Of a stretch of DNA of 64,000 bases, positions 1 to 64,000 are shown one piece after another. Positions within the stretch are counted from its first letter, which is position 1. The number at the start of each line of letters is the position of its first letter. The stretch spans positions 26,731-90,730 of the forward strand of contig JBGAWP010000001.1 in assembly GCA_044227505.1 (NCBI GenBank), in the 5' to 3' direction. The notes below the pieces were generated by a model that was not told the DNA's origin, made no database searches, and worked only from the letters and a program-made list of their open reading frames with translations. The stretch is from Chitinophagales bacterium. GTDB lineage: Bacteria > Bacteroidota > Bacteroidia > Chitinophagales > BACL12. A program made the translations under genes and the position numbers.

Positions 1-1627
1 TCTCCAATTCCGCTAGGGAAGTTATTTTTTTGGCTTCCAGATAATCGTATATATCGCCTATATGTTCTTTGATGCCTTTATTTTTAAATTCAAAAACGCG
101 ATTCGTTATTCCCTTTAAAAAATCTCTGTCGTGGGAAACCACAATTACCGTTCCTTCAAAATTCTTTAATGCATTTTTTAATACATCCTTGCTTCGCATG
201 TCGAGGTGATTGGTAGGCTCATCCAGAATTAATAAATTGTATGGCTCCAATAATAATTTACACATGGCGAGTCGCGATTTTTCTCCTCCCGATAAAACCT
301 TCACTTTTTTGAAGGAGGCTTCTCCGCCAAATAAAAATGCTCCAAGCAAAGTTCTGATATGCGAACGCATTTCGCCGGCAGCCACTTTATCAATGGTATC
401 AAATACTGTATCATCACCACTTAATGTTTCCGCCTGATTTTGTGCATAATACCCAAGATTAACATTATGTCCCAGTTCCATCTCCCCACTATATTTTTCC
501 AAGCCGGCAATTATTTTCGATAAGGTTGATTTACCTTCCCCGTTCTTCCCTACAAATGCAATTTTATCTCCGCGGTGAATTTCAAAATCTATTTTATCGA
601 GAATTAATTTTACATCATAAGTTTTAGAAAGATGTTTTCCTGTTACAACCGTTTTTCCGGAGCGCTGTGGTTTTGGAAAATAAAAGTGAATGGTTGCAGT
701 TTCTTCATCATCCACTTCTATCTCTTCAATTTTATCTAATTTTTTTATAAGCGATTGTGCAAATTTTGCTTTATTTGCTTTTGCCCTGAATTTATCGATC
801 AGTTTTTCAGTATGCTCAATATATTTTTCCTGATTTTTTTGCGCAGCTTTTTGCTGATCAATTCTTTCTTTTCTCAACTCTACGAACTGCGAATAATTTG
901 CAGGATAATCGTATATTTTTTTACTTACGATCTCAATTGTTCTCCGTGTAACATTATCTAAAAATGTTCTGTCGTGGGAAACAATAATAATTGCTCCGGG
1001 ATATGTTTCCAGATATTCCTCCAGCCATTGAATACTTTCAATATCCAAATGATTGGTAGGCTCATCCAATAAAACCAATTCGGGTTTGCTCAACAGAATT
1101 TTTGCCAATTCAATACGCATTTGCCAACCACCGCTGAAAGTTTCCACCGGCATATTAAAATCCTCGCGCATAAATCCCAATCCCATCAAAACCAATTCAA
1201 TTTGTTTTTCGATGGTTGCAACATTTATGATCTCCAAACGATGCGAAACTTCCTGAATCTCATTTATCAGATCGTGGTAAGAATCACTTTCATAATCGGT
1301 GCGCACGGTAAGTTCATGTTCTATCTGATGCATACGCGCATCCAATTGCAATGCTTCATTAAAGGCAGACTGTGTTTCTTCAAACACAGTTTTACCCTTC
1401 ATTTTGCTCAGATCCTGGTGCAAATAACCTATAAGGCTATCTTTTGGAAGAATTACCTGGCCACTATCGGGTTTTTGCAAGCCACTCAATATTTTTAAAA
1501 GTGTAGATTTTCCGGCCCCGTTTTTCCCCACCAAACCTACTCTGTCGTTCTCTTTTAAAGCGAATGTAACCTCCTCAAATAAAAACTCACCACTGAAATG
1601 GATCGATAAATTTTGCACTGCTATCAT
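1..1627 (-). CDS. ABC-F family ATPase with tandem ABC domains; the C-terminal end is cut by the window edge
   Basis: This ORF is missing from the ORF track, presumably because the window edge truncates it. Reading the reverse complement from the ATG at 1627 gives MIAVQNLSIHFSGEFLFEEVTFALKENDRVGLVGKNGAGKSTL (Walker A 1). A second Walker A, DKIAFVGKNGEGKSTL, lies around 530-580, and an ABC signature, LSGGEKSRLAM, around 265-300. The + strand ORFs at 210-1498 are antisense artefacts. Confidence 0.85.
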   Translation of the reverse strand, partial: MIAVQNLSIHFSGEFLFEEVTFALKENDRVGLVGKNGAGKSTLLKILSGLQKPDSGQVILPKDSLIGYLHQDLSKMKGKTVFEETQSAFNEALQLDARMHQIEHELTVRTDYESDSYHDLINEIQEVSHRLEIINVATIEKQIELVLMGLGFMREDFNMPVETFSGGWQMRIELAKILLSKPELVLLDEPTNHLDIESIQWLEEYLETYPGAIIIVSHDRTFLDNVTRRTIEIVSKKIYDYPANYSQFVELRKERIDQQKAAQKNQEKYIEHTEKLIDKFRAKANKAKFAQSLIKKLDKIEEIEVDDEETATIHFYFPKPQRSGKTVVTGKHLSKTYDVKLILDKIDFEIHRGDKIAFVGKNGEGKSTLSKIIAGLEKYSGEMELGHNVNLGYYAQNQAETLSGDDTVFDTIDKVAAGEMRSHIRTLLGAFLFGGEASFKKVKVLSGGEKSRLAMCKLLLEPYNLLILDEPTNHLDMRSKDVLKNALKNFEGTVIVVSHDRDFLKGITNRVFEFKNKGIKEHIGDIYDYLEAKKITSLAELE

Positions 1628-1686
1628 GGTGCAAAGGTAAGGAGTATAACCTTTATATCGTTAAAGTATCTAAAACACAGGCTTTT

Positions 1687-3981
1687 TTATTGTTTTACGA
1701 AAGGATAATGCACGGGATCCTTTCCCGGAAATATCAAGGTTGCAGTATAGGAACCGTCAGCGAGATTTTCCACGGGCAGCGACAAATATCCAGATCCGGA
1801 GTAAATCATTTGTTCAGAAAAAACTACATGTCCCATAGAATTTATAATAGTTACATAAACTCCCTCCCCTGACAATAAATTTTTCATGGTAAATAAAATA
1901 CTCCCGGTGGTTGGGTTTGGAAAAGGGTCATCAATAATTTCAGAAACCTCCACCGAAATAGCATCCGAATAATTAATGCTGCCATCGATATCTACTTGTC
2001 GAAGCCGATAATAATCCACACCCGGAACAGGAGTTTCATCAATAGCGGAATAATTGGTTTCCTTTTGTTCTTGACCTTGTGCCTGAACCGTTTCAATGGA
2101 AATAAATTCGCCGTCTGTATTGCGTTCCACAACAAAATAATCGTTATTAATTTCCGATTCTGTTGACCATTCCAGAATCACAATCCCGTTTTTAAATTCG
2201 CCGTCAAAACTTGTAAGTGTTATGGGCAACAAACAATTATCTGCTATTAGTGTAAATGTTGCTGTTCGTGTAACATTGCAGGCATCGGTAACAAGACAGG
2301 TATAAACAAAGGTGCCGTTCACACAAGAAAAAACTGTGGTATCAGAACCCGTTCCACCGCCGGTCCATAAATAAGTATACGGCGGTACACCGTAAAGTGG
2401 ATTTGGGTCCAACACAAAATCATCACAACAAAAAGCATCATTATAGGTAATTGACCCGCTTCCGTCAACTACATCACCAAGGGTTTCAAGATTATGCCCT
2501 GTGAGTGTTATTGACCAGGTATTTGCATTCATACGTTGGCAAGGAACAGCAGCGCCAACCGGGCAATCGCCATTTGCGTTACAATAACAATAACTCGCAC
2601 GCATTTGAAATGGAATTGAACCTGAACATTTTGGAGTGAGACAGGAAACCAGCGCAAAAAGGTCATAATTAACTGCAGTGCAGGTTCCAATTCCGGCAAA
2701 TGGCCAACAACTCCAGAATAAAGGAGCCGGCGGAGAAAACACATCGCAGGAATCTGACCACATTCTGAAACCGGCATCTGCCATCCAGCAAGCACCAACA
2801 CAAGTTCCGGCAACAGTTATTGCCTGCGAGGAAAACGTACCTGCGGTGAGGGTGCAATTTGGTGGTAATATCACATCTAATGTGTATGAGCAATAGGTTG
2901 CAGCTCCGCACCATTCACCATTGTATTTGAATTTAATAACAGAACCATACATGGCAGTAGAAGTTACCAAGGGGTCTATAACAACCGGATACACAAGTTC
3001 GGGTTCGTTAAGCCAATTTCCTGAAATTAAAATTGTAAGATTTTTTGAAATGGAGTCATATATATATTCAGGACTATATTCATGAATTCCAATGGAGTCG
3101 CGACTTGTTAAGGTCACGTATTTACTGTCGTAGGCAATAGCCCTTCCAATTTCAAACCCATATAATTCTGCTTCTGTGGAAGCCGAATTAATTGTTCCTA
3201 TCCATCCTTTTTCCCCAAACCACCCGGTTCCGTAGCCGACAGCAAAATTTTCCGGTAGAATTATTTGATCTGTAATTGCGAGATATCCATCAGTGATTCC
3301 CAAAGGGTTTTTAATGATAAAATTTGTTTTGATCATATTAAGATCAAAGGTTATTTCCATATCCATTTCGGGCCAAACATCCTTTACATATATACCATGA
3401 TCACCTATGGTATAATTCGACCAATTTGCACTTCCAATAATAATTGTGTCACCACCCGGTAATAAATGTTTCAACTTTAATGCATTATTAAAAGCGAAAC
3501 GCTCGCCATTCACAATAAAAGCTGTTTGATTTACATTGAGATCCACTAACGTAGGGGTTGCCTGATTTTTTGCAATATAAAGGTTGGCGGAATCTTGCTG
3601 AAGCCGGCGGTCAAAAGAAATAAACCGACCCATTTCATCCATATAATGAATTGCATCGAAAGCGGTTTGTTTGTAAAAGGTATTTCCGTTAGTTCCGCTT
3701 CTTACAAAATATCTGGAATCCGGTGTTCTTCTGTCAATCAGTTCCACACAATCATAACAGGGTGTATTTTCAGGCAATATTCCGAATTCGGGATGAGTAT
3801 AAACGGAGGAGTCAGAGAGATCTAATAGCTCCTGCGTAATGTTAGGGGTTCTGGGGTCGAAGGAGTAAAGGTTAGGCTCCCACACCTCCATACTTTGTCC
3901 GAAAATATTTCTTGAGGAGATTAGAAATAGGTTCAAAAACAGTACTATCCCCAAAAGGCCGATAGTGTTGTGGTTTTTCAT
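1687..3981 (-). CDS. Secreted Cys-rich hypothetical protein with a T9SS type A C-terminal sorting domain
   Basis: This is ORF 1687..3999. I prefer the ATG at 3981 (MKNHNTIGLLGIVLFLNLFLISS, signal-peptide-like) over the upstream TTG. The C-terminal approximately 80 aa (FPNPTTGSILFTM...GSYTATLIF...VKQ) looks like a Por/T9SS CTD. The central region is very Cys-rich. Confidence 0.7.
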   Translation of the reverse strand: MKNHNTIGLLGIVLFLNLFLISSRNIFGQSMEVWEPNLYSFDPRTPNITQELLDLSDSSVYTHPEFGILPENTPCYDCVELIDRRTPDSRYFVRSGTNGNTFYKQTAFDAIHYMDEMGRFISFDRRLQQDSANLYIAKNQATPTLVDLNVNQTAFIVNGERFAFNNALKLKHLLPGGDTIIIGSANWSNYTIGDHGIYVKDVWPEMDMEITFDLNMIKTNFIIKNPLGITDGYLAITDQIILPENFAVGYGTGWFGEKGWIGTINSASTEAELYGFEIGRAIAYDSKYVTLTSRDSIGIHEYSPEYIYDSISKNLTILISGNWLNEPELVYPVVIDPLVTSTAMYGSVIKFKYNGEWCGAATYCSYTLDVILPPNCTLTAGTFSSQAITVAGTCVGACWMADAGFRMWSDSCDVFSPPAPLFWSCWPFAGIGTCTAVNYDLFALVSCLTPKCSGSIPFQMRASYCYCNANGDCPVGAAVPCQRMNANTWSITLTGHNLETLGDVVDGSGSITYNDAFCCDDFVLDPNPLYGVPPYTYLWTGGGTGSDTTVFSCVNGTFVYTCLVTDACNVTRTATFTLIADNCLLPITLTSFDGEFKNGIVILEWSTESEINNDYFVVERNTDGEFISIETVQAQGQEQKETNYSAIDETPVPGVDYYRLRQVDIDGSINYSDAISVEVSEIIDDPFPNPTTGSILFTMKNLLSGEGVYVTIINSMGHVVFSEQMIYSGSGYLSLPVENLADGSYTATLIFPGKDPVHYPFVKQ

Positions 3982-4048
3982 AAATAATAGGTAGCACAAG
4001 GGTTTAATAATCCTATAGATCGCTATTTTTACATAAAATTAATTTTTT

Positions 4049-4717
4049 ATGTCACAAATTCAAAGGGAAACCATTAAATTTTTACAGTTATTAGATAAAA
4101 ACAACAACAAACCCTGGTTTGAGCAGCACAGACCTGAGTTTGAGGCTGCAAAAGCCAATTTTTTAGACTTTAATACCGAGTTGATATCCAAAATGCAAAA
4201 AATGGATAATTCGCTTCATGGATTGGATCCCAAAAAAACAGTATTCAGGATCAACAGGGATGTGCGATTTTCGAAGGATAAAAGTCCCTATAAAAATAAT
4301 ATGGGTACTGCCATGAGTAAAGGCGGAAAAAATATGATGACCGCAGGTTATTACTTTCATTTACAACCCGGAAATAAATCTTTTGCAGCAATTGGATCCT
4401 ATATGCCGGCACCGGATATTTTACAAAATATAAGGCAAGAAATTGATTATGATCTTGCAGCATTTAAAAAAATAATTCAGGCAGCATCCTTCAAAAAATA
4501 TTTTGATGGATTTGATGATATCGAAAGATTAAAAACAGTGCCGAAAGGATATACAGCAGATAATCCGGCAATTGAATATTTAAAGAACAGGAGTTTTGTT
4601 GTGTCAAAATATTATACCGATAAAGAAATTCTATCGGCTGATTTTATATCTGAATTACTTAAATGTTATAAAGCAGCCTACCCATTGGTTTTATTTTTAC
4701 ACAGAGCAGAAAAGTGA
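4049..4717 (+). CDS. DUF2461 (TIGR02453-like) family protein
   Basis: It carries the hallmark motifs KFLQLLDKNNNKPWFEQHRPEFE and RINRDVRFSKDKSPYK. Its length of 222 aa is typical for the family. Confidence 0.8.
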   Translation: MSQIQRETIKFLQLLDKNNNKPWFEQHRPEFEAAKANFLDFNTELISKMQKMDNSLHGLDPKKTVFRINRDVRFSKDKSPYKNNMGTAMSKGGKNMMTAGYYFHLQPGNKSFAAIGSYMPAPDILQNIRQEIDYDLAAFKKIIQAASFKKYFDGFDDIERLKTVPKGYTADNPAIEYLKNRSFVVSKYYTDKEILSADFISELLKCYKAAYPLVLFLHRAEK

Positions 4718-4765
4718 TTAAACTCCTATTTTAATAATAAAAAAATCATTACTTTCATCCTCGAA

Positions 4766-6628
4766 ATGCGCAGTCTCCTTCTTTTAATAATTATTAGCTT
4801 TTTATTCAGTGTCAATTTTGCACAAAGTATTATTGCATATCCTGATACAATAATTTGCAGCGCTGAACCGGTATGGTTATATGCAACGGTTGACGGAAGT
4901 TATGGAACAGAAGAATATACCTACGAATCGCTGCCCTTTGCACCTGAACCGATTTCAGGGTCGGTGCATAATATGGTTGATGATACACATGTAGGACCTT
5001 TTTCAATAGGATTTGATTTTTGTTTTTTCGGAGAGATCTACACGCAGTTTTATATTGCATCCAATGGATGGATCAGTTTTTTAAACCCTTCGGGAGCAAT
5101 GGATGTGAACTGGACACCCGATGGTCCGATACCGGATGCAGCAGCAGGTGTGCCAAAAGCGGCAATTTTTAGCCCCTGGACAGACTGGCATTCAGGATTA
5201 TGCACAAATTGTATATTTCATGAGGTGGTTGGGACTGCCCCCAACAGAAAATTGATTGTGAGTTGGGAAGATGTACCATTATTTTCCTGCACAGGATTTG
5301 AAGGCACCTTTCAGATCGTTTTACACGAAACAACGAATCAAATTGAAAATCATTTAACCTCTGTGGATGTTTGTCCGGGTTGGGATCTTGGAATTGCAAC
5401 GCAGGGTATTTTGAATGAAGATGGAACACAGGGTTATGCCATAGCCGGCAGAAATGCTACCAACTGGTCTGCAACAAATGAAACCTGGGTATGGTTGCCA
5501 AGTGCCATAACATGGTATGAAACTGCAACTGGTACCGAGATCGGAACGGGAGATAGCATAGAAGTTTCACCTGCAGCCACCACTACTTACACAGCGGAGG
5601 TATTATTATGCGACGGAACAACACTCTCGGATGATGTGACCGTTACGATAGTTACTCCCTACGATGTTACTGTTGATGTTCAAAATATTACCTGTAACGG
5701 CGATGCCAATGCATGGATAGATGTGGATGTAACAGGAAATGTTAATCCTATTACCTATTCGTGGTCTACCGGCGATACTACCGACAGTATATATGGTCTT
5801 GAACCCGGTGTTTACACAATTACCATTCAGGAGGTGGATGGATGTGCTTATTTTGAGGAGATCATTATCACAGAACCACCGTTGTTAACCCTTGATACTA
5901 TATTAACTGGTGATATTACTTGTTTTGGAGGTAATGATGGTGTTGTTGAGCTGGATCCAACTGGCGGGGTTGCTCCTTATTTGTTTAGTTTCGATGGAGT
6001 AAGCTGGCAAACCGACAGCAATTTTACAACCATGTATGCAGGAGTATACACTTTTTATGTTAAGGATGCTTTTGGCTGCACGGTCACTTTCAGCACCGTA
6101 GTTCTCGACCAACCGGCTCCAATTATTGTTGATGCAGGCTCTAACCACACTGTGGCTTATGGGAGCTCGGTAGTTCTGGAAGCTACCTCGCCCTCCGATC
6201 CTATAACTTCAATTGAATGGTCGCCAACTGACGGGTTGAGTTGCACCGACTGCATGCAACCTGTAGCTTCACCAACCTTCAATACTACTTATTATATTAC
6301 TATTACCGACGAAAACGGATGCACAGCAACTGATTCGGTAATTGTTTGGGTGGATATTGATTTTAATGTACCAAATGCTTTTACTCCAAATGGAGATGGG
6401 TTAAACGACCTGTTTAATATACAAACGGAACTCCTTATTTCTTACAGTATCACTATTTATAACCGTTGGGGTTCTGTTATATTCGCTTCAAATGATATAA
6501 GAATAGGCTGGGATGGCAATTTTCAGGGTAAACCACAGGAGATCGGGGTTTACATGTATGAGATCAAGTCCGTTTCCACCCTTAATTTGCCCATCTCAAA
6601 AACGGGTACCATAACACTTTTGCGTTAG
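4766..6628 (+). CDS. Adhesin-like protein with SprB-type repeats and a gliding-motility-associated (T9SS type B) C-terminal domain
   Basis: It has a signal peptide (MRSLLLLIIISFLFSVNFAQ). It has repeats ITCNGDANAWIDVDVTGN..YSWSTGDTT and ITCFGGNDGVVELDPTGGVAPYLFSFDG. The C-terminal motif is VPNAFTPNGDGLNDLF. Confidence 0.8.
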   Translation: MRSLLLLIIISFLFSVNFAQSIIAYPDTIICSAEPVWLYATVDGSYGTEEYTYESLPFAPEPISGSVHNMVDDTHVGPFSIGFDFCFFGEIYTQFYIASNGWISFLNPSGAMDVNWTPDGPIPDAAAGVPKAAIFSPWTDWHSGLCTNCIFHEVVGTAPNRKLIVSWEDVPLFSCTGFEGTFQIVLHETTNQIENHLTSVDVCPGWDLGIATQGILNEDGTQGYAIAGRNATNWSATNETWVWLPSAITWYETATGTEIGTGDSIEVSPAATTTYTAEVLLCDGTTLSDDVTVTIVTPYDVTVDVQNITCNGDANAWIDVDVTGNVNPITYSWSTGDTTDSIYGLEPGVYTITIQEVDGCAYFEEIIITEPPLLTLDTILTGDITCFGGNDGVVELDPTGGVAPYLFSFDGVSWQTDSNFTTMYAGVYTFYVKDAFGCTVTFSTVVLDQPAPIIVDAGSNHTVAYGSSVVLEATSPSDPITSIEWSPTDGLSCTDCMQPVASPTFNTTYYITITDENGCTATDSVIVWVDIDFNVPNAFTPNGDGLNDLFNIQTELLISYSITIYNRWGSVIFASNDIRIGWDGNFQGKPQEIGVYMYEIKSVSTLNLPISKTGTITLLR

Positions 6629-6874
6629 TTTGTGCATAATGCGGACCCATTTGATGCACTTGATAATTAATTGGTTGCATGGGTGCAAAATTTTTTTTAA
6701 TTTTTTTTTGGTTTTCTCATTTTTAACCATAGCTTTGTTTCAATTAATTGCGAGAGTAAGAGGCAATGGTTTTTTTTAATAAGTTAAAATCATGGTCTGA
6801 TTAACTAAAAATAGGTAAAGAATGCCTTTATTTTTAAAATTTCGCAAAAAAAATTGACAAAATTGCAACTCCGA

Positions 6875-6906
6875 TTTGCATAAGAACAATAGGGGTTATA
6901 GTTTTG
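6875..6906 (+). promoter_or_regulatory. Candidate Bacteroidota-type promoter for the OmpA-family gene
   Basis: A TTTG at 6875-6878 is followed 20 nt later by TAgtTTTG at 6899-6906. This matches the TTTG / TAnnTTTG consensus of Bacteroidetes sigma-A promoters. It lies about 65 nt upstream of the ATG at 6972. Confidence 0.35.
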
Positions 6907-6971
6907 CCGTCATATTAGATTATTTTATACATTATAGAATTTAAAATATTATTAACTTTAATTAATACGTC

Positions 6972-8567
6972 ATGATTAGTAGAAAACTCACGTTAGTGGT
7001 ATTGTTGCTGGTTGGCATCATTACCTTTGGCCAAAGCCAAAATTCTCCATTTCCTCCAAAACCTGCCAACAAATGGCAAATTGGATTGAATCTTGGAGTT
7101 CCCCAGATTCTGGGTGATATTAAATCTGAACCTTTTGGTGGTAACCACACTCCTGCTTTTGGTGTTGGTTTAAACGTTCGTAAAAGTTTAGGCTACCTTT
7201 TATCTATGCGTTTGCATGGTATGTATGGTAATGCTTACGGACAGGATTTCATCCAGGGTTCTTATGCGTTTAACAAAACACTCAATGGTGCTTTTGCAAA
7301 CAGCACGAATGAGAATTACTCAACAGGTGCCGATTATACCGGTAACGTTTGGGTACCAAACTATAAAACTCAAATGGGCCACGGATCATTGGATCTGATG
7401 GTTAACATAAACAATCTTAACTTCCACACAGCATCTTCTAAATTCTTAGTATATGCATTTGTTGGAGTAGGTGGTTTCATATTTAATACGAAGATGGATG
7501 CGTTGAATGGTGATACACCATATGACTACGCAGCTATTCTTGGAGCTTTCGGTTCTCAGAACACATCAGAAAAAGAGCGTATCGATGCGATACATGCTGT
7601 ATTGGATGGTGAATATGAAACGCAAGCTGAAATTGCGACACCTGCAGCACGTGAAGAAGGTGAAGTAAGAGGAACATGGGTACGTAACCCAAGTATCTCC
7701 GGTGGTTTCGGTATGTCTTACAGAATCGGAGCAAACATGGAGATCGGTTTAGAACACAGAGCTTCTCATTACTTCGACGACTTAGCAGATGGTCAGCGTT
7801 GGGAATTGGATGGTGACTACACAGATCACTATGACATGTTCCAATACACTAACCTTACCTTCGGTATCAACTTAGGTAAAGCAGATGCAGTAGATCCACT
7901 TTGGGAAATGAACCCTCTTGCATACTTATATGAGGAAATTGCTAAAATTGATGTTGATGAATTATTAAAAGATTCTGACAACGACGGTGTTCTTGATCGT
8001 TTAGATAAAGAACCAAATACTGCAGAAGGAACTCCGGTTGATACACATGGTGTTAGCTTGGATTCAGATAAAGATGGTTGCCCGGATTCAGAAGATCCTG
8101 AACCATATTCATCTCCGGTTCTTCCTATGGAAAATTGCCAGAACGTTCACGTAACAATGACTGAAGTAAAAGCTTATGTTGACAAAGCAATTGCTGACAT
8201 AGGACCTGGTAAAGGTGGTGCGAGCGATTGGATCTTACCTTACATATTCTTCGACTTAAATAAATATGAAATCCGTCCGGATGCAGTACCTACCTTAAAT
8301 CAGGTTGCTGAGATCATGAACAGATATACAAAATTAGAAGTAGAAGTTGTTGGTCACACTGATACTCAAGGTAGTGAATCAATGAATATGAAATTATCTG
8401 AAAATCGTTCTAAATCAGCTATCGCTTACCTTACTAAAAAAGGTGTATCTGAAAGCAGAATGAAAATCGTTTATAAAGGTGAAGGATCTGTTATCATCGA
8501 AAATGCTAATACTCCTGACGAACACCAAATGAATCGTCGTGTGGAATTCCACATCATTAAGAATTAA
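6972..8567 (+). CDS. OmpA-family outer membrane protein with thrombospondin type-3 repeats
   Basis: It has a signal peptide and an N-terminal beta-barrel-like region. TSP3 repeats are DSDNDGVLDRLDKEPNT and DSDKDGCPDSEDPEP. The C-terminal OmpA_C domain reads VVGHTDTQGS...LSENRSKSAIAYL...NRRVEF. Confidence 0.9.
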   Translation: MISRKLTLVVLLLVGIITFGQSQNSPFPPKPANKWQIGLNLGVPQILGDIKSEPFGGNHTPAFGVGLNVRKSLGYLLSMRLHGMYGNAYGQDFIQGSYAFNKTLNGAFANSTNENYSTGADYTGNVWVPNYKTQMGHGSLDLMVNINNLNFHTASSKFLVYAFVGVGGFIFNTKMDALNGDTPYDYAAILGAFGSQNTSEKERIDAIHAVLDGEYETQAEIATPAAREEGEVRGTWVRNPSISGGFGMSYRIGANMEIGLEHRASHYFDDLADGQRWELDGDYTDHYDMFQYTNLTFGINLGKADAVDPLWEMNPLAYLYEEIAKIDVDELLKDSDNDGVLDRLDKEPNTAEGTPVDTHGVSLDSDKDGCPDSEDPEPYSSPVLPMENCQNVHVTMTEVKAYVDKAIADIGPGKGGASDWILPYIFFDLNKYEIRPDAVPTLNQVAEIMNRYTKLEVEVVGHTDTQGSESMNMKLSENRSKSAIAYLTKKGVSESRMKIVYKGEGSVIIENANTPDEHQMNRRVEFHIIKN

Positions 8568-8600
8568 TACTGATATATACATATAATCATGACAGCCAAA

Positions 8601-8630
8601 GGGGTGGAGTTAAATCCACCCCTTTTTTTT
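8601..8630 (+). terminator. Rho-independent terminator after the OmpA-family gene
   Basis: The stem GGGGTGGA (8601-8608) pairs with TCCACCCC (8615-8622) around a 6-nt loop. A T8 run follows at 8623-8630. Confidence 0.7.
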
Positions 8631-8646
8631 ATCACAGAGTGGACAA

Positions 8647-8756
8647 GGGATCGCGGATTTTGGATCGCGGATTTAAGGGGGATTTCGCGGATTGCGCGGA
8701 TTTTGGTTTTGGATCGCGGATTTTATGGGGATTTCGCGGATTGCGCGGATTTTGGG
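8647..8756. repeat. CGCGGATT-word tandem repeat (two units of about 45-49 bp plus a partial unit)
   Basis: GGATCGCGGATTTaagggGGATTTCGCGGATTGCGCGGATTTTGG at 8662-8706 recurs nearly identically at 8711-8755. A partial GGATCGCGGATTTT lies at 8648-8661. Confidence 0.9.
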
Positions 8757-8795
8757 TTGTTGAAGTAATTATTTAGTTTTATATGGATTTAGATA

Positions 8796-9488
8796 ATGTT
8801 TAGAATATTAATCATATCTGTAGTATTTTTTGTTTGTACTTCTGTTAATGGGCAGAATCAAAATGGGGAGGAGAAAAAAATTCCGCATTTGTATTTTCCT
8901 TATGAGCAGGTGGAGAAAAATTCGGTGCAGGATAGATCTGCTTCAAATATTATGGATACCGACAATGATGGTGTGCTTGATGAATTTGATAAGGAAATAA
9001 ATTCTCCTCTAGGTTTTCCTGTTGATGTGTTTGGTGTTTCGATGGATAGTGATAAGGATGGTTGTTTGGATGCTGAGGATCCGGAACCTTTGTCGTCACA
9101 GGTTTTGCCTATCGAGAATTGTGTAACCGTTATTCAAACTATTTGTGGTTATAAATGCGGGGGGAGCTCGGGATTTGCCGATTTGTGCATTCCGACTTTG
9201 TTTTTTGAAAAAAGTTCTGTGGATATTGCTGAAGAATCTGTTATTAATTTAAGATCAGTTTTTGAACTAATGGATAGATATCCAAAATTAAAAATGGCAA
9301 TTATTGGTAATTCAACCGTCTATTCTGATGAAGTTATAACATTAGAAAGAATAAAATTTGTAACGCAATATTTATTAGACAAAGGGATATCGGAAGAGCG
9401 GTTGATTATAATGCAAAATAAATATAAAGTAAAAAATTCTACTACCGATATGTTGGATTCTAATGTAGCCTTTAATGTAATTCAATAA
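8796..9488 (+). CDS. OmpA-like tandem paralogue with TSP3 repeats and a degenerate OmpA_C domain
   Basis: It shares DTDNDGVLDEFDKE and DSDKDGCLDAEDPEPLSSQVLPIENC with the upstream gene. The C-terminal part aligns to OmpA_C, but GHTD is replaced by GNST and the NRRVEF motif is absent. Confidence 0.65.
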   Translation: MFRILIISVVFFVCTSVNGQNQNGEEKKIPHLYFPYEQVEKNSVQDRSASNIMDTDNDGVLDEFDKEINSPLGFPVDVFGVSMDSDKDGCLDAEDPEPLSSQVLPIENCVTVIQTICGYKCGGSSGFADLCIPTLFFEKSSVDIAEESVINLRSVFELMDRYPKLKMAIIGNSTVYSDEVITLERIKFVTQYLLDKGISEERLIIMQNKYKVKNSTTDMLDSNVAFNVIQ

Positions 9489-10835
9489 CTACTGCGAGTT
9501 CGCCCGAATAATATTTTTCATTCTTCTTTTAATCTGCATTTCGTAAATAAAATATCCGATCACAATTACATATTCCAACACGATCAGATAATAATTCTCC
9601 AGGTAAGCTGGTGTGATATAAGTAATGTAGGAAAGATAAATTAAAAACGACCATATAATGGCATATCTGTAAGGGGAAAAAACAGATAAAATAATAAGGG
9701 GTGATAAATACCAGGGGTGAATGGTGGTTGCAAATAAACAATAAAGGGAAAATGTAAGGAGCAAGGCGGATAAGAAATATTGTTTTTTATAAAATATGCT
9801 TAATGCTGTAATTGTTAAAATGGTTATAATCGGCAATAATTTGCGCATCAACAAAAAGGTATCATAATGTTCATCCTTTCCAATTAAGAATCGGAATAGA
9901 TAATAACTGCTCGCATTAAATTCGAATTGCTGGAAATAGAGATTTAAACTTCCAACAATATTTTTATATTGAAGGAACATCGGGAGCAATATTATTAATG
10001 CAGTAGCTCCGCTTATTAAACAAAATTGTATGGTTCTCCTGCATCCAATAAACTTAAAGAAAAGCGGCAATAACATAACAGGCCAAAGTTTTGAGCCGAT
10101 TGCAAACCCAAAAACAATAGCCGAAAAAATATCTTGCTGTTTTAAAAGAAAATAAATGGACAATACGAGAAAAAATACCATTATGGCCTCAAAATGCATG
10201 TTGCCGGTAAGCTCCAGAATTATCAATGGGTTTAAGGTATAGATCAGCTGATATTTGACAGGCATTTTAAGTTGCACCAATAATTTTGGCAACAATAAAA
10301 TGGTGCCGACCTCAAACATAAAAATGAAAAATTTTAACAATACAATATTTACATATTCATTATTAAAAGATAAAAATGCTGCACTGGAAAAAAGGAATTG
10401 GCAAACAGGAGGATAGATGGTAAAATATTGTTTTGAATTGAGCTCATCAAATAAATGAGTATCAACAACATTTGTAAGGTTTGTGTGATGAACATTATCA
10501 AGCGCTATCTGTTCGGGAGAAAATGCGTAGGGATTTATTCCATTTAATAACAGCTTACCATCCCAAATAAACCGATAAAAATCGTCGGTGAGATTAGGTA
10601 CATTGAATAATAAAACGAAACGCAGGAATAGTCCCAGATATCTTCCTTCCTTTACCAGATCTTCATTATCTGCATATTTGAGCAATACAATATATAATCC
10701 GAAGGCAGCGCTGTAGAGTACAAATAATTGCAAAAAATTTTCACGGGCAGTAAAATACCCGATCGATATAAAAACAGCGATCATCAACAAATACACAGCA
10801 AATCTCCAGGTGCCGGTAATTGCTGTTTTGATCAT
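9489..10835 (-). CDS. Polytopic membrane protein, GT-C-fold glycosyltransferase-like (PIG-M/DUF2029-like)
   Basis: It is 448 aa with many predicted TM helices. The N-proximal loop DDFYRFIWDGKLLLNGINPY resembles the acidic first-loop motif of GT-C enzymes. It starts 2 nt after the stop of the processive GT2 gene. Confidence 0.5.
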   Translation of the reverse strand: MIKTAITGTWRFAVYLLMIAVFISIGYFTARENFLQLFVLYSAAFGLYIVLLKYADNEDLVKEGRYLGLFLRFVLLFNVPNLTDDFYRFIWDGKLLLNGINPYAFSPEQIALDNVHHTNLTNVVDTHLFDELNSKQYFTIYPPVCQFLFSSAAFLSFNNEYVNIVLLKFFIFMFEVGTILLLPKLLVQLKMPVKYQLIYTLNPLIILELTGNMHFEAIMVFFLVLSIYFLLKQQDIFSAIVFGFAIGSKLWPVMLLPLFFKFIGCRRTIQFCLISGATALIILLPMFLQYKNIVGSLNLYFQQFEFNASSYYLFRFLIGKDEHYDTFLLMRKLLPIITILTITALSIFYKKQYFLSALLLTFSLYCLFATTIHPWYLSPLIILSVFSPYRYAIIWSFLIYLSYITYITPAYLENYYLIVLEYVIVIGYFIYEMQIKRRMKNIIRANSQ

Positions 10836-10837
10836 TG

Positions 10838-12316
10838 TTACGAGTTATACCTGGAATGTTTAAGCGAAAAGTAAAAAATTAATGCAAAACCGGTAAATGC
10901 AAGTATGTGGAAAGGCAATAAACCATAGTCCTCATAATAGAATGCCATGATGATCCCCATTAAAAAATACATGCTGAATAACCCTTCCAGATAAGTGATA
11001 GGACTAATTTTAGTTGCAGCATATTTTTTGTTCTTCCAAATATCTTTACCGTTGATAATATTAAACTTAGGTGTGCGCACAAACGCTGTTTTCTGACCTA
11101 TCCAGCCTCTGAATACCGCCCAGGCATTGTGGAGGCTCATTCCCATTGTAATGGCAAGGAAGATAGGGAAACGCGTAATATAGATATGTAAAGTTTTACG
11201 CATTGTTTTTTCGCGCTGCATGGTGGAGATATAATAGGCATATGCAATTGCCAATGATCCCAACAAGAAAATACTCGCGTATTTAAAATAGTTAAAATCG
11301 ATGTAATGGTTTTTAATGAACAACAACGGAACACTTAAAATTGCTGTTATTAAAATAAAGATATAATTCGTGGTATTAAATAAATGTGCAATGGCATGTA
11401 ATTTAATTCTCAACGGAAGTTCAGAATTCATAACACTGCGGCCAATTTTTTTAGCTGTTTCAGCACCACCTTTGTTCCAACGGAATTGTTGCGATTTAAG
11501 TGCATTCATATCGGTAGGTAATTCTGCAGGAGCGGTAACATTTTCCACATACTTGAATTTCCATCCTTTTAACTGAGCGCGGTAACTTAGATCAAGGTCT
11601 TCGGTAAGAGTATCGGCTTTCCATCCTCCTGCATCTTCAATACATTGTTTGCGCCATACACCGGCGGTTCCATTAAAATTGATAAAATAACCGGCTGCAT
11701 TTCTTCCCTGTTGTTCAATGGTGAAATGCATATCCAATGCAAATGCCTGCATTTTGGTTAAAATGGAATAGTCTTTATTTAAATGTTCCCATTTAGCCTG
11801 CACCACTCCAATTTTATTATCCTCTAAAAAATAAGGAATGGTTTTTTTAAGAAAATCGGGATAAGGTGTAAAGTCAGCATCAAAAATTGCAATGTATTCT
11901 CCTTTGGCGATCTTTAATCCGTATTCCAAAGCGCCGGCTTTAAAACCTTTGCGTTCGGGGCGTTTTATTTGAACGATATCGATACCGAGGTTTTGATAAT
12001 ATTCTACTTTTCGAAGTGCTATTTCAAAACTTTCGTCGGTAGAGTCGTCGAGTAGTTGAATCTCTAACTTATTTTTTGGATAATCGAAGGCTGCAATGGC
12101 ATCAATCAGACGTTCAACAACGTAGAGTTCATTATAAACCGGAAGTTGAACAGTTACAAGCGGATATTCCTCTTCAGGAATTTCAAACTTTGCATCTTCT
12201 TTTTGCAAGGTGCGCTTGAATTTTATGTAATGGATGGCCAAACTCAATTGCATTATGCAATAAAAGAAAAGCAGGGTAATCGCGATGGTATATATTACTA
12301 TTATAGAGATTGACAT
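10838..12316 (-). CDS. Processive family-2 glycosyltransferase (cellulose/chitin/CslA-synthase-like)
   Basis: GT2 core motifs are VTVQLPVYNE, LLDDSTD, FDADF and TEDLDLS, plus the synthase motif QQFRWNKG. It has N- and C-terminal TM bundles. I chose the ATG at 12316. The track ORF starts at a TTG at 12334, which would overlap the upstream gene by 4 nt. Confidence 0.8.
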   Translation of the reverse strand: MSISIIVIYTIAITLLFFYCIMQLSLAIHYIKFKRTLQKEDAKFEIPEEEYPLVTVQLPVYNELYVVERLIDAIAAFDYPKNKLEIQLLDDSTDESFEIALRKVEYYQNLGIDIVQIKRPERKGFKAGALEYGLKIAKGEYIAIFDADFTPYPDFLKKTIPYFLEDNKIGVVQAKWEHLNKDYSILTKMQAFALDMHFTIEQQGRNAAGYFINFNGTAGVWRKQCIEDAGGWKADTLTEDLDLSYRAQLKGWKFKYVENVTAPAELPTDMNALKSQQFRWNKGGAETAKKIGRSVMNSELPLRIKLHAIAHLFNTTNYIFILITAILSVPLLFIKNHYIDFNYFKYASIFLLGSLAIAYAYYISTMQREKTMRKTLHIYITRFPIFLAITMGMSLHNAWAVFRGWIGQKTAFVRTPKFNIINGKDIWKNKKYAATKISPITYLEGLFSMYFLMGIIMAFYYEDYGLLPFHILAFTGFALIFYFSLKHSRYNS

Positions 12317-12330
12317 GTCAATCGTTTGGT

Positions 12331-13023
12331 TCAAAAATATTTAAAAATGGTAGTGATGATTTTATATCCTGCCATTACTGTTCCTTTAAGGGTTCCGGTG
12401 ATCTTCGATTTTCCGATGCGTGGCCGATAATCCACTGCCACTTCTACAAAGGTCAGCTTTTTTTTGGCAGCCTTTATTTGCATTTCCACAGTCCAGCCGT
12501 AATTAGTGTCCACCATTTGCAATTCCAGCAATCGCTGCCATTTTATTGCCCTGAATGGACCCAGATCACTGAATTTAGCTCCGAAAAACATTTTAATGAG
12601 AGAAGTTGCCAACCAGTTCCCAAAAATTTGTTGTGGTGCCATGGACCCTTTTATCCTTTTTCCTTTTGCTCTGCTGCCAATTACCATGTCGATATTCTGT
12701 TCGATAATGGGTTGAACAAGCAATTGCATTTGTTCGGGATAATCGGAATAATCTCCGTCAATGAACACAATAATATCGGGTTGCTCTTCTTTTGGCTTGT
12801 TTTTGATATAGTTAATACCTTTTAAACAAGCCGACCCGTAACCCTTTCTTTCTTCTAATAGAACAGTAGCGCCCTTTTGGTGTGCAATTTCAGCGGTGTT
12901 GTCGGTTGACCCGTTATTCACTACTATTACTTCTTTCACCAGATTTGCAGGAATATCCTGTAAAACATGACCTATAGAACCACTTTCATTAAAAACCGGA
13001 ATGATGACATTGATTTTTTGCAT
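12331..13023 (-). CDS. Small soluble family-2 glycosyltransferase (polyprenyl-phosphate sugar synthase-like, Dpm1/GtrB size class)
   Basis: Motifs are VIIPVFNESGSI, VVNNGSTDNT and FIDGDYSD. It is 230 aa. Confidence 0.7.
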   Translation of the reverse strand: MQKINVIIPVFNESGSIGHVLQDIPANLVKEVIVVNNGSTDNTAEIAHQKGATVLLEERKGYGSACLKGINYIKNKPKEEQPDIIVFIDGDYSDYPEQMQLLVQPIIEQNIDMVIGSRAKGKRIKGSMAPQQIFGNWLATSLIKMFFGAKFSDLGPFRAIKWQRLLELQMVDTNYGWTVEMQIKAAKKKLTFVEVAVDYRPRIGKSKITGTLKGTVMAGYKIITTIFKYF

Positions 13024-13094
13024 GGTTATAGCCTGTCCCCCTTCCTCAAAAAGTGCACAAAGTTACGTGAAATGTAAAAGATATTTAAATAATG

Positions 13095-14468
13095 TTAAGA
13101 AAGAATTTTCAAATCGTCGCTGCTGAATAAAATTTGTGTGCGATTGGCGTTATCGGGACCATTCTCAAGCTTCAAAACTCCTCTCGGACAAACGGCAGCG
13201 CACACTCCGCAACCAACGCAACTTGCGCGTACTATGTTTTGTCCGCGTTGGGCATAAGCGCGCACATCAATTCCCATTTCGCAATAAGTGCTGCAATTTC
13301 CGCAGGATATGCACTGTGCGCCGTTTGTAGTGATGCGGAAACGCGATTTGAAGCGCTGAATAATTCCCATATAAGCTGCCATAGGACAACCAAAACGGCA
13401 CCAAACCCTGCTTCCCATGATGGGGTAAAATCCAACTCCTACAACTCCGCTGAATACCATGCCGATGACAAAACTGTATCCTTTTGCAATCGGAGCGGCG
13501 CTACTTCCCAATAATTGATTTTTGAAACCATTATCCACCAATAATAATACGGTTATGATAATTATGGCTGCCAAAACGGAGTGTATCATCCATCTTTCAA
13601 TTTTCCATGCCTTCAGACTTTTATCTGAAAGATGGCGAAAAGGGTCTCCCGCAGTTTCTGCCAATCCACCACATCCACATACCCAACTACAATACCAGCG
13701 TTTTCCAAAAAAATAGGTGAGGATTGGTGTTACAACAAAAGAAAGTACTAATCCCCAAAAAATAAAAAAAGTACCAAATGCGCCTTGCGTTTGAAAATAA
13801 CTGAGGGTGGATGGAAATATTGCGTCGTAATCCAAAGGCCAGAAATAGGTGAGATAAGGTTCGTAGTTATATAACGATTTCATGACTGCCGGTAATAACC
13901 ATGCTAAACCAAGTTGAAAGAACATTACCGAAATTGTTCTTATGATCTGATAATTATTGTGTCTGTATTTATAAATAAATTTAAATCCCATAACCAAAAC
14001 AGCGATGGTATAAAAGGAACCATATACAAACCACTGATCAGAAGGAGCATTTCGAATAGCTTCACTCAAAGGATTGAACATATTGATCAAACCGCCTAAA
14101 AGATCTACTCCAAAAACTTTTTGCCAATGATCTTTCCAATATAAACACACATAAAATCCGGTAATTATAATTCCCGACATCCACGCAAGAGCTCCTCTCG
14201 ATGACATGGAAGTGAACATGGTTCGATTATTTTTTATTCCTGCAGGAAGATTTCCATAGGAACCTAAAGTATAAATTATAGTACCTGCAAATAAACAAAC
14301 GATGGTAACCAATAAAAAAATAAGCGGTTGCTCATTTCCTACGCCTGCCCATGCAAGAAATATTGCGAGTATTCCCAATGCAGTAACGGACAATCCGACT
14401 TTTTGCATACCATTAAAGTTTGCAGGATGGGGATTGGAGAGGGACATGGATATGTTTGAGTCAGCCAT
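13095..14468 (-). CDS. Integral membrane 4Fe-4S cluster-binding protein (NapH/FixG-like topology)
   Basis: It has multiple TM helices. Cys motifs include CSWVCGCGG and WCRFGCPMAAY. Two ferredoxin motifs are CISCGNCSTYC and CVGCGVCAAVCP. Confidence 0.75.
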   Translation of the reverse strand: MADSNISMSLSNPHPANFNGMQKVGLSVTALGILAIFLAWAGVGNEQPLIFLLVTIVCLFAGTIIYTLGSYGNLPAGIKNNRTMFTSMSSRGALAWMSGIIITGFYVCLYWKDHWQKVFGVDLLGGLINMFNPLSEAIRNAPSDQWFVYGSFYTIAVLVMGFKFIYKYRHNNYQIIRTISVMFFQLGLAWLLPAVMKSLYNYEPYLTYFWPLDYDAIFPSTLSYFQTQGAFGTFFIFWGLVLSFVVTPILTYFFGKRWYCSWVCGCGGLAETAGDPFRHLSDKSLKAWKIERWMIHSVLAAIIIITVLLLVDNGFKNQLLGSSAAPIAKGYSFVIGMVFSGVVGVGFYPIMGSRVWCRFGCPMAAYMGIIQRFKSRFRITTNGAQCISCGNCSTYCEMGIDVRAYAQRGQNIVRASCVGCGVCAAVCPRGVLKLENGPDNANRTQILFSSDDLKILS

Positions 14469-14550
14469 TTGTTAATTTGTTAGTTTGTTAATTTGATAAT
14501 TGATTGTCTGCATTGTACTTTGTTCTTCGCATTATACTTTGTTCTTCACA
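14469..14550. repeat. AT-rich octamer array abutting the start codon, followed by a 20-bp tandem duplication
   Basis: ATTTGTTA / GTTTGTTA / ATTTGATA units run from 14469 to about 14508, directly upstream of the ATG at 14468 on the minus strand. CATTGTACTTTGTTCTTCGC and CATTATACTTTGTTCTTCAC stand in tandem at 14511-14550. Confidence 0.85.
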
Positions 14551-14586
14551 TTTAACTTTTCTCACCTTCCATTTTTTAATTTAACT

Positions 14587-14626
14587 GCCATGAATGCAAG
14601 AATTTTTTTATTCGTGCATTCGTGGC
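14587..14626 (-). repeat. Long imperfect hairpin between the FAD oxidoreductase and 4Fe-4S genes
   Basis: GCCATGAATGCAAGAAT pairs with ATTCGTGCATTCGTGGC, a stem of about 16-17 bp with 2 mismatches around an A/T-only loop. It begins 10 nt after the stop at 14636. It could be an intercistronic terminator, attenuator or RNA-stability element. Confidence 0.6.
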
Positions 14627-14635
14627 AACCCTTTT

Positions 14636-15970
14636 TTATTTAAATATCATTTGCATCAAACTCTTTTTTGATTTTAAAATTATTTGCTTTTTGGGATTAC
14701 GAGTATTCCATGCATGTATAATTTCCTCTTCAAATTGCGCGTAAAATTCAGGATCAAAATTTGCGGCTTTAAGATGAGTGAGAACGTATTCTACTGTTCT
14801 TTTTTCTTGCAGCCAGGTATTAAATAGTTCGTGGCGTAATCTAATTCCGAAATTATTGATACCGATAAAAAGATGATCTTCTTTTTTGTAAACGAGATGT
14901 ATACATTTTTTTGAATCCGGGTGTTCCCAATAAAATTCTTCTTCTCCTTCGCGCAATTTATTTAATACCGTTCCATAGGTTTGATATTCAATGTCTAAAA
15001 ATTTTGCGGAATTAAACCAATAACCGGGATTGTAATTTGTTTCCACACCGATCATATTTAATGCTGCACATTCACCCTGAATTTTGCCGGTGTACCACAC
15101 TTGTTCCACAGTTTTTCTATCCGGCAGTGCCTCCTGAAACTGAGCGCAATCGCCCGCTGCGTATACATCCTGTGTGTTTGTTTGCATTTGGGAGTTGATT
15201 ATAACGCCTCTGTCGCATTTAATACCACTCTCATTTAAAAACGTTATATTGGGAGAAACTCCGGCGGTTAATCCAACCACTTCGCATTTAATTTCTTCTC
15301 CCTTATCCGTAATTACACTTTTAACTCTGCCATTGCTGTCGCCGATAATTTCTTTCATAGAAGTATTTAATCGCAGATCGAATCCATATTCGCGGATATG
15401 TTTTGATATCATGGTTGATTCCTGTTCGGGGAGAACATTATTCCAATAATTACTTTCCCGCACTAAAATGGTAACAGGATAATGACGCGAGTGCAGCATT
15501 TCTGCCATTTCAATTCCGATCAATCCTCCGCCAACAATTACCGCGCGGGTAATTCCGTTTTTCGTATTTTCTTCCAGCGCCAAAAGATCCTGGTATGAGT
15601 ACATTCCCTGCACACCTTTAAGGTCTTGTCCGGGCCAGCCAAATTTATTTGATTTTGCACCCGTAGCAATTAATAATTTATCGTAAGCAAGTGGTTTTCC
15701 TTTTTCAAATTCCACATTTTTATTTTCGACATCAATATTTTTAACCCAGGCTTTTTTGAGTTTAATTCTATTCTTTTCCCAAAACCAATTTTCGTAAGGT
15801 TGAGTATGTTCAAATTTCATGTGACCCATATACACATACATGAGTGCTGTTCTGCTAAAAAAATAATCGGTTTCGCCCGAGATCACCGTAATTTCATGAT
15901 CCGAATTTTTCCGGATGGTTCTCGCCGCAGTAATGCCCGTGATGCCGTTTCCTATGATTACGATATGCAT
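14636..15970 (-). CDS. NAD(P)/FAD-dependent pyridine nucleotide-disulfide oxidoreductase family protein
   Basis: The N-terminal Rossmann motif is IVIIGNGITG. A second dinucleotide fold is VIVGGGLIGIE, and AAGDCA follows. It is 444 aa. Confidence 0.8.
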   Translation of the reverse strand: MHIVIIGNGITGITAARTIRKNSDHEITVISGETDYFFSRTALMYVYMGHMKFEHTQPYENWFWEKNRIKLKKAWVKNIDVENKNVEFEKGKPLAYDKLLIATGAKSNKFGWPGQDLKGVQGMYSYQDLLALEENTKNGITRAVIVGGGLIGIEMAEMLHSRHYPVTILVRESNYWNNVLPEQESTMISKHIREYGFDLRLNTSMKEIIGDSNGRVKSVITDKGEEIKCEVVGLTAGVSPNITFLNESGIKCDRGVIINSQMQTNTQDVYAAGDCAQFQEALPDRKTVEQVWYTGKIQGECAALNMIGVETNYNPGYWFNSAKFLDIEYQTYGTVLNKLREGEEEFYWEHPDSKKCIHLVYKKEDHLFIGINNFGIRLRHELFNTWLQEKRTVEYVLTHLKAANFDPEFYAQFEEEIIHAWNTRNPKKQIILKSKKSLMQMIFK

Positions 15971-16180
15971 GCCTAAAACTAATTTGATTAAAGGTATTGT
16001 GAAAATAGGAAGATTATGGGAAAAGTTCAGGGGATTTGTGAAAGTTTGGTAAATGGGGAGGAGAGGAGTTTGATATGTAATAAATTATAGGGTAGCTTTG
16101 AAAAGCAAAACTTCCTAGTTTCTGCTAATAAGAAGGGATTGGGGAAGTTTTGTGAGAAAAACTTTTCCATTTAATTAGTT

Positions 16181-16717
16181 ATGCCTAATGCTAAAATGAC
16201 GACACAATTAGAAAATCCACCGTCATCAGGACAATACGAGGAAGTATTTTTCGACCTTCAAGAACCTTGGCGTGGACAAAATTGGCATTTTGTATTATTT
16301 ACTACGACAGAAGGACAAGAATGGTGTGGACACTTTAGAGAAAAGCAAAGCAATAATTTTCTTGTTGCAGAATTACTTAACAACAATATTGCGCTTATTG
16401 TATCAGGTGGACACGGCTACATTGTTGACGTTGATAAAAGAAAGAAAGTAAAAGATATTGACAGTTCACATATTATTTCAATTAAAGCTGACGATTTATC
16501 ATCCTCTTTTTATGTTGCGACTTATTGGGACATAACTAAAATTGATAAAGAGTTGAATGAAGTTGGTCTAATATTGCCATTTGAGGCAGACGGAATATAT
16601 TTAATTGAAATTAATAATAGAAAATTAGAAATCGAGATTGAAGAAATCCGGGCAGACATGAAGAGAAATAATGAGTATTTTATTGACCTAAATGATGGAA
16701 CAATCAAAAAGCACTAG
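16181..16717 (+). CDS. Hypothetical cytoplasmic protein (178 aa)
   Basis: It is a clean ORF with an ATG start and no signal peptide. I recognise no motif. Confidence 0.5.
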   Translation: MPNAKMTTQLENPPSSGQYEEVFFDLQEPWRGQNWHFVLFTTTEGQEWCGHFREKQSNNFLVAELLNNNIALIVSGGHGYIVDVDKRKKVKDIDSSHIISIKADDLSSSFYVATYWDITKIDKELNEVGLILPFEADGIYLIEINNRKLEIEIEEIRADMKRNNEYFIDLNDGTIKKH

Positions 16718-16906
16718 GCATAACAGCACATTTCCAATTAGCGGGGTTTCGTGCTCTGCAGACAATTTTGTAGTTAATGAGAGTATAGTTCTCTGCGGCA
16801 ACAAATGAAGTAAAAAACCCGCCCATCGCAAATCTGCAAAACGTTATACAACTTTCCATATTCTCAAATCTACTTTGTTTTAACATCCTCCACATTTTAA
16901 ACGTCC

Positions 16907-18658
16907 TTACATTTTTATAAACGTAGCACTCTTTTCTACCCCATTTACAGTATAACTAACCAAATAAACCCCAGCCCTCAAAAAACGCACATCTAATTGC
17001 CAGGTATTTAAATTTTGTTGAACTGGTGTCATCGACCAAACTTGTCCAAGCATATTAGAAATGATACAATTTGTAATTGTTTCTGTTTTATCTGAAAAGG
17101 ATAAATTGAGTTCATCTCTGGTAGGAATCGGGTAAATTGATGATTCAGAATAAACCATTAAAAGGGAGTCGGGTATAATATAGGTATCACTAAAATCATA
17201 TGGAAACTTTGTGAGAAAATACCCTTGTCTTCCTCCGTCGGTTATCAGCGTTTCTTCACCTAATACCATACCGTCATAATATTCACCGAATGCATAAATG
17301 CTGCTGTCAAAAACAGCTAAAATGCGTAAATCACCGTTCGAATAACATGGTGAAGTAAATGGACAAGATGCCCTGCCAAATTGTTGAAGTTCAAAATTAA
17401 AATCATATCGTCCCAATGCTGCATTTCGCCATTTAGTTTCTTCCGTATAAATATGACCCGGTACATAAATGTTTTGATCTTGCACAACAAGTTCTGAATA
17501 TAAAAAAATAGAATCTTTACTGAACATATAATTCACAGGATTTCCATCTGCATCAATTTGCAGAACAATATATGGCTTATCAATGGCTGGCATCATATCG
17601 GGGAGAATAATGATGGTGCTGTCTTTGATAAAAACTGTGTCTCCCTCATAAAATAATCCTATAGTAAAAATATTGCCTTCATCATCAACTGTGAGTGTGT
17701 GAAAAAATTGAGTTTTTTTGCCATTTATTGTGCAGTCCCAAATTGCAACACCATTTGAATCATATTTTATTAATACCCCATCCGGATCAAAATATTGAAT
17801 TGTATCTATAAAAACTTCAAAAGAATCTTCTGCTATCTCGAATGAATCAATATACACTTCCGTATAAGTATGCGGCAAATAAGTTTTGCCATTTAGGTAC
17901 AGCGTGTCTTCATAAATATATGTCACAAAGGTGTTCCCTTCATTATCTGCTGCAATATGCGGCATATAAGAGGGATAGGTATTTGAGTAATATGGATTAG
18001 TATATGGTCCAGGTTGTTCAATTAAATAATTTAATGTAAAGTTATCTTTACATTGAAAAATAAAATTTCCTGTATTAACAGTTTGCCCAAATAATTCTCC
18101 GTTTGTACCATAGTTTTCTGCAACGCCATTGATCTCATCATTCGGCCCAATTGCAATATCCCAGATATAAATACTGTCGATTTGTGAAAAACTGACTGAC
18201 TCACCTGCAGTATCAATCTTATGTAAAAATCCAATGGAAACATCATCCGTAAAATCTGAAAGGTAAAAACCATCAAATAAAATAACTCCAGCCGAAATTC
18301 CATAAACAACGAGTTCATCCTTGTTGTTTATTTTCATTCCGGTTACCCTTATGCTTGAATTATTATAAGTGTCAATATAATTTCTTGTCCATAGCAATTC
18401 ACCGGCAGCATTAAATTTTGCGATCATATTGCTGTAATACCCTGTCCCCGGCAAAATTGGAGTATCATTGATCCATATTGTATCATGTGAATAGCAAGCG
18501 ATATACACATTCCCTTTGCTGTCAACTTCAAGTGCCTGCGGATAAAGAAAGTCAAAATCAGCAGCATGGATCTGATTGGTCCATTCGGGTGTGAATATCT
18601 CTTGTCCCTGCATTGTTTGCGTGAACAAAATCATCCATATACAGTTGCGAAGCGACAT
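16907..18658 (-). CDS. Secreted repeat protein (beta-propeller-like) with a T9SS type A C-terminal domain
   Basis: The N-terminus is signal-like. Recurrent D-x-x-G-N-hydrophobic strands include DSKGNVYIA, DDEGNIFTI, DNEGNTFVT and DADGNPVNY. The C-terminal tail is YPIPTRDELNLSF...AGVYLVSYTVNGVEKSATFIKM. Confidence 0.7.
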   Translation of the reverse strand: MSLRNCIWMILFTQTMQGQEIFTPEWTNQIHAADFDFLYPQALEVDSKGNVYIACYSHDTIWINDTPILPGTGYYSNMIAKFNAAGELLWTRNYIDTYNNSSIRVTGMKINNKDELVVYGISAGVILFDGFYLSDFTDDVSIGFLHKIDTAGESVSFSQIDSIYIWDIAIGPNDEINGVAENYGTNGELFGQTVNTGNFIFQCKDNFTLNYLIEQPGPYTNPYYSNTYPSYMPHIAADNEGNTFVTYIYEDTLYLNGKTYLPHTYTEVYIDSFEIAEDSFEVFIDTIQYFDPDGVLIKYDSNGVAIWDCTINGKKTQFFHTLTVDDEGNIFTIGLFYEGDTVFIKDSTIIILPDMMPAIDKPYIVLQIDADGNPVNYMFSKDSIFLYSELVVQDQNIYVPGHIYTEETKWRNAALGRYDFNFELQQFGRASCPFTSPCYSNGDLRILAVFDSSIYAFGEYYDGMVLGEETLITDGGRQGYFLTKFPYDFSDTYIIPDSLLMVYSESSIYPIPTRDELNLSFSDKTETITNCIISNMLGQVWSMTPVQQNLNTWQLDVRFLRAGVYLVSYTVNGVEKSATFIKM

Positions 18659-18731
18659 TATAGAAATAAAATTAGGCTATTTTTTGTGATGATGATGAAT
18701 TTATTTAGATTTATAGGATGAATTATCAAGT

Positions 18732-19601
18732 ATGAAAGCGAATTTGCACAAACGATTGCTTCATTATGCCGCAGCTGTTCCAACTATACTCAGTTTGCAG
18801 CCCTTAGGAGGCCAGATCGTTGTGCACAATCCCGAACCAAATATTATTGGAGGTCTTAATACACCTGTTAGTCTTGATTTTAACGATGATGGTGATAGTG
18901 AAATGAATTTTGAAATTTCGGAAATGCATCATTCCGGAAGCGACTCTTATGGCGGTACCTATCATTATACTACGCGTAAGATAATTGTGAATCCGGAAAC
19001 CGGAGCGTTGATAGGTGATGGATATCCAAATGACATTATTCATTATGATGTGGAGCCAACAATGCTAGGATATGATGAAATTATTTCCTCCGATGCCAGT
19101 TGGTATCGTCAGGATTATCAAATTTTATGTTCACTGGGTATTTCTGATTATGGAAATATATTTGCTGCAAAAGGAAATTGGTTAGATAAAAATGATACTG
19201 CATACCTTGGTGTAAAATTGACCTTAAATGGAAATTTACATTATGGTTGGGTCAGGTTGAATGTAAATTATGATGAACCATCCTATACCATTCTCAGTTA
19301 CGCACATAATGCTATTCCAGGTGCATATATTCGAGCCGGACAAATAGATCAACATACCTTTGATTTACAGGCTATGCAAACAGGGGAAAATATTTTGATC
19401 AGCCCTCCCGAATTTTTTATTGGTAAACCGTTAAACTTGCAAGTGCATGATCTGAGTGGTCATACCTATTTAAACGAACAGATAATGGGTGAAGAGATCA
19501 ACTATTTAAATATGCTTGATAAATTATCGGGTATTTATATCATAACACTTTTTGATGAAAATATTTCAAGAAGTATTAAGGTGGTTTATATTCGTGGATA
19601 G
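18732..19601 (+). CDS. Hypothetical secreted protein, probable T9SS C-terminal domain
   Basis: The N-terminal hydrophobic segment is LLHYAAAVPTILSL. The C-terminal approximately 70 aa (LNLQVHDLSGHTYL...SGIYIITLFDENISRSIKVVYI) has the strand pattern of a T9SS CTD. Confidence 0.5.
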   Translation: MKANLHKRLLHYAAAVPTILSLQPLGGQIVVHNPEPNIIGGLNTPVSLDFNDDGDSEMNFEISEMHHSGSDSYGGTYHYTTRKIIVNPETGALIGDGYPNDIIHYDVEPTMLGYDEIISSDASWYRQDYQILCSLGISDYGNIFAAKGNWLDKNDTAYLGVKLTLNGNLHYGWVRLNVNYDEPSYTILSYAHNAIPGAYIRAGQIDQHTFDLQAMQTGENILISPPEFFIGKPLNLQVHDLSGHTYLNEQIMGEEINYLNMLDKLSGIYIITLFDENISRSIKVVYIRG

Positions 19602-19730
19602 TTGTCGCTCAGTAAAAAAAATAATTCAACTTATCCGTTCCGATTTACTCGTCTCCAATATCTAAAAAATCCCTAATGCACTTTTCTTTTTGAAAATCCC
19701 GCACTAATTTTATATTCAAAATTTACCATT

Positions 19731-20189
19731 ATGAAAAAGTTAAATTTAGAAATTAAAATAAACGCCTCTCCCGAAAAAGTTTGGGATGCTATTGTAAATG
19801 TCTCAAAGTATCGAATATGGACTGCTGCTTTTAACGAAGGATCTTTTTTTGAAGGAGGCTGGAATAAAGGAGATACGATCAGATTTATTGGTCTTAATGA
19901 AGCAGGTGAAAAAGAAGGAATGATCTCTGAGATTGCAGAAAGTAATTACCCCGAATTTATTTCTATTCGTCACCTGGGTTATATTATTAAAGGTGTTGAA
20001 GATACAACGAGCGATGCGGTTAAAAAATGGGCTCCTTCTTATGAAAATTATACCTTGGTTAAAATAGATGATAATCAAACGGAGTTTAAACTTAATATGG
20101 ATGTAGCAGACGAATGGTATGATATGTTTATCGACATGTGGCCGAAAGCAATGGCGAAATTGAAGGAAGTGGCGGAAGCGAATAGCTGA
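19731..20189 (+). CDS. SRPBCC (AHSA1/START-like) domain protein
   Basis: The N-terminus LEIKINASPEKVWDAIVN and a length of 152 aa are typical of the Aha1-like SRPBCC family. Confidence 0.7.
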   Translation: MKKLNLEIKINASPEKVWDAIVNVSKYRIWTAAFNEGSFFEGGWNKGDTIRFIGLNEAGEKEGMISEIAESNYPEFISIRHLGYIIKGVEDTTSDAVKKWAPSYENYTLVKIDDNQTEFKLNMDVADEWYDMFIDMWPKAMAKLKEVAEANS

Positions 20190-20242
20190 TAAGTAAGAAG
20201 GTGCCACCATAAAAAATTAAGAAATAATAGAACGGCGTTTCA

Positions 20243-20662
20243 ATGACCCAAATCACAATCGGTACTATAACATTAAATGTTGATTTACAGGCAACTAAAC
20301 AATACTACAGCGATAAACCAACTTTTCTATGCACCTGTATCGACTGTCAAAATTATCTGAGGCAAATTCAAAATATTATAAAGGCATTTGATGGACTTGA
20401 CCAGAAGTTAGGAATTGATCTGACAAGAGATGTTGGCATTGGAAGTGATGAGTTAATGCCTCATGATTATGATGATCATTTATTATATGTTATCCCTTAC
20501 TATGTAATAGGAAGTTTAATATCACCATCAGGAAATTCTTATGAAGTAAATGATTGGATTAGGTTTCAAATAAGAGATACCAATTACAATAAAACAATGC
20601 AAATCAAAGAGGATGCGTTTTGTATTTGGCTGGAAATACGACTTCCACCTCATGAACTTTAG
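20243..20662 (+). CDS. Hypothetical protein (139 aa)
   Basis: It is a clean ATG ORF with no recognised motif. Confidence 0.45.
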   Translation: MTQITIGTITLNVDLQATKQYYSDKPTFLCTCIDCQNYLRQIQNIIKAFDGLDQKLGIDLTRDVGIGSDELMPHDYDDHLLYVIPYYVIGSLISPSGNSYEVNDWIRFQIRDTNYNKTMQIKEDAFCIWLEIRLPPHEL

Positions 20663-20689
20663 CGTACCTTTAACCCAAAATTCCCCCAA

Positions 20690-21208
20690 ATGAAACTGCG
20701 TACAACCTACTTATTTCTCCTTTTTTCTCTGGTTTCCAATTTACTCCATTCTCAGGAAACCAATTTAGATACCATAGCACCCCGACCCCTGAATAGTTTT
20801 AATATAAATCTGGGTGATGCTTCGGGAATATCACTTAACTATGAAAGATTATTCAAAATTGGACAGAATTTTTTACTTGCTGGTAGAATCGGTTTGGGAT
20901 ATAATGAGGAATTTAAAACTGGATGTACTAGTAATAGTTGTCAATCAAAATATCTGACAGTTCCCGCAAGCATAACGATGAATTTTGGGGAAAAAAGGAA
21001 TTTTTTCGAAGTGGGAATGGGTGGTACCAAACTCTATGGAGATTTAGAAAAAGATTATTGGTTATATCCTCTACTTGGGTACAGATTCCAGCCGTTAATA
21101 GGAGGAAAATTTAATTTTAGAATATATTTCTGTGTTCCATTAGGCGGGTATCTCGTTAAAGATATCTTTTTTAACCCTAGTGGTTTAAGTACGGGAGTGT
21201 TGTTTTAA
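20690..21208 (+). CDS. Hypothetical small outer-membrane beta-barrel-like protein
   Basis: It has a signal peptide (MKLRTTYLFLLFSLVSNLLHSQ) and alternating hydrophobic strands rich in G and Y. Confidence 0.4.
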   Translation: MKLRTTYLFLLFSLVSNLLHSQETNLDTIAPRPLNSFNINLGDASGISLNYERLFKIGQNFLLAGRIGLGYNEEFKTGCTSNSCQSKYLTVPASITMNFGEKRNFFEVGMGGTKLYGDLEKDYWLYPLLGYRFQPLIGGKFNFRIYFCVPLGGYLVKDIFFNPSGLSTGVLF

Positions 21209-21269
21209 ATTTATAGTCAAAACGAGGGTCAACGACAAGAAAACAGTGAAATTTGATAGCTTCCAAAAA

Positions 21270-22034
21270 TCACTTTCCCACCTCATTCAACCTCCAATCA
21301 TACTCCATAAACTCAATCTTTGTCTCTTCACCTATTTTTACTTTTGAATATGTATTTATAAACTCTTTCAAACTTCCGTTTTTAGTAAAATCGCCTGTGA
21401 ACCAGTTGAAAATAGAGCTTACCTGTACGCTGTCGGTGGTGATTTTATTTCGGGTGGGATCGTTGATGAAATCTGTTGCCTGTTGCTGGAGTTGTTTCTC
21501 TAATTTATTTGCGGTGTAGGCTTCATTTAATAATTTGGGACAACTATAACTTGCGCAATTAACGGCGAAATGAATTCTAGGTTCATTCATTTTTCGGAGG
21601 ATATTGTGTTCAATGTTGTTGAGGTCCAGGATCTGCCCTTCAATATTTATAAATTTAATATCCCACACAGAATTAATAAATGCAACTCCGGATTGAATGT
21701 CTTTAATGCTTGCAAGCGGATAATTTCGAATAATTAATTGAATGGTGTATGCATTATAGGCATTGATCCAATAAGCTAAAATTTCTTCCCGGCTCCAGGT
21801 TTTTTCATTGGGGTAATTTGTTTCTATTAATTGCAGGTAAGAATTTAGTTTCAGACTATCAGCAATAAATTTTTCATAATTTACAAATCCCGCTTCATTC
21901 ACATTGTTCTTGAGGAGACCATTAAAAATATCATGACTTATAGGTTTGGAATCGGTTTGAATGCCTGAGATCGTTTTGCAGGAAACCACAACAGTTATAA
22001 GAAAAAGTATAAAAAGACCAGATAATAAGCGCAT
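21270..22034 (-). CDS. DUF547 domain-containing protein
   Basis: Motifs AYWINAYNAYTIQLII, LDLNNIEHNILR and EPRIHFAVNCASYSCPKL match the DUF547 signature. Confidence 0.8.
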   Translation of the reverse strand: MRLLSGLFILFLITVVVSCKTISGIQTDSKPISHDIFNGLLKNNVNEAGFVNYEKFIADSLKLNSYLQLIETNYPNEKTWSREEILAYWINAYNAYTIQLIIRNYPLASIKDIQSGVAFINSVWDIKFINIEGQILDLNNIEHNILRKMNEPRIHFAVNCASYSCPKLLNEAYTANKLEKQLQQQATDFINDPTRNKITTDSVQVSSIFNWFTGDFTKNGSLKEFINTYSKVKIGEETKIEFMEYDWRLNEVGK

Positions 22035-22087
22035 TGAAATATGTTTTGATCTCTAAAGATACGAATAGAAGTCCATAACGGATTTAA

Positions 22088-22115
22088 ACAAAAAAGCACA
22101 GCTTCTATGCTGTGC
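22088..22115 (-). terminator. Rho-independent terminator after the metalloprotease gene
   Basis: GCACAGC (22096-22102) pairs with GCTGTGC (22109-22115) around a 6-nt loop. On the minus strand it is followed by a T-run, seen as A6 at 22090-22095 on the + strand. Confidence 0.6.
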
Positions 22116-22134
22116 CTTTTGTTAGGAGTTGAAA

Positions 22135-24600
22135 TTAATTTTTAATGATCTCTTTAATAACGGTTTGGCCGCTTGAAAGTGTTGCTTTTATAAAATACAA
22201 TCCTGGAGCAACATTGGTAATATCTAAATTTATTACACCTTGATCCTCTGCAATGGAATTATCAATTATTTTATTACCGGTGATATCAAAAACTTCAATA
22301 TTTAATCCGCCGTTTAGCGCATTGATATATTCCAGTTGATAGATACCATCAGAAGGGTTAGGATAAATATTCAGAGAAAAATTATTTTCTTCTTCAAAAA
22401 TTAATCCCGGTAAAATATTTATGGTATAATCTTCCACCTCGCCATTAGTAAAGGTTTCGCAGGAAGTTGGATATCCACCATATTTACTGCTGATGCGCAT
22501 GCGTGTTAAACCTGTGGTTGCAGTTAACGGAATTTTTACATTTTTATTAAATATGGAGGAAGAGGTTGCTACTTTTTGAAATATTTGTTCACCCGCATCT
22601 GTAAAATCTCCATCGCGATTGTAATCGATCCATCCTTTCCAATACATCTGATAAATAGTTCCGGAAAAACCTGCGCTATATTTTAACGGATAAGTTCCAC
22701 CTTTAGAAACATTGGTGGAAAGTGCTGTTCCATTATAATATCCTCCATCACTTCCTGAGGTTCGTGTTATTGCTCCGATATTAATATAATCGATATGTCT
22801 TGATGCACTTGATGTTCCTGCACTCGCGCAATAAGTAAGGCCTGCAGGTGTAAAGGAAGCAGTATAATCTTCCACTTCGCCATAATCAAATGTTTCGCAG
22901 GAAGTGGCAAGTGCATTATATTTCATAGTAATGCGCATACGCGTTGTTCCTGTTAATCCAGCAGGAACAGAAAAACTTCCGCTCACTGCTGCAGTAACTG
23001 CACCGGAATTAAATACATTTTCTCCTGCATCAGTAAAATCAAGATCTTTATTGTGATCTACCCAAATAGAAAAATATTCGGGATAAGTTGCTCCTGAAAA
23101 TCCTGGAGATAAAGTAAAGGATGCTGTTCCTCCGGAAGTTAAATTAATGGTTGTTGCAGTAAAATCTTCGTACCCACCATTATTTCCTGAATTATTATTT
23201 GTGCCTGCAATATTTATTGTTTGTATCCATTCATCGGCAGTGGATAATCCTAAGGATGCACAATATGTTGGTGCAACTCCGCAAGAAGTAACACAACCTG
23301 CAGCAGAAATAGTATTTCTTATCGCATTTCCAGGTTGTACTCCGAATCCATTATTAAAATTAATTCCATAACCTGTGAGGTGACAATAACTCATGATAGT
23401 TCCGCCGTCAACGGGAGGAGGACCAGGTGCGCAACCACCTTCCGTTGTATAACAATTATCCAAAGCACCACCAACCCATGCTCCGCAATTTTGTGTATGA
23501 TAACTTCCGAATAAATGTCCCATTTCATGTGTAACAACCATTACTGTCCAACTATAGGTAGGAAAATCGGAATAACTTGCATCAATATCGCTGTAACAAT
23601 ATTTATAAGGGTTGCATAATCCGTTTATTGTTGCTGCAACTCCACCTAATCCACCCGGATCCAATGCCAATAAGTGTGCAATATTTCCATTAAATGTTGT
23701 GCGATATGCCATAAAATCATCTAATGCACTAAAGGATGATGCAGCAGAATATCCGTCACTACTTGTCCATACAAAAATTTCGGAAATTTGTGTAGGAACA
23801 CTTTCGTTGGTATAAATTACTGCCGAATTATTATAAATTCCGGTGATATAATTTGCAGTATTTGTTACGGAACCTTTATTTTGATATAACTGATAATCTG
23901 CTTCGAAATATATTTTCGGGCAAGCGGAAATTCTGGAACTACCTTCAATTTCCATGATCTCATGAAACTGATCGAGATAAGATTCATCTTCAATAGTTGC
24001 GCATCCCGCATTATTATTTTCCACTAAAATATCGCGGTCGGAAAAGATGAGATAATCATTTAATTCCCCTTTTTTATATCTCCCGATATTAATATTTCCA
24101 TCTGCAGTGGTGGAGATAATACCCATAATTTCATTTTCGAAAATACTTATTGCAACTATGGAATTGGGATCATCTTTTACAATTCCCTGATAATAAACAC
24201 CAGGCTCATAGTTTATAGCCTCTTCATTGGAAATATCGGTGCTGATCTTAAATTCATCAGCAAAAATATTAACCTCTATTAGTTCAAGGGAAAGGATATT
24301 GTTTTTGAACGGAATATTTAGCTCCAGTGCTGCATTTTTTGTTTTGTGTAAATTGTTAATTTGCATAAGATCTAAATGCGCATAGGTAATATTATTTGCG
24401 AATGCATCTGTATTTATTTTATATGCAGCAGATGCATTTAATACAAATGGTGCTGCCTCTTTAAATTGAATATTCGTGGTTTTAGAATCTGTTATCATTT
24501 TGGCTAATGGTTTTAAAGCCTTTGTTTGCCCAAATGATGTGTTGCATAAAATACATACGAGTATTAATGCTAAAAATGTAAGAGTAAATAATTTTCTCAT
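22135..24600 (-). CDS. Secreted zinc metalloprotease (reprolysin/M12B-like) with two GEVED domains and a T9SS type A CTD
   Basis: The zinc motif is HEMGHLFGSYH. GEVEDYT occurs twice (YGEVEDYTASF, NGEVEDYTINI). It has a signal peptide. The C-terminal tail is LNIYPNPSDGIYQLEY...PGLYFIKATLSSGQTVIKEIIKN. Confidence 0.85.
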   Translation of the reverse strand: MRKLFTLTFLALILVCILCNTSFGQTKALKPLAKMITDSKTTNIQFKEAAPFVLNASAAYKINTDAFANNITYAHLDLMQINNLHKTKNAALELNIPFKNNILSLELIEVNIFADEFKISTDISNEEAINYEPGVYYQGIVKDDPNSIVAISIFENEIMGIISTTADGNINIGRYKKGELNDYLIFSDRDILVENNNAGCATIEDESYLDQFHEIMEIEGSSRISACPKIYFEADYQLYQNKGSVTNTANYITGIYNNSAVIYTNESVPTQISEIFVWTSSDGYSAASSFSALDDFMAYRTTFNGNIAHLLALDPGGLGGVAATINGLCNPYKYCYSDIDASYSDFPTYSWTVMVVTHEMGHLFGSYHTQNCGAWVGGALDNCYTTEGGCAPGPPPVDGGTIMSYCHLTGYGINFNNGFGVQPGNAIRNTISAAGCVTSCGVAPTYCASLGLSTADEWIQTINIAGTNNNSGNNGGYEDFTATTINLTSGGTASFTLSPGFSGATYPEYFSIWVDHNKDLDFTDAGENVFNSGAVTAAVSGSFSVPAGLTGTTRMRITMKYNALATSCETFDYGEVEDYTASFTPAGLTYCASAGTSSASRHIDYINIGAITRTSGSDGGYYNGTALSTNVSKGGTYPLKYSAGFSGTIYQMYWKGWIDYNRDGDFTDAGEQIFQKVATSSSIFNKNVKIPLTATTGLTRMRISSKYGGYPTSCETFTNGEVEDYTINILPGLIFEEENNFSLNIYPNPSDGIYQLEYINALNGGLNIEVFDITGNKIIDNSIAEDQGVINLDITNVAPGLYFIKATLSSGQTVIKEIIKN

Positions 24601-25050
24601 AGCAGAACTTTTTAGGGTTAAAAAATCGTGTATGTCTGCTTAAGGAAGGGAACCTAAAGGTGAATTTAATTTTTGAATTTTGCAAATAAAAAGTGTAAGT
24701 GAACGGTATAAGGTGATGGATGGAGGAGGAAAGGATTGTTTTGCAAGAGTTTAATGAGCTTTATAGCCGGGAAGACGGAAAGGGCGGGAAGGATACGGGA
24801 AGAAGTTGAAGTAGTGTGTAAGTTTAATTTACTCCATGATGTTTTTAAGATTAAATAGGAAAATATTATTTAAGTTTTGCGATAATTTAAGTCCAGCTCC
24901 ATGTGTCTTTTTTTGCCACGAAGACACCAAGGGCACGAAGATCACACGAAGAAATTTATGTAGGCTGAAAGTTTATTCTTACACCATAAAACTTTATAGT
25001 TTGAATTGGAATTAATAAAGTTGTACAATTCGATCTACAATAAAAATTAT

Positions 25051-25199
25051 CCTTCGAATCCACAGAGATTCCCTTCGGGTAACACTGCGGGGACACTTGG
25101 GATGCAGAACTCAGAACCCAGAACTCAGAACTCATCCTCCGAATCTACAGCGTTTCTTTATCCTACTTCCTATTTCCTACTTCCTATTTCCCATTCCCC
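25051..25199. repeat. Composite intergenic repeat: CGAATCCACAGAG hairpin module plus GAACTCA and CCTACTT/CCTATTT heptamer arrays
   Basis: CCTTCGAATCCACAGAGATTCCCTTCGGGTAACACTGCGGGGACACTTGGG lies at 25051-25101. Four GAACTCA/GAACCCA heptamers lie at 25107-25134. CCTACTT/CCTATTT units lie at 25162-25199. Confidence 0.9.
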
Positions 25200-26333
25200 C
25201 TAATCAATCCCCTGTGTCATTTTACGCACAATTTTTAGTTCACTGAAAAACTCCTTAGCAATAATCCGGAAGAATGCATACACCGGCATAGCGGCGATCA
25301 TTCCGGGAACTCCAGCGAGGGAACCAAATACTAAAACCACAAAAAACACTTCTAATGGATGTGCTTTAATTGAATTGGAATAAATAATGGGTTGCGAAAT
25401 AAAATTATCGATGAGTTGTACTCCCTGGAAGAGAATAAATAATTGAATCAGCATTGGAGTGATATCAAAATTGGGATCCACACTTAAATTCGTGGTAATG
25501 CCGATGAACATACCGAATAACATTCCGATAATTGGTCCGATATAGGGAATGATATTGATGATACCCGCAAATAAAGCGATGAGCCAGCTGTTTGGCCCGA
25601 AACCGAGTGCCAGTAAGCCTCCTGCAATTAAAATAAATACAATAAGCGATTGAATGATCAACCCCACAAAATATCGTGTGAGATATTTTTTACTCGATTG
25701 TAAAATGCGTTTTGCGTTGGGTTCAAATTTTGTAGGAGTGAGTATCATCACGATATTATAAAATAATTTTTCATCCCGCAAAAAGAAAAATGAAATAAAA
25801 GTGATGGAAAATAAAGCAACAATTATATTGCCGAGTCCGCCCAAAATATTATTAAAAATATGGGTGATGGATGTAACATTTATCCAGTTCTTTAAATTAT
25901 CATTAATGATCTGATCAACAGATTGTTGCGGTACATTGGGATCCTGAAAACGCACTACCAAAGAGTCGAGGGCTTCCATTTGTGCTTGTAATCCCATCGC
26001 AACTTGTTCAGTATTAATATTGCTGATATTATTTGTTTGTTCAACAACCAATGGTGTAAACATTTTAACTATTCCGAAAATAATTCCGAATAAAACAGAT
26101 ATGGTAATTAAAGAAGAAAGTGCATTAGGGATCTTAAATTTTCCAATCTTAAAATGTTCTAGAAAATCGCAAATGGGTTTTCCGATAATGGAAATAATTG
26201 CGGCGATGATAAAATAAAATAATATTGTTGTGATCTGCAAGATCAGCCAAACAACTCCAAATACTAAAGCAAGGGTGATGAGTATTAATAAAGTTGTTCG
26301 AATGATATTGTTGTTGGACCAAGGTGTGGGCAT
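25200..26333 (-). CDS. AI-2E family transporter (PerM-like permease)
   Basis: It is a multi-TM protein with GIINIIPYIGPIIG, typical of the family. I chose the ATG at 26333 (MPTPWSNNN...). The track start at 26414 is a TTG whose extra 27 codons are read out of the intergenic repeat. Confidence 0.8.
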   Translation of the reverse strand: MPTPWSNNNIIRTTLLILITLALVFGVVWLILQITTILFYFIIAAIISIIGKPICDFLEHFKIGKFKIPNALSSLITISVLFGIIFGIVKMFTPLVVEQTNNISNINTEQVAMGLQAQMEALDSLVVRFQDPNVPQQSVDQIINDNLKNWINVTSITHIFNNILGGLGNIIVALFSITFISFFFLRDEKLFYNIVMILTPTKFEPNAKRILQSSKKYLTRYFVGLIIQSLIVFILIAGGLLALGFGPNSWLIALFAGIINIIPYIGPIIGMLFGMFIGITTNLSVDPNFDITPMLIQLFILFQGVQLIDNFISQPIIYSNSIKAHPLEVFFVVLVFGSLAGVPGMIAAMPVYAFFRIIAKEFFSELKIVRKMTQGID

Positions 26334-26490
26334 TGGATAAATTTTCGTGAAGATAAGTCTTTTGAAGATTCGAAGGGAGAGGAATCGAACCTGCTTGCTA
26401 ACAGTGTCGGGCAAGGGGAGAAGGGGAAGGGTCTAAGGGGGAGTAGGAAGGAATGGGTGGGGAAGGGTTGAAAAGTATTAATCTTATAAA

Positions 26491-26810
26491 AATATCGAAT
26501 AAAGAACAAGGAATAAAGAACATTGATCGGATCGACAGCCCGGGAGATATTGCTCCGCAGTGAATCGGGATTAATATCCAATAATAATCAAAAAATAAAA
26601 AATATTAATCGGACTGACAACCCTGAAGATTTTTCTCGGTAATAAATCCTTATAATATCGAATAAAGAACAAGGAATAAAGAACATTAAACGGATCGACA
26701 GCCCGGGAGATTTTCCTCCGCGGTGAACCAGGAGGAATATCAAATAATAATCAAAAAATAAAAAATATTAATCGGATCTACAACCCGGAGTTTATTCCTC
26801 CGAAGTGAAC
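26491..26810 (+). repeat. Tandem duplication of a 163-bp unit, each unit built from two related sub-elements of about 80 bp
   Basis: AATATCGAATAAAGAACAAGGAATAAAGAACATT starts at 26491 and again at 26654. Each unit contains two cores resembling ATTAATCGGATCGACANCCCGGAGATTTTCCTCCGNNGTGAAC. One core has an AATATCGAATAAAGAAC... leader and the other an AATAATAATCAAAAAATAAAAAAT leader. Confidence 0.9.
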
Positions 26811-26840
26811 TCAGAACCCGAACTACTCCATAAACTTTGA

Positions 26841-26935
26841 GCTCCGAATCCACAGAGTTCGCTGCGCGTAACACTGTGGGGAAACGCTTGGGGTTGGTGA
26901 ACTCAGAACCCTGAACTCAGAATTCAGAACAGAAC
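26841..26935. repeat. Second copy of the CGAATCCACAGAG hairpin module plus a GAACTCA heptamer array
   Basis: GCTCCGAATCCACAGAGTTCGCTGCGCGTAACACTGTGGGGAAACGCTTGGGG lies at 26841-26893. GAACTCAGAACCCTGAACTCAGAATTCAGAAC lies at 26899-26935. The module order matches 25051-25134. Confidence 0.9.
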
Positions 26936-26970
26936 ATAGTTCGAAATTAATGTTTCAAGAGAAAAAAATC

Positions 26971-27945
26971 CTAACAACATCCACCCCCATCAAAAAAAAA
27001 GGTAGAGCCGGAAATAAAAATATCATTTCTATTTAACGCGGCAAGATTACCTGCTGTTTTATCGCAAACGGCTAATGGTTGATTTGGAGTTAGAGTATGA
27101 CCTTTGTGGTCGTCGAAATATTCTGCATCACCAAAATATATTGCAGTTTTACCAGTGAATACACAAGGGCCATCAGTGGGCATTGGATCTTTAATGGCAC
27201 ACACTTCTGCACTTTCGATGTAAATTAATTCAGAAGTTTCGTAATGTAAAGGATCTAAAATTCTATAAGGCCTTCTTGCACGCACTTCTATTGTGCCAAA
27301 ACCAACATCGGTAATTCTATTTATATATTCCTGTAAAGGAAGTGAACCACTCAGACATAAAGCGCGTAATTTTTCATCATCTCGTAAATTTTCCGGAATA
27401 GTTTGTTCGCAGGTTGGATCGCTCATTACCAAACGACCGTGTTTTTTTAATATGCGATACATTTCTCCCAATGCTTTTTGCAGATCTTCTTCTCTGAAGA
27501 TATTAAATAGACAATTTTGAGCGGCAATATCAACTGAATTATCTTCCACAGGTAAATTAAATGCATCACCTTTGCGCAAATCAACAAATTCTCTTTTGAA
27601 CCAGGGATTTAATTTTTCTGCTTCCAATAAATTTTCGTGACAGGCTTCCAGCATTTCATCAACAACATCAACACCAATTACCCCACCTTTTTTACGGGAG
27701 AAATACGCGAATTGCAATAATTCCATTCCGCCGCCAACACCAACATACATTATAGTGGGTTCATTAACAAGATCTCTGGGATTAACTGTGCTCCCACAAC
27801 CATAATTCATCTGCAACATTTTTTGCGGAATTACCAGTCCCGGTAATTGCCAAATAGGAGTAGTGGTGCAACACAATCCTTCCTGCGGATTTTCTGCTGC
27901 TTCTTTGTAAACGTTTCTTGTTGTTTCTAAATAACCTGTCGACAT
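26971..27945 (-). CDS. arsM: ArsM-like SAM-dependent (arsenite) methyltransferase
   Basis: The N-terminal Cys pair is EGLCCTTTP. The SAM-binding motif is MYVGVGGGME. The C-terminus is GGGCC. It is the last gene of a tightly packed run with an ArsS-like radical SAM gene. Confidence 0.7.
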   Translation of the reverse strand: MSTGYLETTRNVYKEAAENPQEGLCCTTTPIWQLPGLVIPQKMLQMNYGCGSTVNPRDLVNEPTIMYVGVGGGMELLQFAYFSRKKGGVIGVDVVDEMLEACHENLLEAEKLNPWFKREFVDLRKGDAFNLPVEDNSVDIAAQNCLFNIFREEDLQKALGEMYRILKKHGRLVMSDPTCEQTIPENLRDDEKLRALCLSGSLPLQEYINRITDVGFGTIEVRARRPYRILDPLHYETSELIYIESAEVCAIKDPMPTDGPCVFTGKTAIYFGDAEYFDDHKGHTLTPNQPLAVCDKTAGNLAALNRNDIFISGSTFFFDGGGCC

Positions 27946-27962
27946 GTTTATTTATTTTGGTA

Positions 27963-29045
27963 TTAAATAATATTATTTGATATAACATAAATGAGTGCAG
28001 AAACAAGAGCTGCAATTGGCAAAGTGAGTACCCATGAGCCCACTATTTTACCTATCATTTTATAATCTGCTTTTTTATTCACCACGCCAATTCCGAATAT
28101 TCCTCCTACTGAAACATGTGTGGTGGAAACCGGTAATCCGCTTGCACTGGCGGTCCAGACTAACACAGCTGTTATTAAATTCGAAGTAAATCCTTGCCCG
28201 GAATTCATATAAGTAATTTTTTTACTCATGGTCATGGCTACTTTTTTTGCATTTAACAACCCTCCAATTGCCATAACAATTGCAACAATAATGATCATCC
28301 ATGGAACATTTAAAAAACTTACTAATAATAACAATCCTGCAATTTTAGGTGCATCGTTCATTCCTCTTGCAAATCCAACGGCGCCAGCGGATAAAAAATG
28401 TAATCCGTCCAATATTTTTTGTGCGCTTATACCAACAATATTACCGTGATAACTTTCGCGGTAATCGTTGCTAATTGAAATTGTGGATGCGGCAATATTA
28501 TTTGTATCAGATAATGGTTTATCCACTGTAAGATGTGTTTGTTTATCTATTTTGAGCAGAAGGCGAACCTGTCTGAAAATAAAATATAAAATGATACTTG
28601 ATGCACAGGCAATAAAGGGACTCAGTAATAATGGTTTGAGAAATACATCTCCTAATTGTGTAAAATTGAGTTCATTACCCACAGCCATAAATCCTGCACC
28701 AACCAATGCTCCTACAATTGCATGTGTAGTGGAGATAGGAATACCGATTCTGGTTGCTAAAAATACCGTTGTAGCAGCGCCAAGTGCAACAGCAATAGCA
28801 AGAGAAGGGTCTTTTAATGCTTCATCGGGTATTAATCCTTTTCCGGAAAAATTTTTCATTAATCCCTGTGCTATATAAATTGCAAACAAACAGCCTGCAA
28901 GCGTGGTAATTGTACCCCAATTAATTGCTTTTTTGTAATCGGTTGTTCCGCTTCCAAAAAGAGTAGAAACACCTTTAAAATTATCGTTTGCTCCATTGGA
29001 AAATGCCAGGAAACAAGCTGCCAATAAAATGATAATTGTTATCAC
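27963..29045 (-). CDS. PiT (PHO4) family inorganic phosphate/anion transporter
   Basis: The N-terminal motif is SNGANDNFKGV, and the internal repeat motif is ARGMNDAPKIAG. It has about 10 TM helices. Its GTG start overlaps the stop of the upstream DUF2064 gene (GTGA). Confidence 0.8.
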   Translation of the reverse strand: MITIIILLAACFLAFSNGANDNFKGVSTLFGSGTTDYKKAINWGTITTLAGCLFAIYIAQGLMKNFSGKGLIPDEALKDPSLAIAVALGAATTVFLATRIGIPISTTHAIVGALVGAGFMAVGNELNFTQLGDVFLKPLLLSPFIACASSIILYFIFRQVRLLLKIDKQTHLTVDKPLSDTNNIAASTISISNDYRESYHGNIVGISAQKILDGLHFLSAGAVGFARGMNDAPKIAGLLLLVSFLNVPWMIIIVAIVMAIGGLLNAKKVAMTMSKKITYMNSGQGFTSNLITAVLVWTASASGLPVSTTHVSVGGIFGIGVVNKKADYKMIGKIVGSWVLTLPIAALVSALIYVISNNII

Positions 29046-29653
29046 GCTATCACATTTTTTAGATCAGGAAATAAGTTTAGGTCTTCAATAGTATCGATAT
29101 CGGTTAATGTTTCCAGTAGGAATAATTTTCCATTATTATTTTCAATTTCAGTTTTAGATTCTTCAAAAAGATGTTCAGTGCTCCATTGTTTATTTTGTAA
29201 AAGCCAACGATTCCACTTTTTCATGCCAATTAAATAATAACCACCGTCCGTTGCGGGACCAATTACAAAGTCGTGATCTTGTAAGGCCAGGAAAGCTTTA
29301 TTAATATGTTCGGGAGTAAGTGCATAACAATCTGCACCTATCATCACCACTTCTTTGTATTCGTTTTTAAAAGGAATGGAAAAACCATAATCCATGCGCA
29401 CGCCCAGATCTCCGCTGCATTGAACATATTTTCTATAATTGGCATTATCAAAAATGTCATTTCTTTCTACCAGGTCAGAATAAAAGATGTATTTATCAGC
29501 ATCAATATCACGGGTGATCATTTGTGTGTGCCGCAATAAATTCATGTATATATCAAATGCCATTTCCTCACCCGCATCTTTTGCCAAACGTGTTTTTACC
29601 TTTCCTTTTACAGGATTTTTCAACATTATTACCAGTGCTTTTCTGTTGGACAT
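29042..29653 (-). CDS. DUF2064 family transferase-like protein (rSAM/arsenosugar-cluster-associated type)
   Basis: ALVIMLKNPVKGKVKTRLA, IGADCYALTPEHI, VIGPATDGGYYLIG and QWSTEHL are DUF2064 hallmarks. Confidence 0.75.
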   Translation of the reverse strand: MSNRKALVIMLKNPVKGKVKTRLAKDAGEEMAFDIYMNLLRHTQMITRDIDADKYIFYSDLVERNDIFDNANYRKYVQCSGDLGVRMDYGFSIPFKNEYKEVVMIGADCYALTPEHINKAFLALQDHDFVIGPATDGGYYLIGMKKWNRWLLQNKQWSTEHLFEESKTEIENNNGKLFLLETLTDIDTIEDLNLFPDLKNVIA

Positions 29654-29691
29654 TTTATTTTTTTATTGCTCAATGGTTAATATTAATTCAC

Positions 29692-30750
29692 TTAAGCAAC
29701 GGTTCCTCCGCAACTGCTGCCACTTCCTGCTGTGCATCCAAAACAATGTTGATTTAACACTATTTCTCTGTTGTTTAATTTTTCCAGATCCCAATTGCTG
29801 ATATGATTTGGAGCGCCATGGTTTACTTTTAATCCCAACATCTGATTAAAATCACAATCATAAATTGTTCCTTCCCAACCTATTGAAATGGTATTTCTGC
29901 ACATTACATTTTGAGCAGCAACGGGATTAAATGCCTCAATTAATTGTTGCATATACGTTTCATAATTTCCGCTCTGAATTAAATAATCGAGAAATCTGCT
30001 TATAGGCATATTTGTAATACAGAATAGACTATTAAATTCGATATTGTGCTGGCGTTTTAATTCTTTTTTAAATTGCGCCTCCAGCGTTTCCTGAGAGCCG
30101 GGTAAAAATGCTCCACTTGGATTATACACTAAATTTAAAATCAAACCTGAACCCGGTTTTCCATAACCTACTTCATTCAACATTTGTAATGCTTTAATAC
30201 TATCTTCAAATACACCATCTCCGCGTTGTGCATCTGTTCTTGATTTATTATAAAATGGCAGTGAAGAAATTACCTCCACTTTGTGATCGGCAAAAAATTG
30301 TGGCAGGTCGTGATATTTTTTATTTGCCATGATAATGGTGAGATTACAACGCACCATTGTTTTTCTTCCGAGTTTTGAAATTTCTTCTACGAACCATCTG
30401 AAATCGGGATTCATTTCCGGGGCACCACCGGTAAGATCAACAGTTGGAATATCGGTCTGAGCCAAAACATCCAAACACTGTTGCATGGTTTCTCTCGTCA
30501 TAATTTCCTGCCGGTCGGGACCAGCATCCACATGGCAATGCGCACAAGTTTGATTACACATATAACCAACATTCACCTGAAATATTTCAGTTTTTGTAGG
30601 CTTCAATGGAAATAAATTAATACTGTTTAATTTATCATCAAACCGTTCAAAATCCGCAGTTGCAATTTCATGTGTTTCCAACACCTTCAGCTGATAATCA
30701 TTATCGGCTAATTTATGATGTTGGGCATGTAATGATTTTGTTGTCTTCAT
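29692..30750 (-). CDS. arsS: ArsS-type radical SAM / Cys-rich domain protein (arsenosugar-family biosynthesis)
   Basis: The radical SAM motif is CNQTCAHC. The C-terminal Cys-rich tail is CRNTISIGWEGTIYDCDFN...CFGCTAGSGSSCGGTVA, with Cys at the position where some family members carry Sec. I prefer the ATG at 30750 over the TTG at 30765. Confidence 0.8.
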   Translation of the reverse strand: MKTTKSLHAQHHKLADNDYQLKVLETHEIATADFERFDDKLNSINLFPLKPTKTEIFQVNVGYMCNQTCAHCHVDAGPDRQEIMTRETMQQCLDVLAQTDIPTVDLTGGAPEMNPDFRWFVEEISKLGRKTMVRCNLTIIMANKKYHDLPQFFADHKVEVISSLPFYNKSRTDAQRGDGVFEDSIKALQMLNEVGYGKPGSGLILNLVYNPSGAFLPGSQETLEAQFKKELKRQHNIEFNSLFCITNMPISRFLDYLIQSGNYETYMQQLIEAFNPVAAQNVMCRNTISIGWEGTIYDCDFNQMLGLKVNHGAPNHISNWDLEKLNNREIVLNQHCFGCTAGSGSSCGGTVA

Positions 30751-30760
30751 ATTATAAATT

Positions 30761-30922
30761 GTCAATAGTCATTAGTCAGGAGTCATTAGTCAGGAGTGAG
30801 GACGTAAATTTTAAATCGGACGTAAACTCATTACTCATAACTCATTTGGAGAATCGTAAGCAATAATCCGGCTCGGAACATACTCACCACTCACCACTCA
30901 CCACTCACCACTTCCCACTCAC
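30761..30922. repeat. Heptamer-phased degenerate arrays filling the ArsS / AhpD-like intergenic spacer
   Basis: GTCAATA GTCATTA GTCAGGA GTCATTA GTCAGGA GTGAGGA lie at 30761-30802. GGACGTAAA occurs twice. AACTCAT TACTCAT AACTCAT lie around 30825-30846. TACTCAC followed by (CACTCAC)3 CACTTCC CACTCAC lie at 30881-30922, ending at the stop codon of the upstream gene. Confidence 0.95.
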
Positions 30923-31260
30923 TACATCGCTATCTCCTTAAATTTCGCCATCATCTGCGTTCCATGCACCAAACTCGCTCCACCGCGAATTGCTGCGGCA
31001 ACGTGAATTGCTTCCATCATTTGTTCTTCATCACAACCTTTTGCCATTGTGTCTTGTGTATAAGCATCAATACAATAGGGACATTGAATTGCATGAGAAA
31101 CTGCCAATGCAATTAAACTTTTTTCGCGTGCTGTTAATGCACCTTCGGCGAAAACTTTTCCGTAATAATCAAAAAATGCTTTTCCTAATTCGGCATCCCA
31201 GTTACTGATCTTTCCGAAATTTTTAAGGTCTTTAGGGTCGTAGTATGTTGAACGTTCCAT
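30922..31260 (-). CDS. AhpD/carboxymuconolactone-decarboxylase-fold peroxidase-like protein (CxxC form)
   Basis: It has 112 aa. LTAREKSLIALAVSHAIQCPYCIDAY carries the AhpD-core CxxC. This small family accompanies ArsS-type radical SAM genes. Confidence 0.75.
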   Translation of the reverse strand: MERSTYYDPKDLKNFGKISNWDAELGKAFFDYYGKVFAEGALTAREKSLIALAVSHAIQCPYCIDAYTQDTMAKGCDEEQMMEAIHVAAAIRGGASLVHGTQMMAKFKEIAM

Positions 31261-31375
31261 TATAAAATTTGTATTGTTAAATGAATTAATAAATTAAATA
31301 GAGCTGTAATTATTTGTAATGGATCTTACTTCAAAACAGAAGCAAATTACAAATGTTCAAATCTGAAAATTTGAA

Positions 31376-32080
31376 TCAAACAGCAGGGGGACCTCTTAAT
31401 AAGGAGTACTTACGAAAGAAATTGGAAAGTGGATTGCTGAAAAATGTTAAACAAAAACTGTTAACAGAAGCCAGAATTGAAGCTAATTTTTTTCTAAAAG
31501 AAAAAAGTAAAAATGGGTTTGAAATTGTTTTGAGCAGATCAGATCTGTGATCCAAATCACTTTTTTGTTGTGTAACAATAAATTCTGCAGAAACGGAATC
31601 CAAATAATAAATAAATGCAGAACTTACCTGATCGGTTCCCCAGGGAATATTGTTAAATAATTCCGTTCTTAAAAAATGTTGGTTAAGTCCGATAAGATAT
31701 AATCCACCATCTGATGCCGGACCGATAACCACTTCCTTTAGCTGTAACTTTTCTGCTGCAAATACAAGGTCAGCCGGAGTTAGTGTAGGACAATCATTTC
31801 CGATGGCGATCACATTTTCAAACCCAAGTTGAAATATATCGTTAAATGCATTATTCAGTCGTTCTGCAAAAGAATTTCCGGTTTGCAGATCAGTGTTTAT
31901 TGTAAAACAAGGAAGCCCACTGTCACGCGCAATTTTTTCGGTGTGGCTGATGAGATTTTTTGCAATTAAAAGATTTGCATGAAAAGAATGCGCTTCTGTG
32001 AAGTCTTTAGCAATTGCTTCCTCTTCCGCAGAGCGCGTGAATAGGAGCAGAGCTGTATTTTTAACCTCTTTGAGATGCAT
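31376..32080 (-). CDS. Second DUF2064 family transferase-like paralogue
   Basis: Motifs are ALLLFTRSAEEE, IGNDCPTLTPADL, VIGPASDGGLYLIGL and IPWGTDQV. The last approximately 50 codons are low-complexity, so the true 3' end is uncertain. Confidence 0.65.
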   Translation of the reverse strand: MHLKEVKNTALLLFTRSAEEEAIAKDFTEAHSFHANLLIAKNLISHTEKIARDSGLPCFTINTDLQTGNSFAERLNNAFNDIFQLGFENVIAIGNDCPTLTPADLVFAAEKLQLKEVVIGPASDGGLYLIGLNQHFLRTELFNNIPWGTDQVSSAFIYYLDSVSAEFIVTQQKSDLDHRSDLLKTISNPFLLFSFRKKLASILASVNSFCLTFFSNPLSNFFRKYSLLRGPPAV

Positions 32081-32156
32081 TGTTGTGAAACGCCTGTTTC
32101 GTTAAATAGTTCGGCTAAAATAGAAAGCTTTTCGCAATTGCAATGTTAAACTTTTC

Positions 32157-32720
32157 CTAACGTTTCTTTTGAATGCTGCTTTCCAGCCAAACAACTGCTC
32201 TTTTTATGTAATATTCCTTATCTGCTTTTTGTTTTTTTATCAGTTTCCAAATGGCAGGGTGCATTTCCGGACGTTTGCAAAAATCTTCCACCAAAACAAG
32301 TGATAATCGCCTGTGCCACATATTTTTTGAGTTGGATAACTTTTCTGCCAAATCAAAAACTTCTTTAGTTCGGATCTTATTGATCGATTTTAAACTTTGC
32401 ATGCCAAGTGTGTCGCAAACTGCCCAATTGTCAATACCATCGGCATATTTTTCTACAAGGCTAATTGCCTTTTCGGGATCCTGTTTAGCTATCAGCCGAA
32501 TTATTTTAGCGGCGAGTATTTTTTCTTCATATGCCCCTGAGCGCCATAGCTCTTCAACAAGATCAAAACCGCCTTCTTTCATTTCTTTCGCCAATTCATT
32601 GATCACAGGCATTCTCACACCATAAGCACCTTTGGCGCCGGGAGCCACAATTTTTAGTTGTTCAATTCTGTCAGGATGGCCGTTAGCCTTTAATACTTTT
32701 TTAATTTCTGTCAGCGACAT
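32157..32720 (-). CDS. DNA alkylation repair (AlkD-like HEAT repeat) family protein
   Basis: GAYGVRMPVINELAKE...EEKILAAKIIRLIA...IDNWAVCDTL matches the AlkD-like family pattern. The ATG at 32720 overlaps the upstream gene by 20 nt. The track start at 32741 is a TTG. Confidence 0.7.
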   Translation of the reverse strand: MSLTEIKKVLKANGHPDRIEQLKIVAPGAKGAYGVRMPVINELAKEMKEGGFDLVEELWRSGAYEEKILAAKIIRLIAKQDPEKAISLVEKYADGIDNWAVCDTLGMQSLKSINKIRTKEVFDLAEKLSNSKNMWHRRLSLVLVEDFCKRPEMHPAIWKLIKKQKADKEYYIKRAVVWLESSIQKKR

Positions 32721-33537
32721 AATTATTACAATAATTTTCAAATAATGGTATCAATAATTTTGTGATATTGCCAGGTGCGCCGTTCGCGATCATTTGATCT
32801 TCAATTTTTACTACCGGCATAATGTTTTTTGTTGTACTGGAAATAAATACTTCATCAGCTTCAAATAATTCTTTAATGGAAATATCCTTTTCAATCACCA
32901 TAAATTGTTCTTTTAAACAATGCATTACATGATGTCGTGTCACACCTTTTAATATGTTTTTATCCGGTGTGTAAATTAAGCCTCCTTTAATAATAAAAAT
33001 ATTACATCGTGAACATTCACGAACAATATTGTCGAAATAAAAAAGAATATCCTCGGAATTGTTTTCCAACATTCTGTCATACTCTCTTAAAGAACCCAAA
33101 TAAAATGTAGTTTTATATTCAGGAAATGGTTTTGCAAATTCATGAAGAATGAGTGTTATTCCATCATTAAACATTTTCTGATCATACTCTTTAAAAATAT
33201 CCTGATAAACTGTTAGAATAGCGGTTAATTTATTGTCAACCATTCTTGCAGAAATGATGCATTTGAAATAGGAATTATTTAAATTATTTTCTTTTTGTAA
33301 GGTCTCCAATATATTTTTAATATCATCCATTTGTGCTTTGGAATGTAGACGCAGCAATGATTGTGAGTGTTCTAATCGCGATAAATGTTCCTTTAAAAAT
33401 GGAATGGTGCCATTTCTTTCCCGGCAATAGTCAAACACAGCAAATCCGCGTTCAAAACCAAGATCATCGGTTCCGATGCTGATCTTATCCTTAGGTAAAT
33501 AAATACCATCCCGATAGGCTAATAATTGTTGTATCAT
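32701..33537 (-). CDS. Class IV (fold type IV) aminotransferase / aminodeoxychorismate-lyase-like protein
   Basis: DLGFERGFAVFDY, NIFIIKGGLIYTP, ILKGVTRHHV and ADEVFISSTTKNIMPV follow the class IV PLP-enzyme pattern. Confidence 0.7.
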   Translation of the reverse strand: MIQQLLAYRDGIYLPKDKISIGTDDLGFERGFAVFDYCRERNGTIPFLKEHLSRLEHSQSLLRLHSKAQMDDIKNILETLQKENNLNNSYFKCIISARMVDNKLTAILTVYQDIFKEYDQKMFNDGITLILHEFAKPFPEYKTTFYLGSLREYDRMLENNSEDILFYFDNIVRECSRCNIFIIKGGLIYTPDKNILKGVTRHHVMHCLKEQFMVIEKDISIKELFEADEVFISSTTKNIMPVVKIEDQMIANGAPGNITKLLIPLFENYCNNYVADRN

Positions 33538-33538
33538 A

Positions 33539-34432
33539 TTAATCTGCTAAGATACTATTCCTGATATTATACTTCGCACATAATGTTTTTACTATATTAT
33601 TAATATTTTCATGATACTGTTTTGGCGGGAAAGGCCAAATTCTGTATAAACTTTTATATTGTTGCACTAAATGCGGATGATAACGCTCAAGAAATTTATA
33701 ATACAGGGTTTTTGAGGATGCCGGATCTTTTCCAAATAGGGTAAGGCCTCCAATTAAAATATAATCAGCCCCATATTTTTTAGCAGTAGATATCATCTCC
33801 TCCATTTTTTCCTCGCTGTCTGAAATAAAAGGTAATACCGGCAAACAATTCAATCCGGTCAAAAAACCGGCTTCCTTAATTTTTTGCATAGCCTCCAATC
33901 TTTTTAATGGAGCAATTGCGCCGGGTTCGAGATGATCGGTAATATTCTGATCTAAGGATGAAATGGAAAATGTGATCAAAGTGCCACGGTTTAAACTTGT
34001 TTTCAGGTCATCGGGAAGAATGGCATTTGAATCAATATTTTTTAGAATATCAATGTCTTGTAAAACGCCATTGGATTTTGTAATGATATGCACCGGAAAC
34101 TGATATTTCAGAAATAATTCCAGAAATTTTTTTGTCATGCCATATTTTGCATCCACAGGCATATAAGCATCTGTTGCACTTGATAAAACAACAAAACCAT
34201 ATTGTTGCTTTTTTACGCGGAATTGCAGTTGTTTTTCCAATACTTCCGGAGCATTTATTTTTACGGAAAGTGCATCTTCCATATTCACTCCATACTTACT
34301 CCCGCGCACATAACAGTATAGGCAATTCATGCTGCATCCCTCATACGCATTAACCGTAAATTCATCCAAAAACCAGCTATCGCGTTTTTTCTTTTTATTG
34401 AGAATGGTTTTTGCTTGTATTTCCTGTATCAC
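33539..34432 (-). CDS. SplB/COG1533-like radical SAM protein
   Basis: The motif is YEGCSMNCLYCYV (CxxxCxxC). The length of 297 aa and the overall pattern resemble the spore-photoproduct-lyase-family radical SAM proteins. It has a GTG start. Confidence 0.7.
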   Translation of the reverse strand: MIQEIQAKTILNKKKKRDSWFLDEFTVNAYEGCSMNCLYCYVRGSKYGVNMEDALSVKINAPEVLEKQLQFRVKKQQYGFVVLSSATDAYMPVDAKYGMTKKFLELFLKYQFPVHIITKSNGVLQDIDILKNIDSNAILPDDLKTSLNRGTLITFSISSLDQNITDHLEPGAIAPLKRLEAMQKIKEAGFLTGLNCLPVLPFISDSEEKMEEMISTAKKYGADYILIGGLTLFGKDPASSKTLYYKFLERYHPHLVQQYKSLYRIWPFPPKQYHENINNIVKTLCAKYNIRNSILAD

Positions 34433-34547
34433 AAAACAATATTAAGCAGAAAATCCAATTGTATCCTGCCCAAAACTACCGATATTTGTACCTTCAAACT
34501 AAACGGGCAGTTTACTTGTTAAAAAACAGGAAAAGAAAAAGAAAGAA

Positions 34548-37277
34548 ATGGACAAGTTTTCATACATAGCAAACGCGGAACCTCAATATATAGAGAGTTT
34601 ATATCAGAATTATAAATCCGACCCGGCAAAAATTGATGGGGAATGGAAAAAGTTTTTCGAAGGATTTGACTTCGCGCAACAAAATTTTTCTTCTAACGGA
34701 CATTACGAAAATATCAGCTCATCAAATTTGGCGGCGGAATTAAAGGTGTACAATGCAATTTTGGCCTACCGCGAAAAGGGTCATTTGATCTCCAAAACAA
34801 ATCCCCTGAAACCGCGCAAAGACAGAAATGCACAGTTGAAATTGGAGCAATTGGGATTTAGGGAAAATGATCTGACCAAAAAATTTGGCGCAGGTGTGGC
34901 AGTGGGTATGGAAAATGCCACTTTGCAGGAAATTTTAGCGCATCTCGAAAATTGTTATTGCAGAAGTATCGGTTTTGAATACGACTATATTATCGATCCC
35001 ATTGAAAAAAAATGGTTTCAGGATAAAATAGAAATTAACGGAAAAAATATCACTTTTTCTGTTGATCAAAAAAAACGAATTCTAAAAAAATTAAATGATA
35101 CTGTTGTTTTTGAACAGTTTCTCGATAAAAAATATGTAGGTCAAAAAAGGTTTTCATTGGAGGGGGGAGAAACAACGATCCCGGCATTAGATGCAATTAT
35201 TACAAAGGGTGCGGCAATGGGAGTGGAGGAATTCGTTTTCGGAATGGCTCACCGTGGGAGATTAAATGTACTGGCAAACATACTTGGAAAAACATACGAA
35301 CAAATATTTAATGAATTTGAAGGAACAGCAATTCCGGACACTACGATGGGTGATGGCGATGTGAAATATCATCTTGGTTATTCATCGCAGGTGGAAACAA
35401 ATTCAGGAAAAGAAGTACATTTAAAATTAACACCAAATCCATCTCATTTGGAAGCAGTTAATCCCGTAATGCAGGGATTTGTAAGAGCTAAAACAGATGT
35501 TTTATACAATGAGGATTGGGATAAAATAATGCCTATAACTATTCACGGTGATGCTGCCATTGCGGGACAAGGAGTTGTTTACGAAGTATTACAAATGAGC
35601 AATCTGAAAGGTTACAGAGTTGGTGGAACTTTACACTTTGTAATTAATAATCAGATAGGATTTACAACTGATTTTGATGATGCTCGCACTAGTAATTATT
35701 GCACGAGTTATGCTGCAACAATTCAGGCTCCGGTAATTCATGTAAATGGTGATGATGCGGAAGCTGTAGTATTTGCCTGTGAATTAGCAGTGGAGTATCG
35801 CCAGGAATTTAATAAGGATATTTTTATTGATATGTTGTGTTACAGAAAACACGGACATAATGAAGGGGATGACCCGAAATACACACAACCTGCTCTATAT
35901 AAATTGATTGAAAATAAATTAAATCCACGAGAAATTTATGTGCAGAAATTATTGGCGAGTCACGATATTGATAAACAACTCGCAACAGAAATGGAAAAAG
36001 ATTTCTGGAATGAATTACAAAGCAGATTAGATCTCACCAAACAAAAACCACTTAAATATCAATATCAGGCTCCGGAAGAGGCGTGGAGAAAATTGAAAAA
36101 GATAATTGATATCGCAGTAGACTTTAGTAATACGCCGGAAACAAAAGTAGACAAAGAAAAAATTAAACAGGTTACGGATAATATGTTTAAAGTACCTGAA
36201 GGTTTTGTGAAGTTGAAAAAAATTGAAAAGTTATTCGAAACAAATAAAAAACTTTTAGCCGAAAATAAAATTGACTGGGCCCTAGCTGAATTAATTGCTT
36301 ACGGAACTATTTTATTGGATGGACAAGATGTTCGCATGAGCGGACAAGATGTAAGAAGAGGTACTTTTAGTCACCGTCATGCAGTATTGCGTGAAGAAAA
36401 TACAAATGAGGAATATATTCGTTTAAATCACCTCGCTGAAAAACAAGGTAAATTCAGAATTTATAATTCTTTATTGAGCGAATTTGGAGTGTTGGGATTT
36501 GAATTTGGTTACAGTCTTGCCTGCCCCGACCCATTGGTAATATGGGAAGCGCAATTCGGTGATTTTAATAATGGAGCGCAAACAATTATTGATCAGTTTA
36601 TATCAGCAAGTGTGAGCAAGTGGCAGCGTATGAGCGGACTGGTTATGTTGTTGCCTCATGGATATGAGGGGCAGGGCCCGGAACATTCCAGTGCTCGTTT
36701 AGAGCGATTTTTACAATTATGTGCCGAAGGAAATTTAATTGTTGCGAATATTACTACCCCAGCAAATTTTTTCCACATATTAAGACGACAACTTGCCTTT
36801 GATTTTCGCAGGCCTCTGATCATCATGAGTCCGAAAAGTTTGTTGCGTCACCCTTTGGTGCAATCTCCATTAACTGAATTATCTGAAGGTAAATTTGAAC
36901 CGCTGATAGGAGATGAGTATGCTGATAAGAAAAAAGTAAAACGCGTTATTTTATGCAGTGGAAAAATTTATTACGATCTGTATGAATATCAACAAAAAAA
37001 TGAAAGAAAGGACATCGCAATTTTACGGGTGGAACAATTATATCCTTTTCCGATGACCAGATTAAAAGAAGAATTAAATAAATATCCCGAGGCAGAATTA
37101 ATGTGGACGCAGGAAGAACCGAGAAATATGGGAGCATGGTTTTATATCTGGAATTTAATGGGCACTATGATCAAACAAAAGGTGAGCAGAAAATCAAGTG
37201 CATCACCGGCAACAGGTTTTGCGAAGATTCATGCTCAGGAGCAAGCGGATATTGTGGAGCAGAGTTTTAAGTTGTGA
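34548..37277 (+). CDS. sucA: 2-oxoglutarate dehydrogenase E1 component
   Basis: It has 909 aa. The N-terminus is SYIANAEPQYIESLYQNYKSDP. The ThDP-enzyme core includes GMAHRGRLNVLANILGK and HGDAAIAGQGVVYE. The C-terminal part includes WEAQFGDFNNGAQ. Confidence 0.95.
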   Translation: MDKFSYIANAEPQYIESLYQNYKSDPAKIDGEWKKFFEGFDFAQQNFSSNGHYENISSSNLAAELKVYNAILAYREKGHLISKTNPLKPRKDRNAQLKLEQLGFRENDLTKKFGAGVAVGMENATLQEILAHLENCYCRSIGFEYDYIIDPIEKKWFQDKIEINGKNITFSVDQKKRILKKLNDTVVFEQFLDKKYVGQKRFSLEGGETTIPALDAIITKGAAMGVEEFVFGMAHRGRLNVLANILGKTYEQIFNEFEGTAIPDTTMGDGDVKYHLGYSSQVETNSGKEVHLKLTPNPSHLEAVNPVMQGFVRAKTDVLYNEDWDKIMPITIHGDAAIAGQGVVYEVLQMSNLKGYRVGGTLHFVINNQIGFTTDFDDARTSNYCTSYAATIQAPVIHVNGDDAEAVVFACELAVEYRQEFNKDIFIDMLCYRKHGHNEGDDPKYTQPALYKLIENKLNPREIYVQKLLASHDIDKQLATEMEKDFWNELQSRLDLTKQKPLKYQYQAPEEAWRKLKKIIDIAVDFSNTPETKVDKEKIKQVTDNMFKVPEGFVKLKKIEKLFETNKKLLAENKIDWALAELIAYGTILLDGQDVRMSGQDVRRGTFSHRHAVLREENTNEEYIRLNHLAEKQGKFRIYNSLLSEFGVLGFEFGYSLACPDPLVIWEAQFGDFNNGAQTIIDQFISASVSKWQRMSGLVMLLPHGYEGQGPEHSSARLERFLQLCAEGNLIVANITTPANFFHILRRQLAFDFRRPLIIMSPKSLLRHPLVQSPLTELSEGKFEPLIGDEYADKKKVKRVILCSGKIYYDLYEYQQKNERKDIAILRVEQLYPFPMTRLKEELNKYPEAELMWTQEEPRNMGAWFYIWNLMGTMIKQKVSRKSSASPATGFAKIHAQEQADIVEQSFKL

Positions 37278-37287
37278 GGGAGGAGTG

Positions 37288-37418
37288 GCAGTCGCAGTCG
37301 CAGTCGCAGTCGCAGTCGCAGTCGCAGTCGCAGTCGCAGTCGCAGTCGCAGTCGCAGTCGCAGTCGCAGTCGCAGTCGCAGTCGCAGTCGCAGTCGCAGT
37401 CGCAGTCGCAGTCGCAGT
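37288..37418. repeat. Perfect hexanucleotide microsatellite (GCAGTC)21 plus a partial unit
   Basis: I counted it directly: 126 bp of uninterrupted GCAGTC at 37288-37413, then GCAGT. It starts 11 nt after the sucA stop and ends 64 nt before the sucB start. Confidence 0.98.
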
Positions 37419-37481
37419 TTTAAATTTAAAGAATTATTTTAGTTCCGATAAATTGAATTAATATTAAAAATATAATTTATA

Positions 37482-38750
37482 ATGATAATTGAATTAAAAG
37501 TGCCGACAATTGGCGAATCTATAAATGAGGTTACACTTTCGAAGTGGCTTGTAAGTGATGGAGATATTGTTACTATTGATCAATCGCTATGTGAATTTGA
37601 AAGTGATAAGGCAACCTTGGAATTTCCGGCAGAGAAAGCAGGAAAAATTACTTTGCTTGTTAAAGAAGAAACAGAATTAAAAATAGGTGATGTAATTGCT
37701 ACCTTGGATACAGATGCTGTGCCCGCAGCAACAGCTGAAACAAAAAAGGAAGAAAAAGTTATAAAAGAAGAAGTGGTAGAAAAGAAAGAGGTAAAGGAAG
37801 GAAAGATTGTTGAAACAGTAAAAGAAGAAAAGAAAATTGCAGCAGAGGAACACGCCCCAGTTATTTCTCCATTAGCATCCACAATTGCAAAGGAAAATAA
37901 AGTGGATATTCAAAAATTATCAGGTACCGGAAGTGGCGGAAGAATTACGAAGGAAGATGTATTAAATTACATTAAAAGTGGAACTGATGGGAAGGAAATT
38001 GTAAAAGGTTTGCGAAAAAATTTACGCACACAGCATGAAGAAAAAGTATCCAAACTCCGCAAAACAATTGCAAAAAGATTGGTAGGAGTTAAAAATGAAA
38101 CCGCCATGCTCACCACCTTTAATGAAGTGGATATGAGCGCAATTATGGCAATTCGCGATAAACACAAAGTGAATTTTGAAAAGAAATTCGGAGTTGGATT
38201 GGGATTTATGTCGTTTTTTGTAAAAGCATGTTGTAATGCATTACAGGAATTTCCTAGTGTAAATGCATATTTTAATGAGGATACCATACTATTTAATGAC
38301 TATTGTGACATATCCATTGCAGTATCTACTCCAAAAGGTCTTGTAGTACCCGTAGTGCGCAATGCCGAAAGTATGAGTATGGCCGACGTAGAATTAACAA
38401 TTAAATCATTAGCAGTTAAAGGGCGTGACGGAACTTTGAGCTTGGAAGAAATGCAAGGCGGTACCTTTACTATAACCAATGGAGGAGTATTCGGATCATT
38501 AATGAGCACACCAATCATCAACGCACCACAAAGTGCGATTTTGGGCATGCATAAAATTCAGGAAAGGCCTATTGCTTTAAACGGACAAGTTATAATAAGA
38601 CCAATGATGTATCTTGCATTGAGTTATGATCACAGAATTATCGATGGAAAAGAATCGGTGAGTTTTTTGGTGAGGGTGAAGGAACAATTAGAAAAGCCGG
38701 AGAATTTATTGTTTGGTTTTGATAATATTGAATTGTTGCTGGAGTTATAA
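37482..38750 (+). CDS. sucB: Dihydrolipoyllysine-residue succinyltransferase (2-oxoglutarate dehydrogenase E2)
   Basis: The lipoyl domain is [18 protein letters not shown]. An E/K/A-rich linker and an E3-binding segment follow. The catalytic motif is [11 protein letters not shown]. Confidence 0.95.
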
Positions 38751-38796
38751 ATACATTATCTAAAAGTATCTTAGTATTACATATAAATTATTGTTC

Positions 38797-39831
38797 ATGA
38801 AATTTTATATCCTGTTATTATTGCCTGTACTAACAAGCTTACAATGTGCATCACAAAACCAGAATGAGAAGGCAATGAGTTATGGAGTTATGTTTTATAA
38901 TCTCGAAAATTTATATGATACAATAAATGACCCCAAGGTTGATGATGAAACTTTTCTTCCTGGTGCTGATAGAAAATGGGATGATGAGAAATACAAAAAG
39001 AAACTTAAACAACTTTCCAAAGTAATAGCAACCGGTGCTGATGAAATACCTGTTTTAGTGGGGTTGTGCGAAGTTGAAAATGTAATGGTGGTAAATGATC
39101 TTGCTGCCACACTTAATTTATCGGCTGCGAATTATTCTGTGGTACATTTTGATTCGCCTGATGAAAGAGGGATTGATGTTGCGCTTTTATATAACAAGAA
39201 CGTATTTACTCCAAAAATTAAAAAACCCATTCATGTAACTATTCCCGGTGATTCTGTGGACTATACAAGAGATATTTTATATGTTGCAGGAACCATAAAT
39301 ATAAATGGTAAAAAAGAAGATCTCCATATTTTTGTGAATCATTGGCCCAGCCGCTCAGAAGGTGAGGAAGTTTCAGCACCAAAACGAGCAGCCGCTGCTC
39401 AAACATTAAAACATTTTGTCGATTCTTTGAATAATAAATTTTCCGATCCTAATATTATTATCATGGGTGATTTTAATGATACTCCTTTTGATATCAGTAT
39501 TCAGAAAATATTAATGGCTCTAGAGACAAATAATACTTATCCTGATGAGTGCCTTGTTAATACTATGAGTTCTAAACAAAAAGCCGGAGAAGGAACCTAT
39601 AATTTTAAAGGGAATTGGCAAGTACTTGATCAAATAATAGTATCTGAAAGTTTATTGGATAAAACATCCGTTGATGCAGACCTAAATAGCGCCAAGATCG
39701 TCAAGCAGGACTGGATGTTATTTCACCACGATAAATACGGAGATTCGCCCGACAGAACTTATAGCGGAATTAAATATATTGGAGGATATTCTGATCACCT
39801 ACCTGTATATATCGAATTAATTACCTATTAA
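38797..39831 (+). CDS. Secreted endonuclease/exonuclease/phosphatase (EEP) family protein
   Basis: It has a signal peptide. Motifs are NLENLYD, GLCEVEN, MGDFNDTP and SDHLPVY. I prefer the ATG at 38797 over the TTG at 38791. Confidence 0.8.
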   Translation: MKFYILLLLPVLTSLQCASQNQNEKAMSYGVMFYNLENLYDTINDPKVDDETFLPGADRKWDDEKYKKKLKQLSKVIATGADEIPVLVGLCEVENVMVVNDLAATLNLSAANYSVVHFDSPDERGIDVALLYNKNVFTPKIKKPIHVTIPGDSVDYTRDILYVAGTININGKKEDLHIFVNHWPSRSEGEEVSAPKRAAAAQTLKHFVDSLNNKFSDPNIIIMGDFNDTPFDISIQKILMALETNNTYPDECLVNTMSSKQKAGEGTYNFKGNWQVLDQIIVSESLLDKTSVDADLNSAKIVKQDWMLFHHDKYGDSPDRTYSGIKYIGGYSDHLPVYIELITY

Positions 39832-40663
39832 AACAAAGTACATAACCACCACCGCCGGCGCCACATAATTTATATATCTCTTTACCGGATTGTAATCCTG
39901 CATGCCATTGGTGTTGCACTGATTCAGGAATTGCAAAAGCAAAATGTTGGAGTTGGAATGCAGAGAGTGCTTCGAGGTCTAAATAAAATCCTTCTTTATC
40001 GTTTTTTATTAATTTCTCGATCACTGAAGCAACCAAGGTCAAATATTCTTCATTTATCAACTTGCTGAAATCTTCTTTTTCCATTTTATTGATAAATAAT
40101 TCAATTTTGGTTGATGCTTTTCTTTCTAAACCAGTATTGAATAAACCAATGTTTAAATCTTTTAATAAATGAATTTCCTCAGTAACAGCCCGTGGCTCTC
40201 CACCGTGTAAAAGATGAACCGGTTTATTTAATAAGATCACTAATGGATCGAGTCCGGAACTGGTTTCATGGAAATAATTTTCCATTTCAGCGAGTACTTT
40301 TTTTAAAGTTTTTAGATCGGAAGCATGTTCGGTTTTAATTGTCTGGTTGGAATATTTATCAAACACAGCCGCAACTACAGAACCGGAACTTCCTAATCCC
40401 ATTCCTATAGGTATATCCGATCTTAAAAAATAATTATTTTGCAGATCCTCAATAAATTTTTCGAGGTCGAGAATTGTATTAAATTTTTCAGATGATTTCA
40501 GGAATTTATAGAATGGTCGCAGATCATGTATAATATCAATTGGAGAATTAGCCTGCTGCCATTCAGAACTATATTTCGGATAGGGAATTGCAAATCCTTC
40601 ACCACCTACCAACACGGCATATTCGCCGAACAATAATAATTTGGAAGGATAGGAAAGGTACAT
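39821..40663 (-). CDS. Short GHMP-family kinase, mevalonate kinase-like
   Basis: Motifs are KLLLFGEYAVLVGGEGFAIP, the GHMP motif PIGMGLGSSGSVVAA, and C-terminal CGAGGGGYVL. It sits in a mevalonate-pathway cluster. Its 3' end overlaps the convergent EEP gene by 11 nt. Confidence 0.6.
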   Translation of the reverse strand: MYLSYPSKLLLFGEYAVLVGGEGFAIPYPKYSSEWQQANSPIDIIHDLRPFYKFLKSSEKFNTILDLEKFIEDLQNNYFLRSDIPIGMGLGSSGSVVAAVFDKYSNQTIKTEHASDLKTLKKVLAEMENYFHETSSGLDPLVILLNKPVHLLHGGEPRAVTEEIHLLKDLNIGLFNTGLERKASTKIELFINKMEKEDFSKLINEEYLTLVASVIEKLIKNDKEGFYLDLEALSAFQLQHFAFAIPESVQHQWHAGLQSGKEIYKLCGAGGGGYVLCFNR

Positions 40664-40697
40664 TTACAATTTGTTAATTTGTTAATTTAATAATTAG
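40664..40697. repeat. AT-rich octamer array abutting the start codon
   Basis: AATTTGTT AATTTGTT AATTTAAT AATTAGAA lie directly upstream of the ATG at 40663 on the minus strand. The same words occur at 14469-14508. Confidence 0.85.
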
Positions 40698-40707
40698 AAC
40701 TACATGA

Positions 40708-41748
40708 CTAATCTTCAATTATTTGTGAAGGACCTTTTCCCATATGATCGTAGATCGCTTTCTTTTTTACACAAAATTGTAATAATTCACTTTGAATAAA
40801 ATTACGCACTTTCGTTTTTTCAGAATAGGGATATAAAACATGCACGTTTGGTCCGGCATCCAAAGTAAAACAAACAGGAATTTTTGTAGATGCTCTGAAA
40901 TTCCGTATACGTTCAATTACTTCTAATGTGTTTGGTTTCATTAAAATAAACGAATGTGTACTGGTCATCATTAAAGCATGTAATTCCAAGGCCTCTGTTT
41001 CCACAATTTGGCAAAATAGTCCCCAATCACCACTCTCTAATGCATTTAATAAAAGATTAAATCTTGTATTGGCATTAATATAACGTTGTTTTGCCATAGG
41101 GTGATCATTCATTAAGGAGTGACCTGCCCTGCTGCTTACCGATTTTTCATCTGCATTGATAATTAAAATAGTATCCTCCAGATCAATAAAATCGGCATGA
41201 TAATTAATTGGAAAGGGAATTGCATATTTATCTGAACTTCCATTTATCGATTTTGTTTTTCCCCAAACTGAAAACTCAGGATAAATACTACGCGACGCAC
41301 TACCACTTCCAAGCCGTGCAAAATTTGATGCCTGTTGTAAAAACGTATCGTAATTATACATTTTTTTTTCGGTGATCGCCTTCAGCGACATTAAACATAA
41401 GGCCATTGCACTCATAGAGGATGCACTGCTTGCTATTCCTGCAGAATGAGGAAAAGAGTTTTCCGATTCCACCATTAAACGTTTTTCGCTTAAAAAGGAA
41501 AAATCATTCTGAATATTCGCTAAATAATATAAAATTTTAGTAGAAAAAACAGGTTTTTTTTTCCCTTCAAAAGTGAAGTCAAGGTCAATAGGTTTTTTGC
41601 TTCTCTTTTTTTTAAGTGTTATTGAAGTTGTTGTATATGCTTCACTTAGTGTAAGTGATAAGGAGGGGTTATTGGGTAATTGTTCGCCATGTTTCCCCCA
41701 ATATTTAATAAGTGCAATGTTTGATGGGCTTTTCCAGGTAATTTTCAT
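40708..41748 (-). CDS. mvaD: Diphosphomevalonate decarboxylase
   Basis: Motifs are NIALIKYWGK, AGIASSASSMSA and LGSGSASRS. It has 346 aa. Confidence 0.85.
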   Translation of the reverse strand: MKITWKSPSNIALIKYWGKHGEQLPNNPSLSLTLSEAYTTTSITLKKKRSKKPIDLDFTFEGKKKPVFSTKILYYLANIQNDFSFLSEKRLMVESENSFPHSAGIASSASSMSAMALCLMSLKAITEKKMYNYDTFLQQASNFARLGSGSASRSIYPEFSVWGKTKSINGSSDKYAIPFPINYHADFIDLEDTILIINADEKSVSSRAGHSLMNDHPMAKQRYINANTRFNLLLNALESGDWGLFCQIVETEALELHALMMTSTHSFILMKPNTLEVIERIRNFRASTKIPVCFTLDAGPNVHVLYPYSEKTKVRNFIQSELLQFCVKKKAIYDHMGKGPSQIIED

Positions 41749-41789
41749 ACATACAAATTTAAATGCTAAACGTCAATCATTTTCCGGGA

Positions 41790-42728
41790 TCACAAAACCA
41801 TTTCATGATAGGGAATGATGGTATTATACTGTTTATTGGAAAAATAATCTCTCACCTCCACTTCCTCCATGCTGCTCGCTGCCAAAACAAAATCTCCACC
41901 CCATGCTCCTAATGATTTTACACTGCCTTTAAAATCAGGAAACAATTTTGTTTTTACCATTTCTTCCTGTAAAACAAATTGCATCATTTCCTCGTGTTCA
42001 TCCAATAATTGTTTGAAATCATGAAAGTCGTCGCAGAATAAAAGGGCTTCACTAATTTCTGATATCACCTCTATCTCCTCAATAAATTTAGAAGTGTTAT
42101 TGTTGAAGTTTATCACCTCTGTTTTAGAATCCTGTTTTTTGTTGAGATGCACAAAAAATATTTTTTCAGGACTTGGCGGCATAAAATGAACGGTATCAAA
42201 TACAGGTCCTTCCTCATCAATTTTAAACAGGACCGGTTTTTTCGCATTAGCACAGGCAATATCATAACCACTTCCTCCAAATACGATCTTATTCAAAACA
42301 AAAGCATCAACTCCTGCAAAACGCGCTATATTATTTATTAAAGTGGAGCTGCTTCCTAAACCGGAATGGCGATCAAATTCCAAATAATTTGTAATATGTG
42401 TTGAACCTTTGGTTTTCAAGAATTCGGAATTTAGATCCCGAATTGTTTTTAGAATTTTTTGTAAAGTTTCTAAAACAGGGGCTTCAATATTTTTTAATGT
42501 TTCTTTGAACGGACTGAGATCTTTTTTATTAAATTGAACATCTATCCAAATATTATTTTGATTGTCGTAACTCTTCCAGAATAAAATATTTTCTCCGCTC
42601 TCATCCTCTTCAACATCCATGCGCTGACCCTGTTTAGTTGGGACAGCCAAGGCCAATGCACCGCGCAATACCAGGTATTCGCCGCTGATTAATAGTTTAC
42701 CATGTGAATAGAAAGTTTTTTTCACCAA
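41790..42728 (-). CDS. GYDIA-type GHMP-family kinase (candidate phosphomevalonate kinase substitute)
   Basis: Motifs are GKLLISGEYLVLRGALALAVP, the GHMP motif HSGLGSSSTL, and the eponymous GGSGYDIACA. It has a non-ATG (TTG/GTG) start. Confidence 0.65.
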   Translation of the reverse strand: MVKKTFYSHGKLLISGEYLVLRGALALAVPTKQGQRMDVEEDESGENILFWKSYDNQNNIWIDVQFNKKDLSPFKETLKNIEAPVLETLQKILKTIRDLNSEFLKTKGSTHITNYLEFDRHSGLGSSSTLINNIARFAGVDAFVLNKIVFGGSGYDIACANAKKPVLFKIDEEGPVFDTVHFMPPSPEKIFFVHLNKKQDSKTEVINFNNNTSKFIEEIEVISEISEALLFCDDFHDFKQLLDEHEEMMQFVLQEEMVKTKLFPDFKGSVKSLGAWGGDFVLAASSMEEVEVRDYFSNKQYNTIIPYHEMVL

Positions 42729-42751
42729 AATTTATTAATAGTAAGTAAAAT

Positions 42752-44101
42752 TTATAATTTTTCTGTTGAGAAGTTTTCACCTCTCAGGTCAATTAAATAA
42801 GCTCTCACCGAACTGAACGAAACTGTTTTGTCAGTAAAATAAGTAGCAGCCAATTGTATCTCATTTTCACTCGCACCAAAGTGCCGTAAAATATTTGTGA
42901 GATGCATTTTCATGTGACCTTTTTGTATGCCTGAAGTTACCAATGCTTTAATGGCTGAAAAATTTTGTGCCAAACCAACACATGCTACGATCTTCATTAA
43001 TTCTTTTGCGCTTGGATTTCCCAATATCTCCAACGAGCGTTTGCTCAGTGGATGTAATTTTGTGAGTCCACCAACTGTTCCAACAGCTAATGGTATTTCT
43101 AAGGAGAAAATAAATTTATTCCCTTTTATTTCACAGCTGGAAAGACTTGCATATTGTCCGTTGCGCGATGCATAAGCGTGACCGCATGCTTCAATTGCGC
43201 GAAAATCGTTTCCTGTTGCGAGAATAACTGCATCAATACCATTAAAAATTCCTTTGTTATGGGTAGTTGCGCGATACACATCGTGTTTCGCTATATTAAT
43301 TGCAGTATTAAATTTTCTTGCAAATTGTTGTGCAGATAAACTTGCTTCTTCAAAAGAACCCAATTCAGTTATATCACATTCCACCCAGGCCTTTACTAAA
43401 CATTCAGGAGTATAATTACTTAAAATACTCATTACAACATCCACTTCTCTTTCAGCTCCGGTAAATTTTTTATTTTCTTTAACTTCTTCTGCAAGGCTTC
43501 CGGCAAAATGTTCCAAAACAGAATTAATAAAATTAGCACCCATTGCATCGGCAGTTTCGAAGGTTGCTTTTAATTGATAATATTCCGGTTCCAGATCGGA
43601 GCAATCAATTAATTCCAAAGTTTTTAATCCACCCCCGCGTGCCTTCATATTTTCAACCAGAGGTTGAACACCGGCAATTAATTCTTCTTTTAATTCCGTA
43701 TCGAAAAAATGCAATAATTTTTCACTGTCGCCTCGCCATAAAAAATGAACGTGACCAACTTTTATTGTTGAAATTACTTCAGCATGAAAACCTCCGCGCT
43801 CACTCCAGAATTTTGCTCCGGCACTTGCTGCTGCAACAACTGAGCTTTCTTCTATCACCATCGGCACTACATAAGTACGGCCATTAATAACAAAATTTGG
43901 GGCGACACCATAAGGTAAATAAAAATTGGTAAGGGTATTTTCAGAGATACCGTCGAATACTTTTTGCAATTCGGCATTGGCATGCATATAACTTGAAAAT
44001 TCCCGCGCAATATCCAATGGATTACTGGTGAGAAAATGTTTTGCAAGCCATGCAATTTTTTCCGTTTTATTGAGTTTGGAAAACCCTTTTATTTTTGCCA
44101 C
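42752..44101 (-). CDS. mvaA: Hydroxymethylglutaryl-CoA reductase, class II type
   Basis: Motifs are IEESSVVAAASAGAKFW, ADAMGANFIN and LAVGTVGG. It has 449 aa and a GTG start. Confidence 0.85.
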   Translation of the reverse strand: MAKIKGFSKLNKTEKIAWLAKHFLTSNPLDIAREFSSYMHANAELQKVFDGISENTLTNFYLPYGVAPNFVINGRTYVVPMVIEESSVVAAASAGAKFWSERGGFHAEVISTIKVGHVHFLWRGDSEKLLHFFDTELKEELIAGVQPLVENMKARGGGLKTLELIDCSDLEPEYYQLKATFETADAMGANFINSVLEHFAGSLAEEVKENKKFTGAEREVDVVMSILSNYTPECLVKAWVECDITELGSFEEASLSAQQFARKFNTAINIAKHDVYRATTHNKGIFNGIDAVILATGNDFRAIEACGHAYASRNGQYASLSSCEIKGNKFIFSLEIPLAVGTVGGLTKLHPLSKRSLEILGNPSAKELMKIVACVGLAQNFSAIKALVTSGIQKGHMKMHLTNILRHFGASENEIQLAATYFTDKTVSFSSVRAYLIDLRGENFSTEKL

Positions 44102-44143
44102 TCCTAAATTTATTATTCAAATACAATTAATTAAAAGCAAATG

Positions 44144-45235
44144 TTATTTTACTTTTAAAAAGTTATTACACAAAATTAACCCATCTCTCTGACTTTCGAT
44201 ATATGTTTTCAACTCCGCATATCCTGTCTGTGCATATTTCAGGAAACCGGAACCCTGCGCATAAATACTGTTCAGGTTCAACTTTTGGGTAAGATAATAT
44301 CCGTCCAAAAAGTTTTTAACTCCACCGCTGATTATCACCTCTCTGCATTTCAGATCGTTCCCTAATGTTGCAGCGGCTTGGTTTACAAATGCAACCATCT
44401 CCTCTGCTGTATGTCCTATATACGCTAATTCATTAAACACAGATCCTTCGGCATTGTTCGAACGCAACATTTCCAATTTTGCAAAATTAGTGCCGCCATA
44501 TGCGCCAAAATCAAGAGCAGCAATAGGTAGCTGCAACAAAGCTTTCACACTTTCAGGTCCCATTCCCTGGCCTACTTCCTTCACAATAAGGGGAAAATCA
44601 ACCTCAAGTAGCAATTGTTGTAAGGTTTCCAAAGGTGATTTTGTAAAGTTATCGCCCTCAGGTTGTAACCATTCCTGAAATGGATTAATATGAACTATAA
44701 GTCCGTCAGCATCAAGCGATTGCACCATTTTTTTAATGGCATCTACCGTATTATCGGCGAGGTTATGTTCTATCTGCGCAATTCCAAGGTTGGCAAAAAA
44801 GGGCAGGTTCTTTCCAATGATGGGCCTTAAATTAAAATCATCAAAATACTTGTCATCGTTCAACAGACGCCTGCAGGAGCCCAAACCCATGCCCATTCCG
44901 AATTCATTACATGCTCTTGCTAAATTGCGATTTATCACCCCGGCTTGCTCCGTTCCACCCGTCATACTGCTTATCCAGATTGGGTTTGCGAGCTTTTTCC
45001 CTAAAAATTCTTTCTCTAATGAAACTGTGTGATGTCCGCTCAAAACGGGTTCGTAGTAAAACCTCATATCATTTTCAAGACTTCCCGTCTGACTCTTGAG
45101 TGCCAGTTCGATATGGTCTTGTTTGCGTTGTTCTGAAGTTGGATCGGACAAGTGGAACTTTATTGTTGGGTGCAAAGGTAAGAAAATGAGTAATGAGTTA
45201 TGAGTGATGAGATGATCCGAGAAGGCCGGGTGCAT
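44144..45235 (-). CDS. fni: Type 2 isopentenyl-diphosphate delta-isomerase (FMN-dependent)
   Basis: Motifs are RKQDHIELAL, SSMTGG, FANLG, VKEVGQGM and FGAYGGTNFA. The start is uncertain. The first approximately 17-20 codons are read out of the AATGAGT heptamer array, and an in-frame TTG lies at about 45175. Confidence 0.85.
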   Translation of the reverse strand: MHPAFSDHLITHNSLLIFLPLHPTIKFHLSDPTSEQRKQDHIELALKSQTGSLENDMRFYYEPVLSGHHTVSLEKEFLGKKLANPIWISSMTGGTEQAGVINRNLARACNEFGMGMGLGSCRRLLNDDKYFDDFNLRPIIGKNLPFFANLGIAQIEHNLADNTVDAIKKMVQSLDADGLIVHINPFQEWLQPEGDNFTKSPLETLQQLLLEVDFPLIVKEVGQGMGPESVKALLQLPIAALDFGAYGGTNFAKLEMLRSNNAEGSVFNELAYIGHTAEEMVAFVNQAAATLGNDLKCREVIISGGVKNFLDGYYLTQKLNLNSIYAQGSGFLKYAQTGYAELKTYIESQRDGLILCNNFLKVK

Positions 45236-45291
45236 TTACTCCTAACTTATGACTCGTGACTGGGTGAGTGGTGAGTAGTGAATAGTGAGCT
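45185..45291. repeat. Heptamer arrays at the 5' edge of fni (AATGAGT type and GTGAGTG type)
   Basis: AATGAGT AATGAGT TATGAGT GATGAGA lie at 45185-45212. GACTCGT GACTGG GTGAGTG GTGAGTA GTGAATA GTGAGCT lie at 45251-45291. Confidence 0.9.
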
Positions 45292-45477
45292 TACTCCGAG
45301 TTTGCGGAATAGTTTTACTCCGCCCGTACGCTGTGGTTTGGTGTTTTTCACCAACCACTGCTGGGCGAAGTGAGATTAATGGAGTATGGAGATTTAGCTA
45401 TTATTGAGTCATCCAATTTCTAAACAGATACTTTGTGCTTTCTTGAAGGACTAAAATTTTCATTCCACCTATTATCC

Positions 45478-45573
45478 CTCTCATTACTCAAAACTCATTT
45501 CTCATCCACAGACCCACCCACTCACCCTTTCCCTTCCCACTCACTCCTCACCACTCACCACTCCCCCCTCACC
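45478..45573. repeat. Heptamer-type arrays upstream of the M3 peptidase gene (ACTCATT and CACTCAC words)
   Basis: The sequence reads CTCTCATTACTCAAAACTCATTTCTCATCC ... CCCACTCACCCTTTCCCTTCCCACTCACTCCTCACCACTCACCACTCC. CTCACCACTCAC at 45547-45558 is the exact reverse complement of GTGAGTGGTGAG at 45264-45275. Confidence 0.9.
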
Positions 45574-45612
45574 ATGAATATCTTCTTAAATTTGCATCTT
45601 CAATAAAAAACC

Positions 45613-47310
45613 ATGCATTTTTCAGAATATAGTTATACGAGGCCTGATATTGATTCTTTGCGGGGGCGATTTTTAGAGTTGGTAAAAACATTTGAGGCGG
45701 CGGAAAATGCCGAAGTTCAAATGGATATAATGGATAAAATAAATCTGTTGCGTTCAGAATTTGATACGAGTTATCAGTTGTGTTCTATTCGTCATTCCAT
45801 TGATACAAGAGATGAATTTTACAACAAGGAGCAGGATTTTTTTGATGAGAATTTGCCGCAGTTTGAGGAGGTAACAAGTATTTATTATAAAGCATTAATA
45901 AATTCTAAATTTCGCAGTGAACTGGAAGAAAAATTCGGAAAACAATTATTTCGAATTGCAGATATGCAATTGCGTGTTTTTAAACCGGAGATAATTAATG
46001 ATCTCATTACCGAAAATAAATTAAGTACAGAATATCAGGAATTAATTGCAAGTGCACTTATCAATTTCGATGGTGCCGATAGAACTATTGCAGAGATGGT
46101 TCCTTATTTGCGCTCAACAGATAGAAATGTAAGGCAAGAAGCATCAACTGCACGATGGAATTTTTTTGTAGATAATGAAAATGCTTTCGACAGAATATTT
46201 GATGAATTGGTAAAAACGCGTCATCAAATAGCATTGGAATTGGGATTTAAAAATTTTGTAGAAGTAGGATATCTCCGCATGTTGCGAAGCGATTATACTG
46301 CTGATATGGTTGCGGGATTTCGCGAGCAGGTTTTACAACAAATTGTTCCCATGGCATCGGAATTAAAAAAAGAACAAGCAAAACGACTTAATCTAAACAC
46401 ATTAAAATATTACGACGAACCATTATTATTTAAAAGCGGAAATGCAGATCCAAAAGGTTCACCTGAATGGATAATTAATAACGGAAAAAAAATGTATTCA
46501 GAATTATCCTCTGAAACTAAAGAGTTTTTTAATTTCATGCTCGACCACGACCTCATGGATCTTGAGGCAAAAAAAGGTAAGGCCGGGGGTGGATATTGCA
46601 CTTATATTTCAGGATATAAATCGCCTTTTATTTTTTCAAATTTTAATGGAACGAGCGCAGATATTGATGTACTTACACATGAGGTGGGACATGCATTTCA
46701 GGTGTATATGAGTCGCGGGTTTGAAGTGCCGGAATATTATTGGCCAACAAGTGATGCTGCAGAAATTCACTCCATGAGCATGGAATATTTTGCATATCCC
46801 TGGATGGATGAATTTTTTAATGAAGATGCAGATAAATATCGTTATGCACATTTAGTGGAGTCGCTTTTATTTTTACCTTATGGTGTTGCAGTGGATGAAT
46901 TTCAACATCATATTTATGAAAAACCAAGTTTATCTCCTACCGAAAGAAAATCACTTTGGCGCAACATAGAAAAAAAATATCTTCCGCTAAAAGATTATGA
47001 TGATAATAATTATTTAAATGCCGGAGGATTCTGGCAAACACAGGCTCATATTTATCAATCGCCGTTTTATTATATCGATTATACCCTTGCACAAATGTGT
47101 GCATTTCAATTTTGGTTAAAAGCCAAAAAAGATAATGTTGCAGCATTACACGATTATGTTCAATTATGCAAAGCAGGCGGTAGCCGATCCTTTTTAGAAT
47201 TAGTAGAATACGCCAACCTTAGATCACCATTTGATGAAAATGTATTTTCGGATATTGTTGTTGCGTTGGATGGCTATTTGAAGGGGGTGGATGAAGAGAA
47301 ATTGGGATGA
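45613..47310 (+). CDS. M3 family oligoendopeptidase (PepF-like)
   Basis: The zinc motif HEVGHAFQ is followed by a downstream E (AAEIHSMSME). It has 565 aa and a PepF-like overall pattern. Confidence 0.8.
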   Translation: MHFSEYSYTRPDIDSLRGRFLELVKTFEAAENAEVQMDIMDKINLLRSEFDTSYQLCSIRHSIDTRDEFYNKEQDFFDENLPQFEEVTSIYYKALINSKFRSELEEKFGKQLFRIADMQLRVFKPEIINDLITENKLSTEYQELIASALINFDGADRTIAEMVPYLRSTDRNVRQEASTARWNFFVDNENAFDRIFDELVKTRHQIALELGFKNFVEVGYLRMLRSDYTADMVAGFREQVLQQIVPMASELKKEQAKRLNLNTLKYYDEPLLFKSGNADPKGSPEWIINNGKKMYSELSSETKEFFNFMLDHDLMDLEAKKGKAGGGYCTYISGYKSPFIFSNFNGTSADIDVLTHEVGHAFQVYMSRGFEVPEYYWPTSDAAEIHSMSMEYFAYPWMDEFFNEDADKYRYAHLVESLLFLPYGVAVDEFQHHIYEKPSLSPTERKSLWRNIEKKYLPLKDYDDNNYLNAGGFWQTQAHIYQSPFYYIDYTLAQMCAFQFWLKAKKDNVAALHDYVQLCKAGGSRSFLELVEYANLRSPFDENVFSDIVVALDGYLKGVDEEKLG

Positions 47311-47312
47311 AT

Positions 47313-47565
47313 GGGACGCGGGAATCGGGACACGGAAATCGGGAAAACAAAGGATGGAGAAAAAGAGGATCGCGGATGACGCTGATTTAGCGGATTTAAA
47401 AGGATAAATTTTTTTAATAATGCAGATTAATTATTAATTAGAATATAGAGTTTTCAATTTACGATAAGTACAGTCCGTCGCGGCGGACGAGCCATCTTTT
47501 AACAACGGACTTTAGCCCGTGGGTTAATAAAAAGAGGAACCTGACTAACGCGGTCAGCAGGCAGG
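47313..47565. repeat. Composite intergenic repeat block (GGGAATC heptamers, CGGATTT words, GTCC..GGAC hairpins, divergent CCTG..CAGG palindrome)
   Basis: GGGACGC GGGAATC GGGACAC GGAAATC GGGAAAA lie at 47313-47347. GATGACGCTGATTTAGCGGATTTAAAAGGATAAATTT lies at 47375-47411. The hairpin GTCCGTCGCGGCGGAC is followed by CATCTTTTAACAACGGACTTTAGCCCGTGGG at 47493-47523. CCTGACTAACGCGGTCAGCAGGCAGG lies at 47540-47565. Confidence 0.9.
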
Positions 47566-47782
47566 CGCTAAAGACGCAAATTTGGCGGATTTAAAAGGGT
47601 TTTTTTTGAATATTGAATTTTTAATAGCCTAGAAAATATTTGTCCTAGAATAAATTAAACCCCGGTAGGGGTGGCATTATTATAGAAAAGATGCAATTAA
47701 ATTAACCGTAAACCCCGTTAGGGGTGACATTATAACCCAACCTACAAAAAATGATATTTTAATAACTCAAATTGAATTTACG

Positions 47783-48517
47783 GTGAAATATAATTTTAAT
47801 AAATATCTAATACTGTTTTTGATCATTGGATTTTTTCCTGTGATTGTTGATGCGCAAACTAATTCGAGAGATTCATCGATATTAAAAGCTACAAGCATTG
47901 CCAAACGTGTTATTAGTGCAATGGGTGGCGAAGAAAATTTTGAGCAGACCAAATATATAGGCTGGACATTTTTTGGGAGTAGAAAATTAATTTGGGATAA
48001 GGAAAATGATAGGTTGAGGGTTGATTATCTTAAAAAGAAATTAACAATTATTACGTCTTTAAATTCTGATGAAACTAAATTATATATGGATGATATCGAA
48101 ATCACTAATACAGATTCCCTTATCAAATATAGTACAAGAGGAAAAAGAATTTGGGCAAACGATTCCTATTGGCTCCTGATGCCTTTTAAATTGTTGGATG
48201 AAGGGGTGAATTTAAAATTTGTAAAAGACACACTTTTAAATACTGTAAATACCTCCATCCTCGAAATGACCTTTGAAAATGTTGGTTTTACCCCTGAAAA
48301 TAAATATTGGATCTACGTTGATATGAATTCCTATTTAATAACCCAATGGGATTTCTACAATACCTATACTGACATAACACCCGAATTTTCCAATACCTGG
48401 GGCGACTACAAAAAATACGATAAATTACTGATCTCCGGTGACCGCGGCGTAGAAGGAAAATTGGAAAATATTTATGTGGTGGATGAAATGCCTTCAGCAA
48501 TATTTGAAACGAAATAA
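47783..48517 (+). CDS. Hypothetical secreted protein (244 aa)
   Basis: It has a GTG start and a signal peptide (KYLILFLIIGFFPVIVDAQ). I recognise no motif. Related repeat modules flank it on both sides. Confidence 0.5.
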   Translation: MKYNFNKYLILFLIIGFFPVIVDAQTNSRDSSILKATSIAKRVISAMGGEENFEQTKYIGWTFFGSRKLIWDKENDRLRVDYLKKKLTIITSLNSDETKLYMDDIEITNTDSLIKYSTRGKRIWANDSYWLLMPFKLLDEGVNLKFVKDTLLNTVNTSILEMTFENVGFTPENKYWIYVDMNSYLITQWDFYNTYTDITPEFSNTWGDYKKYDKLLISGDRGVEGKLENIYVVDEMPSAIFETK

Positions 48518-48605
48518 GATTTGGGATGAGGGTTTCGGTACAAGTGAAACAGGGGAACAAATAAATGAATAAAAAAGGGAACCCGCCAGTGGGCGAACAG
48601 GAGCT

Positions 48606-48978
48606 GATGACGCTGATTTGTCGGATTTAAAAGGATAAATTTAAAGGGGATATAATTAGAAATTTGAGATGAATTTTTCGGCTATAAATAATCAAAAAGT
48701 CCTGAAAGGACGGCACATCTTGTAACAACGGACTTTAGTCCGAGGTAACTAGTCCAAAATGTGACTCAGGACACAGGAAACAGGACAACTTTGACTCAAC
48801 TTGAAAATTTATAATGCCAAGTAAAATTTAAATTAGCATATAAAATTTTCAATCAAAAACGAACTCCCCTTTTTCAACCTTTCCCAACCCTTCCTTCCTT
48901 TTTTAACCTTAGAACCTTACCCTTCGAATCTTCTCCCTTCTCCCTTCGAATCTTCCATGACTTCTCCCTTCGAATCTT
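48606..48978. repeat. Composite intergenic repeat block (second copy of the 47375-47523 modules, CAGGACA heptamers, CCCTTCGAATCTT x3)
   Basis: GATGACGCTGATTTGTCGGATTTAAAAGGATAAATTT lies at 48606-48642. The hairpin GTCCTGAAAGGAC is followed by CATCTTGTAACAACGGACTTTAGTCCGAGGT at 48716-48746. CAGGACA CAGGAAA CAGGACA lie at 48767-48787. CCCTTCGAATCTT occurs at 48920, 48942 and 48966, and the last copy overlaps the response-regulator stop codon. Confidence 0.9.
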
Positions 48979-49687
48979 ATACTACAGCCTCCTCCTCCGT
49001 ATTCAACCTAAAACCATTCCCATGAATATTCACGATCTCCAATGTTGGATCTTCTTTTAAATATTTGCGGAGTTTGGTTACGAATACATCCATGCTGCGG
49101 GCTGTGAAATAATCATCCCTTCCCCAAATTTGTTTGAGAGCTTCTTCGCGATAAACGATGTCGTTTACTTTCATGCAGAATAAACGCAATAATTCTGCTT
49201 CCTTAGGTGAAAGTTTTGCATCGGAGCCATCTGTTTTGAGAAGGCGGGTTTTGTAATTAAAATGATATTTTCCTATCGTAAATTCTTTTTGCTGATTATT
49301 GGTGCGCAATTTTCCTCCGCGTTTTAAAATTGCGGCAATGCGATACAATAGTTCTTCGCTGTTAAATGGTTTGGTGATATAATCATCAGCACCCACTTTA
49401 AATCCTTCCAAAACATCTTCCTGTAATGTTTTTGCTGTTAGGAAAATTACAGGCATTTCCGGATTTATACGTTTAATTTGTGCAGCCAACGTGAAGCCAT
49501 CTTTTTTAGGCATCATTACATCCAGCACACATAAATTAAATTCTTCTTTGAAAAAAAGGTCCTCGCCTTTTTCGCCATCAGTAGCAAGGCGAACATCGTA
49601 GCCACTCATGCTTAAATAATCTTTTAAAACGGCTCCGAAATTCGGATCGTCTTCCACTAATAAAATTTTTGTTTTTAACTCTTCCAT
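48977..49687 (-). CDS. OmpR-family response regulator (receiver plus winged-helix domains)
   Basis: Receiver motifs are LVEDDPNF, VLDVMMPKKDGF and LTAK. The C-terminal trans_reg_C-like segment is LSPKEAELLRLF...FVTKLRKYL. Confidence 0.9.
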   Translation of the reverse strand: MEELKTKILLVEDDPNFGAVLKDYLSMSGYDVRLATDGEKGEDLFFKEEFNLCVLDVMMPKKDGFTLAAQIKRINPEMPVIFLTAKTLQEDVLEGFKVGADDYITKPFNSEELLYRIAAILKRGGKLRTNNQQKEFTIGKYHFNYKTRLLKTDGSDAKLSPKEAELLRLFCMKVNDIVYREEALKQIWGRDDYFTARSMDVFVTKLRKYLKEDPTLEIVNIHGNGFRLNTEEEAVV

Positions 49688-49696
49688 AAGTATAGA

Positions 49697-51313
49697 TTAT
49701 AAGGTTATAGGTAAATATATTTTAAATTGTGATCCTTTTTTGAGTTGACTTTTTACTTCAATTGTTCCGTTATGTCCTTCAATAATGGCTTTAACATAAG
49801 TTAAACCTAGTCCGAATCCTTTTATATTATGTACATTGCCTGTTGGCACACGATAAAATTTTTCAAATATCATTTTAATATTCTCCTGACTCATTCCGAT
49901 ACCCTTATCTTCAATAATAATATATATTCCCTTGTTATCATTTTGTGTTGATATTTTAATTTCGGGTTTTTCGGGGGAGTATTTATTGGCATTGTCCAGT
50001 AAGTTAAAAATCACATTCTGGAGATGCACTTCATCGCCTGTAAGTTCGTAATTTTCTGCGGCAAGTTCTGTCATAATATTGCCACCTTTTTCTTCCACCT
50101 GTAAACTTATATTCTCTACGGCGCGATAAATAATATCATGTATATCAATCTCATCCTTGCTTAAATTGATCTGATTTTTATCCAATAACGCCATCTGCAA
50201 AACCTTTTCCACCTGACTGTTCATGCGTTTATTCTCCTCCTTGATGATATGGGTATAATGTTTAATTTTATTCTCATCCCTCAGTATCATGGGATTATTT
50301 ACCGCATCAACTGCAAGCGAAATAGTGGCCAATGGGGTTTTAAACTCATGGGTCATATTGTTGATGAAATCGTTTTTTATTTCCGATAGTTTTTTCTGAC
50401 GGAATAATATTAAAACGGTATAATAAAATACTGCGATTATAATAGAGGTAAATAAAAGCGAGCCAATAAGCAGCGACCATATTGAACTGAGGATAAAACT
50501 TTTCTGATGCGGAAAATCCACTAATAAAACATCGTTGTTAAAAAACATGTCATCGGGAAATAAACTTACCTTATGTTCTGTTGCAACTAATTCTTTTACT
50601 TCCAGCTTTTCTTTGGTATTGGTGATAAAAAATTCATCATCCATTAAAACTCCAAAATTGAAATCGGTGGTAATACCATTATTTTTTAATTCGTGAAACA
50701 GTGTATTCTTTAAAAATACGGTATCAATAGTTTGCTCCGGTTTGATTCCGCGTTGTACCATCTGAAACATCATTTGTTCCATCGCTTTTTTTATGCGCTG
50801 CGAATTGATCTGAAGCTGTCTGTCAATATCTTTTAATATTTGCGTAATCAGATCATTGTTTGCAGAAGAAAAATCTCCACTGTATTCCAAGGGTTCTAAA
50901 ATCATTGTTGGTTTTTCTCCTCTTGCCTGGATTGGTGATAGTGCATCCTTATAAGGATCTGCCACGGCGATCTCAGCATTTTCGAAATATCCATTGTCGA
51001 TCCGGGAAGCTTTTATCATCCCTGTTAACATACTATCATTAACAATACCGTCATAAATACTGAGGGAGTCGTTTCCCGTGCGCCAATAGGTAGAATCTGA
51101 GAAAAATAAACTCATCTGGCTGCTCAGGACAGAGGCTGCTATATTGGTCTCCACCTTATCGGCAACCTTATTAAGGGCTTCGTTTACGTGATATCCAAAA
51201 ACCTGTTCCTTCTGAGTAATGGTATTTTGAATCCAGTATACCTGAACCAAAATGATCCCCAACAGTGCGGAACTCATTAAAATTACAATAAGCCAAATAC
51301 GGTTCTTTAACAT
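49697..51313 (-). CDS. Sensor histidine kinase
   Basis: It has two TM segments. The H-box is MTHEFKTPLATI, the N-box is LLDNANKYS, the G1 box is EDKGIGM and the G2 box is GFGLGLTYVK. Confidence 0.9.
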   Translation of the reverse strand: MLKNRIWLIVILMSSALLGIILVQVYWIQNTITQKEQVFGYHVNEALNKVADKVETNIAASVLSSQMSLFFSDSTYWRTGNDSLSIYDGIVNDSMLTGMIKASRIDNGYFENAEIAVADPYKDALSPIQARGEKPTMILEPLEYSGDFSSANNDLITQILKDIDRQLQINSQRIKKAMEQMMFQMVQRGIKPEQTIDTVFLKNTLFHELKNNGITTDFNFGVLMDDEFFITNTKEKLEVKELVATEHKVSLFPDDMFFNNDVLLVDFPHQKSFILSSIWSLLIGSLLFTSIIIAVFYYTVLILFRQKKLSEIKNDFINNMTHEFKTPLATISLAVDAVNNPMILRDENKIKHYTHIIKEENKRMNSQVEKVLQMALLDKNQINLSKDEIDIHDIIYRAVENISLQVEEKGGNIMTELAAENYELTGDEVHLQNVIFNLLDNANKYSPEKPEIKISTQNDNKGIYIIIEDKGIGMSQENIKMIFEKFYRVPTGNVHNIKGFGLGLTYVKAIIEGHNGTIEVKSQLKKGSQFKIYLPITL

Positions 51314-51486
51314 CTACTACAAATTTACATATGTTAAAATCGTGGAAACAGCGGTTTAACGCAACATTAACATCTTTTAATGGTCATTTAACTACTTTGA
51401 TTTAAGATAGATGCTAAATTTGTCATCCCAAGGTCATAACACACGATAATCAACGAAAAATACGCAATAAACCAATCTCGAAAATT

Positions 51487-52926
51487 ATGAAACAGTTCCT
51501 TTTAATTTTCACCTTTTTTACCCTGAGTACCATATCCTTTAGCCAAAATCCCGATAATGGCCAGATCCGAATTAAAATTGATGCCAATGTAGATGGCGAA
51601 AAGGTTAAGATAGATACCTCTATCGATGCACTCAGCGATTTTGATATCGATGGGTTTTTAAAGGAGTTGGGTCTGGATGAGGAATTAAGTCAACTCAATA
51701 TCGATATCAATACCGGATTTAATTTCGATTGGGATGAAGCAGCATTTGAAGAAATGATGGAAGGATTACAAAATATTGAAATGCCTGAAATTCCTGAATT
51801 GCCAAATTTAGCCCATTTGCAGGAACTGGAGATCTTGTCAGCAAATAAAGCAATTCTCGGTGTATATACGGATAAAGTTCCGGAGGGAGCTAAAATTACA
51901 GGGCTTGTTGATGAAAGTGGAGCCGTTGAAGCAGGTTTGAAGGAAGGTGATATTATTACGGCAATTGATGCAAAAACAATTGAATCTCCCAATAATTTGA
52001 GTGAGGTTATAGGCATGTATGAAGCAGGTGTTACAGTTAAGGTTACCTATATAAGGGACGGAAAAACAGCTTCGGTAAATGCAGTTTTAAAAGAAAATAA
52101 AAATGATTTTGGCAGTTGGTCGGGTATGGAAGGGTTCTCAGATAGTTTTAATTTAAATTGGGATAACGATCTCGATAAATTAATGGAAATAAATAAACCA
52201 ACACGAGGATATTTAGGTGTTTATTTACAGGATGAGGAAGGGATGGTAAAAGTTTCAGGAGTGGAAGGCAATTCTGCAGCTCAAGAAGCACGTTTAAAGG
52301 AAGGAGATGTAATTACTGAATTAAATGGTAAAAAAATAATTACCTACGACGATGTTATGGAGTTTATGGAAACAACAACTCCGGGAGAAAAAATTAAAAT
52401 ATCCTACGAACGCGAAGGCAAAAAAAATTCGACCGAAGCAACTTTGAAAGAAGTAAAAGGAATGAATTTTTATTTTAAAGATAAGGAGGAAGGTTATGTG
52501 CCAAATATTATTATTGATCGTGTAGCACCATGTCCACCGGGCAGTGCTTACAGCTATAATTCAGGTGACGGAAAAAGAAATATAAATATCTGCATCACTG
52601 CAATTAAAAATTCAGATGAAAAAGCTCCGGCACCTAACGGAAATTCATCCGACCTCAGTCATCCATTGCTTGATCAAAATAGTGTAAGTATTTATTCTAA
52701 TCCCAGTGCAGGTACTTTTAATGTAAAATTTAATTTACCGGAAACCGGAGACACAAAAATTGTGATCACCGATATAAATGGAAAAGAGGTTTATACAGAA
52801 ACTTTACCTAATTTTTCAGGTGCCTACGATAAGACAGTGGCATTGACCACCGAACCAAAAGGAACTTATTTTGTTAAGGTTACTCAAAATGGATACTCCA
52901 ATACTAAAACAGTAGTGTTGCAATAA
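51487..52926 (+). CDS. Secreted protein with two PDZ domains and a T9SS type A CTD
   Basis: It has a signal peptide. PDZ motifs are GLKEGDIITAIDAKTI and RLKEGDVITELNGKKI. The C-terminal tail is VSIYSNPSAGTFNVKFNLP...GTYFVKVTQNGYSNTKTVVLQ. Confidence 0.75.
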   Translation: MKQFLLIFTFFTLSTISFSQNPDNGQIRIKIDANVDGEKVKIDTSIDALSDFDIDGFLKELGLDEELSQLNIDINTGFNFDWDEAAFEEMMEGLQNIEMPEIPELPNLAHLQELEILSANKAILGVYTDKVPEGAKITGLVDESGAVEAGLKEGDIITAIDAKTIESPNNLSEVIGMYEAGVTVKVTYIRDGKTASVNAVLKENKNDFGSWSGMEGFSDSFNLNWDNDLDKLMEINKPTRGYLGVYLQDEEGMVKVSGVEGNSAAQEARLKEGDVITELNGKKIITYDDVMEFMETTTPGEKIKISYEREGKKNSTEATLKEVKGMNFYFKDKEEGYVPNIIIDRVAPCPPGSAYSYNSGDGKRNINICITAIKNSDEKAPAPNGNSSDLSHPLLDQNSVSIYSNPSAGTFNVKFNLPETGDTKIVITDINGKEVYTETLPNFSGAYDKTVALTTEPKGTYFVKVTQNGYSNTKTVVLQ

Positions 52927-52951
52927 TTGAAATAATTAAAATTTTTTAATT

Positions 52952-52979
52952 GGCCGGATTTACTCCGGCCTTTTTTTTT
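52952..52979 (+). terminator. Rho-independent terminator after the PDZ protein gene
   Basis: GGCCGGA (52952-52958) pairs with TCCGGCC (52964-52970) around a 5-nt loop. A T9 run follows. Confidence 0.75.
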
Positions 52980-53104
52980 GATTTTTTTTAAAAATATTTG
53001 TTGTTACATTTTCACTACCCTCAGTACAAACAATATCCCTGTGAATATCAGCTAAGCATGCATTCATAATTTCTTTACATTCGCATCAACTAAACCCTAA
53101 ACCT

Positions 53105-55690
53105 ATGCTTAAGAATCTTTACTTACTGTTTCTTTCCTTAATTCTATGTACTATCGTTAACTCCCAGGTTGTGATTAAAGGCCACGTATCTGAATACGAC
53201 GGAGGTGCACTTATAGGTGCCACCGTAGTTGAAAAGGGCACTACCAATGGCACCTTGGCCGATGTTGACGGTAATTTTACCATCACGCTCAGCAGCACTC
53301 CTGCAACGCTCGTGTTTACCTATGTGGGTTATGCTACACAGGAGATCGAGGTTACTGCACAAACTACCTTGCGTGTAATATTGGAGGCAGATTCCTATAG
53401 TTTAAGCCAGGTGGAAGTGCTGGGAACCAGAAGTTTGAACAGATCTTCCACCGAAAGTATGGTACCCATTGATATAATTGATGTTAGTGCATTTACCGCT
53501 GCTAATGGTCAATTGGATATGAATCAGTTATTACAATATGCTGCTCCTTCCTTTAATTCCAATCGGCAGAGCGGAAGTGATGGTGCCGATCATATTGACC
53601 CTGCAACATTAAGAGGATTGGGTCCGGATCAAACATTAGTTCTTGTAAATGGAAAAAGATATCATCAATCATCTCTTATAAATATTTTTGGTACTCGCGG
53701 TAGAGGAAATACAGGAACTGATTTAAATACAATACCTGCTGCCGCAATTGAAAGAATTGAAATTTTACGCGATGGTGCATCTGCACAATATGGATCAGAT
53801 GCAATTGCGGGGGTAATCAATATTGTTTTAAAAGATAATGTAAATGAATTTACCGGCAATGTAAATACCTCCGGAAATCTCGCACAATATAATTTCGACC
53901 AGGGTTCCATCGATGGGCAAAATTTGCAAATAAATGGAAATTATGGATTTGATATTGGTGAAAAAGGCTTTCTGAATGTAACAGCAGATTATCATTATCG
54001 CGGACATACAAATCGCGCAGAATTTACCGGCGATTTTCCCGATAATGTGGATGTGCGCAATCAGTATGGTGATGCTGAGGTTACAGATTTTTCAGCTTGG
54101 TTCAATATGAAATATCAGTTAAACGGAAATGCACACTTTTATGCTTTCGGAGGATATAACACTAGAGATGTTGCCGCTTATGCTTATACAAGAGATGCTG
54201 GCAGTCCGAGAAATGTTACTTCACTTTACGAAAAGGGATTTGATCCCGTTATTGCATCCATTGTAACAGATAAGTCTGTTTCAGGAGGAATTCGCGGTGA
54301 TATTCATGGTTGGGATGTTGATTTTAATAATACCTTCGGAGCAAATAAAATGCATTATTATGGAAGAGAAACATTAAATGCTTCTATGGGTGATGCATCT
54401 CCAACTGAATTTGATGACGGCGGATTTTCATTAGCGCAAAATTCAACTAGTCTTAATTTTACAAAATATTTTGCCAGCGTTTTACAGGGATTAAATATTG
54501 CTTATGGTGCGGAATATCGCATTGATAATTATCAGATCTTTGCAGGCGAAGAAGCTTCATGGTATAATTACGGAGCAGTATTAATTGATGGTGAAGATAC
54601 CATTGGCAGACCTGGCGGTTCACAAGGGTTTCCGGGCTTTCAACCAAAAGATGTAACCAATGAATTCCGCTCTAATCTCGGAGCTTATTTTGATGTGGAA
54701 GCAAATTTTACGGAACAATTTTCTGCGGATGCTGCCTTGCGTTATGAAAATTATTCTGACTTCGGAAATACTGTGAATGGAAAATTAGCGGCACGATTTG
54801 CAATAAATGAAAAATTTGCATTCAGAGGATCTTTTAGCACAGGTTTCAGAGCACCATCTTTAGCACAAATTTATTTTAGTTCCACTTACACAAATGTGGA
54901 AGCAGGGGTAATTATTGATGAGGTTATTGCGGATAATAAAAGCACTATTGCCCGTCAACTCGGTATACCCGCATTAAAACAGGAAGAAAGTATGAATGGC
55001 AGTTTTGGATTTACGGCAAAACCAATGACCGGATTATCCTTAACGATAGATGGATATTATATCACCATAAATGACCGTATCGTATTAACCGATGGGTTCG
55101 GAACAGATGATGATATTATCGGCGGAATTCTATCTGATCTTAATGTTGGTTATGCAAGATTTTTTACCAATGCAGTGGACACAAAAACAATGGGTGTGGA
55201 TGTTATTCTTGCTTATAAAATTTATATGCAGGAAAATGCCCTCACATTTACCTATGCCGGAAATTTTAATCAGATGACAATTGAAAATATTTATACCAAC
55301 GATCTGCTAACCGGAAAGGAAGATAATTATTTCAGTTTGCGTGAGCAATATTTTTTAATTGCAAGTGCTCCACCTGCTAAAATGAATTTAACAGTAGAAT
55401 ACTCCACGAAAAAATTAAATGCAACATTGCGCGCTAATTATTTCGGCGAGATTAATTTAATTAATTACAGTGGATTGGAATATACTTATTCAGCTAAAAC
55501 AACAATTGATGCAAGTATAGGTTACGATATCACTAAAAATTCACATCTGACTATAGGTGCTGCAAACTTATTAAACACCTATCCTGATCCAACAGATCCA
55601 TACGAAACAGAAACCGGTGGTGCCTGGGATGCAGTGCAAATGGGATATAATGGAACGGCGGTGTTTGCGAAACTTGGGTTTAAGTTTTGA
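53105..55690 (+). CDS. TonB-dependent outer membrane receptor with an N-terminal carboxypeptidase-regulatory-like domain
   Basis: It has a signal peptide. The CarbopepD_reg-like segment is VIKGHVSEYDGGALIGATVVEKGT..TDVDGNFTI. Plug motifs are LRGLGPDQTLVLVNGKRY and IERIEILRDGASAQYGSDAIAGVINIVLK. The C-terminus is aromatic (LGFKF). Confidence 0.9.
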   Translation: MLKNLYLLFLSLILCTIVNSQVVIKGHVSEYDGGALIGATVVEKGTTNGTLADVDGNFTITLSSTPATLVFTYVGYATQEIEVTAQTTLRVILEADSYSLSQVEVLGTRSLNRSSTESMVPIDIIDVSAFTAANGQLDMNQLLQYAAPSFNSNRQSGSDGADHIDPATLRGLGPDQTLVLVNGKRYHQSSLINIFGTRGRGNTGTDLNTIPAAAIERIEILRDGASAQYGSDAIAGVINIVLKDNVNEFTGNVNTSGNLAQYNFDQGSIDGQNLQINGNYGFDIGEKGFLNVTADYHYRGHTNRAEFTGDFPDNVDVRNQYGDAEVTDFSAWFNMKYQLNGNAHFYAFGGYNTRDVAAYAYTRDAGSPRNVTSLYEKGFDPVIASIVTDKSVSGGIRGDIHGWDVDFNNTFGANKMHYYGRETLNASMGDASPTEFDDGGFSLAQNSTSLNFTKYFASVLQGLNIAYGAEYRIDNYQIFAGEEASWYNYGAVLIDGEDTIGRPGGSQGFPGFQPKDVTNEFRSNLGAYFDVEANFTEQFSADAALRYENYSDFGNTVNGKLAARFAINEKFAFRGSFSTGFRAPSLAQIYFSSTYTNVEAGVIIDEVIADNKSTIARQLGIPALKQEESMNGSFGFTAKPMTGLSLTIDGYYITINDRIVLTDGFGTDDDIIGGILSDLNVGYARFFTNAVDTKTMGVDVILAYKIYMQENALTFTYAGNFNQMTIENIYTNDLLTGKEDNYFSLREQYFLIASAPPAKMNLTVEYSTKKLNATLRANYFGEINLINYSGLEYTYSAKTTIDASIGYDITKNSHLTIGAANLLNTYPDPTDPYETETGGAWDAVQMGYNGTAVFAKLGFKF

Positions 55691-55945
55691 AATGAGTAAT
55701 GAGTTATGAGCCTGCCTGCCGACTGCGTCAGCGTCAGGCAGGTAATGAGTGTGATCCGGGTAGGATTATGCTCACCACTCACCATTTACGTAATAGTCGC
55801 AGTCTCAGTAAGCAGTTTTAAGCCAGCTGAGTCTTACTTCGCATTCACGTATGAGTAATGAGCCTGCCTGCCGACTGCGTCAGCGTCAGGCAGGTAATGA
55901 GTTTGATCCGAGTAGGAGTAAGCTCACTACTCACCACTCACTATT
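55691..55945. repeat. Two direct units of about 95 bp, each carrying AATGAGT words, a 32-nt GC-rich palindromic element and CACTCAC words
   Basis: Unit 1 spans 55691-55790 and unit 2 spans 55850-55945. The identical 32-mer CCTGCCTGCCGACTGCGTCAGCGTCAGGCAGG lies at 55711-55742 and 55863-55894. Next to them a 13-bp-stem hairpin at 55936-55973 is formed by inverted CACTCAC-type words. Confidence 0.95.
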
Positions 55946-55989
55946 CACAAAGGGTGAGTGGTGAATAGTGAGTAGGGAGTGACTCTATC

Positions 55990-56700
55990 ACCGGAAGATA
56001 TACCTTCGAACCAAGCTGAATAAATAACCAATAACAATCAAAAAATAAAAAACATTTATCGGATCGACTACCCGGAAGTCCCTCCTTCGAAGGGAACCTA
56101 TAGAACAATAATATCGAATACCGAACAAGGAATAAAGAATATTAATCGGATTGACATCCCGGATGATTTTCCTCCGAAATGAAACTTTCAATGTAAACGA
56201 AAAATATACTCCCCTATAGGGTAGGGGGCCCTTCGGATCGACACACTGGAGATTTTCCTCCGTAATAAACCCCTTCAACTCCTTCAACCAATCTCACCTC
56301 AAAGTTTCAAGTAGAATCGGAATTCCCTCTGTAATGAACCTTGCGAACCCAATTTAATATCGAACCTGCCTGCCGGTAGGCAGGTAAAGAACAAGGAATA
56401 AAGAACCTGTCTGCCGGCAGTCGCCAGGCAGGCATCTAACATGTCGACAATCCTGAAGATTTTCCTCCGCAACAAACCAAATTAATATCCAATAACAATC
56501 AAGAAATAAAAAATAACAATCGGATTCTCTCCCGGATGATTATCCTCCGTAACAAACCCCTTTAACCCCTTCAACTCCTTCAACCAATCTCGCCTCATGG
56601 TTTCAGGTAGAACCGGAGTCTCCCTCCGTAATGAACTCAGAACCTGCCTGACGCTGACGCAGTCGGCAGGCAGGCCCCGAACCCAGAACTGAAACATGCA
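55990..56700. repeat. Array of the approximately 80-bp modular element (same family as 26491-26810) with nested GC-rich palindromes and an approximately 295-bp higher-order repeat
   Basis: Element copies lie at about 56027-56098, 56107-56186, 56231-56271, 56355-56477 and 56482-56558. The unit CCTTCAACTCCTTCAACCAATCTC(A/G)CCTCA..GTTTCA.GTAGAA.CGGA...CCCTC.GTAATGAAC occurs at 56269-56340 and 56566-56636. Palindromes lie at 56365-56384, 56406-56432 and 56643-56674. Confidence 0.9.
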
Positions 56701-56765
56701 GTGATCGACGCAGGAGATCTACTACATGTCAGAACCCCGAACTTTTTTCTCCCCCCTTTAGTTTA

Positions 56766-56773
56766 TACCTTTG
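56766..56773 (+). promoter_or_regulatory. Candidate -7 box (TAccTTTG) for the NifU-like gene
   Basis: TACCTTTG matches the TAnnTTTG consensus and lies 16 nt upstream of the ATG at 56789. I see no clear -33 TTTG. Confidence 0.3.
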
Positions 56774-56788
56774 CAAAAAGAAAAGACT

Positions 56789-57373
56789 ATGAGCAATTTT
56801 ATCGTAAGCATATATACAGAAGGAACCCCGAACCCTGACAGTTTGAAATTTGTGATGAATAAAATGTTGTTGACCGGACAAAGTGTCGACTTCGACAGAG
56901 GAGATAATGTGAGTTATGCGCCTTTGGCGGAGGAATTATTTAACAAATTCGACTTTATTAAGGGTGTATTTATCATGAATAACTTCGTAACGGTTAGAAA
57001 AGAGGCGGAAATTGATTGGTTTGAAGTGAAATCGGGTATCAGTGAATTTATCAAAAATTATGTGAGCGAGGGAAAAACCGTAGTTGGTGAAATTCCTGAA
57101 ATTGATAATATCAGTGGCGAACTGGATGGCGATGCGATCATTGCCAAAATAAAATCCATGTTGGACCAATATGTGAAACCAGCCGTTGAAATGGATGGTG
57201 GTGCAATACAGTTCAAATCTTTCGACAATGGAATTGTTACATTGATGATGCAAGGTTCATGCAGCGGATGTCCTTCTTCTACCGTAACACTAAAATCTGG
57301 AATTGAAGGTTTATTAAAACGTATGGTTCCCGAAGTGAAAGAAGTGGTTGCGGAAAGTGCAGAAATAATTTAA
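56789..57373 (+). CDS. NifU-family Fe-S cluster assembly/carrier protein (Nfu_N plus NifU C-terminal domain)
   Basis: The Nfu_N-like N-terminus is IYTEGTPNPDSLKFVMN. The C-terminal motif is GSCSGCPSSTVTLKSGIE. I prefer the ATG at 56789 over the TTG at 56771. Confidence 0.85.
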   Translation: MSNFIVSIYTEGTPNPDSLKFVMNKMLLTGQSVDFDRGDNVSYAPLAEELFNKFDFIKGVFIMNNFVTVRKEAEIDWFEVKSGISEFIKNYVSEGKTVVGEIPEIDNISGELDGDAIIAKIKSMLDQYVKPAVEMDGGAIQFKSFDNGIVTLMMQGSCSGCPSSTVTLKSGIEGLLKRMVPEVKEVVAESAEII

Positions 57374-57384
57374 ATAATAAGTTG

Positions 57385-59244
57385 CTATTTTATAAACACG
57401 ATCTTTTTTGAGATCGTGTTTCTTTTTGTAATAAAACTGCATATATATTCTCCGGAGGAAAATTCAGACACATTTATTTTCTCTACATACAATCCTGTTT
57501 GAGCTGAATAGGAATTCTCAAATATAATTTTACCCTGCAGATCGAAAATGGCGATCTGAAAATCAGTATTTTCAAAAAGTGCATACTGAATAGTAAGGAT
57601 ATCGTGAACTGGATTGGGATAAGTTCCTAATACCACTATATCAAATTCATTTATATTGATAGATGCAGTGTCAGGCGCCTGTGGACATTCAGGTGCCAGA
57701 GGAATTTTTTTATGTTCGGGTCTTATAGTTGCTGAATCGCTGTGAAATAAAAAATTATCTCCATCCGGACAATACCAGCTGTCGTCATAATTATAATTGG
57801 TATCGATGGAATTAATATTATTAATGAAATAATAATCGCCCTGTGTTTTTGTTTTGCTGATATCAAGCATTAAAAAACCGCGATGTTCAATATCTATAAA
57901 TTTAATATGCTCATTCATGAGTTGAATTGCATCTTCCGCCCAACCCAATTCCATACTTGGTGAGGTAACGCTAGGCCCTACAAATTCCACTGCAGCACTA
58001 CCCAAATGCACACCCGGGCTATAAGAAGGTGTTGCAACATCATTTGCCCAGGAGGAATGAATATCGCCGGTTAAAATTACTTTATTGGATGGTATGCTAT
58101 CGCGTAAAAATTGTAAAAATATTTCCTGGTCCTGAGGATAGCCATCCCATTGATCGTCATTGATCGGAATTCCGAAAGCTGTTAATGGAGATACCATAAC
58201 CTGTTGCCCAATCACTTTCCATTGAGCATTCGAATTCTTCAAGTTATTGAATAACCAATTGCGTTGTGTTAAACTAATAATATGTCGCGAAGTATCATCC
58301 CAATTCGTGTCAAAATAATCGAGTTGTTTGTCGCGATCATCAATACGCGTATCTAACACATACAGGTCGGCGAGGTCGCCGAAATTAAATGCGCGATATG
58401 TTTTATTGGGAAATAATGTATCGTTGCTTTTTCTTACCGGCATCCAATCGAAATAGGCGTCTTCGGCACAATTTACTCTTTCGTCCCAATCTCCCTCAAA
58501 TAAAGGTTGGTGATTTACCGCTCCGTCATTATAGGCATTATCTGCAAATTCATGATCATCCCACAGACAAATAAATGGAAAATTTTGATGTAAGGTTCTA
58601 AGTTGTGCATCTAATTTATATTGTGAATGTCGGGTGTGATAATCAGAAAGATCAATAATTTCATCATCGGGTTCATAAGGACGGTCCACAGCATTATTAT
58701 ATCCGTATCCGTCGCTTTCATATTCATAAATATAATCCCCTAAGAAAATGACAGCATCAAAATCATTTCTTTTTGTAATGATATCATACACATTAAAATA
58801 ACCCGCATTTAAACTTGCACAGGAAATAACTGCAAACCTTATACTGTCAACATCTCCAATTGGTAATGTTTTAGTGCGACCTGTGAGAGAGTGCAATCCA
58901 TTGTAAGTAAATTGATAGTAATACCAGGTATTGGCATTTAATCCGCTTACCTCAATATGCAAACAAAAATCGCTGTTGATATCCGCCTCAGATGTACCCG
59001 AAGCAACTATGGAAGTGAATAATGTATCTGTTGCAACACGCCATGAAACAGAGGGCGTTTCGTCATCTTCAACAGTAATGCGCGTCCAGATTATAAATCC
59101 ATCCGCACTTGGATCGCCGGAGGCCACACCATGATAAAATGGCGCCAATAAACTATCCGCTTCACACCTTATCTTATAATTAGTTTGGCCGATCGATGCG
59201 TGTGTGGAAATAAATAAAAACAGGTATAAAAGTGTATGTTTCAT
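57385..59244 (-). CDS. PhoD-family alkaline phosphatase/phosphodiesterase with a T9SS type A CTD
   Basis: Motifs are FAVISCASL, IFLGDYIYEY and LWDDHEFADN. It has a signal peptide. The C-terminal tail is LGTYPNPVHDILTIQY...GEYICSFITKRNTISKKIVFIK. Confidence 0.85.
   Translation of the reverse strand: MKHTLLYLFLFISTHASIGQTNYKIRCEADSLLAPFYHGVASGDPSADGFIIWTRITVEDDETPSVSWRVATDTLFTSIVASGTSEADINSDFCLHIEVSGLNANTWYYYQFTYNGLHSLTGRTKTLPIGDVDSIRFAVISCASLNAGYFNVYDIITKRNDFDAVIFLGDYIYEYESDGYGYNNAVDRPYEPDDEIIDLSDYHTRHSQYKLDAQLRTLHQNFPFICLWDDHEFADNAYNDGAVNHQPLFEGDWDERVNCAEDAYFDWMPVRKSNDTLFPNKTYRAFNFGDLADLYVLDTRIDDRDKQLDYFDTNWDDTSRHIISLTQRNWLFNNLKNSNAQWKVIGQQVMVSPLTAFGIPINDDQWDGYPQDQEIFLQFLRDSIPSNKVILTGDIHSSWANDVATPSYSPGVHLGSAAVEFVGPSVTSPSMELGWAEDAIQLMNEHIKFIDIEHRGFLMLDISKTKTQGDYYFINNINSIDTNYNYDDSWYCPDGDNFLFHSDSATIRPEHKKIPLAPECPQAPDTASININEFDIVVLGTYPNPVHDILTIQYALFENTDFQIAIFDLQGKIIFENSYSAQTGLYVEKINVSEFSSGEYICSFITKRNTISKKIVFIK
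57394..57427 (+). terminator. Rho-independent terminator for the NifU-like gene, embedded in the 3' end of the convergent PhoD gene
   Basis: AAACACGATCT (57394-57404) pairs with AGATCGTGTTT (57411-57421) around a 6-nt loop, followed by CTTTTTG. It begins 21 nt after the stop at 57373. Confidence 0.5.
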
Positions 59245-60161
59245 TCTGCTTCAAAAAAATCTTTTATTTCTTTTTCATTAATGCTTCTGTAATTGTATTG
59301 ATGCACTACTTTGCCATTTTCCAATAAATAAATACTGGGGACAGATGGCCCGGCAATGGAAAAAAATTGTTTCATGGGTAAGAAGTCGTAACGGTATTTT
59401 TCAGAATTACTCTCCTCCCAAAAGTTGTTCAATAAATTTTCGTCGCCTGTAAATATATAAATAGTATTTTCAGAAAGGTTGTATTTCTGCGAAATCAATG
59501 AAATTTTATTCGCTGCATGTATACAATACTTGCAGGTTACACTGAACATGCATACCATTTTTTTATTTTCACCAACATTCAACGTGTCTGATACCGGAGA
59601 ATCGGCAATACGGGCAGAGATGGTCTCCAATGTATATCCACCGGGTTGCTCCCAATTTATCAAAAAATCGGGTCGTGATAATACTGGTGGAAGCGCGAAA
59701 CAAAATACAATGGAAAATAATAAAATATTGGATTGAAATTTAAGTTGAAAAGGGTTTTCTTTTTTTATCAAAAACAACAACCCGATCAAAATTATATTTT
59801 TCACAAGTGATTCTAACGGAGATAAACGAAGCATTTCTCCGAAACAATGGCAGTTTTCTTTTTCACCCCTGATAACCTGATATAAAAGAAAAAGTGAAAA
59901 AATGGTAAGAAGTATAACCGTTATTCGCCAAATAATAGCATACCGAATGTTGGTTATCAATAAAATTCCCAATAATAATTCAACGCTTATAATTAAGCGG
60001 GCTATTATTGCAGCAGTGTTAAAATTAAACCATTGCAGGCTAAAAATGTATAGTTCGAAGGTGTCAATTGAAACTAACTTAAATATGGCTGATAAAATAA
60101 ATACAGTTCCAATTAGTATTCTGATGAAATGATGGAAGAATGATTTTGGAATGAATTTCAT
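59241..60161 (-). CDS. MauE/DoxX-like membrane domain fused to a thioredoxin-like (CxxC) domain
   Basis: Four N-terminal TM helices begin RILIGTVFILSAIFKL. The C-terminal soluble part, KKMVCMFSVTCKYCIHAA, carries CKYC. Its stop overlaps the PhoD start by 4 nt. Confidence 0.5.
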   Translation of the reverse strand: MKFIPKSFFHHFIRILIGTVFILSAIFKLVSIDTFELYIFSLQWFNFNTAAIIARLIISVELLLGILLITNIRYAIIWRITVILLTIFSLFLLYQVIRGEKENCHCFGEMLRLSPLESLVKNIILIGLLFLIKKENPFQLKFQSNILLFSIVFCFALPPVLSRPDFLINWEQPGGYTLETISARIADSPVSDTLNVGENKKMVCMFSVTCKYCIHAANKISLISQKYNLSENTIYIFTGDENLLNNFWEESNSEKYRYDFLPMKQFFSIAGPSVPSIYLLENGKVVHQYNYRSINEKEIKDFFEAE

Positions 60162-60176
60162 GGTGCTCAGAAAAAC

Positions 60177-60416
60177 TTAAAAAGGTTCACAATCCACTGT
60201 TTTTGTAATTCCGAATTCTGTTGTTTCTGAATCAAAGGCATCGCAGGTTTTGTTTGCATCTCGCCCTTCGCCTACCAGCGTATAGGTTGTGTCGAAACCG
60301 GAAACATCCTGATAACAATCGCATCTGAATTCTTTATCGCAGGAATTTAAAAGTAACACAAATGCAAAAAGTGTGATAAAGAAAATGAAATATTTTGTTG
60401 CTGATTGGAATTTCAT
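60177..60416 (-). CDS. Small Cys-rich putative lipoprotein (79 aa)
   Basis: I chose the ATG at 60416 (MKFQSATKYFIFFITLFAFVLLLNSC, lipobox-like). The track start at 60500 would overlap rlmN. The mature part has six Cys. Confidence 0.45.
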   Translation of the reverse strand: MKFQSATKYFIFFITLFAFVLLLNSCDKEFRCDCYQDVSGFDTTYTLVGEGRDANKTCDAFDSETTEFGITKTVDCEPF

Positions 60417-60426
60417 TTTTAGTGTT

Positions 60427-61467
60427 TTATTTATTTGCCAATTGACCGCAGGCTGCATCAATGTCTTTCCCTCTGCTTCTTCGAACCACGGCCACAACAT
60501 TATGTTGTTCGAGATAACTTATAAATTTTTCTCTTTGTTCCACTTTTGATTTGTGAAAATCCGCCTCGCGAATCGCATTGTATTCAATAATATTTACTTT
60601 TGCCGGAACTCTTGCGCATAGGGTCACCAGGTTTTTCGCATCCTCCATACTTTCATTTATTCCGTCAAACAAAATATATTCGAAGGTGATGGAATTGCCT
60701 GTTTTTTCATAAAAGTAATTTAATGCTTCTACCAGATCATTTAAGTTATTTGCATCATTGATTGGCATTAATTTACTTCGTTTAATATCATCTGCAGCAT
60801 GGAGAGATAATGCAAGATTAAATTTAACATCATCATCCCCCAATTTTTTTATCATTTTTGCCAAACCTGCAGTGGAAACAGTTATGCGTTTTGCCGAAAT
60901 ATTTAATCCTTCTTCAGAAGTAATTTTATCTATGGCTTCCAAAACATTTTTATAATTCAACAATGGTTCACCCATCCCCATAAAAACAATATTGCTCAAT
61001 GGTTGATCGTGTTCTTTAAGGGCAATTTTATTTAATAATACCACCTGATCATAAATTTCATGTGGTTGCAAATTCCTTTTTGTTTTAATAAACCCAGTTG
61101 CACAAAAGGTGCATCCGAGGTTACATCCCACCTGACTGGATACACAGGCGGTCATTCTGTGTTTTGTGGGGATGAGAACACCTTCAATAAAATGGCCGTC
61201 ATGGAGTTGAAAACGACATTTTACAGTGCCATCGTTACTTTTTTGTTCCATGTTGATTTGCAGGGGAAGTATTTCAAATTCATCCTCTAAAAGTGCTCTT
61301 AGTTCTTTGGAAAGGTTACTCATCTCCTCAAAACGCACAGCACTTTTCTTCCACAACCATTCATGTATTTGATTGGCTCTGAACTTTTTATCGCCTAAAG
61401 CAATGATCTTTTCTGTCAACTCATTCAGGGTTAGATCCCGTATGGCTATTTTTTGCTTTTCCTGCAT
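60427..61467 (-). CDS. rlmN: 23S rRNA/tRNA adenine-C2 methyltransferase RlmN (radical SAM)
   Basis: Motifs are KFRANQIHEWLW, CVSSQVGCNLGCTFCATG, MGMGEPLLN and DIDAACGQL. Confidence 0.95.
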   Translation of the reverse strand: MQEKQKIAIRDLTLNELTEKIIALGDKKFRANQIHEWLWKKSAVRFEEMSNLSKELRALLEDEFEILPLQINMEQKSNDGTVKCRFQLHDGHFIEGVLIPTKHRMTACVSSQVGCNLGCTFCATGFIKTKRNLQPHEIYDQVVLLNKIALKEHDQPLSNIVFMGMGEPLLNYKNVLEAIDKITSEEGLNISAKRITVSTAGLAKMIKKLGDDDVKFNLALSLHAADDIKRSKLMPINDANNLNDLVEALNYFYEKTGNSITFEYILFDGINESMEDAKNLVTLCARVPAKVNIIEYNAIREADFHKSKVEQREKFISYLEQHNVVAVVRRSRGKDIDAACGQLANK

Positions 61468-61592
61468 TTAGGCAAAGATAACCCTTTAATTGCGTGTGTC
61501 TGTCGGATTTCAGTAATCTAAGTCATCGAAAATATTTTGAAATATCGCACAATAGTCGGAACTTCAACCTCCAAAACAAACCGACTGTAGGA

Positions 61593-62627
61593 ATGAATAA
61601 ATTTTTTACTCTGCTATTTACATGTATTTTATCGTTGTCGGTACACGCACAAGACATTCATTTTTCACAGTTTTATGCGTCACCGTTAACCCTCAATCCG
61701 GGGTTAACGGGTGCATTTAACGGCAACATCCGCGGTATTGTAAATTACAGGAACCAGTGGAATTCTTTTGCTCCGTTTAACACTTTTGCAGCTTCGGTAG
61801 ATATGAATTTCGGTCAGAGTTTTTTAAAATATGACCTTATGGGATTTGGATTAAGCGCTTTTTCTGATGTTGCCGGTGATACAAAATATAGCAGCACACA
61901 GGTCAATATGACCTTTTGTTATATAAAAACACTGGGAAATAAATATCATCCAAGTTATATGTCTGCCGGTTTTCAGGGTGGATATGCGCAAAAAAGTGTT
62001 AATTACCTGGCAATGACCTTCGCAAATCAGTTCGATGGTGTTTATTACGATCCTACATTGGGAACCGGTGAGTCCATCGGTTTTGAATCGCGCGGGTATT
62101 TGGACCTATCAGCCGGATTAATGTGGTATCTTGTTCCAAAAGAAGATAAATTCAGTATGTATCTGGGAGGTTCGGTTTACCATGTAAATGAACCCAACCA
62201 ATCGATAGGCGCCGAAGATGACAGATTATATATGAAGTATTCCGGTCATGCCGGTGCTCAAATACCTGTAGGAAAAATGACCTCTTTGGTTCCGGCATTT
62301 ATGATGAATGTTCAGGGGCCTTATACGGAATACTTTGGCGGAGCAAATCTTAAATTTTACCTCGAAGGTATGCAGTGGAGTTCCACCGCTATTTCATTCG
62401 GGGTATGGCAACGGGTTGTGGGTGATGTGGAGGCTGCAACAAAGGCCGAAGCAACCATTCTGGCAGCGCGACTCGATTACGATAAGATAAGTTTAGGGGT
62501 GAGTTATGATGTAAATATTTCTTCGCTTGCAGAGGCAAGTAAAAATAATGGCGGACCTGAAATTTCACTTTCTTATATTACAAATTTGCCACAACGCGAA
62601 AGAAGAATACCTTGTCCGAAGTTTTAA
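61593..62627 (+). CDS. PorP/SprF-family type IX secretion system membrane protein
   Basis: From the ATG at 61593 the signal peptide MNKFFTLLFTCILSLSVHAQ is followed by DIHFSQFYASPLTLNPGLTG, the family N-terminal signature. The track start at 61494 adds 33 unlikely codons. Confidence 0.85.
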   Translation: MNKFFTLLFTCILSLSVHAQDIHFSQFYASPLTLNPGLTGAFNGNIRGIVNYRNQWNSFAPFNTFAASVDMNFGQSFLKYDLMGFGLSAFSDVAGDTKYSSTQVNMTFCYIKTLGNKYHPSYMSAGFQGGYAQKSVNYLAMTFANQFDGVYYDPTLGTGESIGFESRGYLDLSAGLMWYLVPKEDKFSMYLGGSVYHVNEPNQSIGAEDDRLYMKYSGHAGAQIPVGKMTSLVPAFMMNVQGPYTEYFGGANLKFYLEGMQWSSTAISFGVWQRVVGDVEAATKAEATILAARLDYDKISLGVSYDVNISSLAEASKNNGGPEISLSYITNLPQRERRIPCPKF

Positions 62628-62727
62628 CAGCTTACAAGTTTTATTGCCGTCGTAACCCTTTTATATTTTCTTAAAAAAATAGAACTATTACGGGGAAATT
62701 GGCATTACTATTAATTGAATTTACAGC

Positions 62728-63411
62728 ATGTTGAAATTCTACTTTTTTATAGCATTGTTTGTTACTGCATTTATTGTTCAATGTCAATCAACCGCTTTGG
62801 GATCACCTCATAGTAAATTAAATTCAAGCGAAATTTCGAATGCTGAGTTTACAATACATTACAGTGATACAACTTATAAAAAGTATACAAAAAAATTACA
62901 ACTTATAGAACAAAATGATACCATTGTTTATATTGAAATATTTGATGTAAACAAATTCTGGTACCTGGAACGTTATATTCTGAAAAATGGCAAAAGAATA
63001 AAAAGCGGTTGGCAACAGGAATTTGATATTGGAGGAAATAAAACATTCGAAAGATATTGTTCAGCTGAGGCGGGTAATTGTAATAAAGTAAATACTTATA
63101 CCTATTACCCCAATGGAAATATAATTGCCATAGTTAAAACCATTAAGAATAAAAAAGAAGGACTCAGTTCATTTTATCACAATAACGGGCAACTAAAAAA
63201 TACCATTGAATTTAAGAATGATAAACTTTGGAATATAGTAGCGTACTACGATCAAAATGGAAATATTTTGGACCCTGGTAATTTTTGTGATGGGAATGGA
63301 TTTGTGAATGTCTATTCTGTAACCGGTAAATTGATTAAGGTCAAGAGGTATAAAAATGGGAGGGAGGTGTTGTTTAAGGGGAAGTTGCGGGGAGTTGACA
63401 GTCACAGGTAG
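62728..63411 (+). CDS. MORN-variant repeat protein (YwqK-like)
   Basis: It has a signal-like N-terminus. Repeats of the Y-Y-x-N-G type include YYPNGNIIAIVKTIKNKKEG, FYHNNGQLKNTIEFKNDKLWN and AYYDQNGN. Confidence 0.5.
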   Translation: MLKFYFFIALFVTAFIVQCQSTALGSPHSKLNSSEISNAEFTIHYSDTTYKKYTKKLQLIEQNDTIVYIEIFDVNKFWYLERYILKNGKRIKSGWQQEFDIGGNKTFERYCSAEAGNCNKVNTYTYYPNGNIIAIVKTIKNKKEGLSSFYHNNGQLKNTIEFKNDKLWNIVAYYDQNGNILDPGNFCDGNGFVNVYSVTGKLIKVKRYKNGREVLFKGKLRGVDSHR

Positions 63412-63585
63412 TTACTTTGGAGATTATTGATTATGGTTGAAAAAGTCAATAGTCAACAGTGGGCAGTTTGTAGCATTGGAGATTATTGTTTCGGTTGAAG
63501 TTTTTTTACACCCGTAAACTTGTATTATTTGACGTGCAAAACGATGTTTTATTTCCTCCCGAAACTTTACCAAATCATTAAATAA

Positions 63586-63862
63586 GGAGAGAGGAGAGAG
63601 GAGTTTAAATTTCTTGCGAAATTTTGTAAGACAACACCGTATGATTTAATGATTGCTAATACCCTAAACCATACATTTAAAACCCTCGCTAAGAGCGAGA
63701 ATCACACTGTATCCAACGAAATATTAAAATACCACCCTTTGTTTTCCTGCACTTAAAAAGGAGAAAGGAGTGAGGAGAAAGGAGTTTAAATTTCTGGCGA
63801 AATTTTATTGGGTGGTACGTTAGTGAGGCTTTCGCTCTTAGCGAAGGTCTCACTAACGGTAC
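63586..63862. repeat. Direct repeats about 175 bp apart plus long hairpins built from an inverted TCGCTAAGAGCGA word
   Basis: GGAG-rich words followed by GGAGTTTAAATTTCT(T/G)GCGAAATTTT occur at about 63586-63636 and 63761-63810. The hairpin CTCGCTAAGAGCGAG lies at about 63686-63700. A hairpin with a stem of about 22 bp, GTACGTTAGTGAGGCTTTCGCT/AGCGAAGGTCTCACTAACGGTAC, lies at 63815-63862. Confidence 0.85.
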
Positions 63863-63895
63863 TCTCCACTCCCAACTGCGTTTGTTTTCCTAATA

Positions 63896-63983
63896 CTTGA
63901 TACCTGATACCTGATACGCGCGCAGCGCCCGTCCTATTTCCCCTTCCATTGTCCTACGTCAAGTCCTATGTCCTGTGTCCTAA
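63896..63983. repeat. Heptamer arrays (CCTGATA type, GTCCTAT type)
   Basis: CTTGATA CCTGATA CCTGATA lie at 63896-63916. GTCCTAT GTCCTGT GTCCTAA lie at 63963-63983, with further GTCCTA words at 63931 and 63951. Confidence 0.9.
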
Positions 63984-64000
63984 AAAATACATTGATCCCC

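Follow-up and report, generated by a model that had tools for sequence, protein, structure and literature searches.

The arsM to AI-2E spacer and its tandem array

The stretch of DNA analysed here, which we call the window, is 64 kb long. At 26.5 kb it carries genes for an ArsM-like SAM methyltransferase and an AI-2E family transporter, with a repeat-filled spacer between them (Table 1). For the AI-2E gene, the most likely start is 26333, which gives the 377-aa form of the protein, and with the start placed there the spacer runs from 26334 to 26970, a length of 637 nt. The ArsM of the window is 83-89% identical to proteins of Chitinophagales MAGs, and T9SS-tailed proteins are encoded in the window as well.

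Within the spacer, positions 26491-26817 (plus strand) consist of four direct units of ~82 nt, set head-to-tail in the order A1-B2-A3-B4, an arrangement that produces a higher-order period of 163 nt. Tandem Repeats Finder (TRF) returned both levels, with period 163 over 26491-26786 (1.8 copies, 91% matches, score 506) and period 82 over 26491-26810 (3.9 copies, 72% matches). An ungapped repeat search recovered a 156-nt pair at a spacing of 163 and 85% identity, together with a 76-nt family whose six members begin at 26489, 26571, 26652, 26734, 56021 and 56108. Identity is 89% between A1 and A3, 76% between B2 and B4 and ~70% between A and B units. A 31-mer from the A leader has exact matches at 26491 and 26654 and a copy with three mismatches at 56110; a 24-mer from the B leader occurs exactly at 26580 and 26743 and with two mismatches at 56030 and 56491; and a core-box pattern has six matches in the window. 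In each case, shuffles expect 0.00 matches. TRF and the leader patterns thus bear out the original prediction, namely that one ~80-bp element, present in an A and a B form, makes up the 163-bp higher-order unit.

The last unit ends at ~26817, where the tail of B4 (GTGAACTCAGAAC) blends into flanking heptamers of the GAACTCA type. On the other side, the left part of the spacer contains AAAAGTATTAATCTTAT, which looks like a truncated leader end, and in the variant contigs L029 and L033 a module similar to this left part precedes a cluster of units. The hairpin-plus-heptamer module of the right part recurs at 25052-25135, beyond the AI-2E gene.

Table 1. Genes, spacer parts and repeat units at the two loci of the window
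Feature	Coordinates	Strand	Description
AI-2E family transporter gene, most likely 377 aa	25200-26333	-	Pfam PF01594; exact protein in 11 other contigs; downstream neighbour
Left spacer part	26334-26490	+	AI-2E 5' region, CTTGC..GCAAG hairpin module, G-rich heptamer-like runs, AAAAGTATTAATCTTAT
Unit A1	26491-26572	+	Leader AATATCG AATAAAG AACAAGG AATAAAG AACATTG ATCGGA, then core TCGACAGCCCGGGAGATATTGCTCCGCAGTGAATCGGGATT
Unit B2	26573-26653	+	Leader AATATCC AATAATA ATCAAAA AATAAAA AATATTA ATCGGA, then diverged core
Unit A3	26654-26735	+	Opens the second 163-nt unit; first 34 nt as in A1
Unit B4	26736-26817	+	Leader differs from that of B2 at 1/41 positions
Right spacer part	26818-26970	+	GAACTCA/GAACCCN heptamers; CCACAG..CTGTGG hairpin module at 26843-26895
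ArsM-like SAM methyltransferase gene, 324 aa	26971-27945	-	Upstream neighbour; closest homologues (83-86% identity) named ArsM by NCBI
Leaderless core remnant	55985-56012	+	CACCGGAAGATATACCTTCGAACC; weak; similar remnants at ~56311-56340 and ~56608-56637
Units B5 (56023-56109) and A6 (56110-56192)	56023-56192	+	Repeat, pattern and profile searches
Module P, then leaderless core (56233-56272)	56193-56272	+	P is CAATGTAAACGAAAAATATACTCCCCTATAGGGTAGGGGGCCC; core profile E = 3.8e-5
A-type unit, interrupted	56356-56482	+	Two nested CCTGCC..GGCAGG palindromes at 56365-56384 and 56407-56433
Unit B10	56484-56566	+	With 9-mer run and core remnant (to ~56641), forms a ~290-nt higher-order duplicate of 56233-56345

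A tandem duplication of this kind could be an artefact of assembly. We therefore compared the spacer in L015, L016 and L017, which are independent ENA metagenome assemblies with ~99.5% identity to the window overall. Over all 637 nt, L015 and L016 match the spacer of the window exactly, and L017 departs from it at one position. Because the spacer recurs in all three, the array is not an assembly artefact. The duplication, which the original prediction had left exposed to this objection, is unchanged in two other assemblies and carries one substitution in a third. A diverged allele of the spacer (L020) shows 19 substitutions, all of them in A1 and B2, with no indel and an unchanged layout. A short-read contig that encodes an identical ArsM (L001) stops 128 nt past arsM, since the repeats break short-read assemblies. 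Purifying selection on the array cannot be claimed from these strains, as their mismatches cluster in recombination tracts and exact protein identity was the basis on which the contigs were chosen.

The same gene order is found in four sets of relatives, in which the arsM to AI-2E spacers measure 127, 185, 72 and 53 nt. No units were found at these loci, either by reading the four spacers or with nhmmer. Because the syntenic spacers of relatives are short and lack units, we regard the array as a gain in the lineage of the window. A canonical terminator, i.e. a hairpin followed by a T-run (for example CATCCTCCGGAAGTTCCGGAGGATTTTTTTT), is seen in two of the four spacers read (L004 and L009). Period-7 arrays, as scored by TRF, are plentiful in the spacers of the window (25 rows, 9.8 bases per kb) and in two other sequences that carry units (L002, 13; L003, 29), and several relatives have 0.

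A second cluster and family members in other genomes

A profile search found further units in the window only at 56023, 56110, 56233 (core only), 56385 (interrupted) and 56484, between genes for a TonB-dependent receptor and a NifU-like protein. These units all lie on the plus strand, as does every unit match in the window by pattern and profile searches, and both of the surrounding genes are on the plus strand too. Two further claims of the original prediction hold here: that the same repeat family occurs at ~56 kb (repeat and pattern matches fall at 55.99-56.64 kb), and that all copies share the plus orientation, which makes them sense to the genes at 56 kb and antisense to those at 26.5 kb. 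The palindromes that interrupt the A-type unit at 56356-56482 are precise insertions without target-site duplication. One caveat concerns the three core remnants near 55985, 56311 and 56608, which have profile E values of 2.2-8.3, lie outside the rescan limit of E<=1 and were read by eye.

The 56-kb cluster was recovered in four assemblies, with a 9-nt indel as the sole change. At its edge, strain variants carry an IS4-like insertion and an altered upstream gene. Repeats coincide with points of rearrangement and IS insertion between strains. The only TAnnTTTG box (the Bacteroidetes -7 box) in the 56-kb spacer lies 23 nt ahead of the start codon of the nifU-like gene, a position expected of a promoter.

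Searches with degenerate patterns through 596 Gb of species-representative genomes returned one locus, in the Bacteroidota MAG L002, where units in the order core-B-A lie between a J-domain protein gene and a convergent gene for a sigma-70 family sigma factor. In JGI metagenomes the same patterns matched a single locus (L003), where CAGAACT heptamers come after two B-like units. These patterns had no match in viral contigs, and blastn against plasmids and phages gave nothing relevant. A further contig, L035, was reached via homologues of the J-domain protein (87% identical protein). Its J-protein/sigma-factor spacer holds two ~177-nt blocks in tandem, each built from a B unit, a P module (which includes the palindrome CCCCTATGGGGTAGGGG) and a short-leader core, and this block order, unit-P-core, is common to L035 and window positions 56110-56275, at 75-77% identity. 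The family therefore extends to two or more further Bacteroidota genomes of metagenomic origin (L002 and L003); L035 may or may not be a separate organism. The organisation into leader plus core, which the original prediction had expected of further copies, is present at 56 kb in the window and in L002, L003 and L035, while leader and core also occur apart.

The genes beside the units are unrelated (arsM/AI-2E, TonB receptor/NifU and J-protein/sigma factor), and this applies to L003 as well. Orthologous J-protein to sigma-factor spacers in relatives measure 423, 624, 854, 858 and 1237 nt and contain different repeat families. Those of 854-1237 nt hold an unrelated ~190-nt tandem family, the copy number of which varies between samples. 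One contig (L043) that had been considered as an 'empty site' was set aside, as a gene other than that for the sigma factor lies downstream in it and the contig end carries adapter-like sequence. No description of the leader-plus-core repeat family was found in the literature.

Anatomy of the unit and signals of function

Each unit comprises a 41-nt AT-rich leader and a ~41-nt GC-richer core. The leader consists of six degenerate heptamers of the AAY type and ends in ATTAATCGGA. Self-match of the leader is 0.60 at lag 7 and 0.58 at lag 14, values reached by 0 of 2000 shuffles, and the core shows no 7-nt periodicity in the same test with the same shuffles. In an alignment of 14 units, drawn from the window, L020, L002, L003 and L029, near-invariant and invariant columns fall almost entirely in the leader and ATTAATCGGA, the latter being almost invariant. 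The two 163-nt units of the array differ at only 1/75 leader positions, compared to 27/88 core positions (Fisher p = 1.2e-7), and the A leader is nearly identical in another genome, matching at 44/46 positions in L002. The leader is the conserved part of the unit, a statement based on ~20 units from roughly four genomes. Simple neutral decay after duplication does not predict this contrast between leader and core, which could reflect either constraint on the leader (as a binding site, for example) or homogenisation by gene conversion.

If the leaders are under constraint, they might act as a cis-acting array in which the AAYAWWR heptamers and ATTAATCGGA are bound by a regulator or nucleoid protein, with four phased sites upstream of the AI-2E promoter modulating transcription or topology. 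Conservation of the leaders, both within the array (1/75 versus 27/88) and across genomes, would be expected of such sites, as would the near-invariance of ATTAATCGGA in the 14 units, and a placement that is independent of gene orientation fits a role at the DNA level. However, one A leader tolerates two palindrome insertions, leaderless cores occur, the genes beside the units are unrelated, close relatives keep the gene pair without the array, and no candidate binding protein emerged from the analysis. We consider this explanation quite improbable.

To assess signals at the RNA level, we folded the units and the array in silico and scanned them for transcription signals. The original prediction had all units end in a shared core containing CCCGGAG, CCTCCG and GAAC. 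As sequence similarity, the shared core stands; a hairpin is not demonstrable in it, with neither a consensus fold nor covariation. RNAalifold predicts 0 pairs on the 14 units, the CCCGGAG/CTCCG stem is paired in 70% of cells compared to 69.5% in shuffles, and its covariation is no better than that of slid registers. Eleven single cores gave fold z-scores from -1.8 to +1.4, with structures that differ from one another. For the array as a whole, z-scores versus shuffles are -0.98 on the plus strand and -2.37 on the minus strand, the latter modestly better than expected. Searched against Rfam, the whole window gave nothing at gathering score, and the spacer gave noise alone at E<=10. Neither strand of the arsM to AI-2E spacer contains the Bacteroidetes -7 box, and sigma-70-like sites are not enriched there (14 versus 9.1 +/- 3.4 expected). 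A terminator scan found one weak site, in unit B4 on the minus strand, compared to 2.4 expected in shuffles, and the other units fail the scan. At this site (26787-26773, minus strand, followed by ATTAATATTT), the U-tract begins ~7 nt past a stem that contains G-U pairs.

These results bear on the idea that the units work as RNA, either as small-RNA genes like NsiR1 or as a minus-strand UTR module that replaces a lost terminator or stabilises the mRNA. Some observations are consistent with such a role. Minus-strand units show hairpins and U-rich tails, the B4 site passes the terminator-like scan, the minus strand folds somewhat better than shuffles, and the spacers of L004 and L009 have a canonical terminator, with none comparable found in the window. 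Yet consensus structure, covariation and Rfam family are all absent, no unit has a -7 box on either strand, the U-tract of the B4 site starts ~7 nt past a weak stem, single-core z-scores centre near 0, and orientation relative to transcription is reversed at 56 kb and in L003. A tandem small-RNA array of the Nostocales, NsiR1, is reportedly located upstream of hetF, and each of its repeats has its own promoter, terminator and conserved fold. The likeness lies in head-to-tail repeats of ~60-80 nt in a spacer; the units here differ in having no promoter box, no convincing terminator, no fold and no Rfam match. With neither promoter box nor sigma-70 excess, consensus fold or Rfam match, the array does not look like a tandem small-RNA gene array of this type, and we regard any RNA-level role as very doubtful.

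The units are not coding, since three does not divide their length evenly and every frame contains stops. A 98-aa ORF at 26285-26581 (minus strand) is a by-product of the repeat. A replication origin was also considered and rejected, there being no skew switch and no dnaA or dnaN context.

Known repeat classes and a proposed origin of the array

REP elements carry a GTAG or CGTC tetranucleotide at one end of a palindrome (PMC3733652). Like the units described here, the repeats of REP/REPIN-RAYT systems (PMC3116915, PMC3733652) are short, extragenic and clustered, but the units lack the conserved 20-40-nt palindrome, the tag and the inverted-doublet (REPIN) arrangement. That no imperfect palindrome of 20-40 nt is conserved follows from RNAalifold, the stem pair count and the core z-scores. 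No conserved column in the 14 units corresponds to either tetranucleotide, GTAG itself being confined to the minus strand of B4. A tblastn search of the 64-kb window with the Y1_Tnp protein of L009 gave no match. In L009, the Y1_Tnp gene is flanked by GTAG-type REPs in 56-nt tandem arrays, and one such REP is present in the window at 47658. The array does not look like a MITE, as inverted repeats within 26334-26970 are short and internal, with none at the ends of units or array, and the flanks differ on the two sides. Nor does it look like a CRISPR array, in that the stretches between leaders are homologous to one another and no cas-like gene is found among the neighbours examined.

The units could nonetheless belong to a non-autonomous mobile element of MITE- or REP-like type. 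A transposase encoded elsewhere, such as RAYT/Y1, would copy blocks into heptamer-rich spacers, and the array would be a by-product of repeated insertion or of the processing of transposition intermediates. Units do occur at two or more loci of the window and in unrelated contexts in other genomes, the syntenic spacer of relatives is without them, the clade owns REP/RAYT systems (L009; the REP at window position 47658), and the CCTGCC..GGCAGG palindromes insert precisely, without target duplication, even within a unit. Against this, the units show neither a conserved palindrome nor a tag of the GTAG or CGTC kind, and terminal inverted repeats and target-site duplications are missing from array and units alike. 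No linked transposase was seen in the 64-kb window, where tblastn in particular did not find a Y1 transposase. Module combinations also vary, such that no single defined element can be drawn. We consider transposition of this kind unlikely, and it and an RNA role are the weaker rivals to the account given below.

The units also resemble intergenic heptamer arrays. Heptamer direct repeats have been described in the spacers of Beggiatoaceae, Cyanobacteria and a few Bacteroidetes (MacGregor 2015, PMC4679880), with several kinds of heptamer in some Bacteroidetes spacers; close genomes with the same gene neighbourhood have shorter spacers without heptamer repeats. Heptamer period, intergenic site and the shorter spacers of close relatives, which lack the repeats, are alike in the two cases. 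The heptamers differ, being AAYAWWR, GAACTCA and ACTCACC here and TAACTGA there, and in the window a non-periodic core is attached to the heptamer run, with the composite then recurring as a higher-order unit. The position directly upstream of start codons that characterises the repeats of PMC4679880 is not seen here.

Tandem 7-nt periodicity in intergenic DNA, as in STRR-type repeats, is confined within our units to the leader, and TRF places period-7 arrays in the flanks. The STRR heptamer arrays of cyanobacteria reportedly contain nested small dispersed repeats (SDRs), which are inserts of 21-27 nt. STRRs and SDRs of Nostocales are lineage-specific, variable between relatives and not known to have a linked transposase. 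What the two share, besides these traits, is intergenic tandem heptamers and mini-hairpins nested within other repeats, the latter seen in the window as CCTGCC..GGCAGG palindromes in heptamers and in an A unit. The host here is a Chitinophagales-like member of the Bacteroidota, a ~82-nt composite is amplified as blocks of 163 to 290 nt, and no sequence similarity links the cyanobacterial elements to our units.

Module shuffling is a second feature with precedent. Leaders, cores, the P module and palindromes are reordered at 26.5 kb, at 56 kb, in L002 and in L035, as in a BIME-like mosaic, and block duplications of 163, ~177 and ~290 nt occur across the family. In E. coli, BIME-2 alternates Y and Z2 palindromic units, which have fixed linkers, alternating orientation and a GTAG tag. 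Both are mosaics of few modules with two alternating sub-types, and in both the dimer is tandem-amplified in extragenic spacers; unlike BIME-2, our units are all direct, and their palindrome is weak and unconserved. The pneumococcal BOX element has the form boxA-boxB(n)-boxC, folds stably and is bounded by defined A and C modules. It is likewise modular and intergenic, with variable module number, modules that can be missing and an uncertain function, but there is no sequence relationship, and the stable fold and bounding modules are not seen here. Set beside STRR, BIME and BOX, the leader-plus-core repeats are a new family that would fall within a known class, that of modular intergenic repeats (BIME/STRR-like).

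With moderate confidence, we favour the view that the array arose when a dispersed repeat, modular and non-coding, was amplified in tandem, the repeat being specific to a heptamer-rich Chitinophagales-like lineage and likely neutral or selfish. For the order of events and the mechanism of duplication, we infer the following. Leaders would originate by slippage, as heptamer arrays of the type that occupies other spacers in the genome. Blocks of leader plus core would then be copied into new spacers, by a copy-and-paste process or by recombination. At 26.5 kb, an A-B dimer would have doubled once, to A-B-A-B, through unequal crossing-over or replication slippage between homologous units, and later changes would have accumulated almost wholly in the cores.

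Lack of function is likewise suggested rather than observed. We favour neutral or selfish maintenance because there is no structural or regulatory signal, insertions are tolerated, orientation is inconsistent, neighbours are unrelated and relatives function without the array. The conservation of the leader relative to the core is the main observation that this neutral account leaves unexplained, and it may keep the DNA-binding-site reading alive. A conserved leader beside a fast-evolving core might even mean that heptamer-rich Chitinophagales have an undescribed system, with the units as its recognition sites or small transcripts, whether as a regulatory or topological device or as a copy-and-paste substrate akin to the cyanobacterial heptamers and SDRs, although we see that as a long shot. 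The findings give no sign of a novel gene, RNA or defence system.

For the genome that carries them, the repeats matter in several ways. They inflate spacers ~5- to 10-fold, such that the distance from arsM to the AI-2E gene grows from ~50-185 nt to 637 nt, and the array occupies a spacer in which two of the four relatives read have a canonical terminator. The array breaks short-read contigs, and it supplies homologous stretches and permissive positions for rearrangement and for insertion of IS elements and palindromes. Since relatives differ in the repeat families found in one and the same spacer, the origin and turnover of such repeats are open to study. More broadly, an intergenic architecture like that of Nostoc, with heptamers, nested mini-palindromes and higher-order blocks, extends to an uncultured lineage of Chitinophagales.

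Palindromes and REP elements

The word CAGGCAGG, which belongs to a family of CCTGCC..GGCAGG palindromes 20–32 nt in length, occurs nine times in the face of an expectation of 0.68. Heptamer runs are the insertion sites of these palindromes, the usual position being directly 3' of GAAC or GAG. One A-type unit (an ~82-nt intergenic repeat with a 41-nt heptamer leader and a core of ~41 nt) holds two palindrome copies, without target duplication. The palindromes look like an SDR-like family of mini-insertions.

Two copies of a GTAG-type REP, AAACCCCGTAGGGGTGGCAT, are also present in the window. In L009, a relative with the same arsM to AI-2E gene order, this REP forms 56-nt tandem arrays on one flank of a Y1_Tnp (RAYT-like) gene, with inverted copies on the other flank (4853-6110). 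This is a REPtron arrangement.

Coordinates of repeats, palindromes and repeat-bearing spacers
Feature	Sequence	Positions
CCTGCC..GGCAGG palindromes	Window	47541-47565, 55711-55742, 55863-55894, 56365-56384, 56407-56433, 56643-56674
GTAG-type REP	Window	47658-47677, about 47711-47730
AI-2E-flanking module	Window	25052-25135, 26843-26930
Direct repeats D9 + D19	Window	47372-47522, 48603-48745 (also 47567-47606)
(AGTCGC) microsatellite	Window	37284-37418
49-nt tandem repeat	Window	8658-8755
J-protein to sigma-factor spacer	L037	2539-3775
J-protein to sigma-factor spacer	L038	2510-3363
J-protein to sigma-factor spacer	L039	2366-3223

Repeats in intergenic spacers

The spacer between the AI-2E gene and the protease gene is enlarged too, at 599 nt (24601-25199) in the window compared to 167-217 nt in relatives. 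A shared module, in which TCCGAATCCACAG..CTGTGGGGA precedes CAGAACT/GAACTCA heptamers, lies on each side of the AI-2E gene in direct orientation.

Among samples with an identical J-domain protein (L037-L039), J-protein to sigma-factor spacers differ in length by about 380 nt, a difference that is due to a copy-number change of a T-rich tandem repeat of ~190 nt. This tandem family is built from ATCCGC..CAGCGTCATC motifs related to the D9 and D19 direct repeats of the window, which are ~150 nt long, 84-93% identical, and flank an ORF at 47783-48517. In the contig L043, a partial ORF (2360-2929) at the contig end begins with the residues VRSRGLGDVYKRQ. This start looks like translated sequencing-adapter sequence, and the contig end may be chimeric.

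Elsewhere in the window, a near-perfect (AGTCGC) microsatellite of 22.5 units (99% matches) starts 7 nt past the stop codon of the gene for 2-oxoglutarate dehydrogenase E1 (34548-37277), with the next ORF at 37482. Downstream of an OmpA-family gene, and directly following a terminator-like hairpin, are two copies of a 49-nt tandem repeat, 95-96% identical and made of GGATCGCGGATTT-type sub-repeats.

Variation between strains

Structural variants distinguish strains at the 56-kb repeat cluster (L031 1-150, L029 1780-2040 and L033 100-400, corresponding to approximate window positions 56370 and 56004). An IS4-like transposase gene in L031 has its end directly against the nested palindrome at window position 56370. 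In L029 and L033, the upstream gene encodes glycyl-tRNA synthetase in place of the TonB receptor, with the breakpoint near 56004.

At 30753-30833, the window has a block of AGTCATT/AGTCAGG heptamers, whereas L015 and L016, contigs with an identical AI-2E protein, carry an unrelated segment of 165 nt (5415-5581). These contigs are otherwise 99.5% identical to the window. The mismatches that separate these strains are clumped in tracts, a pattern suggestive of recombination.

Follow-up and report, generated by a model that had tools for sequence, protein, structure and literature searches.

A PiT-family transporter linked to ArsS in an arsenosugar-type gene cluster of a Chitinophagales bacterium

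A transporter of the PiT/PHO4 family is conserved beside ArsS, a radical SAM enzyme of arsenosugar-type gene clusters, and constitutes a distinct, previously unremarked subfamily that is linked to ArsS across very different bacteria. The case considered here is a six-gene block within a 64,000-nt stretch of DNA (the window) from a Chitinophagales bacterium (GCA_044227505.1, contig JBGAWP010000001.1, positions 26,731–90,730, forward strand). With moderate confidence, the block is read as a compact arsenosugar-type organoarsenical operon of Chitinophagales-like Bacteroidota, in which PiT is a co-inherited carrier, favoured for arsenate uptake.

Composition of the six-gene block

Positions 26971–32080 of the window hold six co-oriented ORFs on the minus strand, in the order DUF2064b, AhpD-like, ArsS, DUF2064a, PiT and ArsM (Table 1). 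An earlier, sequence-only reading had placed six genes at these coordinates and assigned them to an ArsS/ArsM arsenosugar-type neighbourhood; all six ORFs are present, every motif it quoted is found in the translations, and four of the proteins exceed curated NCBIfam cut-offs. Assignment was by profile scores against those cut-offs (TIGR and NF models) and Pfam, and family membership was established for five of the six proteins. Since all six frames are free of internal stops and the HMM matches reach the profile ends, the positions that are selenocysteine in homologues are cysteine here, as had been proposed.

The GTG start of PiT overlaps the DUF2064a stop by 4 nt (GTGA, 29042–29045), which agrees with the translational coupling suggested earlier. 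Spacers measure 38 nt between ArsS and DUF2064a, 17 nt between PiT and ArsM, and 115 nt between DUF2064b and AhpD. Co-transcription of the block is predicted solely from gene orientation and spacing, and the 115-nt and 171-nt spacers could harbor internal promoters. The block is kept whole in relatives L001, L082, L131 and L132 (PiT identity of 68–93%), with differing upstream neighbours, and DUF2064a and PiT are tightly coupled there as well, with a 4-nt overlap in L131 and a 2-nt gap in L132.

Table 1. Features of the block and its surroundings in the window.
Feature	Coordinates	Strand	Remarks
DUF2064 "b" (Db)	31376..32080	-	234 aa; first gene of the conserved block
AhpD-fold CxxC protein	30922..31260	-	112 aa; TIGR04169
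AhpD–ArsS spacer	30751..30921	-	171 nt; heptanucleotide tandem arrays (TRF)
ArsS radical SAM	29692..30750	-	352 aa from ATG; TIGR04167
DUF2064 "a" (Da)	29042..29653	-	203 aa; TIGR04282
PiT/PHO4-family permease	27963..29045	-	360 aa, GTG start; PF01384
ArsM	26971..27945	-	324 aa; NF038099; last gene of the block
AI-2E family transporter	25200..26414	-	PF01594, 132.2 bits
DUF547 gene	21270..22034	-	PF04784, 101.3 bits; about 5 kb beyond arsM

ArsS bears out its earlier assignment with 458 bits for TIGR04167 (cut-off 300), along with 186.4 bits for PF12345 and 37.2 bits for PF04055. Its translation carries the CNQTCAHC motif and a Cys-rich C-terminal tail, CFGCTAGSGSSCGGTVA; the mechanically called ORF starts at a TTG at 30765, beyond the ATG. 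ArsM scores 556.3 bits for NF038099 (cut-off 400) and contains GLCCTTTP, VGVGGG and a C-terminal GGGCC, and of 81 loci, 30 have an ArsM homologue no more than 7 kb from ArsS. The AhpD-like protein, with a CPYC motif, is the arsenosugar-associated, peroxidase-like protein of TIGR04169 (178.5 bits, cut-off 120; PF02627, 71.8 bits), and its homologue adjoins ArsS in 72 of the 81 loci.

The two DUF2064 paralogues differ markedly. DUF2064a is a canonical, CofC-like TIGR04282 protein (187.7 bits against a cut-off of 134; PF09837, 100.7 bits) and a putative nucleotidyl- or glycosyl-transferase; it keeps the NPVKGKVKTRLA loop and matches PDB 3CGX over its full length (74 bits). GT2 (p = 3.6e-5) and PNP (p = 0.002) tend to accompany its clade, which counts for the logic of a pathway downstream of ArsS. 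DUF2064b scores below the same cut-off (109.5 bits, with the match limited to residues 54–182; PF09837, 90.4 bits), does not have the N-terminal GKVKTRLA nucleotide-binding loop, and matches 3CGX over residues 66–182 only. It is a divergent, TIGR04282-like member of a separate conserved clade, which is found in about 14 loci, usually directly upstream of AhpD, and in which 16 residues are deleted and the loop is degenerate.

The sequence-only reading had noted that a GT2-type partner was missing from the cluster, and no TIGR04283 glycosyltransferase is found in the cluster or across the whole 64-kb window, where the sole small GT2 (12331–13023) reaches 40 bits (cut-off 182). Its further suggestion, that the second DUF2064 takes the place of GT2, was rejected: DUF2064b belongs to its own clade upstream of AhpD, GT2 is not significantly excluded (2/9 versus 15/38, Fisher p = 0.45), and both genes occur together in L007 and L079.

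Other features around the block are of less certain relevance. The AhpD–ArsS spacer, which has no Rfam match, is built from the units GGTGAGT, AATGAGT and CCTGACT/AATGACT. Elsewhere in the window, at least 10 further intergenic sites have similar heptamer arrays, as does the corresponding spacer of L001; the L082 spacer is only about 48 nt long. Such arrays are probably a genome-wide type of intergenic repeat and not a cluster-specific signal. In the window and in L081, L082, L131 and L132, arsM is followed by an AI-2E gene of equal orientation, which was not found in the distant clusters; it is possibly a seventh member, or mere conserved synteny. The DUF547 gene is of uncertain membership, with only 25% identity to the cluster-type representative; DUF547 lies inside the clusters of two Flavobacteriaceae (L128 and L129) and was counted at 10 of the 47 ArsS loci that are well flanked.

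The PiT subfamily and its linkage to ArsS

Linkage was counted by a pattern-based scan of metagenomic PiT-relative loci for which 1.2 kb or more of upstream sequence was available (n = 31). ArsS is present in 22 of these loci, no more than 300 nt away in 14 of the 22, and some arsenosugar gene is present in 25 of the 31. Eleven of 21 PiT lineages (70% identity clusters) are ArsS-linked, with GC contents of 31–73%; adjacency is kept from 93% down to 34% PiT identity, and PiT and ArsS identities climb together (Spearman 0.84, n = 26). Cultured carriers are Lacinutrix sp. Hel_I_90 and Aquimarina sediminis, the two Flavobacteriaceae mentioned above, with the gene order AhpD, ArsS, rhodanese, DUF2064, PNP, ArsM, PiT, FA hydroxylase, DUF547, GT2. 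The earlier proposal would have fallen had PiT not been conserved beside ArsS in relatives, and the 22 loci, the cultured Flavobacteriaceae and the high-GC lineages show that it is. No ArsS was found within 4–7 kb of subfamily members L088, L091, L106 and L109. Seen from ArsS, PiT looks rare: among the 80 nearest ArsS loci 4 have it, and among 47 well-flanked ones 1 does; it is a minority accessory, and the pathway therefore does not need it.

The rarity of PiT among ArsS neighbourhoods would suit a housekeeping phosphate (or sulfate) permease that sits in the cluster by chance, with an operon that would be the same without it. So would the database names of its relatives, all plain "inorganic phosphate transporter", and its best NCBIfam matches, CysP and PitA. 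This explanation is nonetheless strongly disfavoured and very improbable, given the adjacency across such ranges of identity and GC content, the start/stop codon overlap, and scores far under both cut-offs (88 bits against 400 for CysP; 70 against 800 for PitA). A further argument against it is an invariant signature (Lys24, His216, Arg227, Lys234, Asn289), present in 133–148 of the top 150 50%-cluster representatives, that distinguishes the subfamily from TmPiT and E. coli PitA.

Binding pocket and candidate substrates

The protein covers the full-length PF01384 profile (220.5 bits, cut-off 33.7) and retains the duplicated GxND and STTH motifs. When its residues are mapped onto the TmPiT structure (6L85), to which it matches at only 81 bits, all eight Pi-2Na ligands are kept (D22, S105, T106, T107, D258, S345, T346 and T347). 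The third-sodium Asp is lost (D327 in TmPiT, Asn289 here). Across the subfamily, several pocket-lining positions differ from TmPiT, with H254 replaced by Arg227 and both N25 and N261 by Lys, and the Na_fore site is largely gone (D327 to N, Q243 to H, S247 to A or S). The carrier probably dispenses with the third sodium site that SLC20-type PiTs have. Candidate substrates are arsenate, phosphate or a methylarsenate.

Arsenic genes surround PiT in distant loci as well. In L116 the order is ArsM, ArsR, ArsS, PiT (ArsR, NF033788, 87 bits), and a thioredoxin-type ArsC domain adjoins PiT in three lineages, in one of which it forms an ArsC::MTAP fusion (TIGR02691, 138 bits; TIGR01694, 309 bits). No ArsB-like gene was seen in any fetched locus. 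To our knowledge, the characterised transporters of ars operons are all exporters. Deliberate import of a toxic ion is counter-intuitive, and an arsenate importer under ArsR control would form a positive-feedback loop; both points count against arsenate uptake by PiT.

The phosphate core, fully kept from TmPiT, also fits an arsenate-proof phosphate importer that is co-expressed with the arsenic genes and does not feed the pathway, securing phosphate while arsenate competes at ordinary transporters or the cell shuts those down. TmPiT, the nearest PiT with a solved structure, binds arsenate ~100-fold more weakly than phosphate (PMC7413737), which likewise counts against arsenate uptake by PiT and in favour of such an importer. 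Arsenic induction would be sensible for a protective phosphate carrier, since ArsR lies inside ArsM-ArsR-ArsS-PiT operons, and arsenic islands contain arsenic-responsive pst and pho phosphate-uptake genes (PMC3834237, PMC7965956). However, the linkage is specific to ArsS, the next gene in 14 of the 31 loci, and not to classical arsRBC/acr3, whereas general protection predicts spread over ordinary ars operons. The changes at Arg227, Lys24, Lys234 and Asn289 would also go unexplained, and a protective importer is, on balance, the less likely account, at roughly one chance in a handful.

An altered, more basic pocket could instead suit another anion, such as methylarsonate or dimethylarsinate imported for reduction and use by ArsS, or dimethylarsinate exported as a by-product. 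In keeping with this, some PiT clusters have no ArsM within 7-kb flanks, namely L096–L098, which have an ArsC-like reductase domain, and L095, which holds only ArsS-PiT-DUF2064-GT2, although absence is judged there on those flanks only. ArsM directly adjoins PiT in the window and flavobacterial clusters, so that inorganic arsenic would be enough as input. We know of no PiT family member that carries organo-oxyanions, and transport of methylated species is considered improbable.

Relation to known systems and proposed pathway

The arsM-arsS arsenosugar genes of Synechocystis sp. PCC 6803, which later accounts attribute to Xue et al. 2019, with ArsS biochemistry by Cheng et al. 2021, are described there as co-transcribed (PMC12159101, PMC13598754, bioRxiv 2022.09.23.509062). 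As in that organism, both core enzymes are identified by curated HMMs, adjacent and co-oriented, and ArsS has a CX3CX2C motif and Cys-rich C-terminal tail. In contrast, the window cluster belongs to a heterotrophic Bacteroidota host, carries four genes beyond the core pair (AhpD-like, two DUF2064 and PiT) and is known from its genes alone. Compared with the NCBIfam arsenosugar neighbourhood (TIGR04167, TIGR04169, TIGR04282 and TIGR04283, plus NF038099 and the rhodanese NF045521), it has TIGR04167, TIGR04169, TIGR04282 and NF038099 above cut-offs but no TIGR04283, rhodanese or PNP, and it adds a sub-threshold DUF2064 and PiT, for neither of which there is a curated pathway model. The Flavobacteriaceae ten-gene cluster shares the same PiT subfamily (60–61% identity) beside ArsM, plus AhpD, ArsS and DUF2064a. 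It further has rhodanese, PNP, FA hydroxylase, DUF547 and a TIGR04283-type GT2, does not contain DUF2064b, and places PiT after ArsM, whereas PiT comes before ArsM in the window.

Among transporters, PiT shares its PF01384 fold family, at full length, with TmPiT/human SLC20 (6L85, PMC7413737) and E. coli PitA; its Asn in place of D327 recalls the Gln found there in the H+-coupled PitA. Unlike in this set, no DUF47/PhoU-like partner gene adjoins it. Arsenic islands (Li et al. 2013, PMC3834237) likewise link phosphate-type transport physically to arsenic metabolism genes, but they combine ABC-type Pst with arsenite oxidase and ars resistance, whereas the window pairs a secondary PiT carrier with a biosynthetic radical SAM enzyme. 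The Burkholderia gladioli arsQML arsinothricin cluster (PMC8552651) similarly has a radical SAM former of the C-As bond, ArsM and a dedicated permease. There, however, the radical SAM enzyme, ArsL, is non-canonical and transfers a 3-amino-3-carboxypropyl group; the permease, ArsQ, works in efflux and comes from another family, and the pathway ends in an amino-acid antibiotic. No paper on the pathway products in heterotrophic Bacteroidota was found in a literature search of incomplete coverage.

The ArsS family catalyses radical SAM adenosylation of dimethylarsenite to 5'-deoxy-5'-dimethylarsinoyl-adenosine (PMC13598754; bioRxiv 2022.09.23.509062). In the proposed pathway, ArsM would methylate As(III) to dimethylarsenite, and ArsS would employ a 5'-deoxyadenosyl radical, derived from SAM, in making 5'-deoxy-5'-dimethylarsinoyl-adenosine. 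We infer all chemistry beyond ArsS, as well as what DUF2064b does and what PiT carries and in which direction. A phosphorylase, housekeeping here and cluster-encoded elsewhere, would strip adenine, the arsenoribose would be activated or transferred by the CofC-like DUF2064a, and the AhpD-like CxxC protein may maintain the proper redox state of thiols or arsenic. No ArsC, ArsR, PNP or TIGR04283 gene is found in the 64-kb window, and several steps therefore rely on genes outside it. In the favoured reading, PiT would take up arsenate, which would be reduced and passed to ArsM; PiT would be a carrier of a tetrahedral oxyanion and a genuine, co-inherited component of the pathway.

Composition and surroundings of the cluster

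The cluster consists of six co-oriented minus-strand genes, and the positions and motifs that the sequence-only reading gave for them were recovered in the translations. Family calls followed NCBIfam curated cut-offs, which four of the cluster proteins pass. For instance, ArsS scores 458 bits on TIGR04167 (cut-off 300), a profile that it matches from position 2 to 302 of 303, and this bears out the family first proposed for it; it carries the radical SAM motif CX3CX2C (CNQTCAHC) and a C-terminal DUF3641 domain (PF12345, 186.4 bits). ArsM, encoded 1.7 kb from ArsS in the same operon, is of the arsenosugar type (NF038099, 556.3 bits against 400). The CPYC-containing AhpD-like protein, whose gene is the immediate upstream neighbor of ArsS, belongs to the arsenosugar-associated peroxidase-like family (TIGR04169, 178.5 bits against 120). 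The family numbers given in the sequence-only reading proved correct on profile scoring. Positions occupied by Sec in homologues are Cys here, as had been claimed, since all six genes are free of internal stops and the HMM matches extend to the profile ends; in ArsS, this Cys lies in the tail CFGCTAGSGSSCGGTVA.

Assignment of the cluster to the ArsS/ArsM organoarsenical pathway is well supported, and since the core neighborhood is already represented in NCBIfam names, it belongs to a known type. By family membership, ArsS is the predicted dimethylarsenite adenosylation enzyme. Conversion of DMAs(III) to 5'-deoxy-5'-dimethylarsinoyl-adenosine (DDMAA) by ArsS is known only for the Synechocystis enzyme (PMC13598754, bioRxiv 2022.09.23.509062), and arsM-arsS co-transcription is likewise described for Synechocystis (PMC12159101).

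Intergenic distances from DUF2064b to ArsM are, in order, 115, 171, 38, -4 (a GTGA overlap) and 17 nt. The GC content of the region is flat at ~36% and therefore gives no sign of a recent foreign origin. Upstream of DUF2064b lie three co-directional genes with HMM names that carry no arsenic connection: a Rv2578c-type radical SAM protein, a class IV aminotransferase and a DNA_alkylation protein. Because the block of a close relative (L132) is headed by DUF2064b, directly beside sucA, the functional unit is taken to start at this gene. The aminotransferase and DNA_alkylation ORFs overlap by 41 nt with a TTG start, and the latter probably starts at an ATG a few codons further downstream. On the other side, the next gene after arsM on the same strand encodes an AI-2E family transporter (PF01594), both in the window and in all close relatives (L081, L082, L131 and L132), an order not seen in distant clusters; this gene could encode a product exporter or reflect mere conserved synteny. 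A DUF547 gene lies 5 kb past arsM.

Searches for regulatory signals gave little. Between 26000 and 34800, Rfam at E<=1 returned only a spurious lncRNA match, with no riboswitch or leader. Scans for sigma-70 promoters (37 vs 36.3) and terminators (8 vs 5.7) did no better than on shuffled sequence. The Bacteroidota-type -7 box (TAnnTTTG) was seen only ahead of the radical SAM gene at 34478 and in none of the cluster spacers, which is weak evidence and carries no weight in the reading given here.

Heptanucleotide tandem arrays (GTGAGTG, AATGAGT, CAGAACT, TCCTATT and others), of 3-6 copies each, occur across intergenic regions; for example, GTGAGTGGTGAGTGGTGAGT with <=3 mismatches has 12 matches where 0 are expected. 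We take these arrays to resemble the STRR heptamer repeats of cyanobacteria. Those in the AhpD-ArsS spacer were considered as a cluster-specific signal, a reading rejected because these same arrays lie between many other genes of the window and L082 has only a short AhpD-ArsS spacer. The 556 nt that separate arsM from the AI-2E gene are taken up by an 82-nt repeat, which holds a small hairpin rich in GC (CGGGTTGTAGATCCG); in L082, L131 and L132, the two genes are just 60-126 nt apart. Finally, a nearly perfect hexanucleotide microsatellite directly follows a 909-aa ORF that looks like 2-oxoglutarate dehydrogenase E1.

Coordinates of features in the window and, where a locus is named, in loci from other genomes
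Feature	Position	Strand	Remark
DUF2064b	32080-31376	minus	first in transcription order
AhpD-like	31260-30922	minus	second in transcription order
ArsS	30750-29692	minus	third in transcription order
DUF2064a	29653-29042	minus	fourth in transcription order
PiT	29045-27963	minus	fifth in transcription order
ArsM	27945-26971	minus	sixth in transcription order
Class IV aminotransferase ORF	32701-33537	minus	
DNA_alkylation ORF	32157-32741	minus	
AI-2E transporter gene	25200-26414	minus	
DUF547 gene	21270-22034		
Oxidoreductase to large GT2 gene string	10838-15970		
AglJ-like GT2	12331-13023		best TIGR04283 score
909-aa ORF	34548-37277		
(AGTCGC) microsatellite	37284-37418		x 22.5, 99% match
82-nt repeat	26491-26810		x3.9 (or 163 nt x1.8, 91% match)
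Heptamer arrays	25105-25195, 26899-26930, 30761-30922, 45185-45211, 45537-45574, 55770-55973, 63757-63917		
ArsC::MTAP fusion ORF, L097	5667-6962		
Flavobacterial cluster, L128	4345-12547		
Flavobacterial cluster, L129	4270-13990		
Eroded cluster, L089	5443-9000		
PiT region, L091	6467-10572		

ArsS neighborhoods and the two DUF2064 paralogues

A scan with one genome per species yielded at least 598 ArsS loci, the 80 nearest of which are almost all from Bacteroidota; in one Bacteroidota MAG (L001), the nine-gene order is that of the window and ArsS is 96% identical. When neighboring ORFs were clustered and the clusters named by HMM, the ArsS neighborhood proved to be modular. Among 47 loci having at least 5 kb on either side, the components found were AhpD-like (45), DUF2064a-type or "Da" DUF2064 (22), ArsM (18), TIGR04283 GT2 (17), purine-nucleoside phosphorylase or PNP (13), DUF547 (10), DUF2064b-type or "Db" DUF2064 (9), rhodanese NF045521 (8), FA hydroxylase (7) and PiT (1).

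In these loci, GT2 is present in 15/22 Da-positive vs 2/25 Da-negative cases (p=3.6e-5), and Da also co-occurs with PNP (p=0.002). Both associations would fit a three-step logic after ArsS: phosphorolysis of the arseno-adenosine, nucleotidyl activation by a CofC-like DUF2064 protein, and transfer by GT2. The window itself encodes no TIGR04283 protein scoring at least 182 bits, the best being a small AglJ-like GT2 at 40.4 bits, and tblastn with a true TIGR04283 member found no further match; the reported absence of the GT2 partner from the cluster thus extends to the whole window. Neither PNP nor, by tblastn with E. coli and metagenome queries, ArsC, ArsR or ArsB was found in the window. The AglJ-like gene sits in a string, syntenic with L131 and L132, that also encodes a pyridine-nucleotide disulfide oxidoreductase, a NapH-like 4Fe-4S protein and a large processive GT2.

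The two DUF2064 proteins differ in kind. DUF2064a scores 187.7 bits on TIGR04282 (cut-off 134) over profile positions 1-189, and its N-terminal GKxKTRLA loop reads NPVKGKVKTRLA. DUF2064b reaches 109.5 bits, under the cut-off, and matches only positions 65-189, so that it is a member of Pfam DUF2064 (90.4 bits) and not a TIGR04282 equivalog; it has FTRSAEEEAIAK in place of the loop and a 16-residue deletion, both common to a clade of about 14 loci. The two clades come apart in an alignment of 48 DUF2064 proteins. Da retains the (K/R)NPxxGKVKTRLA loop typical of nucleotidyltransferases and matches structural-genomics entry 3CGX over its full length. Db has F(T/A)RSxxEExxxK at the loop position, retains IG(N/S)DCP, GPxxDGGxYLIGL and DxDxxxDL, and matches 3CGX only from residue 66 onward. 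In its roughly 14 loci, the Db gene is nearly always directly upstream of that for AhpD.

On this evidence, Db is a distinct, conserved paralogue, and with no loop it may act as a non-catalytic or acceptor-binding partner. The suggestion that the second DUF2064 stands in for the missing GT2 is not supported, since the two are not significantly exclusive (p=0.45), nor are Db and PNP (p=0.41), across the 47 loci. Db and GT2 occur together in L007 and L079; Db and Da do so in L004, L007, L009 and L079. Elsewhere Db is the sole DUF2064, with the order Db-AhpD-ArsS-ArsM in L019, L032 and L060. Annotation at present puts DUF2064b-type proteins under the same name as TIGR04282.

Linkage of the PiT to ArsS

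Across distant bacteria, ArsS and a recognizable PiT subfamily are inherited together, in some cases along with ArsR and ArsC. A metagenome scan with the window PiT, using back-translated patterns that sample relatives of this PiT and not the family at large, gave 47 confirmed relatives. ArsS occurs in 22 of the 31 loci having at least 1.2 kb upstream, and is the immediately preceding gene in 14 of the 22; at least one arsenosugar gene is present in 25 of the 31. Together with two cultured Flavobacteriaceae, these loci extend to other genomes the PiT-ArsS proximity first seen in the window. After collapse at 70% identity, 11 of 21 PiT lineages are ArsS-linked, with GC contents of 31-73% (distant loci being taken as different lineages by GC content), and for most of the unlinked lineages hardly any flanking sequence is available. 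The identities of PiT and ArsS are correlated (Spearman 0.84, n=26), as is partly expected for any two genes of the same genome. Mere coincidence is a less likely reason for the presence of the PiT in the cluster.

Gene order around the PiT varies with distance. In close relatives, with PiT identities of 68-93%, the block is still compact and the Da-PiT junction still tight. Marine Flavobacteriaceae contribute over 100 database clusters with ~60% identity to the window PiT. In the cultured Lacinutrix sp. Hel_I_90 (L128) and Aquimarina sediminis (L129), the PiT lies in a ten-gene, same-strand cluster: AhpD, ArsS, rhodanese, DUF2064, PNP, ArsM, PiT, FA hydroxylase, DUF547 and GT2. The FA_hydroxylase (OlsE-like, 88 bits) and 1-2 DUF547 genes between PiT and GT2 hint that the pathway may end in a lipid-linked product, an arsenolipid, and not in a free arsenosugar. 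The high-GC L116 and its relatives have the order ArsM, ArsR (87 bits on NF033788), ArsS (460 bits) and PiT. Another order among high-GC lineages, in L096-L098, is DUF547, ArsS, an ArsC::MTAP fusion, PiT, VTT protein, FAD oxidoreductase, DUF2064 and GT2. In L097, the single ORF of the fusion encodes both a thioredoxin-type arsenate reductase domain, at 138 bits on TIGR02691, and an MTAP-type nucleoside phosphorylase, at 309 bits on TIGR01694; in Rosetta-stone fashion, it would tie arsenate reduction to the step that strips adenine from the ArsS product. In L102 and L122, too, the PiT has an ArsC domain of the thioredoxin type beside it.

Two further loci show departures from these arrangements. 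In L089, from a close relative with an AI-2E protein 97% identical, the cluster has been eroded. It retains an intact DUF2064a but no ArsS, AhpD or ArsM; the PiT is interrupted after ~152 codons, where two minus-strand genes have been inserted, and the other strand carries a different Db-like gene. Strains thus vary in this cluster and can do without it. In L091, a MarR regulator gene precedes a member of the PiT subfamily that has no ArsS nearby; the flanks of this PiT hold a DUF547 gene in divergent orientation and convergent genes for a CNT nucleoside transporter and a CDP-alcohol phosphatidyltransferase.

Binding pocket and candidate role of the PiT

The window PiT matches PF01384 (PiT/PHO4, TC 2.A.20) over all 350 profile positions (220.5 bits), with intact duplicated signature motifs (D21 and D231, plus the triads S105-T107 and S307-T309). 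It scores far below the cut-offs for PitA (NF033774, 70 bits against 800) and the CysP sulfate permease (NF053884, 88.4 against 400). Its sole solved relative is TmPiT (PDB 6L85, 81 bits), in which D22/S105/T106/T107 and D258/S345/T346/T347 form the Pi-2Na site, T29/Q243/S247/D327 form a third sodium site (Na_fore), and H254 bridges the two Asp residues (PMC7413737). All eight Pi-2Na ligands are kept in the window PiT. In contrast to TmPiT and SLC20 proteins, it keeps only T28 of the Na_fore site, with N289 for D327, H216 for Q243 and A220 for S247 (A or S across the subfamily); R227 replaces H254, K24 replaces N25, and K234 replaces N261. K24, H216, R227, K234 and N289 are invariant in 44 of 44 locus-derived relatives. 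A library of 1.84 billion proteins gave 548 representatives at E<=1e-30, and in the best 150 of them the conservation is 143 for K24, 148 for R227, 147 for K234 and 133 for N289. At 50% identity, the clusters of the subfamily number at least 150 and probably about 550, all currently annotated as a generic "inorganic phosphate transporter".

The D327Q mutation abolishes phosphate binding in TmPiT, and the H+-coupled E. coli PitA differs from TmPiT in having Gln at this position. Binding by TmPiT is at 57 uM for phosphate and 6.3 mM for arsenate, and sulfate is not bound (PMC7413737). The window PiT would accordingly be a carrier of tetrahedral oxyanions with no third sodium site and with extra basic side chains lining its pocket, and its coupling, possibly its selectivity too, may be unlike that of SLC20-type PiTs.

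Arsenate uptake feeding the pathway is the favored candidate role, because the PiT is linked to the biosynthetic enzyme itself and not to resistance genes, and because an arsenate reductase domain has been recruited beside it in three lineages. The chief alternative is a phosphate supply that is proof against arsenate, for which the pst/pho genes of arsenic islands set a precedent (PMC3834237) and which agrees better with ArsR control. Handling of methylarsenates by the PiT is less likely. A further reading, in which the ArsS-linked subfamily as a whole would serve solely to import arsenate (or methylated arsenate), is rather doubtful at present.

A literature search on the PiT-ArsS link, on DUF2064 or TIGR04167 in arsenosugar papers, and on arsenosugars in Bacteroidota returned nothing relevant. 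Both the PiT subfamily, as a widespread co-inherited ArsS accessory, and the separate Db clade appear to be undescribed in the papers found or in curated models. Among the organic arsenic species of marine food webs, arsenosugars and arsenolipids dominate. To our knowledge, experiments support only two arsenosugar biosynthetic genes (arsM and arsS), and the pathway has not been linked to any transporter. The PiT is a concrete, cloneable candidate for arsenic entry, or for phosphate protection, during organoarsenical synthesis, with cultured, genetically approachable carriers in Lacinutrix and Aquimarina, and the steps that follow ArsS may run through a phosphorylase, DUF2064 and GT2, in that order. 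The question of detoxification versus purposeful use in arsenosugar formation is recast in testable form, as one of arsenate import by the PiT, and interest would rise if the carrier proves to import arsenic. Were dedicated import true, Lys24, Arg227, Lys234 and Asn289 would be determinants of altered anion selectivity and sodium-independent coupling. In many bacteria, marine Flavobacteriaceae and high-GC lineages among them, arsenic would then be actively acquired for arsenosugars or arsenolipids, and it would be an element used deliberately, more than a poison to detoxify.

Follow-up and report, generated by a model that had tools for sequence, protein, structure and literature searches.

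A probable lineage-restricted mosaic of non-coding repeats, invaded by REP-like palindromes, in a long Chitinophagales intergenic spacer

BOX elements, with their predicted stable structures and MITE-like behaviour, are one point of comparison for bacterial intergenic repeats. Another is provided by Neisseria, in which large mosaic intergenic regions have dRS3 and CGTC-1 palindromes interleaved with other repeat families (PMC3733652), and a third by the BrickBuilt elements of Porphyromonas gingivalis, modular intergenic sequences of leader, tandem bricks and tail that extend up to 991 nt (PMC4596501). Heptanucleotide repeats, among them LSSRs, the cyanobacterial STRR and the TAACTGA repeats of Beggiatoaceae, cyanobacteria and some Bacteroidetes, have polymerase slippage as their accepted origin (PMC4679880). 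Here we describe a Chitinophagales intergenic spacer, lying within a 64-kb window (the whole stretch of DNA analysed), that is neither a gene, nor a structured RNA, nor a CRISPR-like array. Judged from sequence comparison, it is probably a new, lineage-restricted intergenic mosaic of non-coding repeats, BIME-, NIME- or BrickBuilt-like in kind, that has been invaded by REP-like palindromes.

The spacer (55691-56788, 1098 nt) runs from the TGA of a TonB-dependent receptor gene (53105-55690; Pfam Plug and TonB_dep_Rec_b-barrel) to the ATG, at 56789, of an Nfu/NifU gene (nfu). It ranks longest among the 43 spacers of the window, for which the median is 76 nt and of which 10 exceed 200 nt; the runners-up, 640 and 599 nt, are repeat-laden too. 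An initial annotation had described an ORF-free spacer of about 1.08 kb, and Pfam searches and independent gene calls bear this out by leaving no credible ORF. Two mechanical ORFs (55988-56287 and 56482-56697) lie on the minus strand and have no Pfam match; six mechanical ORFs compared with Pfam gave zero matches. Gene callers placed no gene in the 99.5%-identical spacer of an independent assembly (L002), and a search for tRNA and tmRNA, TTCGAA-containing modules included, found none. The same annotation had the spacer built entirely from repeats; the nested modules are present, but about 87% of the sequence, rather than all of it, is alignable to other repeat copies. Its contents are ~80-nt direct-repeat units with two leader subtypes (t1 and t2), a third unit type of 72 nt, a ~91-nt module present twice, microsatellites of heptamers and five palindromes rich in GC.

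Units of ~80 nt, arrayed head to tail, make up the backbone, and in each of them an A-rich leader of ~33 nt, with residual 7-nt periodicity and in one of the two conserved subtypes, is followed by a core of the form ATCGGATCGAC...GATTTTCCTCCG...GAAC. On the plus strand GAAC occurs 16 times and GTTC never, in keeping with a backbone of direct units. The units are 65-91% identical, adjacent cores 70-80%. As first annotated, ~80-bp elements are present: nhmmer recovers them at 56023, 56110 and 56484 (E 1e-16 to 4e-22), with weaker or interrupted copies at 56233-56272 and 56355-56480. All lie on the plus strand. At the 5' end a partial core (CCGGAAGATATACCTTCGAACC, 55986-56012) precedes a t2-t1 dimer, an arrangement shared with L011 (199-nt alignment, 73% identity) and with L027, the sister-species ortholog at the nfu locus. 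Unit E (t2, 56023-56101; leader CAATAACAATCAAAAAATAAAAAA; nhmmer E 8e-19, CM 92.8 bits) has a leader 91% identical to its L027 ortholog, and is followed by Unit F (t1, 56110-56188; leader GAATACCGAACAAGGAATAAAGAA; E 4e-22, CM 96.2 bits). In Unit G (56189-56272) the hairpin word CTCCCCTATAGGGTAGGGGGCCC (56211-56232), also found in L013, L025 and L026, takes the leader's place ahead of the unit core; the stretch 56159-56246, from the end of Unit F into Unit G, is missing from L027. Unit H (56268-56339) represents the third, H-type unit, with a (AACCCCTTC)n leader and then ...GTTTCAAGTAGAATCGGAATTCCCTCTGTAATGAAC. It is 87.5% identical to its L027 ortholog and 89% identical to Unit K (56564-56636; H-type, 81% to L027), which substantiates the recurring ~72-bp unit of the initial annotation. 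Unit I (t1, 56355-56480) is split by two palindromes and has an uninterrupted ortholog in L027, to which its leader flanks are identical at 9 of 10 and 21 of 21 positions. Unit J (t2, 56484-56561; E 1e-16) shares 32 of 33 leader positions with L027, which holds ~148 extra nt here, a unit-level indel. A 9-nt tandem duplication of AACCCCTTT (56555-56563) is strain-polymorphic, being missing from four other assemblies (L001, L002, L004 and L005).

Heptamers cap this array. Directly 3' of the receptor stop codon, TRF detects the microsatellite (AATGAGT)x2.9 (55691-55710, plus strand), whose words recur at 45185-45211. Module M1a (55699-55789, plus strand) consists of heptamers, a palindrome and then TAATGAGTGTGATCCGGGTAGGATTATGCTCACCACTCACC; it is 91-93% identical to module M1b (55851-55941, plus strand), and the pair corresponds to the two ~95-bp units noted earlier. 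M1b lies in a segment of ~152 nt that was duplicated in the window lineage only: the duplicated stretch around it (about 55826-55992) has no counterpart in L027, which holds a diverged M1a ortholog devoid of the palindrome. Inverted-repeat and TRF searches mark a long hairpin of complementary heptamer arrays, (CTCACTA)n and (GGTGAGT)n, at 55923-55981, with a DNA fold of -18.3 kcal/mol (z -7.5). The tail module (56676-56745, plus strand) has (CAGAACC)-type heptamers around CATGCAGTGATCGACGCAGGAGATCTACTACATG (56695-56728); over 64 nt (56679-56742) it is 93.8% identical to the tail of the L025 array, and it is missing from L027. Pure heptamer repeats are confined to sub-segments (55691-55710, 55923-55948 and 55953-55981), and the lag-7 autocorrelation of the block is 0.32 against a background of ~0.26. 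The window holds ~20 further heptamer arrays, with 25 period-7 TRF rows in the 64 kb.

A second array of the same unit family lies at 26491-26814 (plus strand), with units A (t1), B (t2), C (t1) and D (t2) forming a duplicated 163-nt t1+t2 dimer (TRF period 82 x3.9 and period 163 x1.8). Its units score nhmmer E values of 2e-17 to 8e-22, and a 25-nt degenerate core pattern has 6 matches in the window and 0 in 100 shuffles; TRF periods, nhmmer and pattern matches thus agree with the earlier placement of 26491-26810 in this family. L025, the sister-species ortholog at the AI-2E locus, corresponds to the second array unit for unit. On its 5' side is a GA-rich module (26365-26474, plus strand; reverse-complement paralog at 48860-48980) that contains a 26-nt palindrome (26390-26415) after GAATCGAA; the site of this palindrome is empty in L025. 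The one further contig with this array, L024, breaks off within the repeats.

Beyond the window, block sequence at 98-99.5% identity is present in the same four assemblies (L001, L002, L004 and L005), always in the same orientation and in L002 alone from gene to gene. Because four other assemblies carry it, the block is real and no artefact of assembly. L005 further implies a third locus of ~80-nt units, adjoining GlyRS. The unit family is also present in five or more further sequence sources, all from uncultured Bacteroidota/Chitinophagales, including MAG GFS_13507 (two loci), one Chitinophagales MAG and mat metagenomes, and three further unit-bearing contigs were reached via spurious ORFs. 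Exact-pattern scans of genome and metagenome collections yielded few loci and give lower bounds, the pattern being too strict (the units of L026 read AATAATAATCGG). The ~80-bp element is therefore dispersed, as the initial annotation proposed from the two window loci. Between loci, unit copies share no more than 65-82% identity, which argues against recent bursts of unit transposition; plasmid and phage collections gave no match at blastn sensitivity, and a scan of viral contigs gave 0.

More distant relatives have a shorter arrangement at the same locus. In six of them (L016-L019, L022 and L023) the receptor-nfu spacer is 111-288 bp and unit-free, and in four (L017, L018, L019 and L023) a hairpin and T-run terminator directly follows the receptor gene. 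L020 and L021 have no units within 271 bp upstream of nfu, and the relatives have no gene between the receptor gene and nfu. Such short spacers with ordinary terminators indicate that the block is not needed at the receptor-nfu locus, and we infer that it is dispensable for the flanking genes. The predicted nfu promoter has a -7 box, TACCTTTG (56766-56773, plus strand), the sole TAnnTTTG in the spacer. A 22-nt stretch that includes the box and ends at 56775 is identical in L016, and the surroundings are conserved in L027; by this comparison nothing else in the spacer outside the repeats is conserved, and the putative box sets the functional 3' limit of the spacer.

Comparison with the sister species shows how the block changes. 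Relative to the window, L027 and L025 exhibit unit-level indels, empty palindrome sites and no M1b duplication. Change thus proceeds by whole-unit gain or loss between similar units, 9-nt slippage, duplication of a 152-nt segment and palindrome insertion. The flanking genes have diverged to pS 0.52 and dS 0.90 (AI-2E, 156 codons) and to pS 0.61 and dS 1.27 (nfu, 85 codons). Identity between orthologs is 68-83% for cores and 81-88% for H-type units; orthologous unit leaders are identical at 238 of 263 positions (90.5%), and the t1 and t2 subtypes hardly vary among five or more organisms. As the leaders are ~90% identical despite a pS of 0.52-0.61, and as this conservation comes without base-pair covariation, it indicates a constraint on linear sequence, which appears to be what is maintained. 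At orthologous positions the sequence changes about five-fold less than synonymous sites, which is more conservation than purely neutral 'junk' would show; a host-level function of the block would be compatible with this.

The same data bear on the reading that the arrays benefit the host by binding protein, on DNA or on single-stranded nucleic acid, and are under selection as an insulator, titration array or topological element. We regard this as unlikely though deserving of real weight, and attach the same low likelihood to the candidate binders, a nucleoid-associated protein or the cold-shock proteins that bind T-rich heptamers. Leader identity in excess of flanking-gene conservation and the near-invariance of both subtypes favour it, as does the retention of arrays at the same two loci in the sister species. 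Moreover, linear recognition needs no structure and none is conserved, and the orientation of the units to flanking genes is variable, which fits a role at the DNA level. The complement of the t1 leader reads TTCTTTA-TTCCTTG-TTCTTTA, resembling the T-rich heptamers that cold-shock proteins bind, the habitats are cold (glacier-fed streams and microbial mats, from record names), and CspB binding of heptamer repeats has been discussed (PMC4679880). On the other hand, the arrays are wholly missing from more distant relatives that share the gene order and have normal terminators, and the sister species differ from the window in unit number and order. The cold-shock link is one of resemblance only, and a family consensus conserved at dS ~1 is also known for selfish REP sequences, between E. 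coli and Salmonella. A shade more doubtful still is a specific version in which the t1/t2 arrays would be host-maintained, structure-independent tandem sites for a DNA- or ssRNA-binding protein, such as cold-shock proteins on the strand of T-rich heptamers or a nucleoid or insulator protein, and would be conserved at orthologous intergenic sites in a cold-freshwater Chitinophagales clade; if true, they would be a new kind of cis-acting chromosomal element that is not selfish.

A role as RNA fares less well. The initial annotation had placed a conserved GGAG/CTCC hairpin in each core, a proposal that fails: shuffled sequence folds about as stably as the core hairpin (z 0.2 and -0.4), not one compensatory pair occurs in 28 distinct copies (paired cells 82.9%, shuffles 83.4%), and RNAalifold on these copies yields no consensus structure. 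A separate structure prediction gave 7 weak pairs at -1 kcal/mol. No Rfam family matches the elements, with 0 hits for the whole window at the gathering threshold and noise only (E 0.07 and 8) for the spacer in E-value mode. The lack of an Rfam match, of covariation and of a consensus fold among the 28 copies argues against a structured ncRNA family. TAnnTTTG is absent from either strand of 55691-56765 and 26415-26970, so that neither array has Bacteroidota-type -7 boxes and, judged by this box type, the units do not resemble promoter-bearing sRNA genes; they are rejected as terminators, no plus-strand terminator-like site being found. ECF-type promoter spacing and CsrA-type GGA motifs, inspected by eye, are unconserved across copies.

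It is improbable, and clearly more so than protein binding, that read-through transcription from the receptor gene covers the block and yields processed small unstructured RNAs or a long 3' UTR, whose invariant CU-rich UUUUCCUCCG motifs would base-pair with GGAGG-like, purine-rich targets or titrate an RNA-binding protein. Such transcription would accord with the lack of a plus-strand terminator between the receptor gene and the nfu promoter, where relatives have one, with the place of TCCTCCG among the best conserved core positions of the 28-copy alignment, and with the sense orientation of units at three of the four loci that have a clear upstream gene. Yet the units at 26.4 kb are antisense to both neighbouring genes, the units have neither internal promoter boxes nor an Rfam match, and no conserved structure or terminator would set the ends of the RNA.

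The five palindromes have a separate history. They are 20-32 nt long, of the form CCTGCCTG...CAGGCAGG, and are predicted to fold, as DNA, into hairpins with energies of -7 to -10.7 kcal/mol (z between -2.7 and -3.2). The 32-nt version, CCTGCCTGCCGACTGCGTCAGCGTCAGGCAGG, is present in three copies: copy 1 (55711-55742, plus strand; -10.7 kcal/mol, z -2.7), the identical copy 2 (55863-55894, plus strand) and the inverted copy 3 (56643-56674, minus strand), a 100% reverse-complement match to the other two that sits within a (CAGAACY)n heptamer tail, after CTCAGAA. In Unit I, both on the plus strand, are the 20-nt CCTGCCTGCCGGTAGGCAGG (56365-56384, between ...ATCGAA and TAAAG...; z -2.9) and the 27-nt CCTGTCTGCCGGCAGTCGCCAGGCAGG (56406-56432, between ...AAAGAA and CAT...; z -3.2). 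L027 and L025 have empty sites for all five and for the palindrome at 26390; that of copy 1 is empty in L027, and that of copy 3 both in L027 and in the paralogous L025 tail. For the two clearest insertions the two flanking sequences directly adjoin each other in four paralogs that lack the interruption, hence no target duplication, and none accompanies the palindromes at 56365, 56406 and 26390. GAA lies directly 5' of six of the eight palindrome insertions, in a GAA-rich context and with n = 8. Thus, all five palindromes of the initial annotation were located, but they do not make up a repeat layer of the same construction as the others: the comparison suggests precise later insertions without target duplication, mostly after GAA. 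Like REPs they are short, GC-rich, imperfect and outside genes. None has the REP-type GTAG/CGTC end, since all copies start CCTG and end CAGG, with CGTC only inside the 32-nt version. REPIN-like doublets are absent, four copies being plus and one minus, 21-750 nt apart with other repeats between them, and no transposase or RAYT-like gene was found among the ~27 of roughly 50 window ORFs that were scanned.

These insertions largely refute the idea that the whole block is one large element, MITE-like or invertible, between the arms of a 56-nt inverted repeat (55695-55750 / 56635-56690) with the 32-nt palindrome as its core, which we consider very improbable. The arms are 86% complementary (100% in the 34-nt core), the minimum-free-energy fold pairs them, and similar GAAAT/GAAAC words stand at both ends; but the L027 array at the same locus is free of palindromes, which makes the terminal repeats secondary insertions, and the block has been seen in a single orientation, shared by the other four assemblies. 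The 26.4-kb array has no bounding inverted repeat, and no recombinase gene adjoins among the ORFs scanned. A degenerate CRISPR, a type III antitoxin array, a decayed gene or an assembly artefact is just as implausible: spacing is a regular ~80 nt and units end in ...GAAC/GAAAC, but anatomy and the relatives' gene order rule these out, as the inter-core 'spacers' are two conserved subtypes rather than unique, adjacent cores are only 70-80% identical rather than near-identical, no cas domains or toxin genes occur nearby among the ORFs scanned, relatives have no gene between receptor and nfu, the mechanical ORFs lack Pfam matches, and four other assemblies carry the block.

We return to the reading of a non-coding repeat mosaic. 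The ~80-nt head-to-tail units form its backbone, capped by heptamer microsatellites, and would have moved from locus to locus in composite pieces of 200 nt or more, via recombination or some mobilising activity. The palindromes would be REP/PATE-like, with an enzyme whose gene lies elsewhere in the genome moving them in the form of single-stranded hairpins. The maintained linear leader may most simply be a protein recognition site, read either by the propagation machinery of the element or by a host DNA/RNA-binding protein. The block overturns nothing known about bacterial repeats. It does establish that an uncultured cold-freshwater Chitinophagales lineage has its own toolkit of small intergenic repeats, which enlarge certain spacers by a factor of five to ten and disrupt assembly from short reads. 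The sister-species comparison captures unit gain and loss, slippage and precise palindrome insertion directly, and leader conservation raises the testable question of whether the reading protein serves element propagation or host chromosome/RNA biology. The families should be of use for MAG curation, the flagging of spurious ORFs and strain typing.

Among known systems, the block resembles BIMEs in being an extragenic, non-coding composite cluster of few short motif families (PMC2817692, PMC3733652, PMC3116915), in having GC-rich imperfect palindromes of 20-40 nt against an AT-rich genome, and in keeping a consensus between species near synonymous saturation while clusters are dispensable at single loci. 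It differs in that the backbone consists of ~80-nt direct units without dyad symmetry; BIMEs are alternating REPs with conserved linkers, whereas the palindromes here do not alternate, lack the GTAG/CGTC head, lie mostly in one orientation and are hundreds of nt apart, and no RAYT gene was found among the ~27 ORFs scanned. With Neisseria NIMEs it shares large regions of 50-150-nt units from several families with short palindromes interspersed, but the units here are not bracketed by palindromes, which are sporadic later insertions, and sequences and phylum are unrelated. BOX elements (Streptococcus pneumoniae, boxA-boxB(n)-boxC; PMC3049150) are likewise modular interspersed intergenic repeats with variable internal modules, though of unrelated sequence and phylum, and the units here have no stable or covarying fold. 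The initial annotation knew of no described Bacteroidota family with this architecture, a view that stands as regards Rfam but overlooks BrickBuilt, which is also of the Bacteroidota, always intergenic and modular, up to ~1 kb long with unit number varying between loci and strains, restricted to one lineage and prone to spurious ORF calls by pipelines. BrickBuilt has 23-nt bricks without subtypes, small terminal inverted repeats and promoter activity, whereas the arrays here have ~80-nt units of three types and neither bounding repeats nor promoter boxes; compared by described architecture, the two are treated as analogous rather than homologous. Like LSSRs, finally, the period-7 repeats here are plentiful, intergenic and often directly after stop codons, and unit leaders keep the 7-nt periodicity; in distinction from them, no single heptamer has been amplified here, and 15 or more different ones are built into larger conserved units as their caps and leaders.

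From the TonB-dependent receptor gene (53105-55690) to the ATG of the Nfu/NifU gene (nfu) at 56789 stretches a spacer of 1098 nt, here called the block. As the initial annotation had proposed, it is a long ORF-free spacer amid mostly short ones, the longest of 43 in the window (median 76 nt, ten above 200 nt). Its track ORFs, already suspected not to be credible genes, are mechanical ORFs without a match in a Pfam search, and gene callers placed no gene in the near-identical spacer of contig L002 from another assembly. All four repeat layers reported earlier were recovered in place: a pair of ~91-nt modules (M1a, 55699-55789; M1b, 55851-55941; 91-93% identical); ~80-nt units (56023, 56110, 56484) plus further copies that are weaker or interrupted (56233-56272, 56355-56480); a pair of 72-nt units (H, 56268-56339; K, 56564-56636; 89% identical); and GC-rich palindromes starting at 55711, 55863, 56365, 56406 and 56643. 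The statement that the block is built entirely from repeats holds for the ~87% that can be aligned to another repeat copy (74% to something outside the block), but not for the remainder.

Each ~80-nt unit consists of a leader and a core 3' of it. The leader is A-rich, measures about 33 nt, retains some period-7 structure and is of subtype t1 (AATATCGAATAAAGAACAAGGAATAAAGAAC) or t2 (AATATCCAATAACAATCAAAAAATAAAAAAT); the core reads ATTAATCGGATCGAC-N-CCCGGRR-GATTTTCCTCCG-N4-GAAC. Units of the third, 72-nt type (H and K) have (AACCCCTTC)n as their leader and an ending of the same kind. Unit orientation in the block is uniform, with GAAC occurring 16 times on the plus strand and GTTC not once. A degenerate 25-nt core pattern gave six matches in the window and none in 100 shuffles. 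The array at 26491-26814 is a 163-nt dimer of both subtypes, repeated 1.8 times, and does belong to the same family, as had been claimed. Heptamer microsatellites cap the unit array of the block, and at 55923-55981 complementary heptamer arrays fold into a strong hairpin (z -7.5). The spacers of this genome are characterised by period-7 repeats, for which TRF lists 25 rows over the 64 kb; in the other unit-carrying genomes they are common as well, which is not the case for more distant relatives.

Other spacers of the window contain additional shared modules. The spacer at 45185-45574 holds two crossing inverted-repeat pairs of heptamer arrays (45186-45212/45479-45505 and 45262-45289/45540-45567; arms 27-28 nt, 86-89% complementary), together with pieces of module M1 that lack the palindrome. 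Two copies of a ~170-nt non-coding element (47340-47560 and 48585-48790, 77% identical) flank an ORF of 244 aa (47783-48517) without a hit in a Pfam search; their conserved blocks are GATGACGCTGATTTnnCGGATTTAAAAGGATAAATT and CATCTTkTAACAACGGACTTTAGyCCG, and a related tandem repeat of GCGGATTT words lies at 8648-8756. A repeat beginning GGAGAGAGGAGTTTAAATTTCTTGCGAAATTTTG at the window end (63583-63647, 63756-63806) and GGGACGCGGGAATCGGGAC words at 47310-47357 both recur in locus L011 of the Bacteroidota MAG GFS_13507 (5555-5627 and 5521-5568, respectively).

At the nfu locus, six syntenic relatives at about 73% nucleotide identity (L016-L019, L022, L023) have spacers of 111-288 bp without units, and none were found within 271 bp upstream of nfu in L020/L021. 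Synonymous sites of nfu are saturated in the four relatives computed (L016, L017, L019, L020). Four of the six (L017, L018, L019, L023) carry a canonical hairpin and T-run terminator directly 3' of the receptor gene, and these distant spacers share a single element with the window, namely the nfu promoter (-7 box at 56766). A different hairpin repeat, with AACCTCTGAGGT / GACCTCACAGGTT words, lies upstream of nfu in L020 (1-271) and L016 (9725-10000), and the spacer there appears to be a recurrent landing site for lineage-specific repeats. By contrast, the orthologous spacer of a sister species (L027; receptor gene 3' end 94.5% identical; nfu pS 0.61, pN 0) spans 925 nt with the same unit types, and pairwise alignment yields one-to-one orthologs for M1a and units E, F, H, I, J and K. 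Whole-unit indels account for the stretches found only in L027, namely one H unit and a ~148-nt t2-core/H/t1-leader segment; 56159-56246, a tail module and the 152-nt M1b duplication are found only in the window. The two spacers further differ by a 9-nt slippage, and L027 has clean empty sites for all five block palindromes. Between assemblies of the window species, a 9-nt duplication of AACCCCTTT is the sole length polymorphism.

The 26.4-kb locus has its own sister-species ortholog, L025 (AI-2E gene 85.7% identical, pS 0.52, dS 0.90), in which units A-D of the window array correspond unit for unit. L025 differs in three respects: it has an additional module with a hairpin, its tail module is another one, and the site of the window's 26-nt palindrome (26390-26415) is empty. 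In the window, two neighbouring spacers (25053-25134 and 26846-26930) carry the module CGAATCCACAGAG...GTAACACTGyGGGGA...CTTGGG followed by (GAACTCA)n heptamers; it is at the orthologous position that L025 has its different tail module instead. A GA-rich module (GAAGATTCGAAGGGAG...GGGTTGAAAAG), 83-96% identical to its L025 ortholog, forms a family of its own (26365-26474, plus strand; 48860-48980, minus strand; ~1790-1920 of contig L005), and in two cases, at the AI-2E transporter and GlyRS genes, its pyrimidine strand directly precedes the gene start.

Identity between orthologous units is 238/263 (90.5%) for leaders, 68-83% for cores and 81-88% for H-type units. The flanking AI-2E gene retains 65% identity at third codon positions, and synonymous differences in flanking genes amount to as much as 52-61%. 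Across all sources, leaders of both subtypes, t1 and t2, hardly vary. Unit divergence is well below the neutral rate, and the linear sequence is therefore maintained, through propagation of the element or by the host. Such maintenance is what a host-level protein-binding role for the units would have in its favour; REP sequences of E. coli and Salmonella, however, display the same conservation pattern, so that conservation alone is no proof of host function, and we consider this role unlikely. Relative to the upstream gene, units have the sense orientation at the nfu locus and at loci L010 and L011, but at the 26.4-kb locus they lie antisense to the genes on both sides, and this variable orientation argues against a purely 3'-UTR role.

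The GGAG/CTCC core hairpin of the initial annotation did not hold up as a conserved structure: its stability does not exceed that of shuffled sequence (z 0.2 and -0.4), and RNAalifold on 11 copies gave seven weak pairs at -1 kcal/mol without covariation. A covariance model gathered 30 copies; the 28 distinct ones, from at least six sources, showed zero compensatory changes, no RNAalifold consensus structure and a paired fraction of 82.9% versus 83.4% in the shuffle control. In some copies the outer helix is broken outright (CGGA to CAAA) and uncompensated. A search of Rfam returned no family match, in keeping with an uncatalogued repeat. Neither array contains a Bacteroidota -7 box on either strand, and the block's one terminator-like site is on the minus strand.

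Two interruptions split unit I, which is of subtype t1. Four uninterrupted paralogs, one from another genome, and the L027 ortholog are contiguous at ...ATCGAA|TAAAG... and ...AAAGAA|CAT..., indicating that the 20-nt and 27-nt palindromes inserted precisely and without target-site duplication. The 20-, 27- and 32-nt palindromes have common ends, as if derived from one another by internal deletion; compared with shuffles, their folds are stronger (z -2.7 to -3.2). Of eight insertions examined, six directly follow GAA and two GAG. IS200/IS605-type elements, to which REP/RAYT systems are related, insert beside a short motif without duplication, and by analogy the palindromes may behave likewise. 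Because they lack the GTAG or CGTC head that defines catalogued REP superfamilies, and no transposase was found among the window ORFs scanned, we term them REP-like rather than REPs. In L025, another hairpin of ~20 nt (TCAGCCTGGGAGCTGA...; ~590-610, minus-strand reading) interrupts a t1 unit (447-540) at AAAGAA|CAT, where window unit I has its 27-nt palindrome, suggesting that this position is a hot spot for insertion. A near-perfect (99% matches) (AGTCGC)x22.5 hexamer array at 37284-37418 lies between a plus-strand gene (34548-37277) and the plus-strand 2-oxoacid dehydrogenase E2 gene (37482-38750); its word GCAGTCGC is also within the 27-nt palindrome (56406-56432), GCAGTCGG is within the inverted 32-nt palindrome, and AGTCGCAGTC occurs at 55794-55803.

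NifU homologues and the names of syntenic-contig records place the window among uncultured Chitinophagales of glacier-fed streams and similar habitats. The ~80-nt element is indeed dispersed, as had been supposed, with units at other loci and in other organisms. An exact-pattern scan of species-representative genomes located true units in two places, GFS_13507 (two loci) and a Chitinophagales MAG with degenerate copies, whose locus was met again in microbial mats in a JGI metagenome scan; viral contigs yielded nothing. A protein-database search with a spurious minus-strand ORF of the block added three unit-rich contigs (L025, L026, L027), and because L026 reveals the scan pattern to be too strict, the exact-pattern counts are lower bounds. 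Within a genome, copies from separate loci resemble each other no more closely than they resemble copies of another genome. In L005, a GlyRS gene is joined to variant E/F units and then to sequence identical to the nfu spacer; whether chimeric or a real rearrangement, this join implies that a third locus exists and contains a long stretch of near identity. In the mat MAG, L013 (780-1000; the locus also represented by L007, L012 and L015) has a 75-nt tandem repeat (x2.5) with the hairpin word CTCCCCTATGGGGCAGG, present also in window unit G (56211-56232), L025 and L026. An assembly artefact is ruled out, as contigs of four other assemblies contain the block sequence at 98-99.5% identity and L002 runs through it from one flanking gene to the other. 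The repeats break up metagenome assemblies, and their under-representation in MAGs is to be expected. Contigs L001, L004, L024, L020/L021 and L026, from other short-read assemblies, end inside repeat blocks, and 17 of 21 NifU-carrying contigs are shorter than 5 kb.

We regard the block as probably a lineage-specific mosaic of sequence-constrained, unstructured direct-repeat units, in which arrays would grow and shrink by unequal recombination and slippage, REP-like palindromes would be secondary invaders, and presence of the whole would be dispensable for the flanking genes. Taken as a REP/REPIN, BIME, MITE, BrickBuilt, CRISPR or structured-RNA family, it fails the defining tests of each, and is best filed as a new form of intergenic mosaic repeat outside every named family. 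Heptamer repeats have been described in cyanobacteria and certain Bacteroidetes, together with a speculative connection to cold-shock proteins (PMC4679880). The closest kinds are all intergenic mosaic repeats: BIMEs (PMC2817692), the Neisseria mosaic regions, where palindromes are interleaved with other repeat families (PMC3733652), BOX elements (PMC3049150) and the BrickBuilt elements of P. gingivalis. The last, always intergenic and built of leader, brick and tail over up to 991 nt (PMC4596501), provide an analogue within the Bacteroidota, where no repeat of such architecture had been thought to be described.
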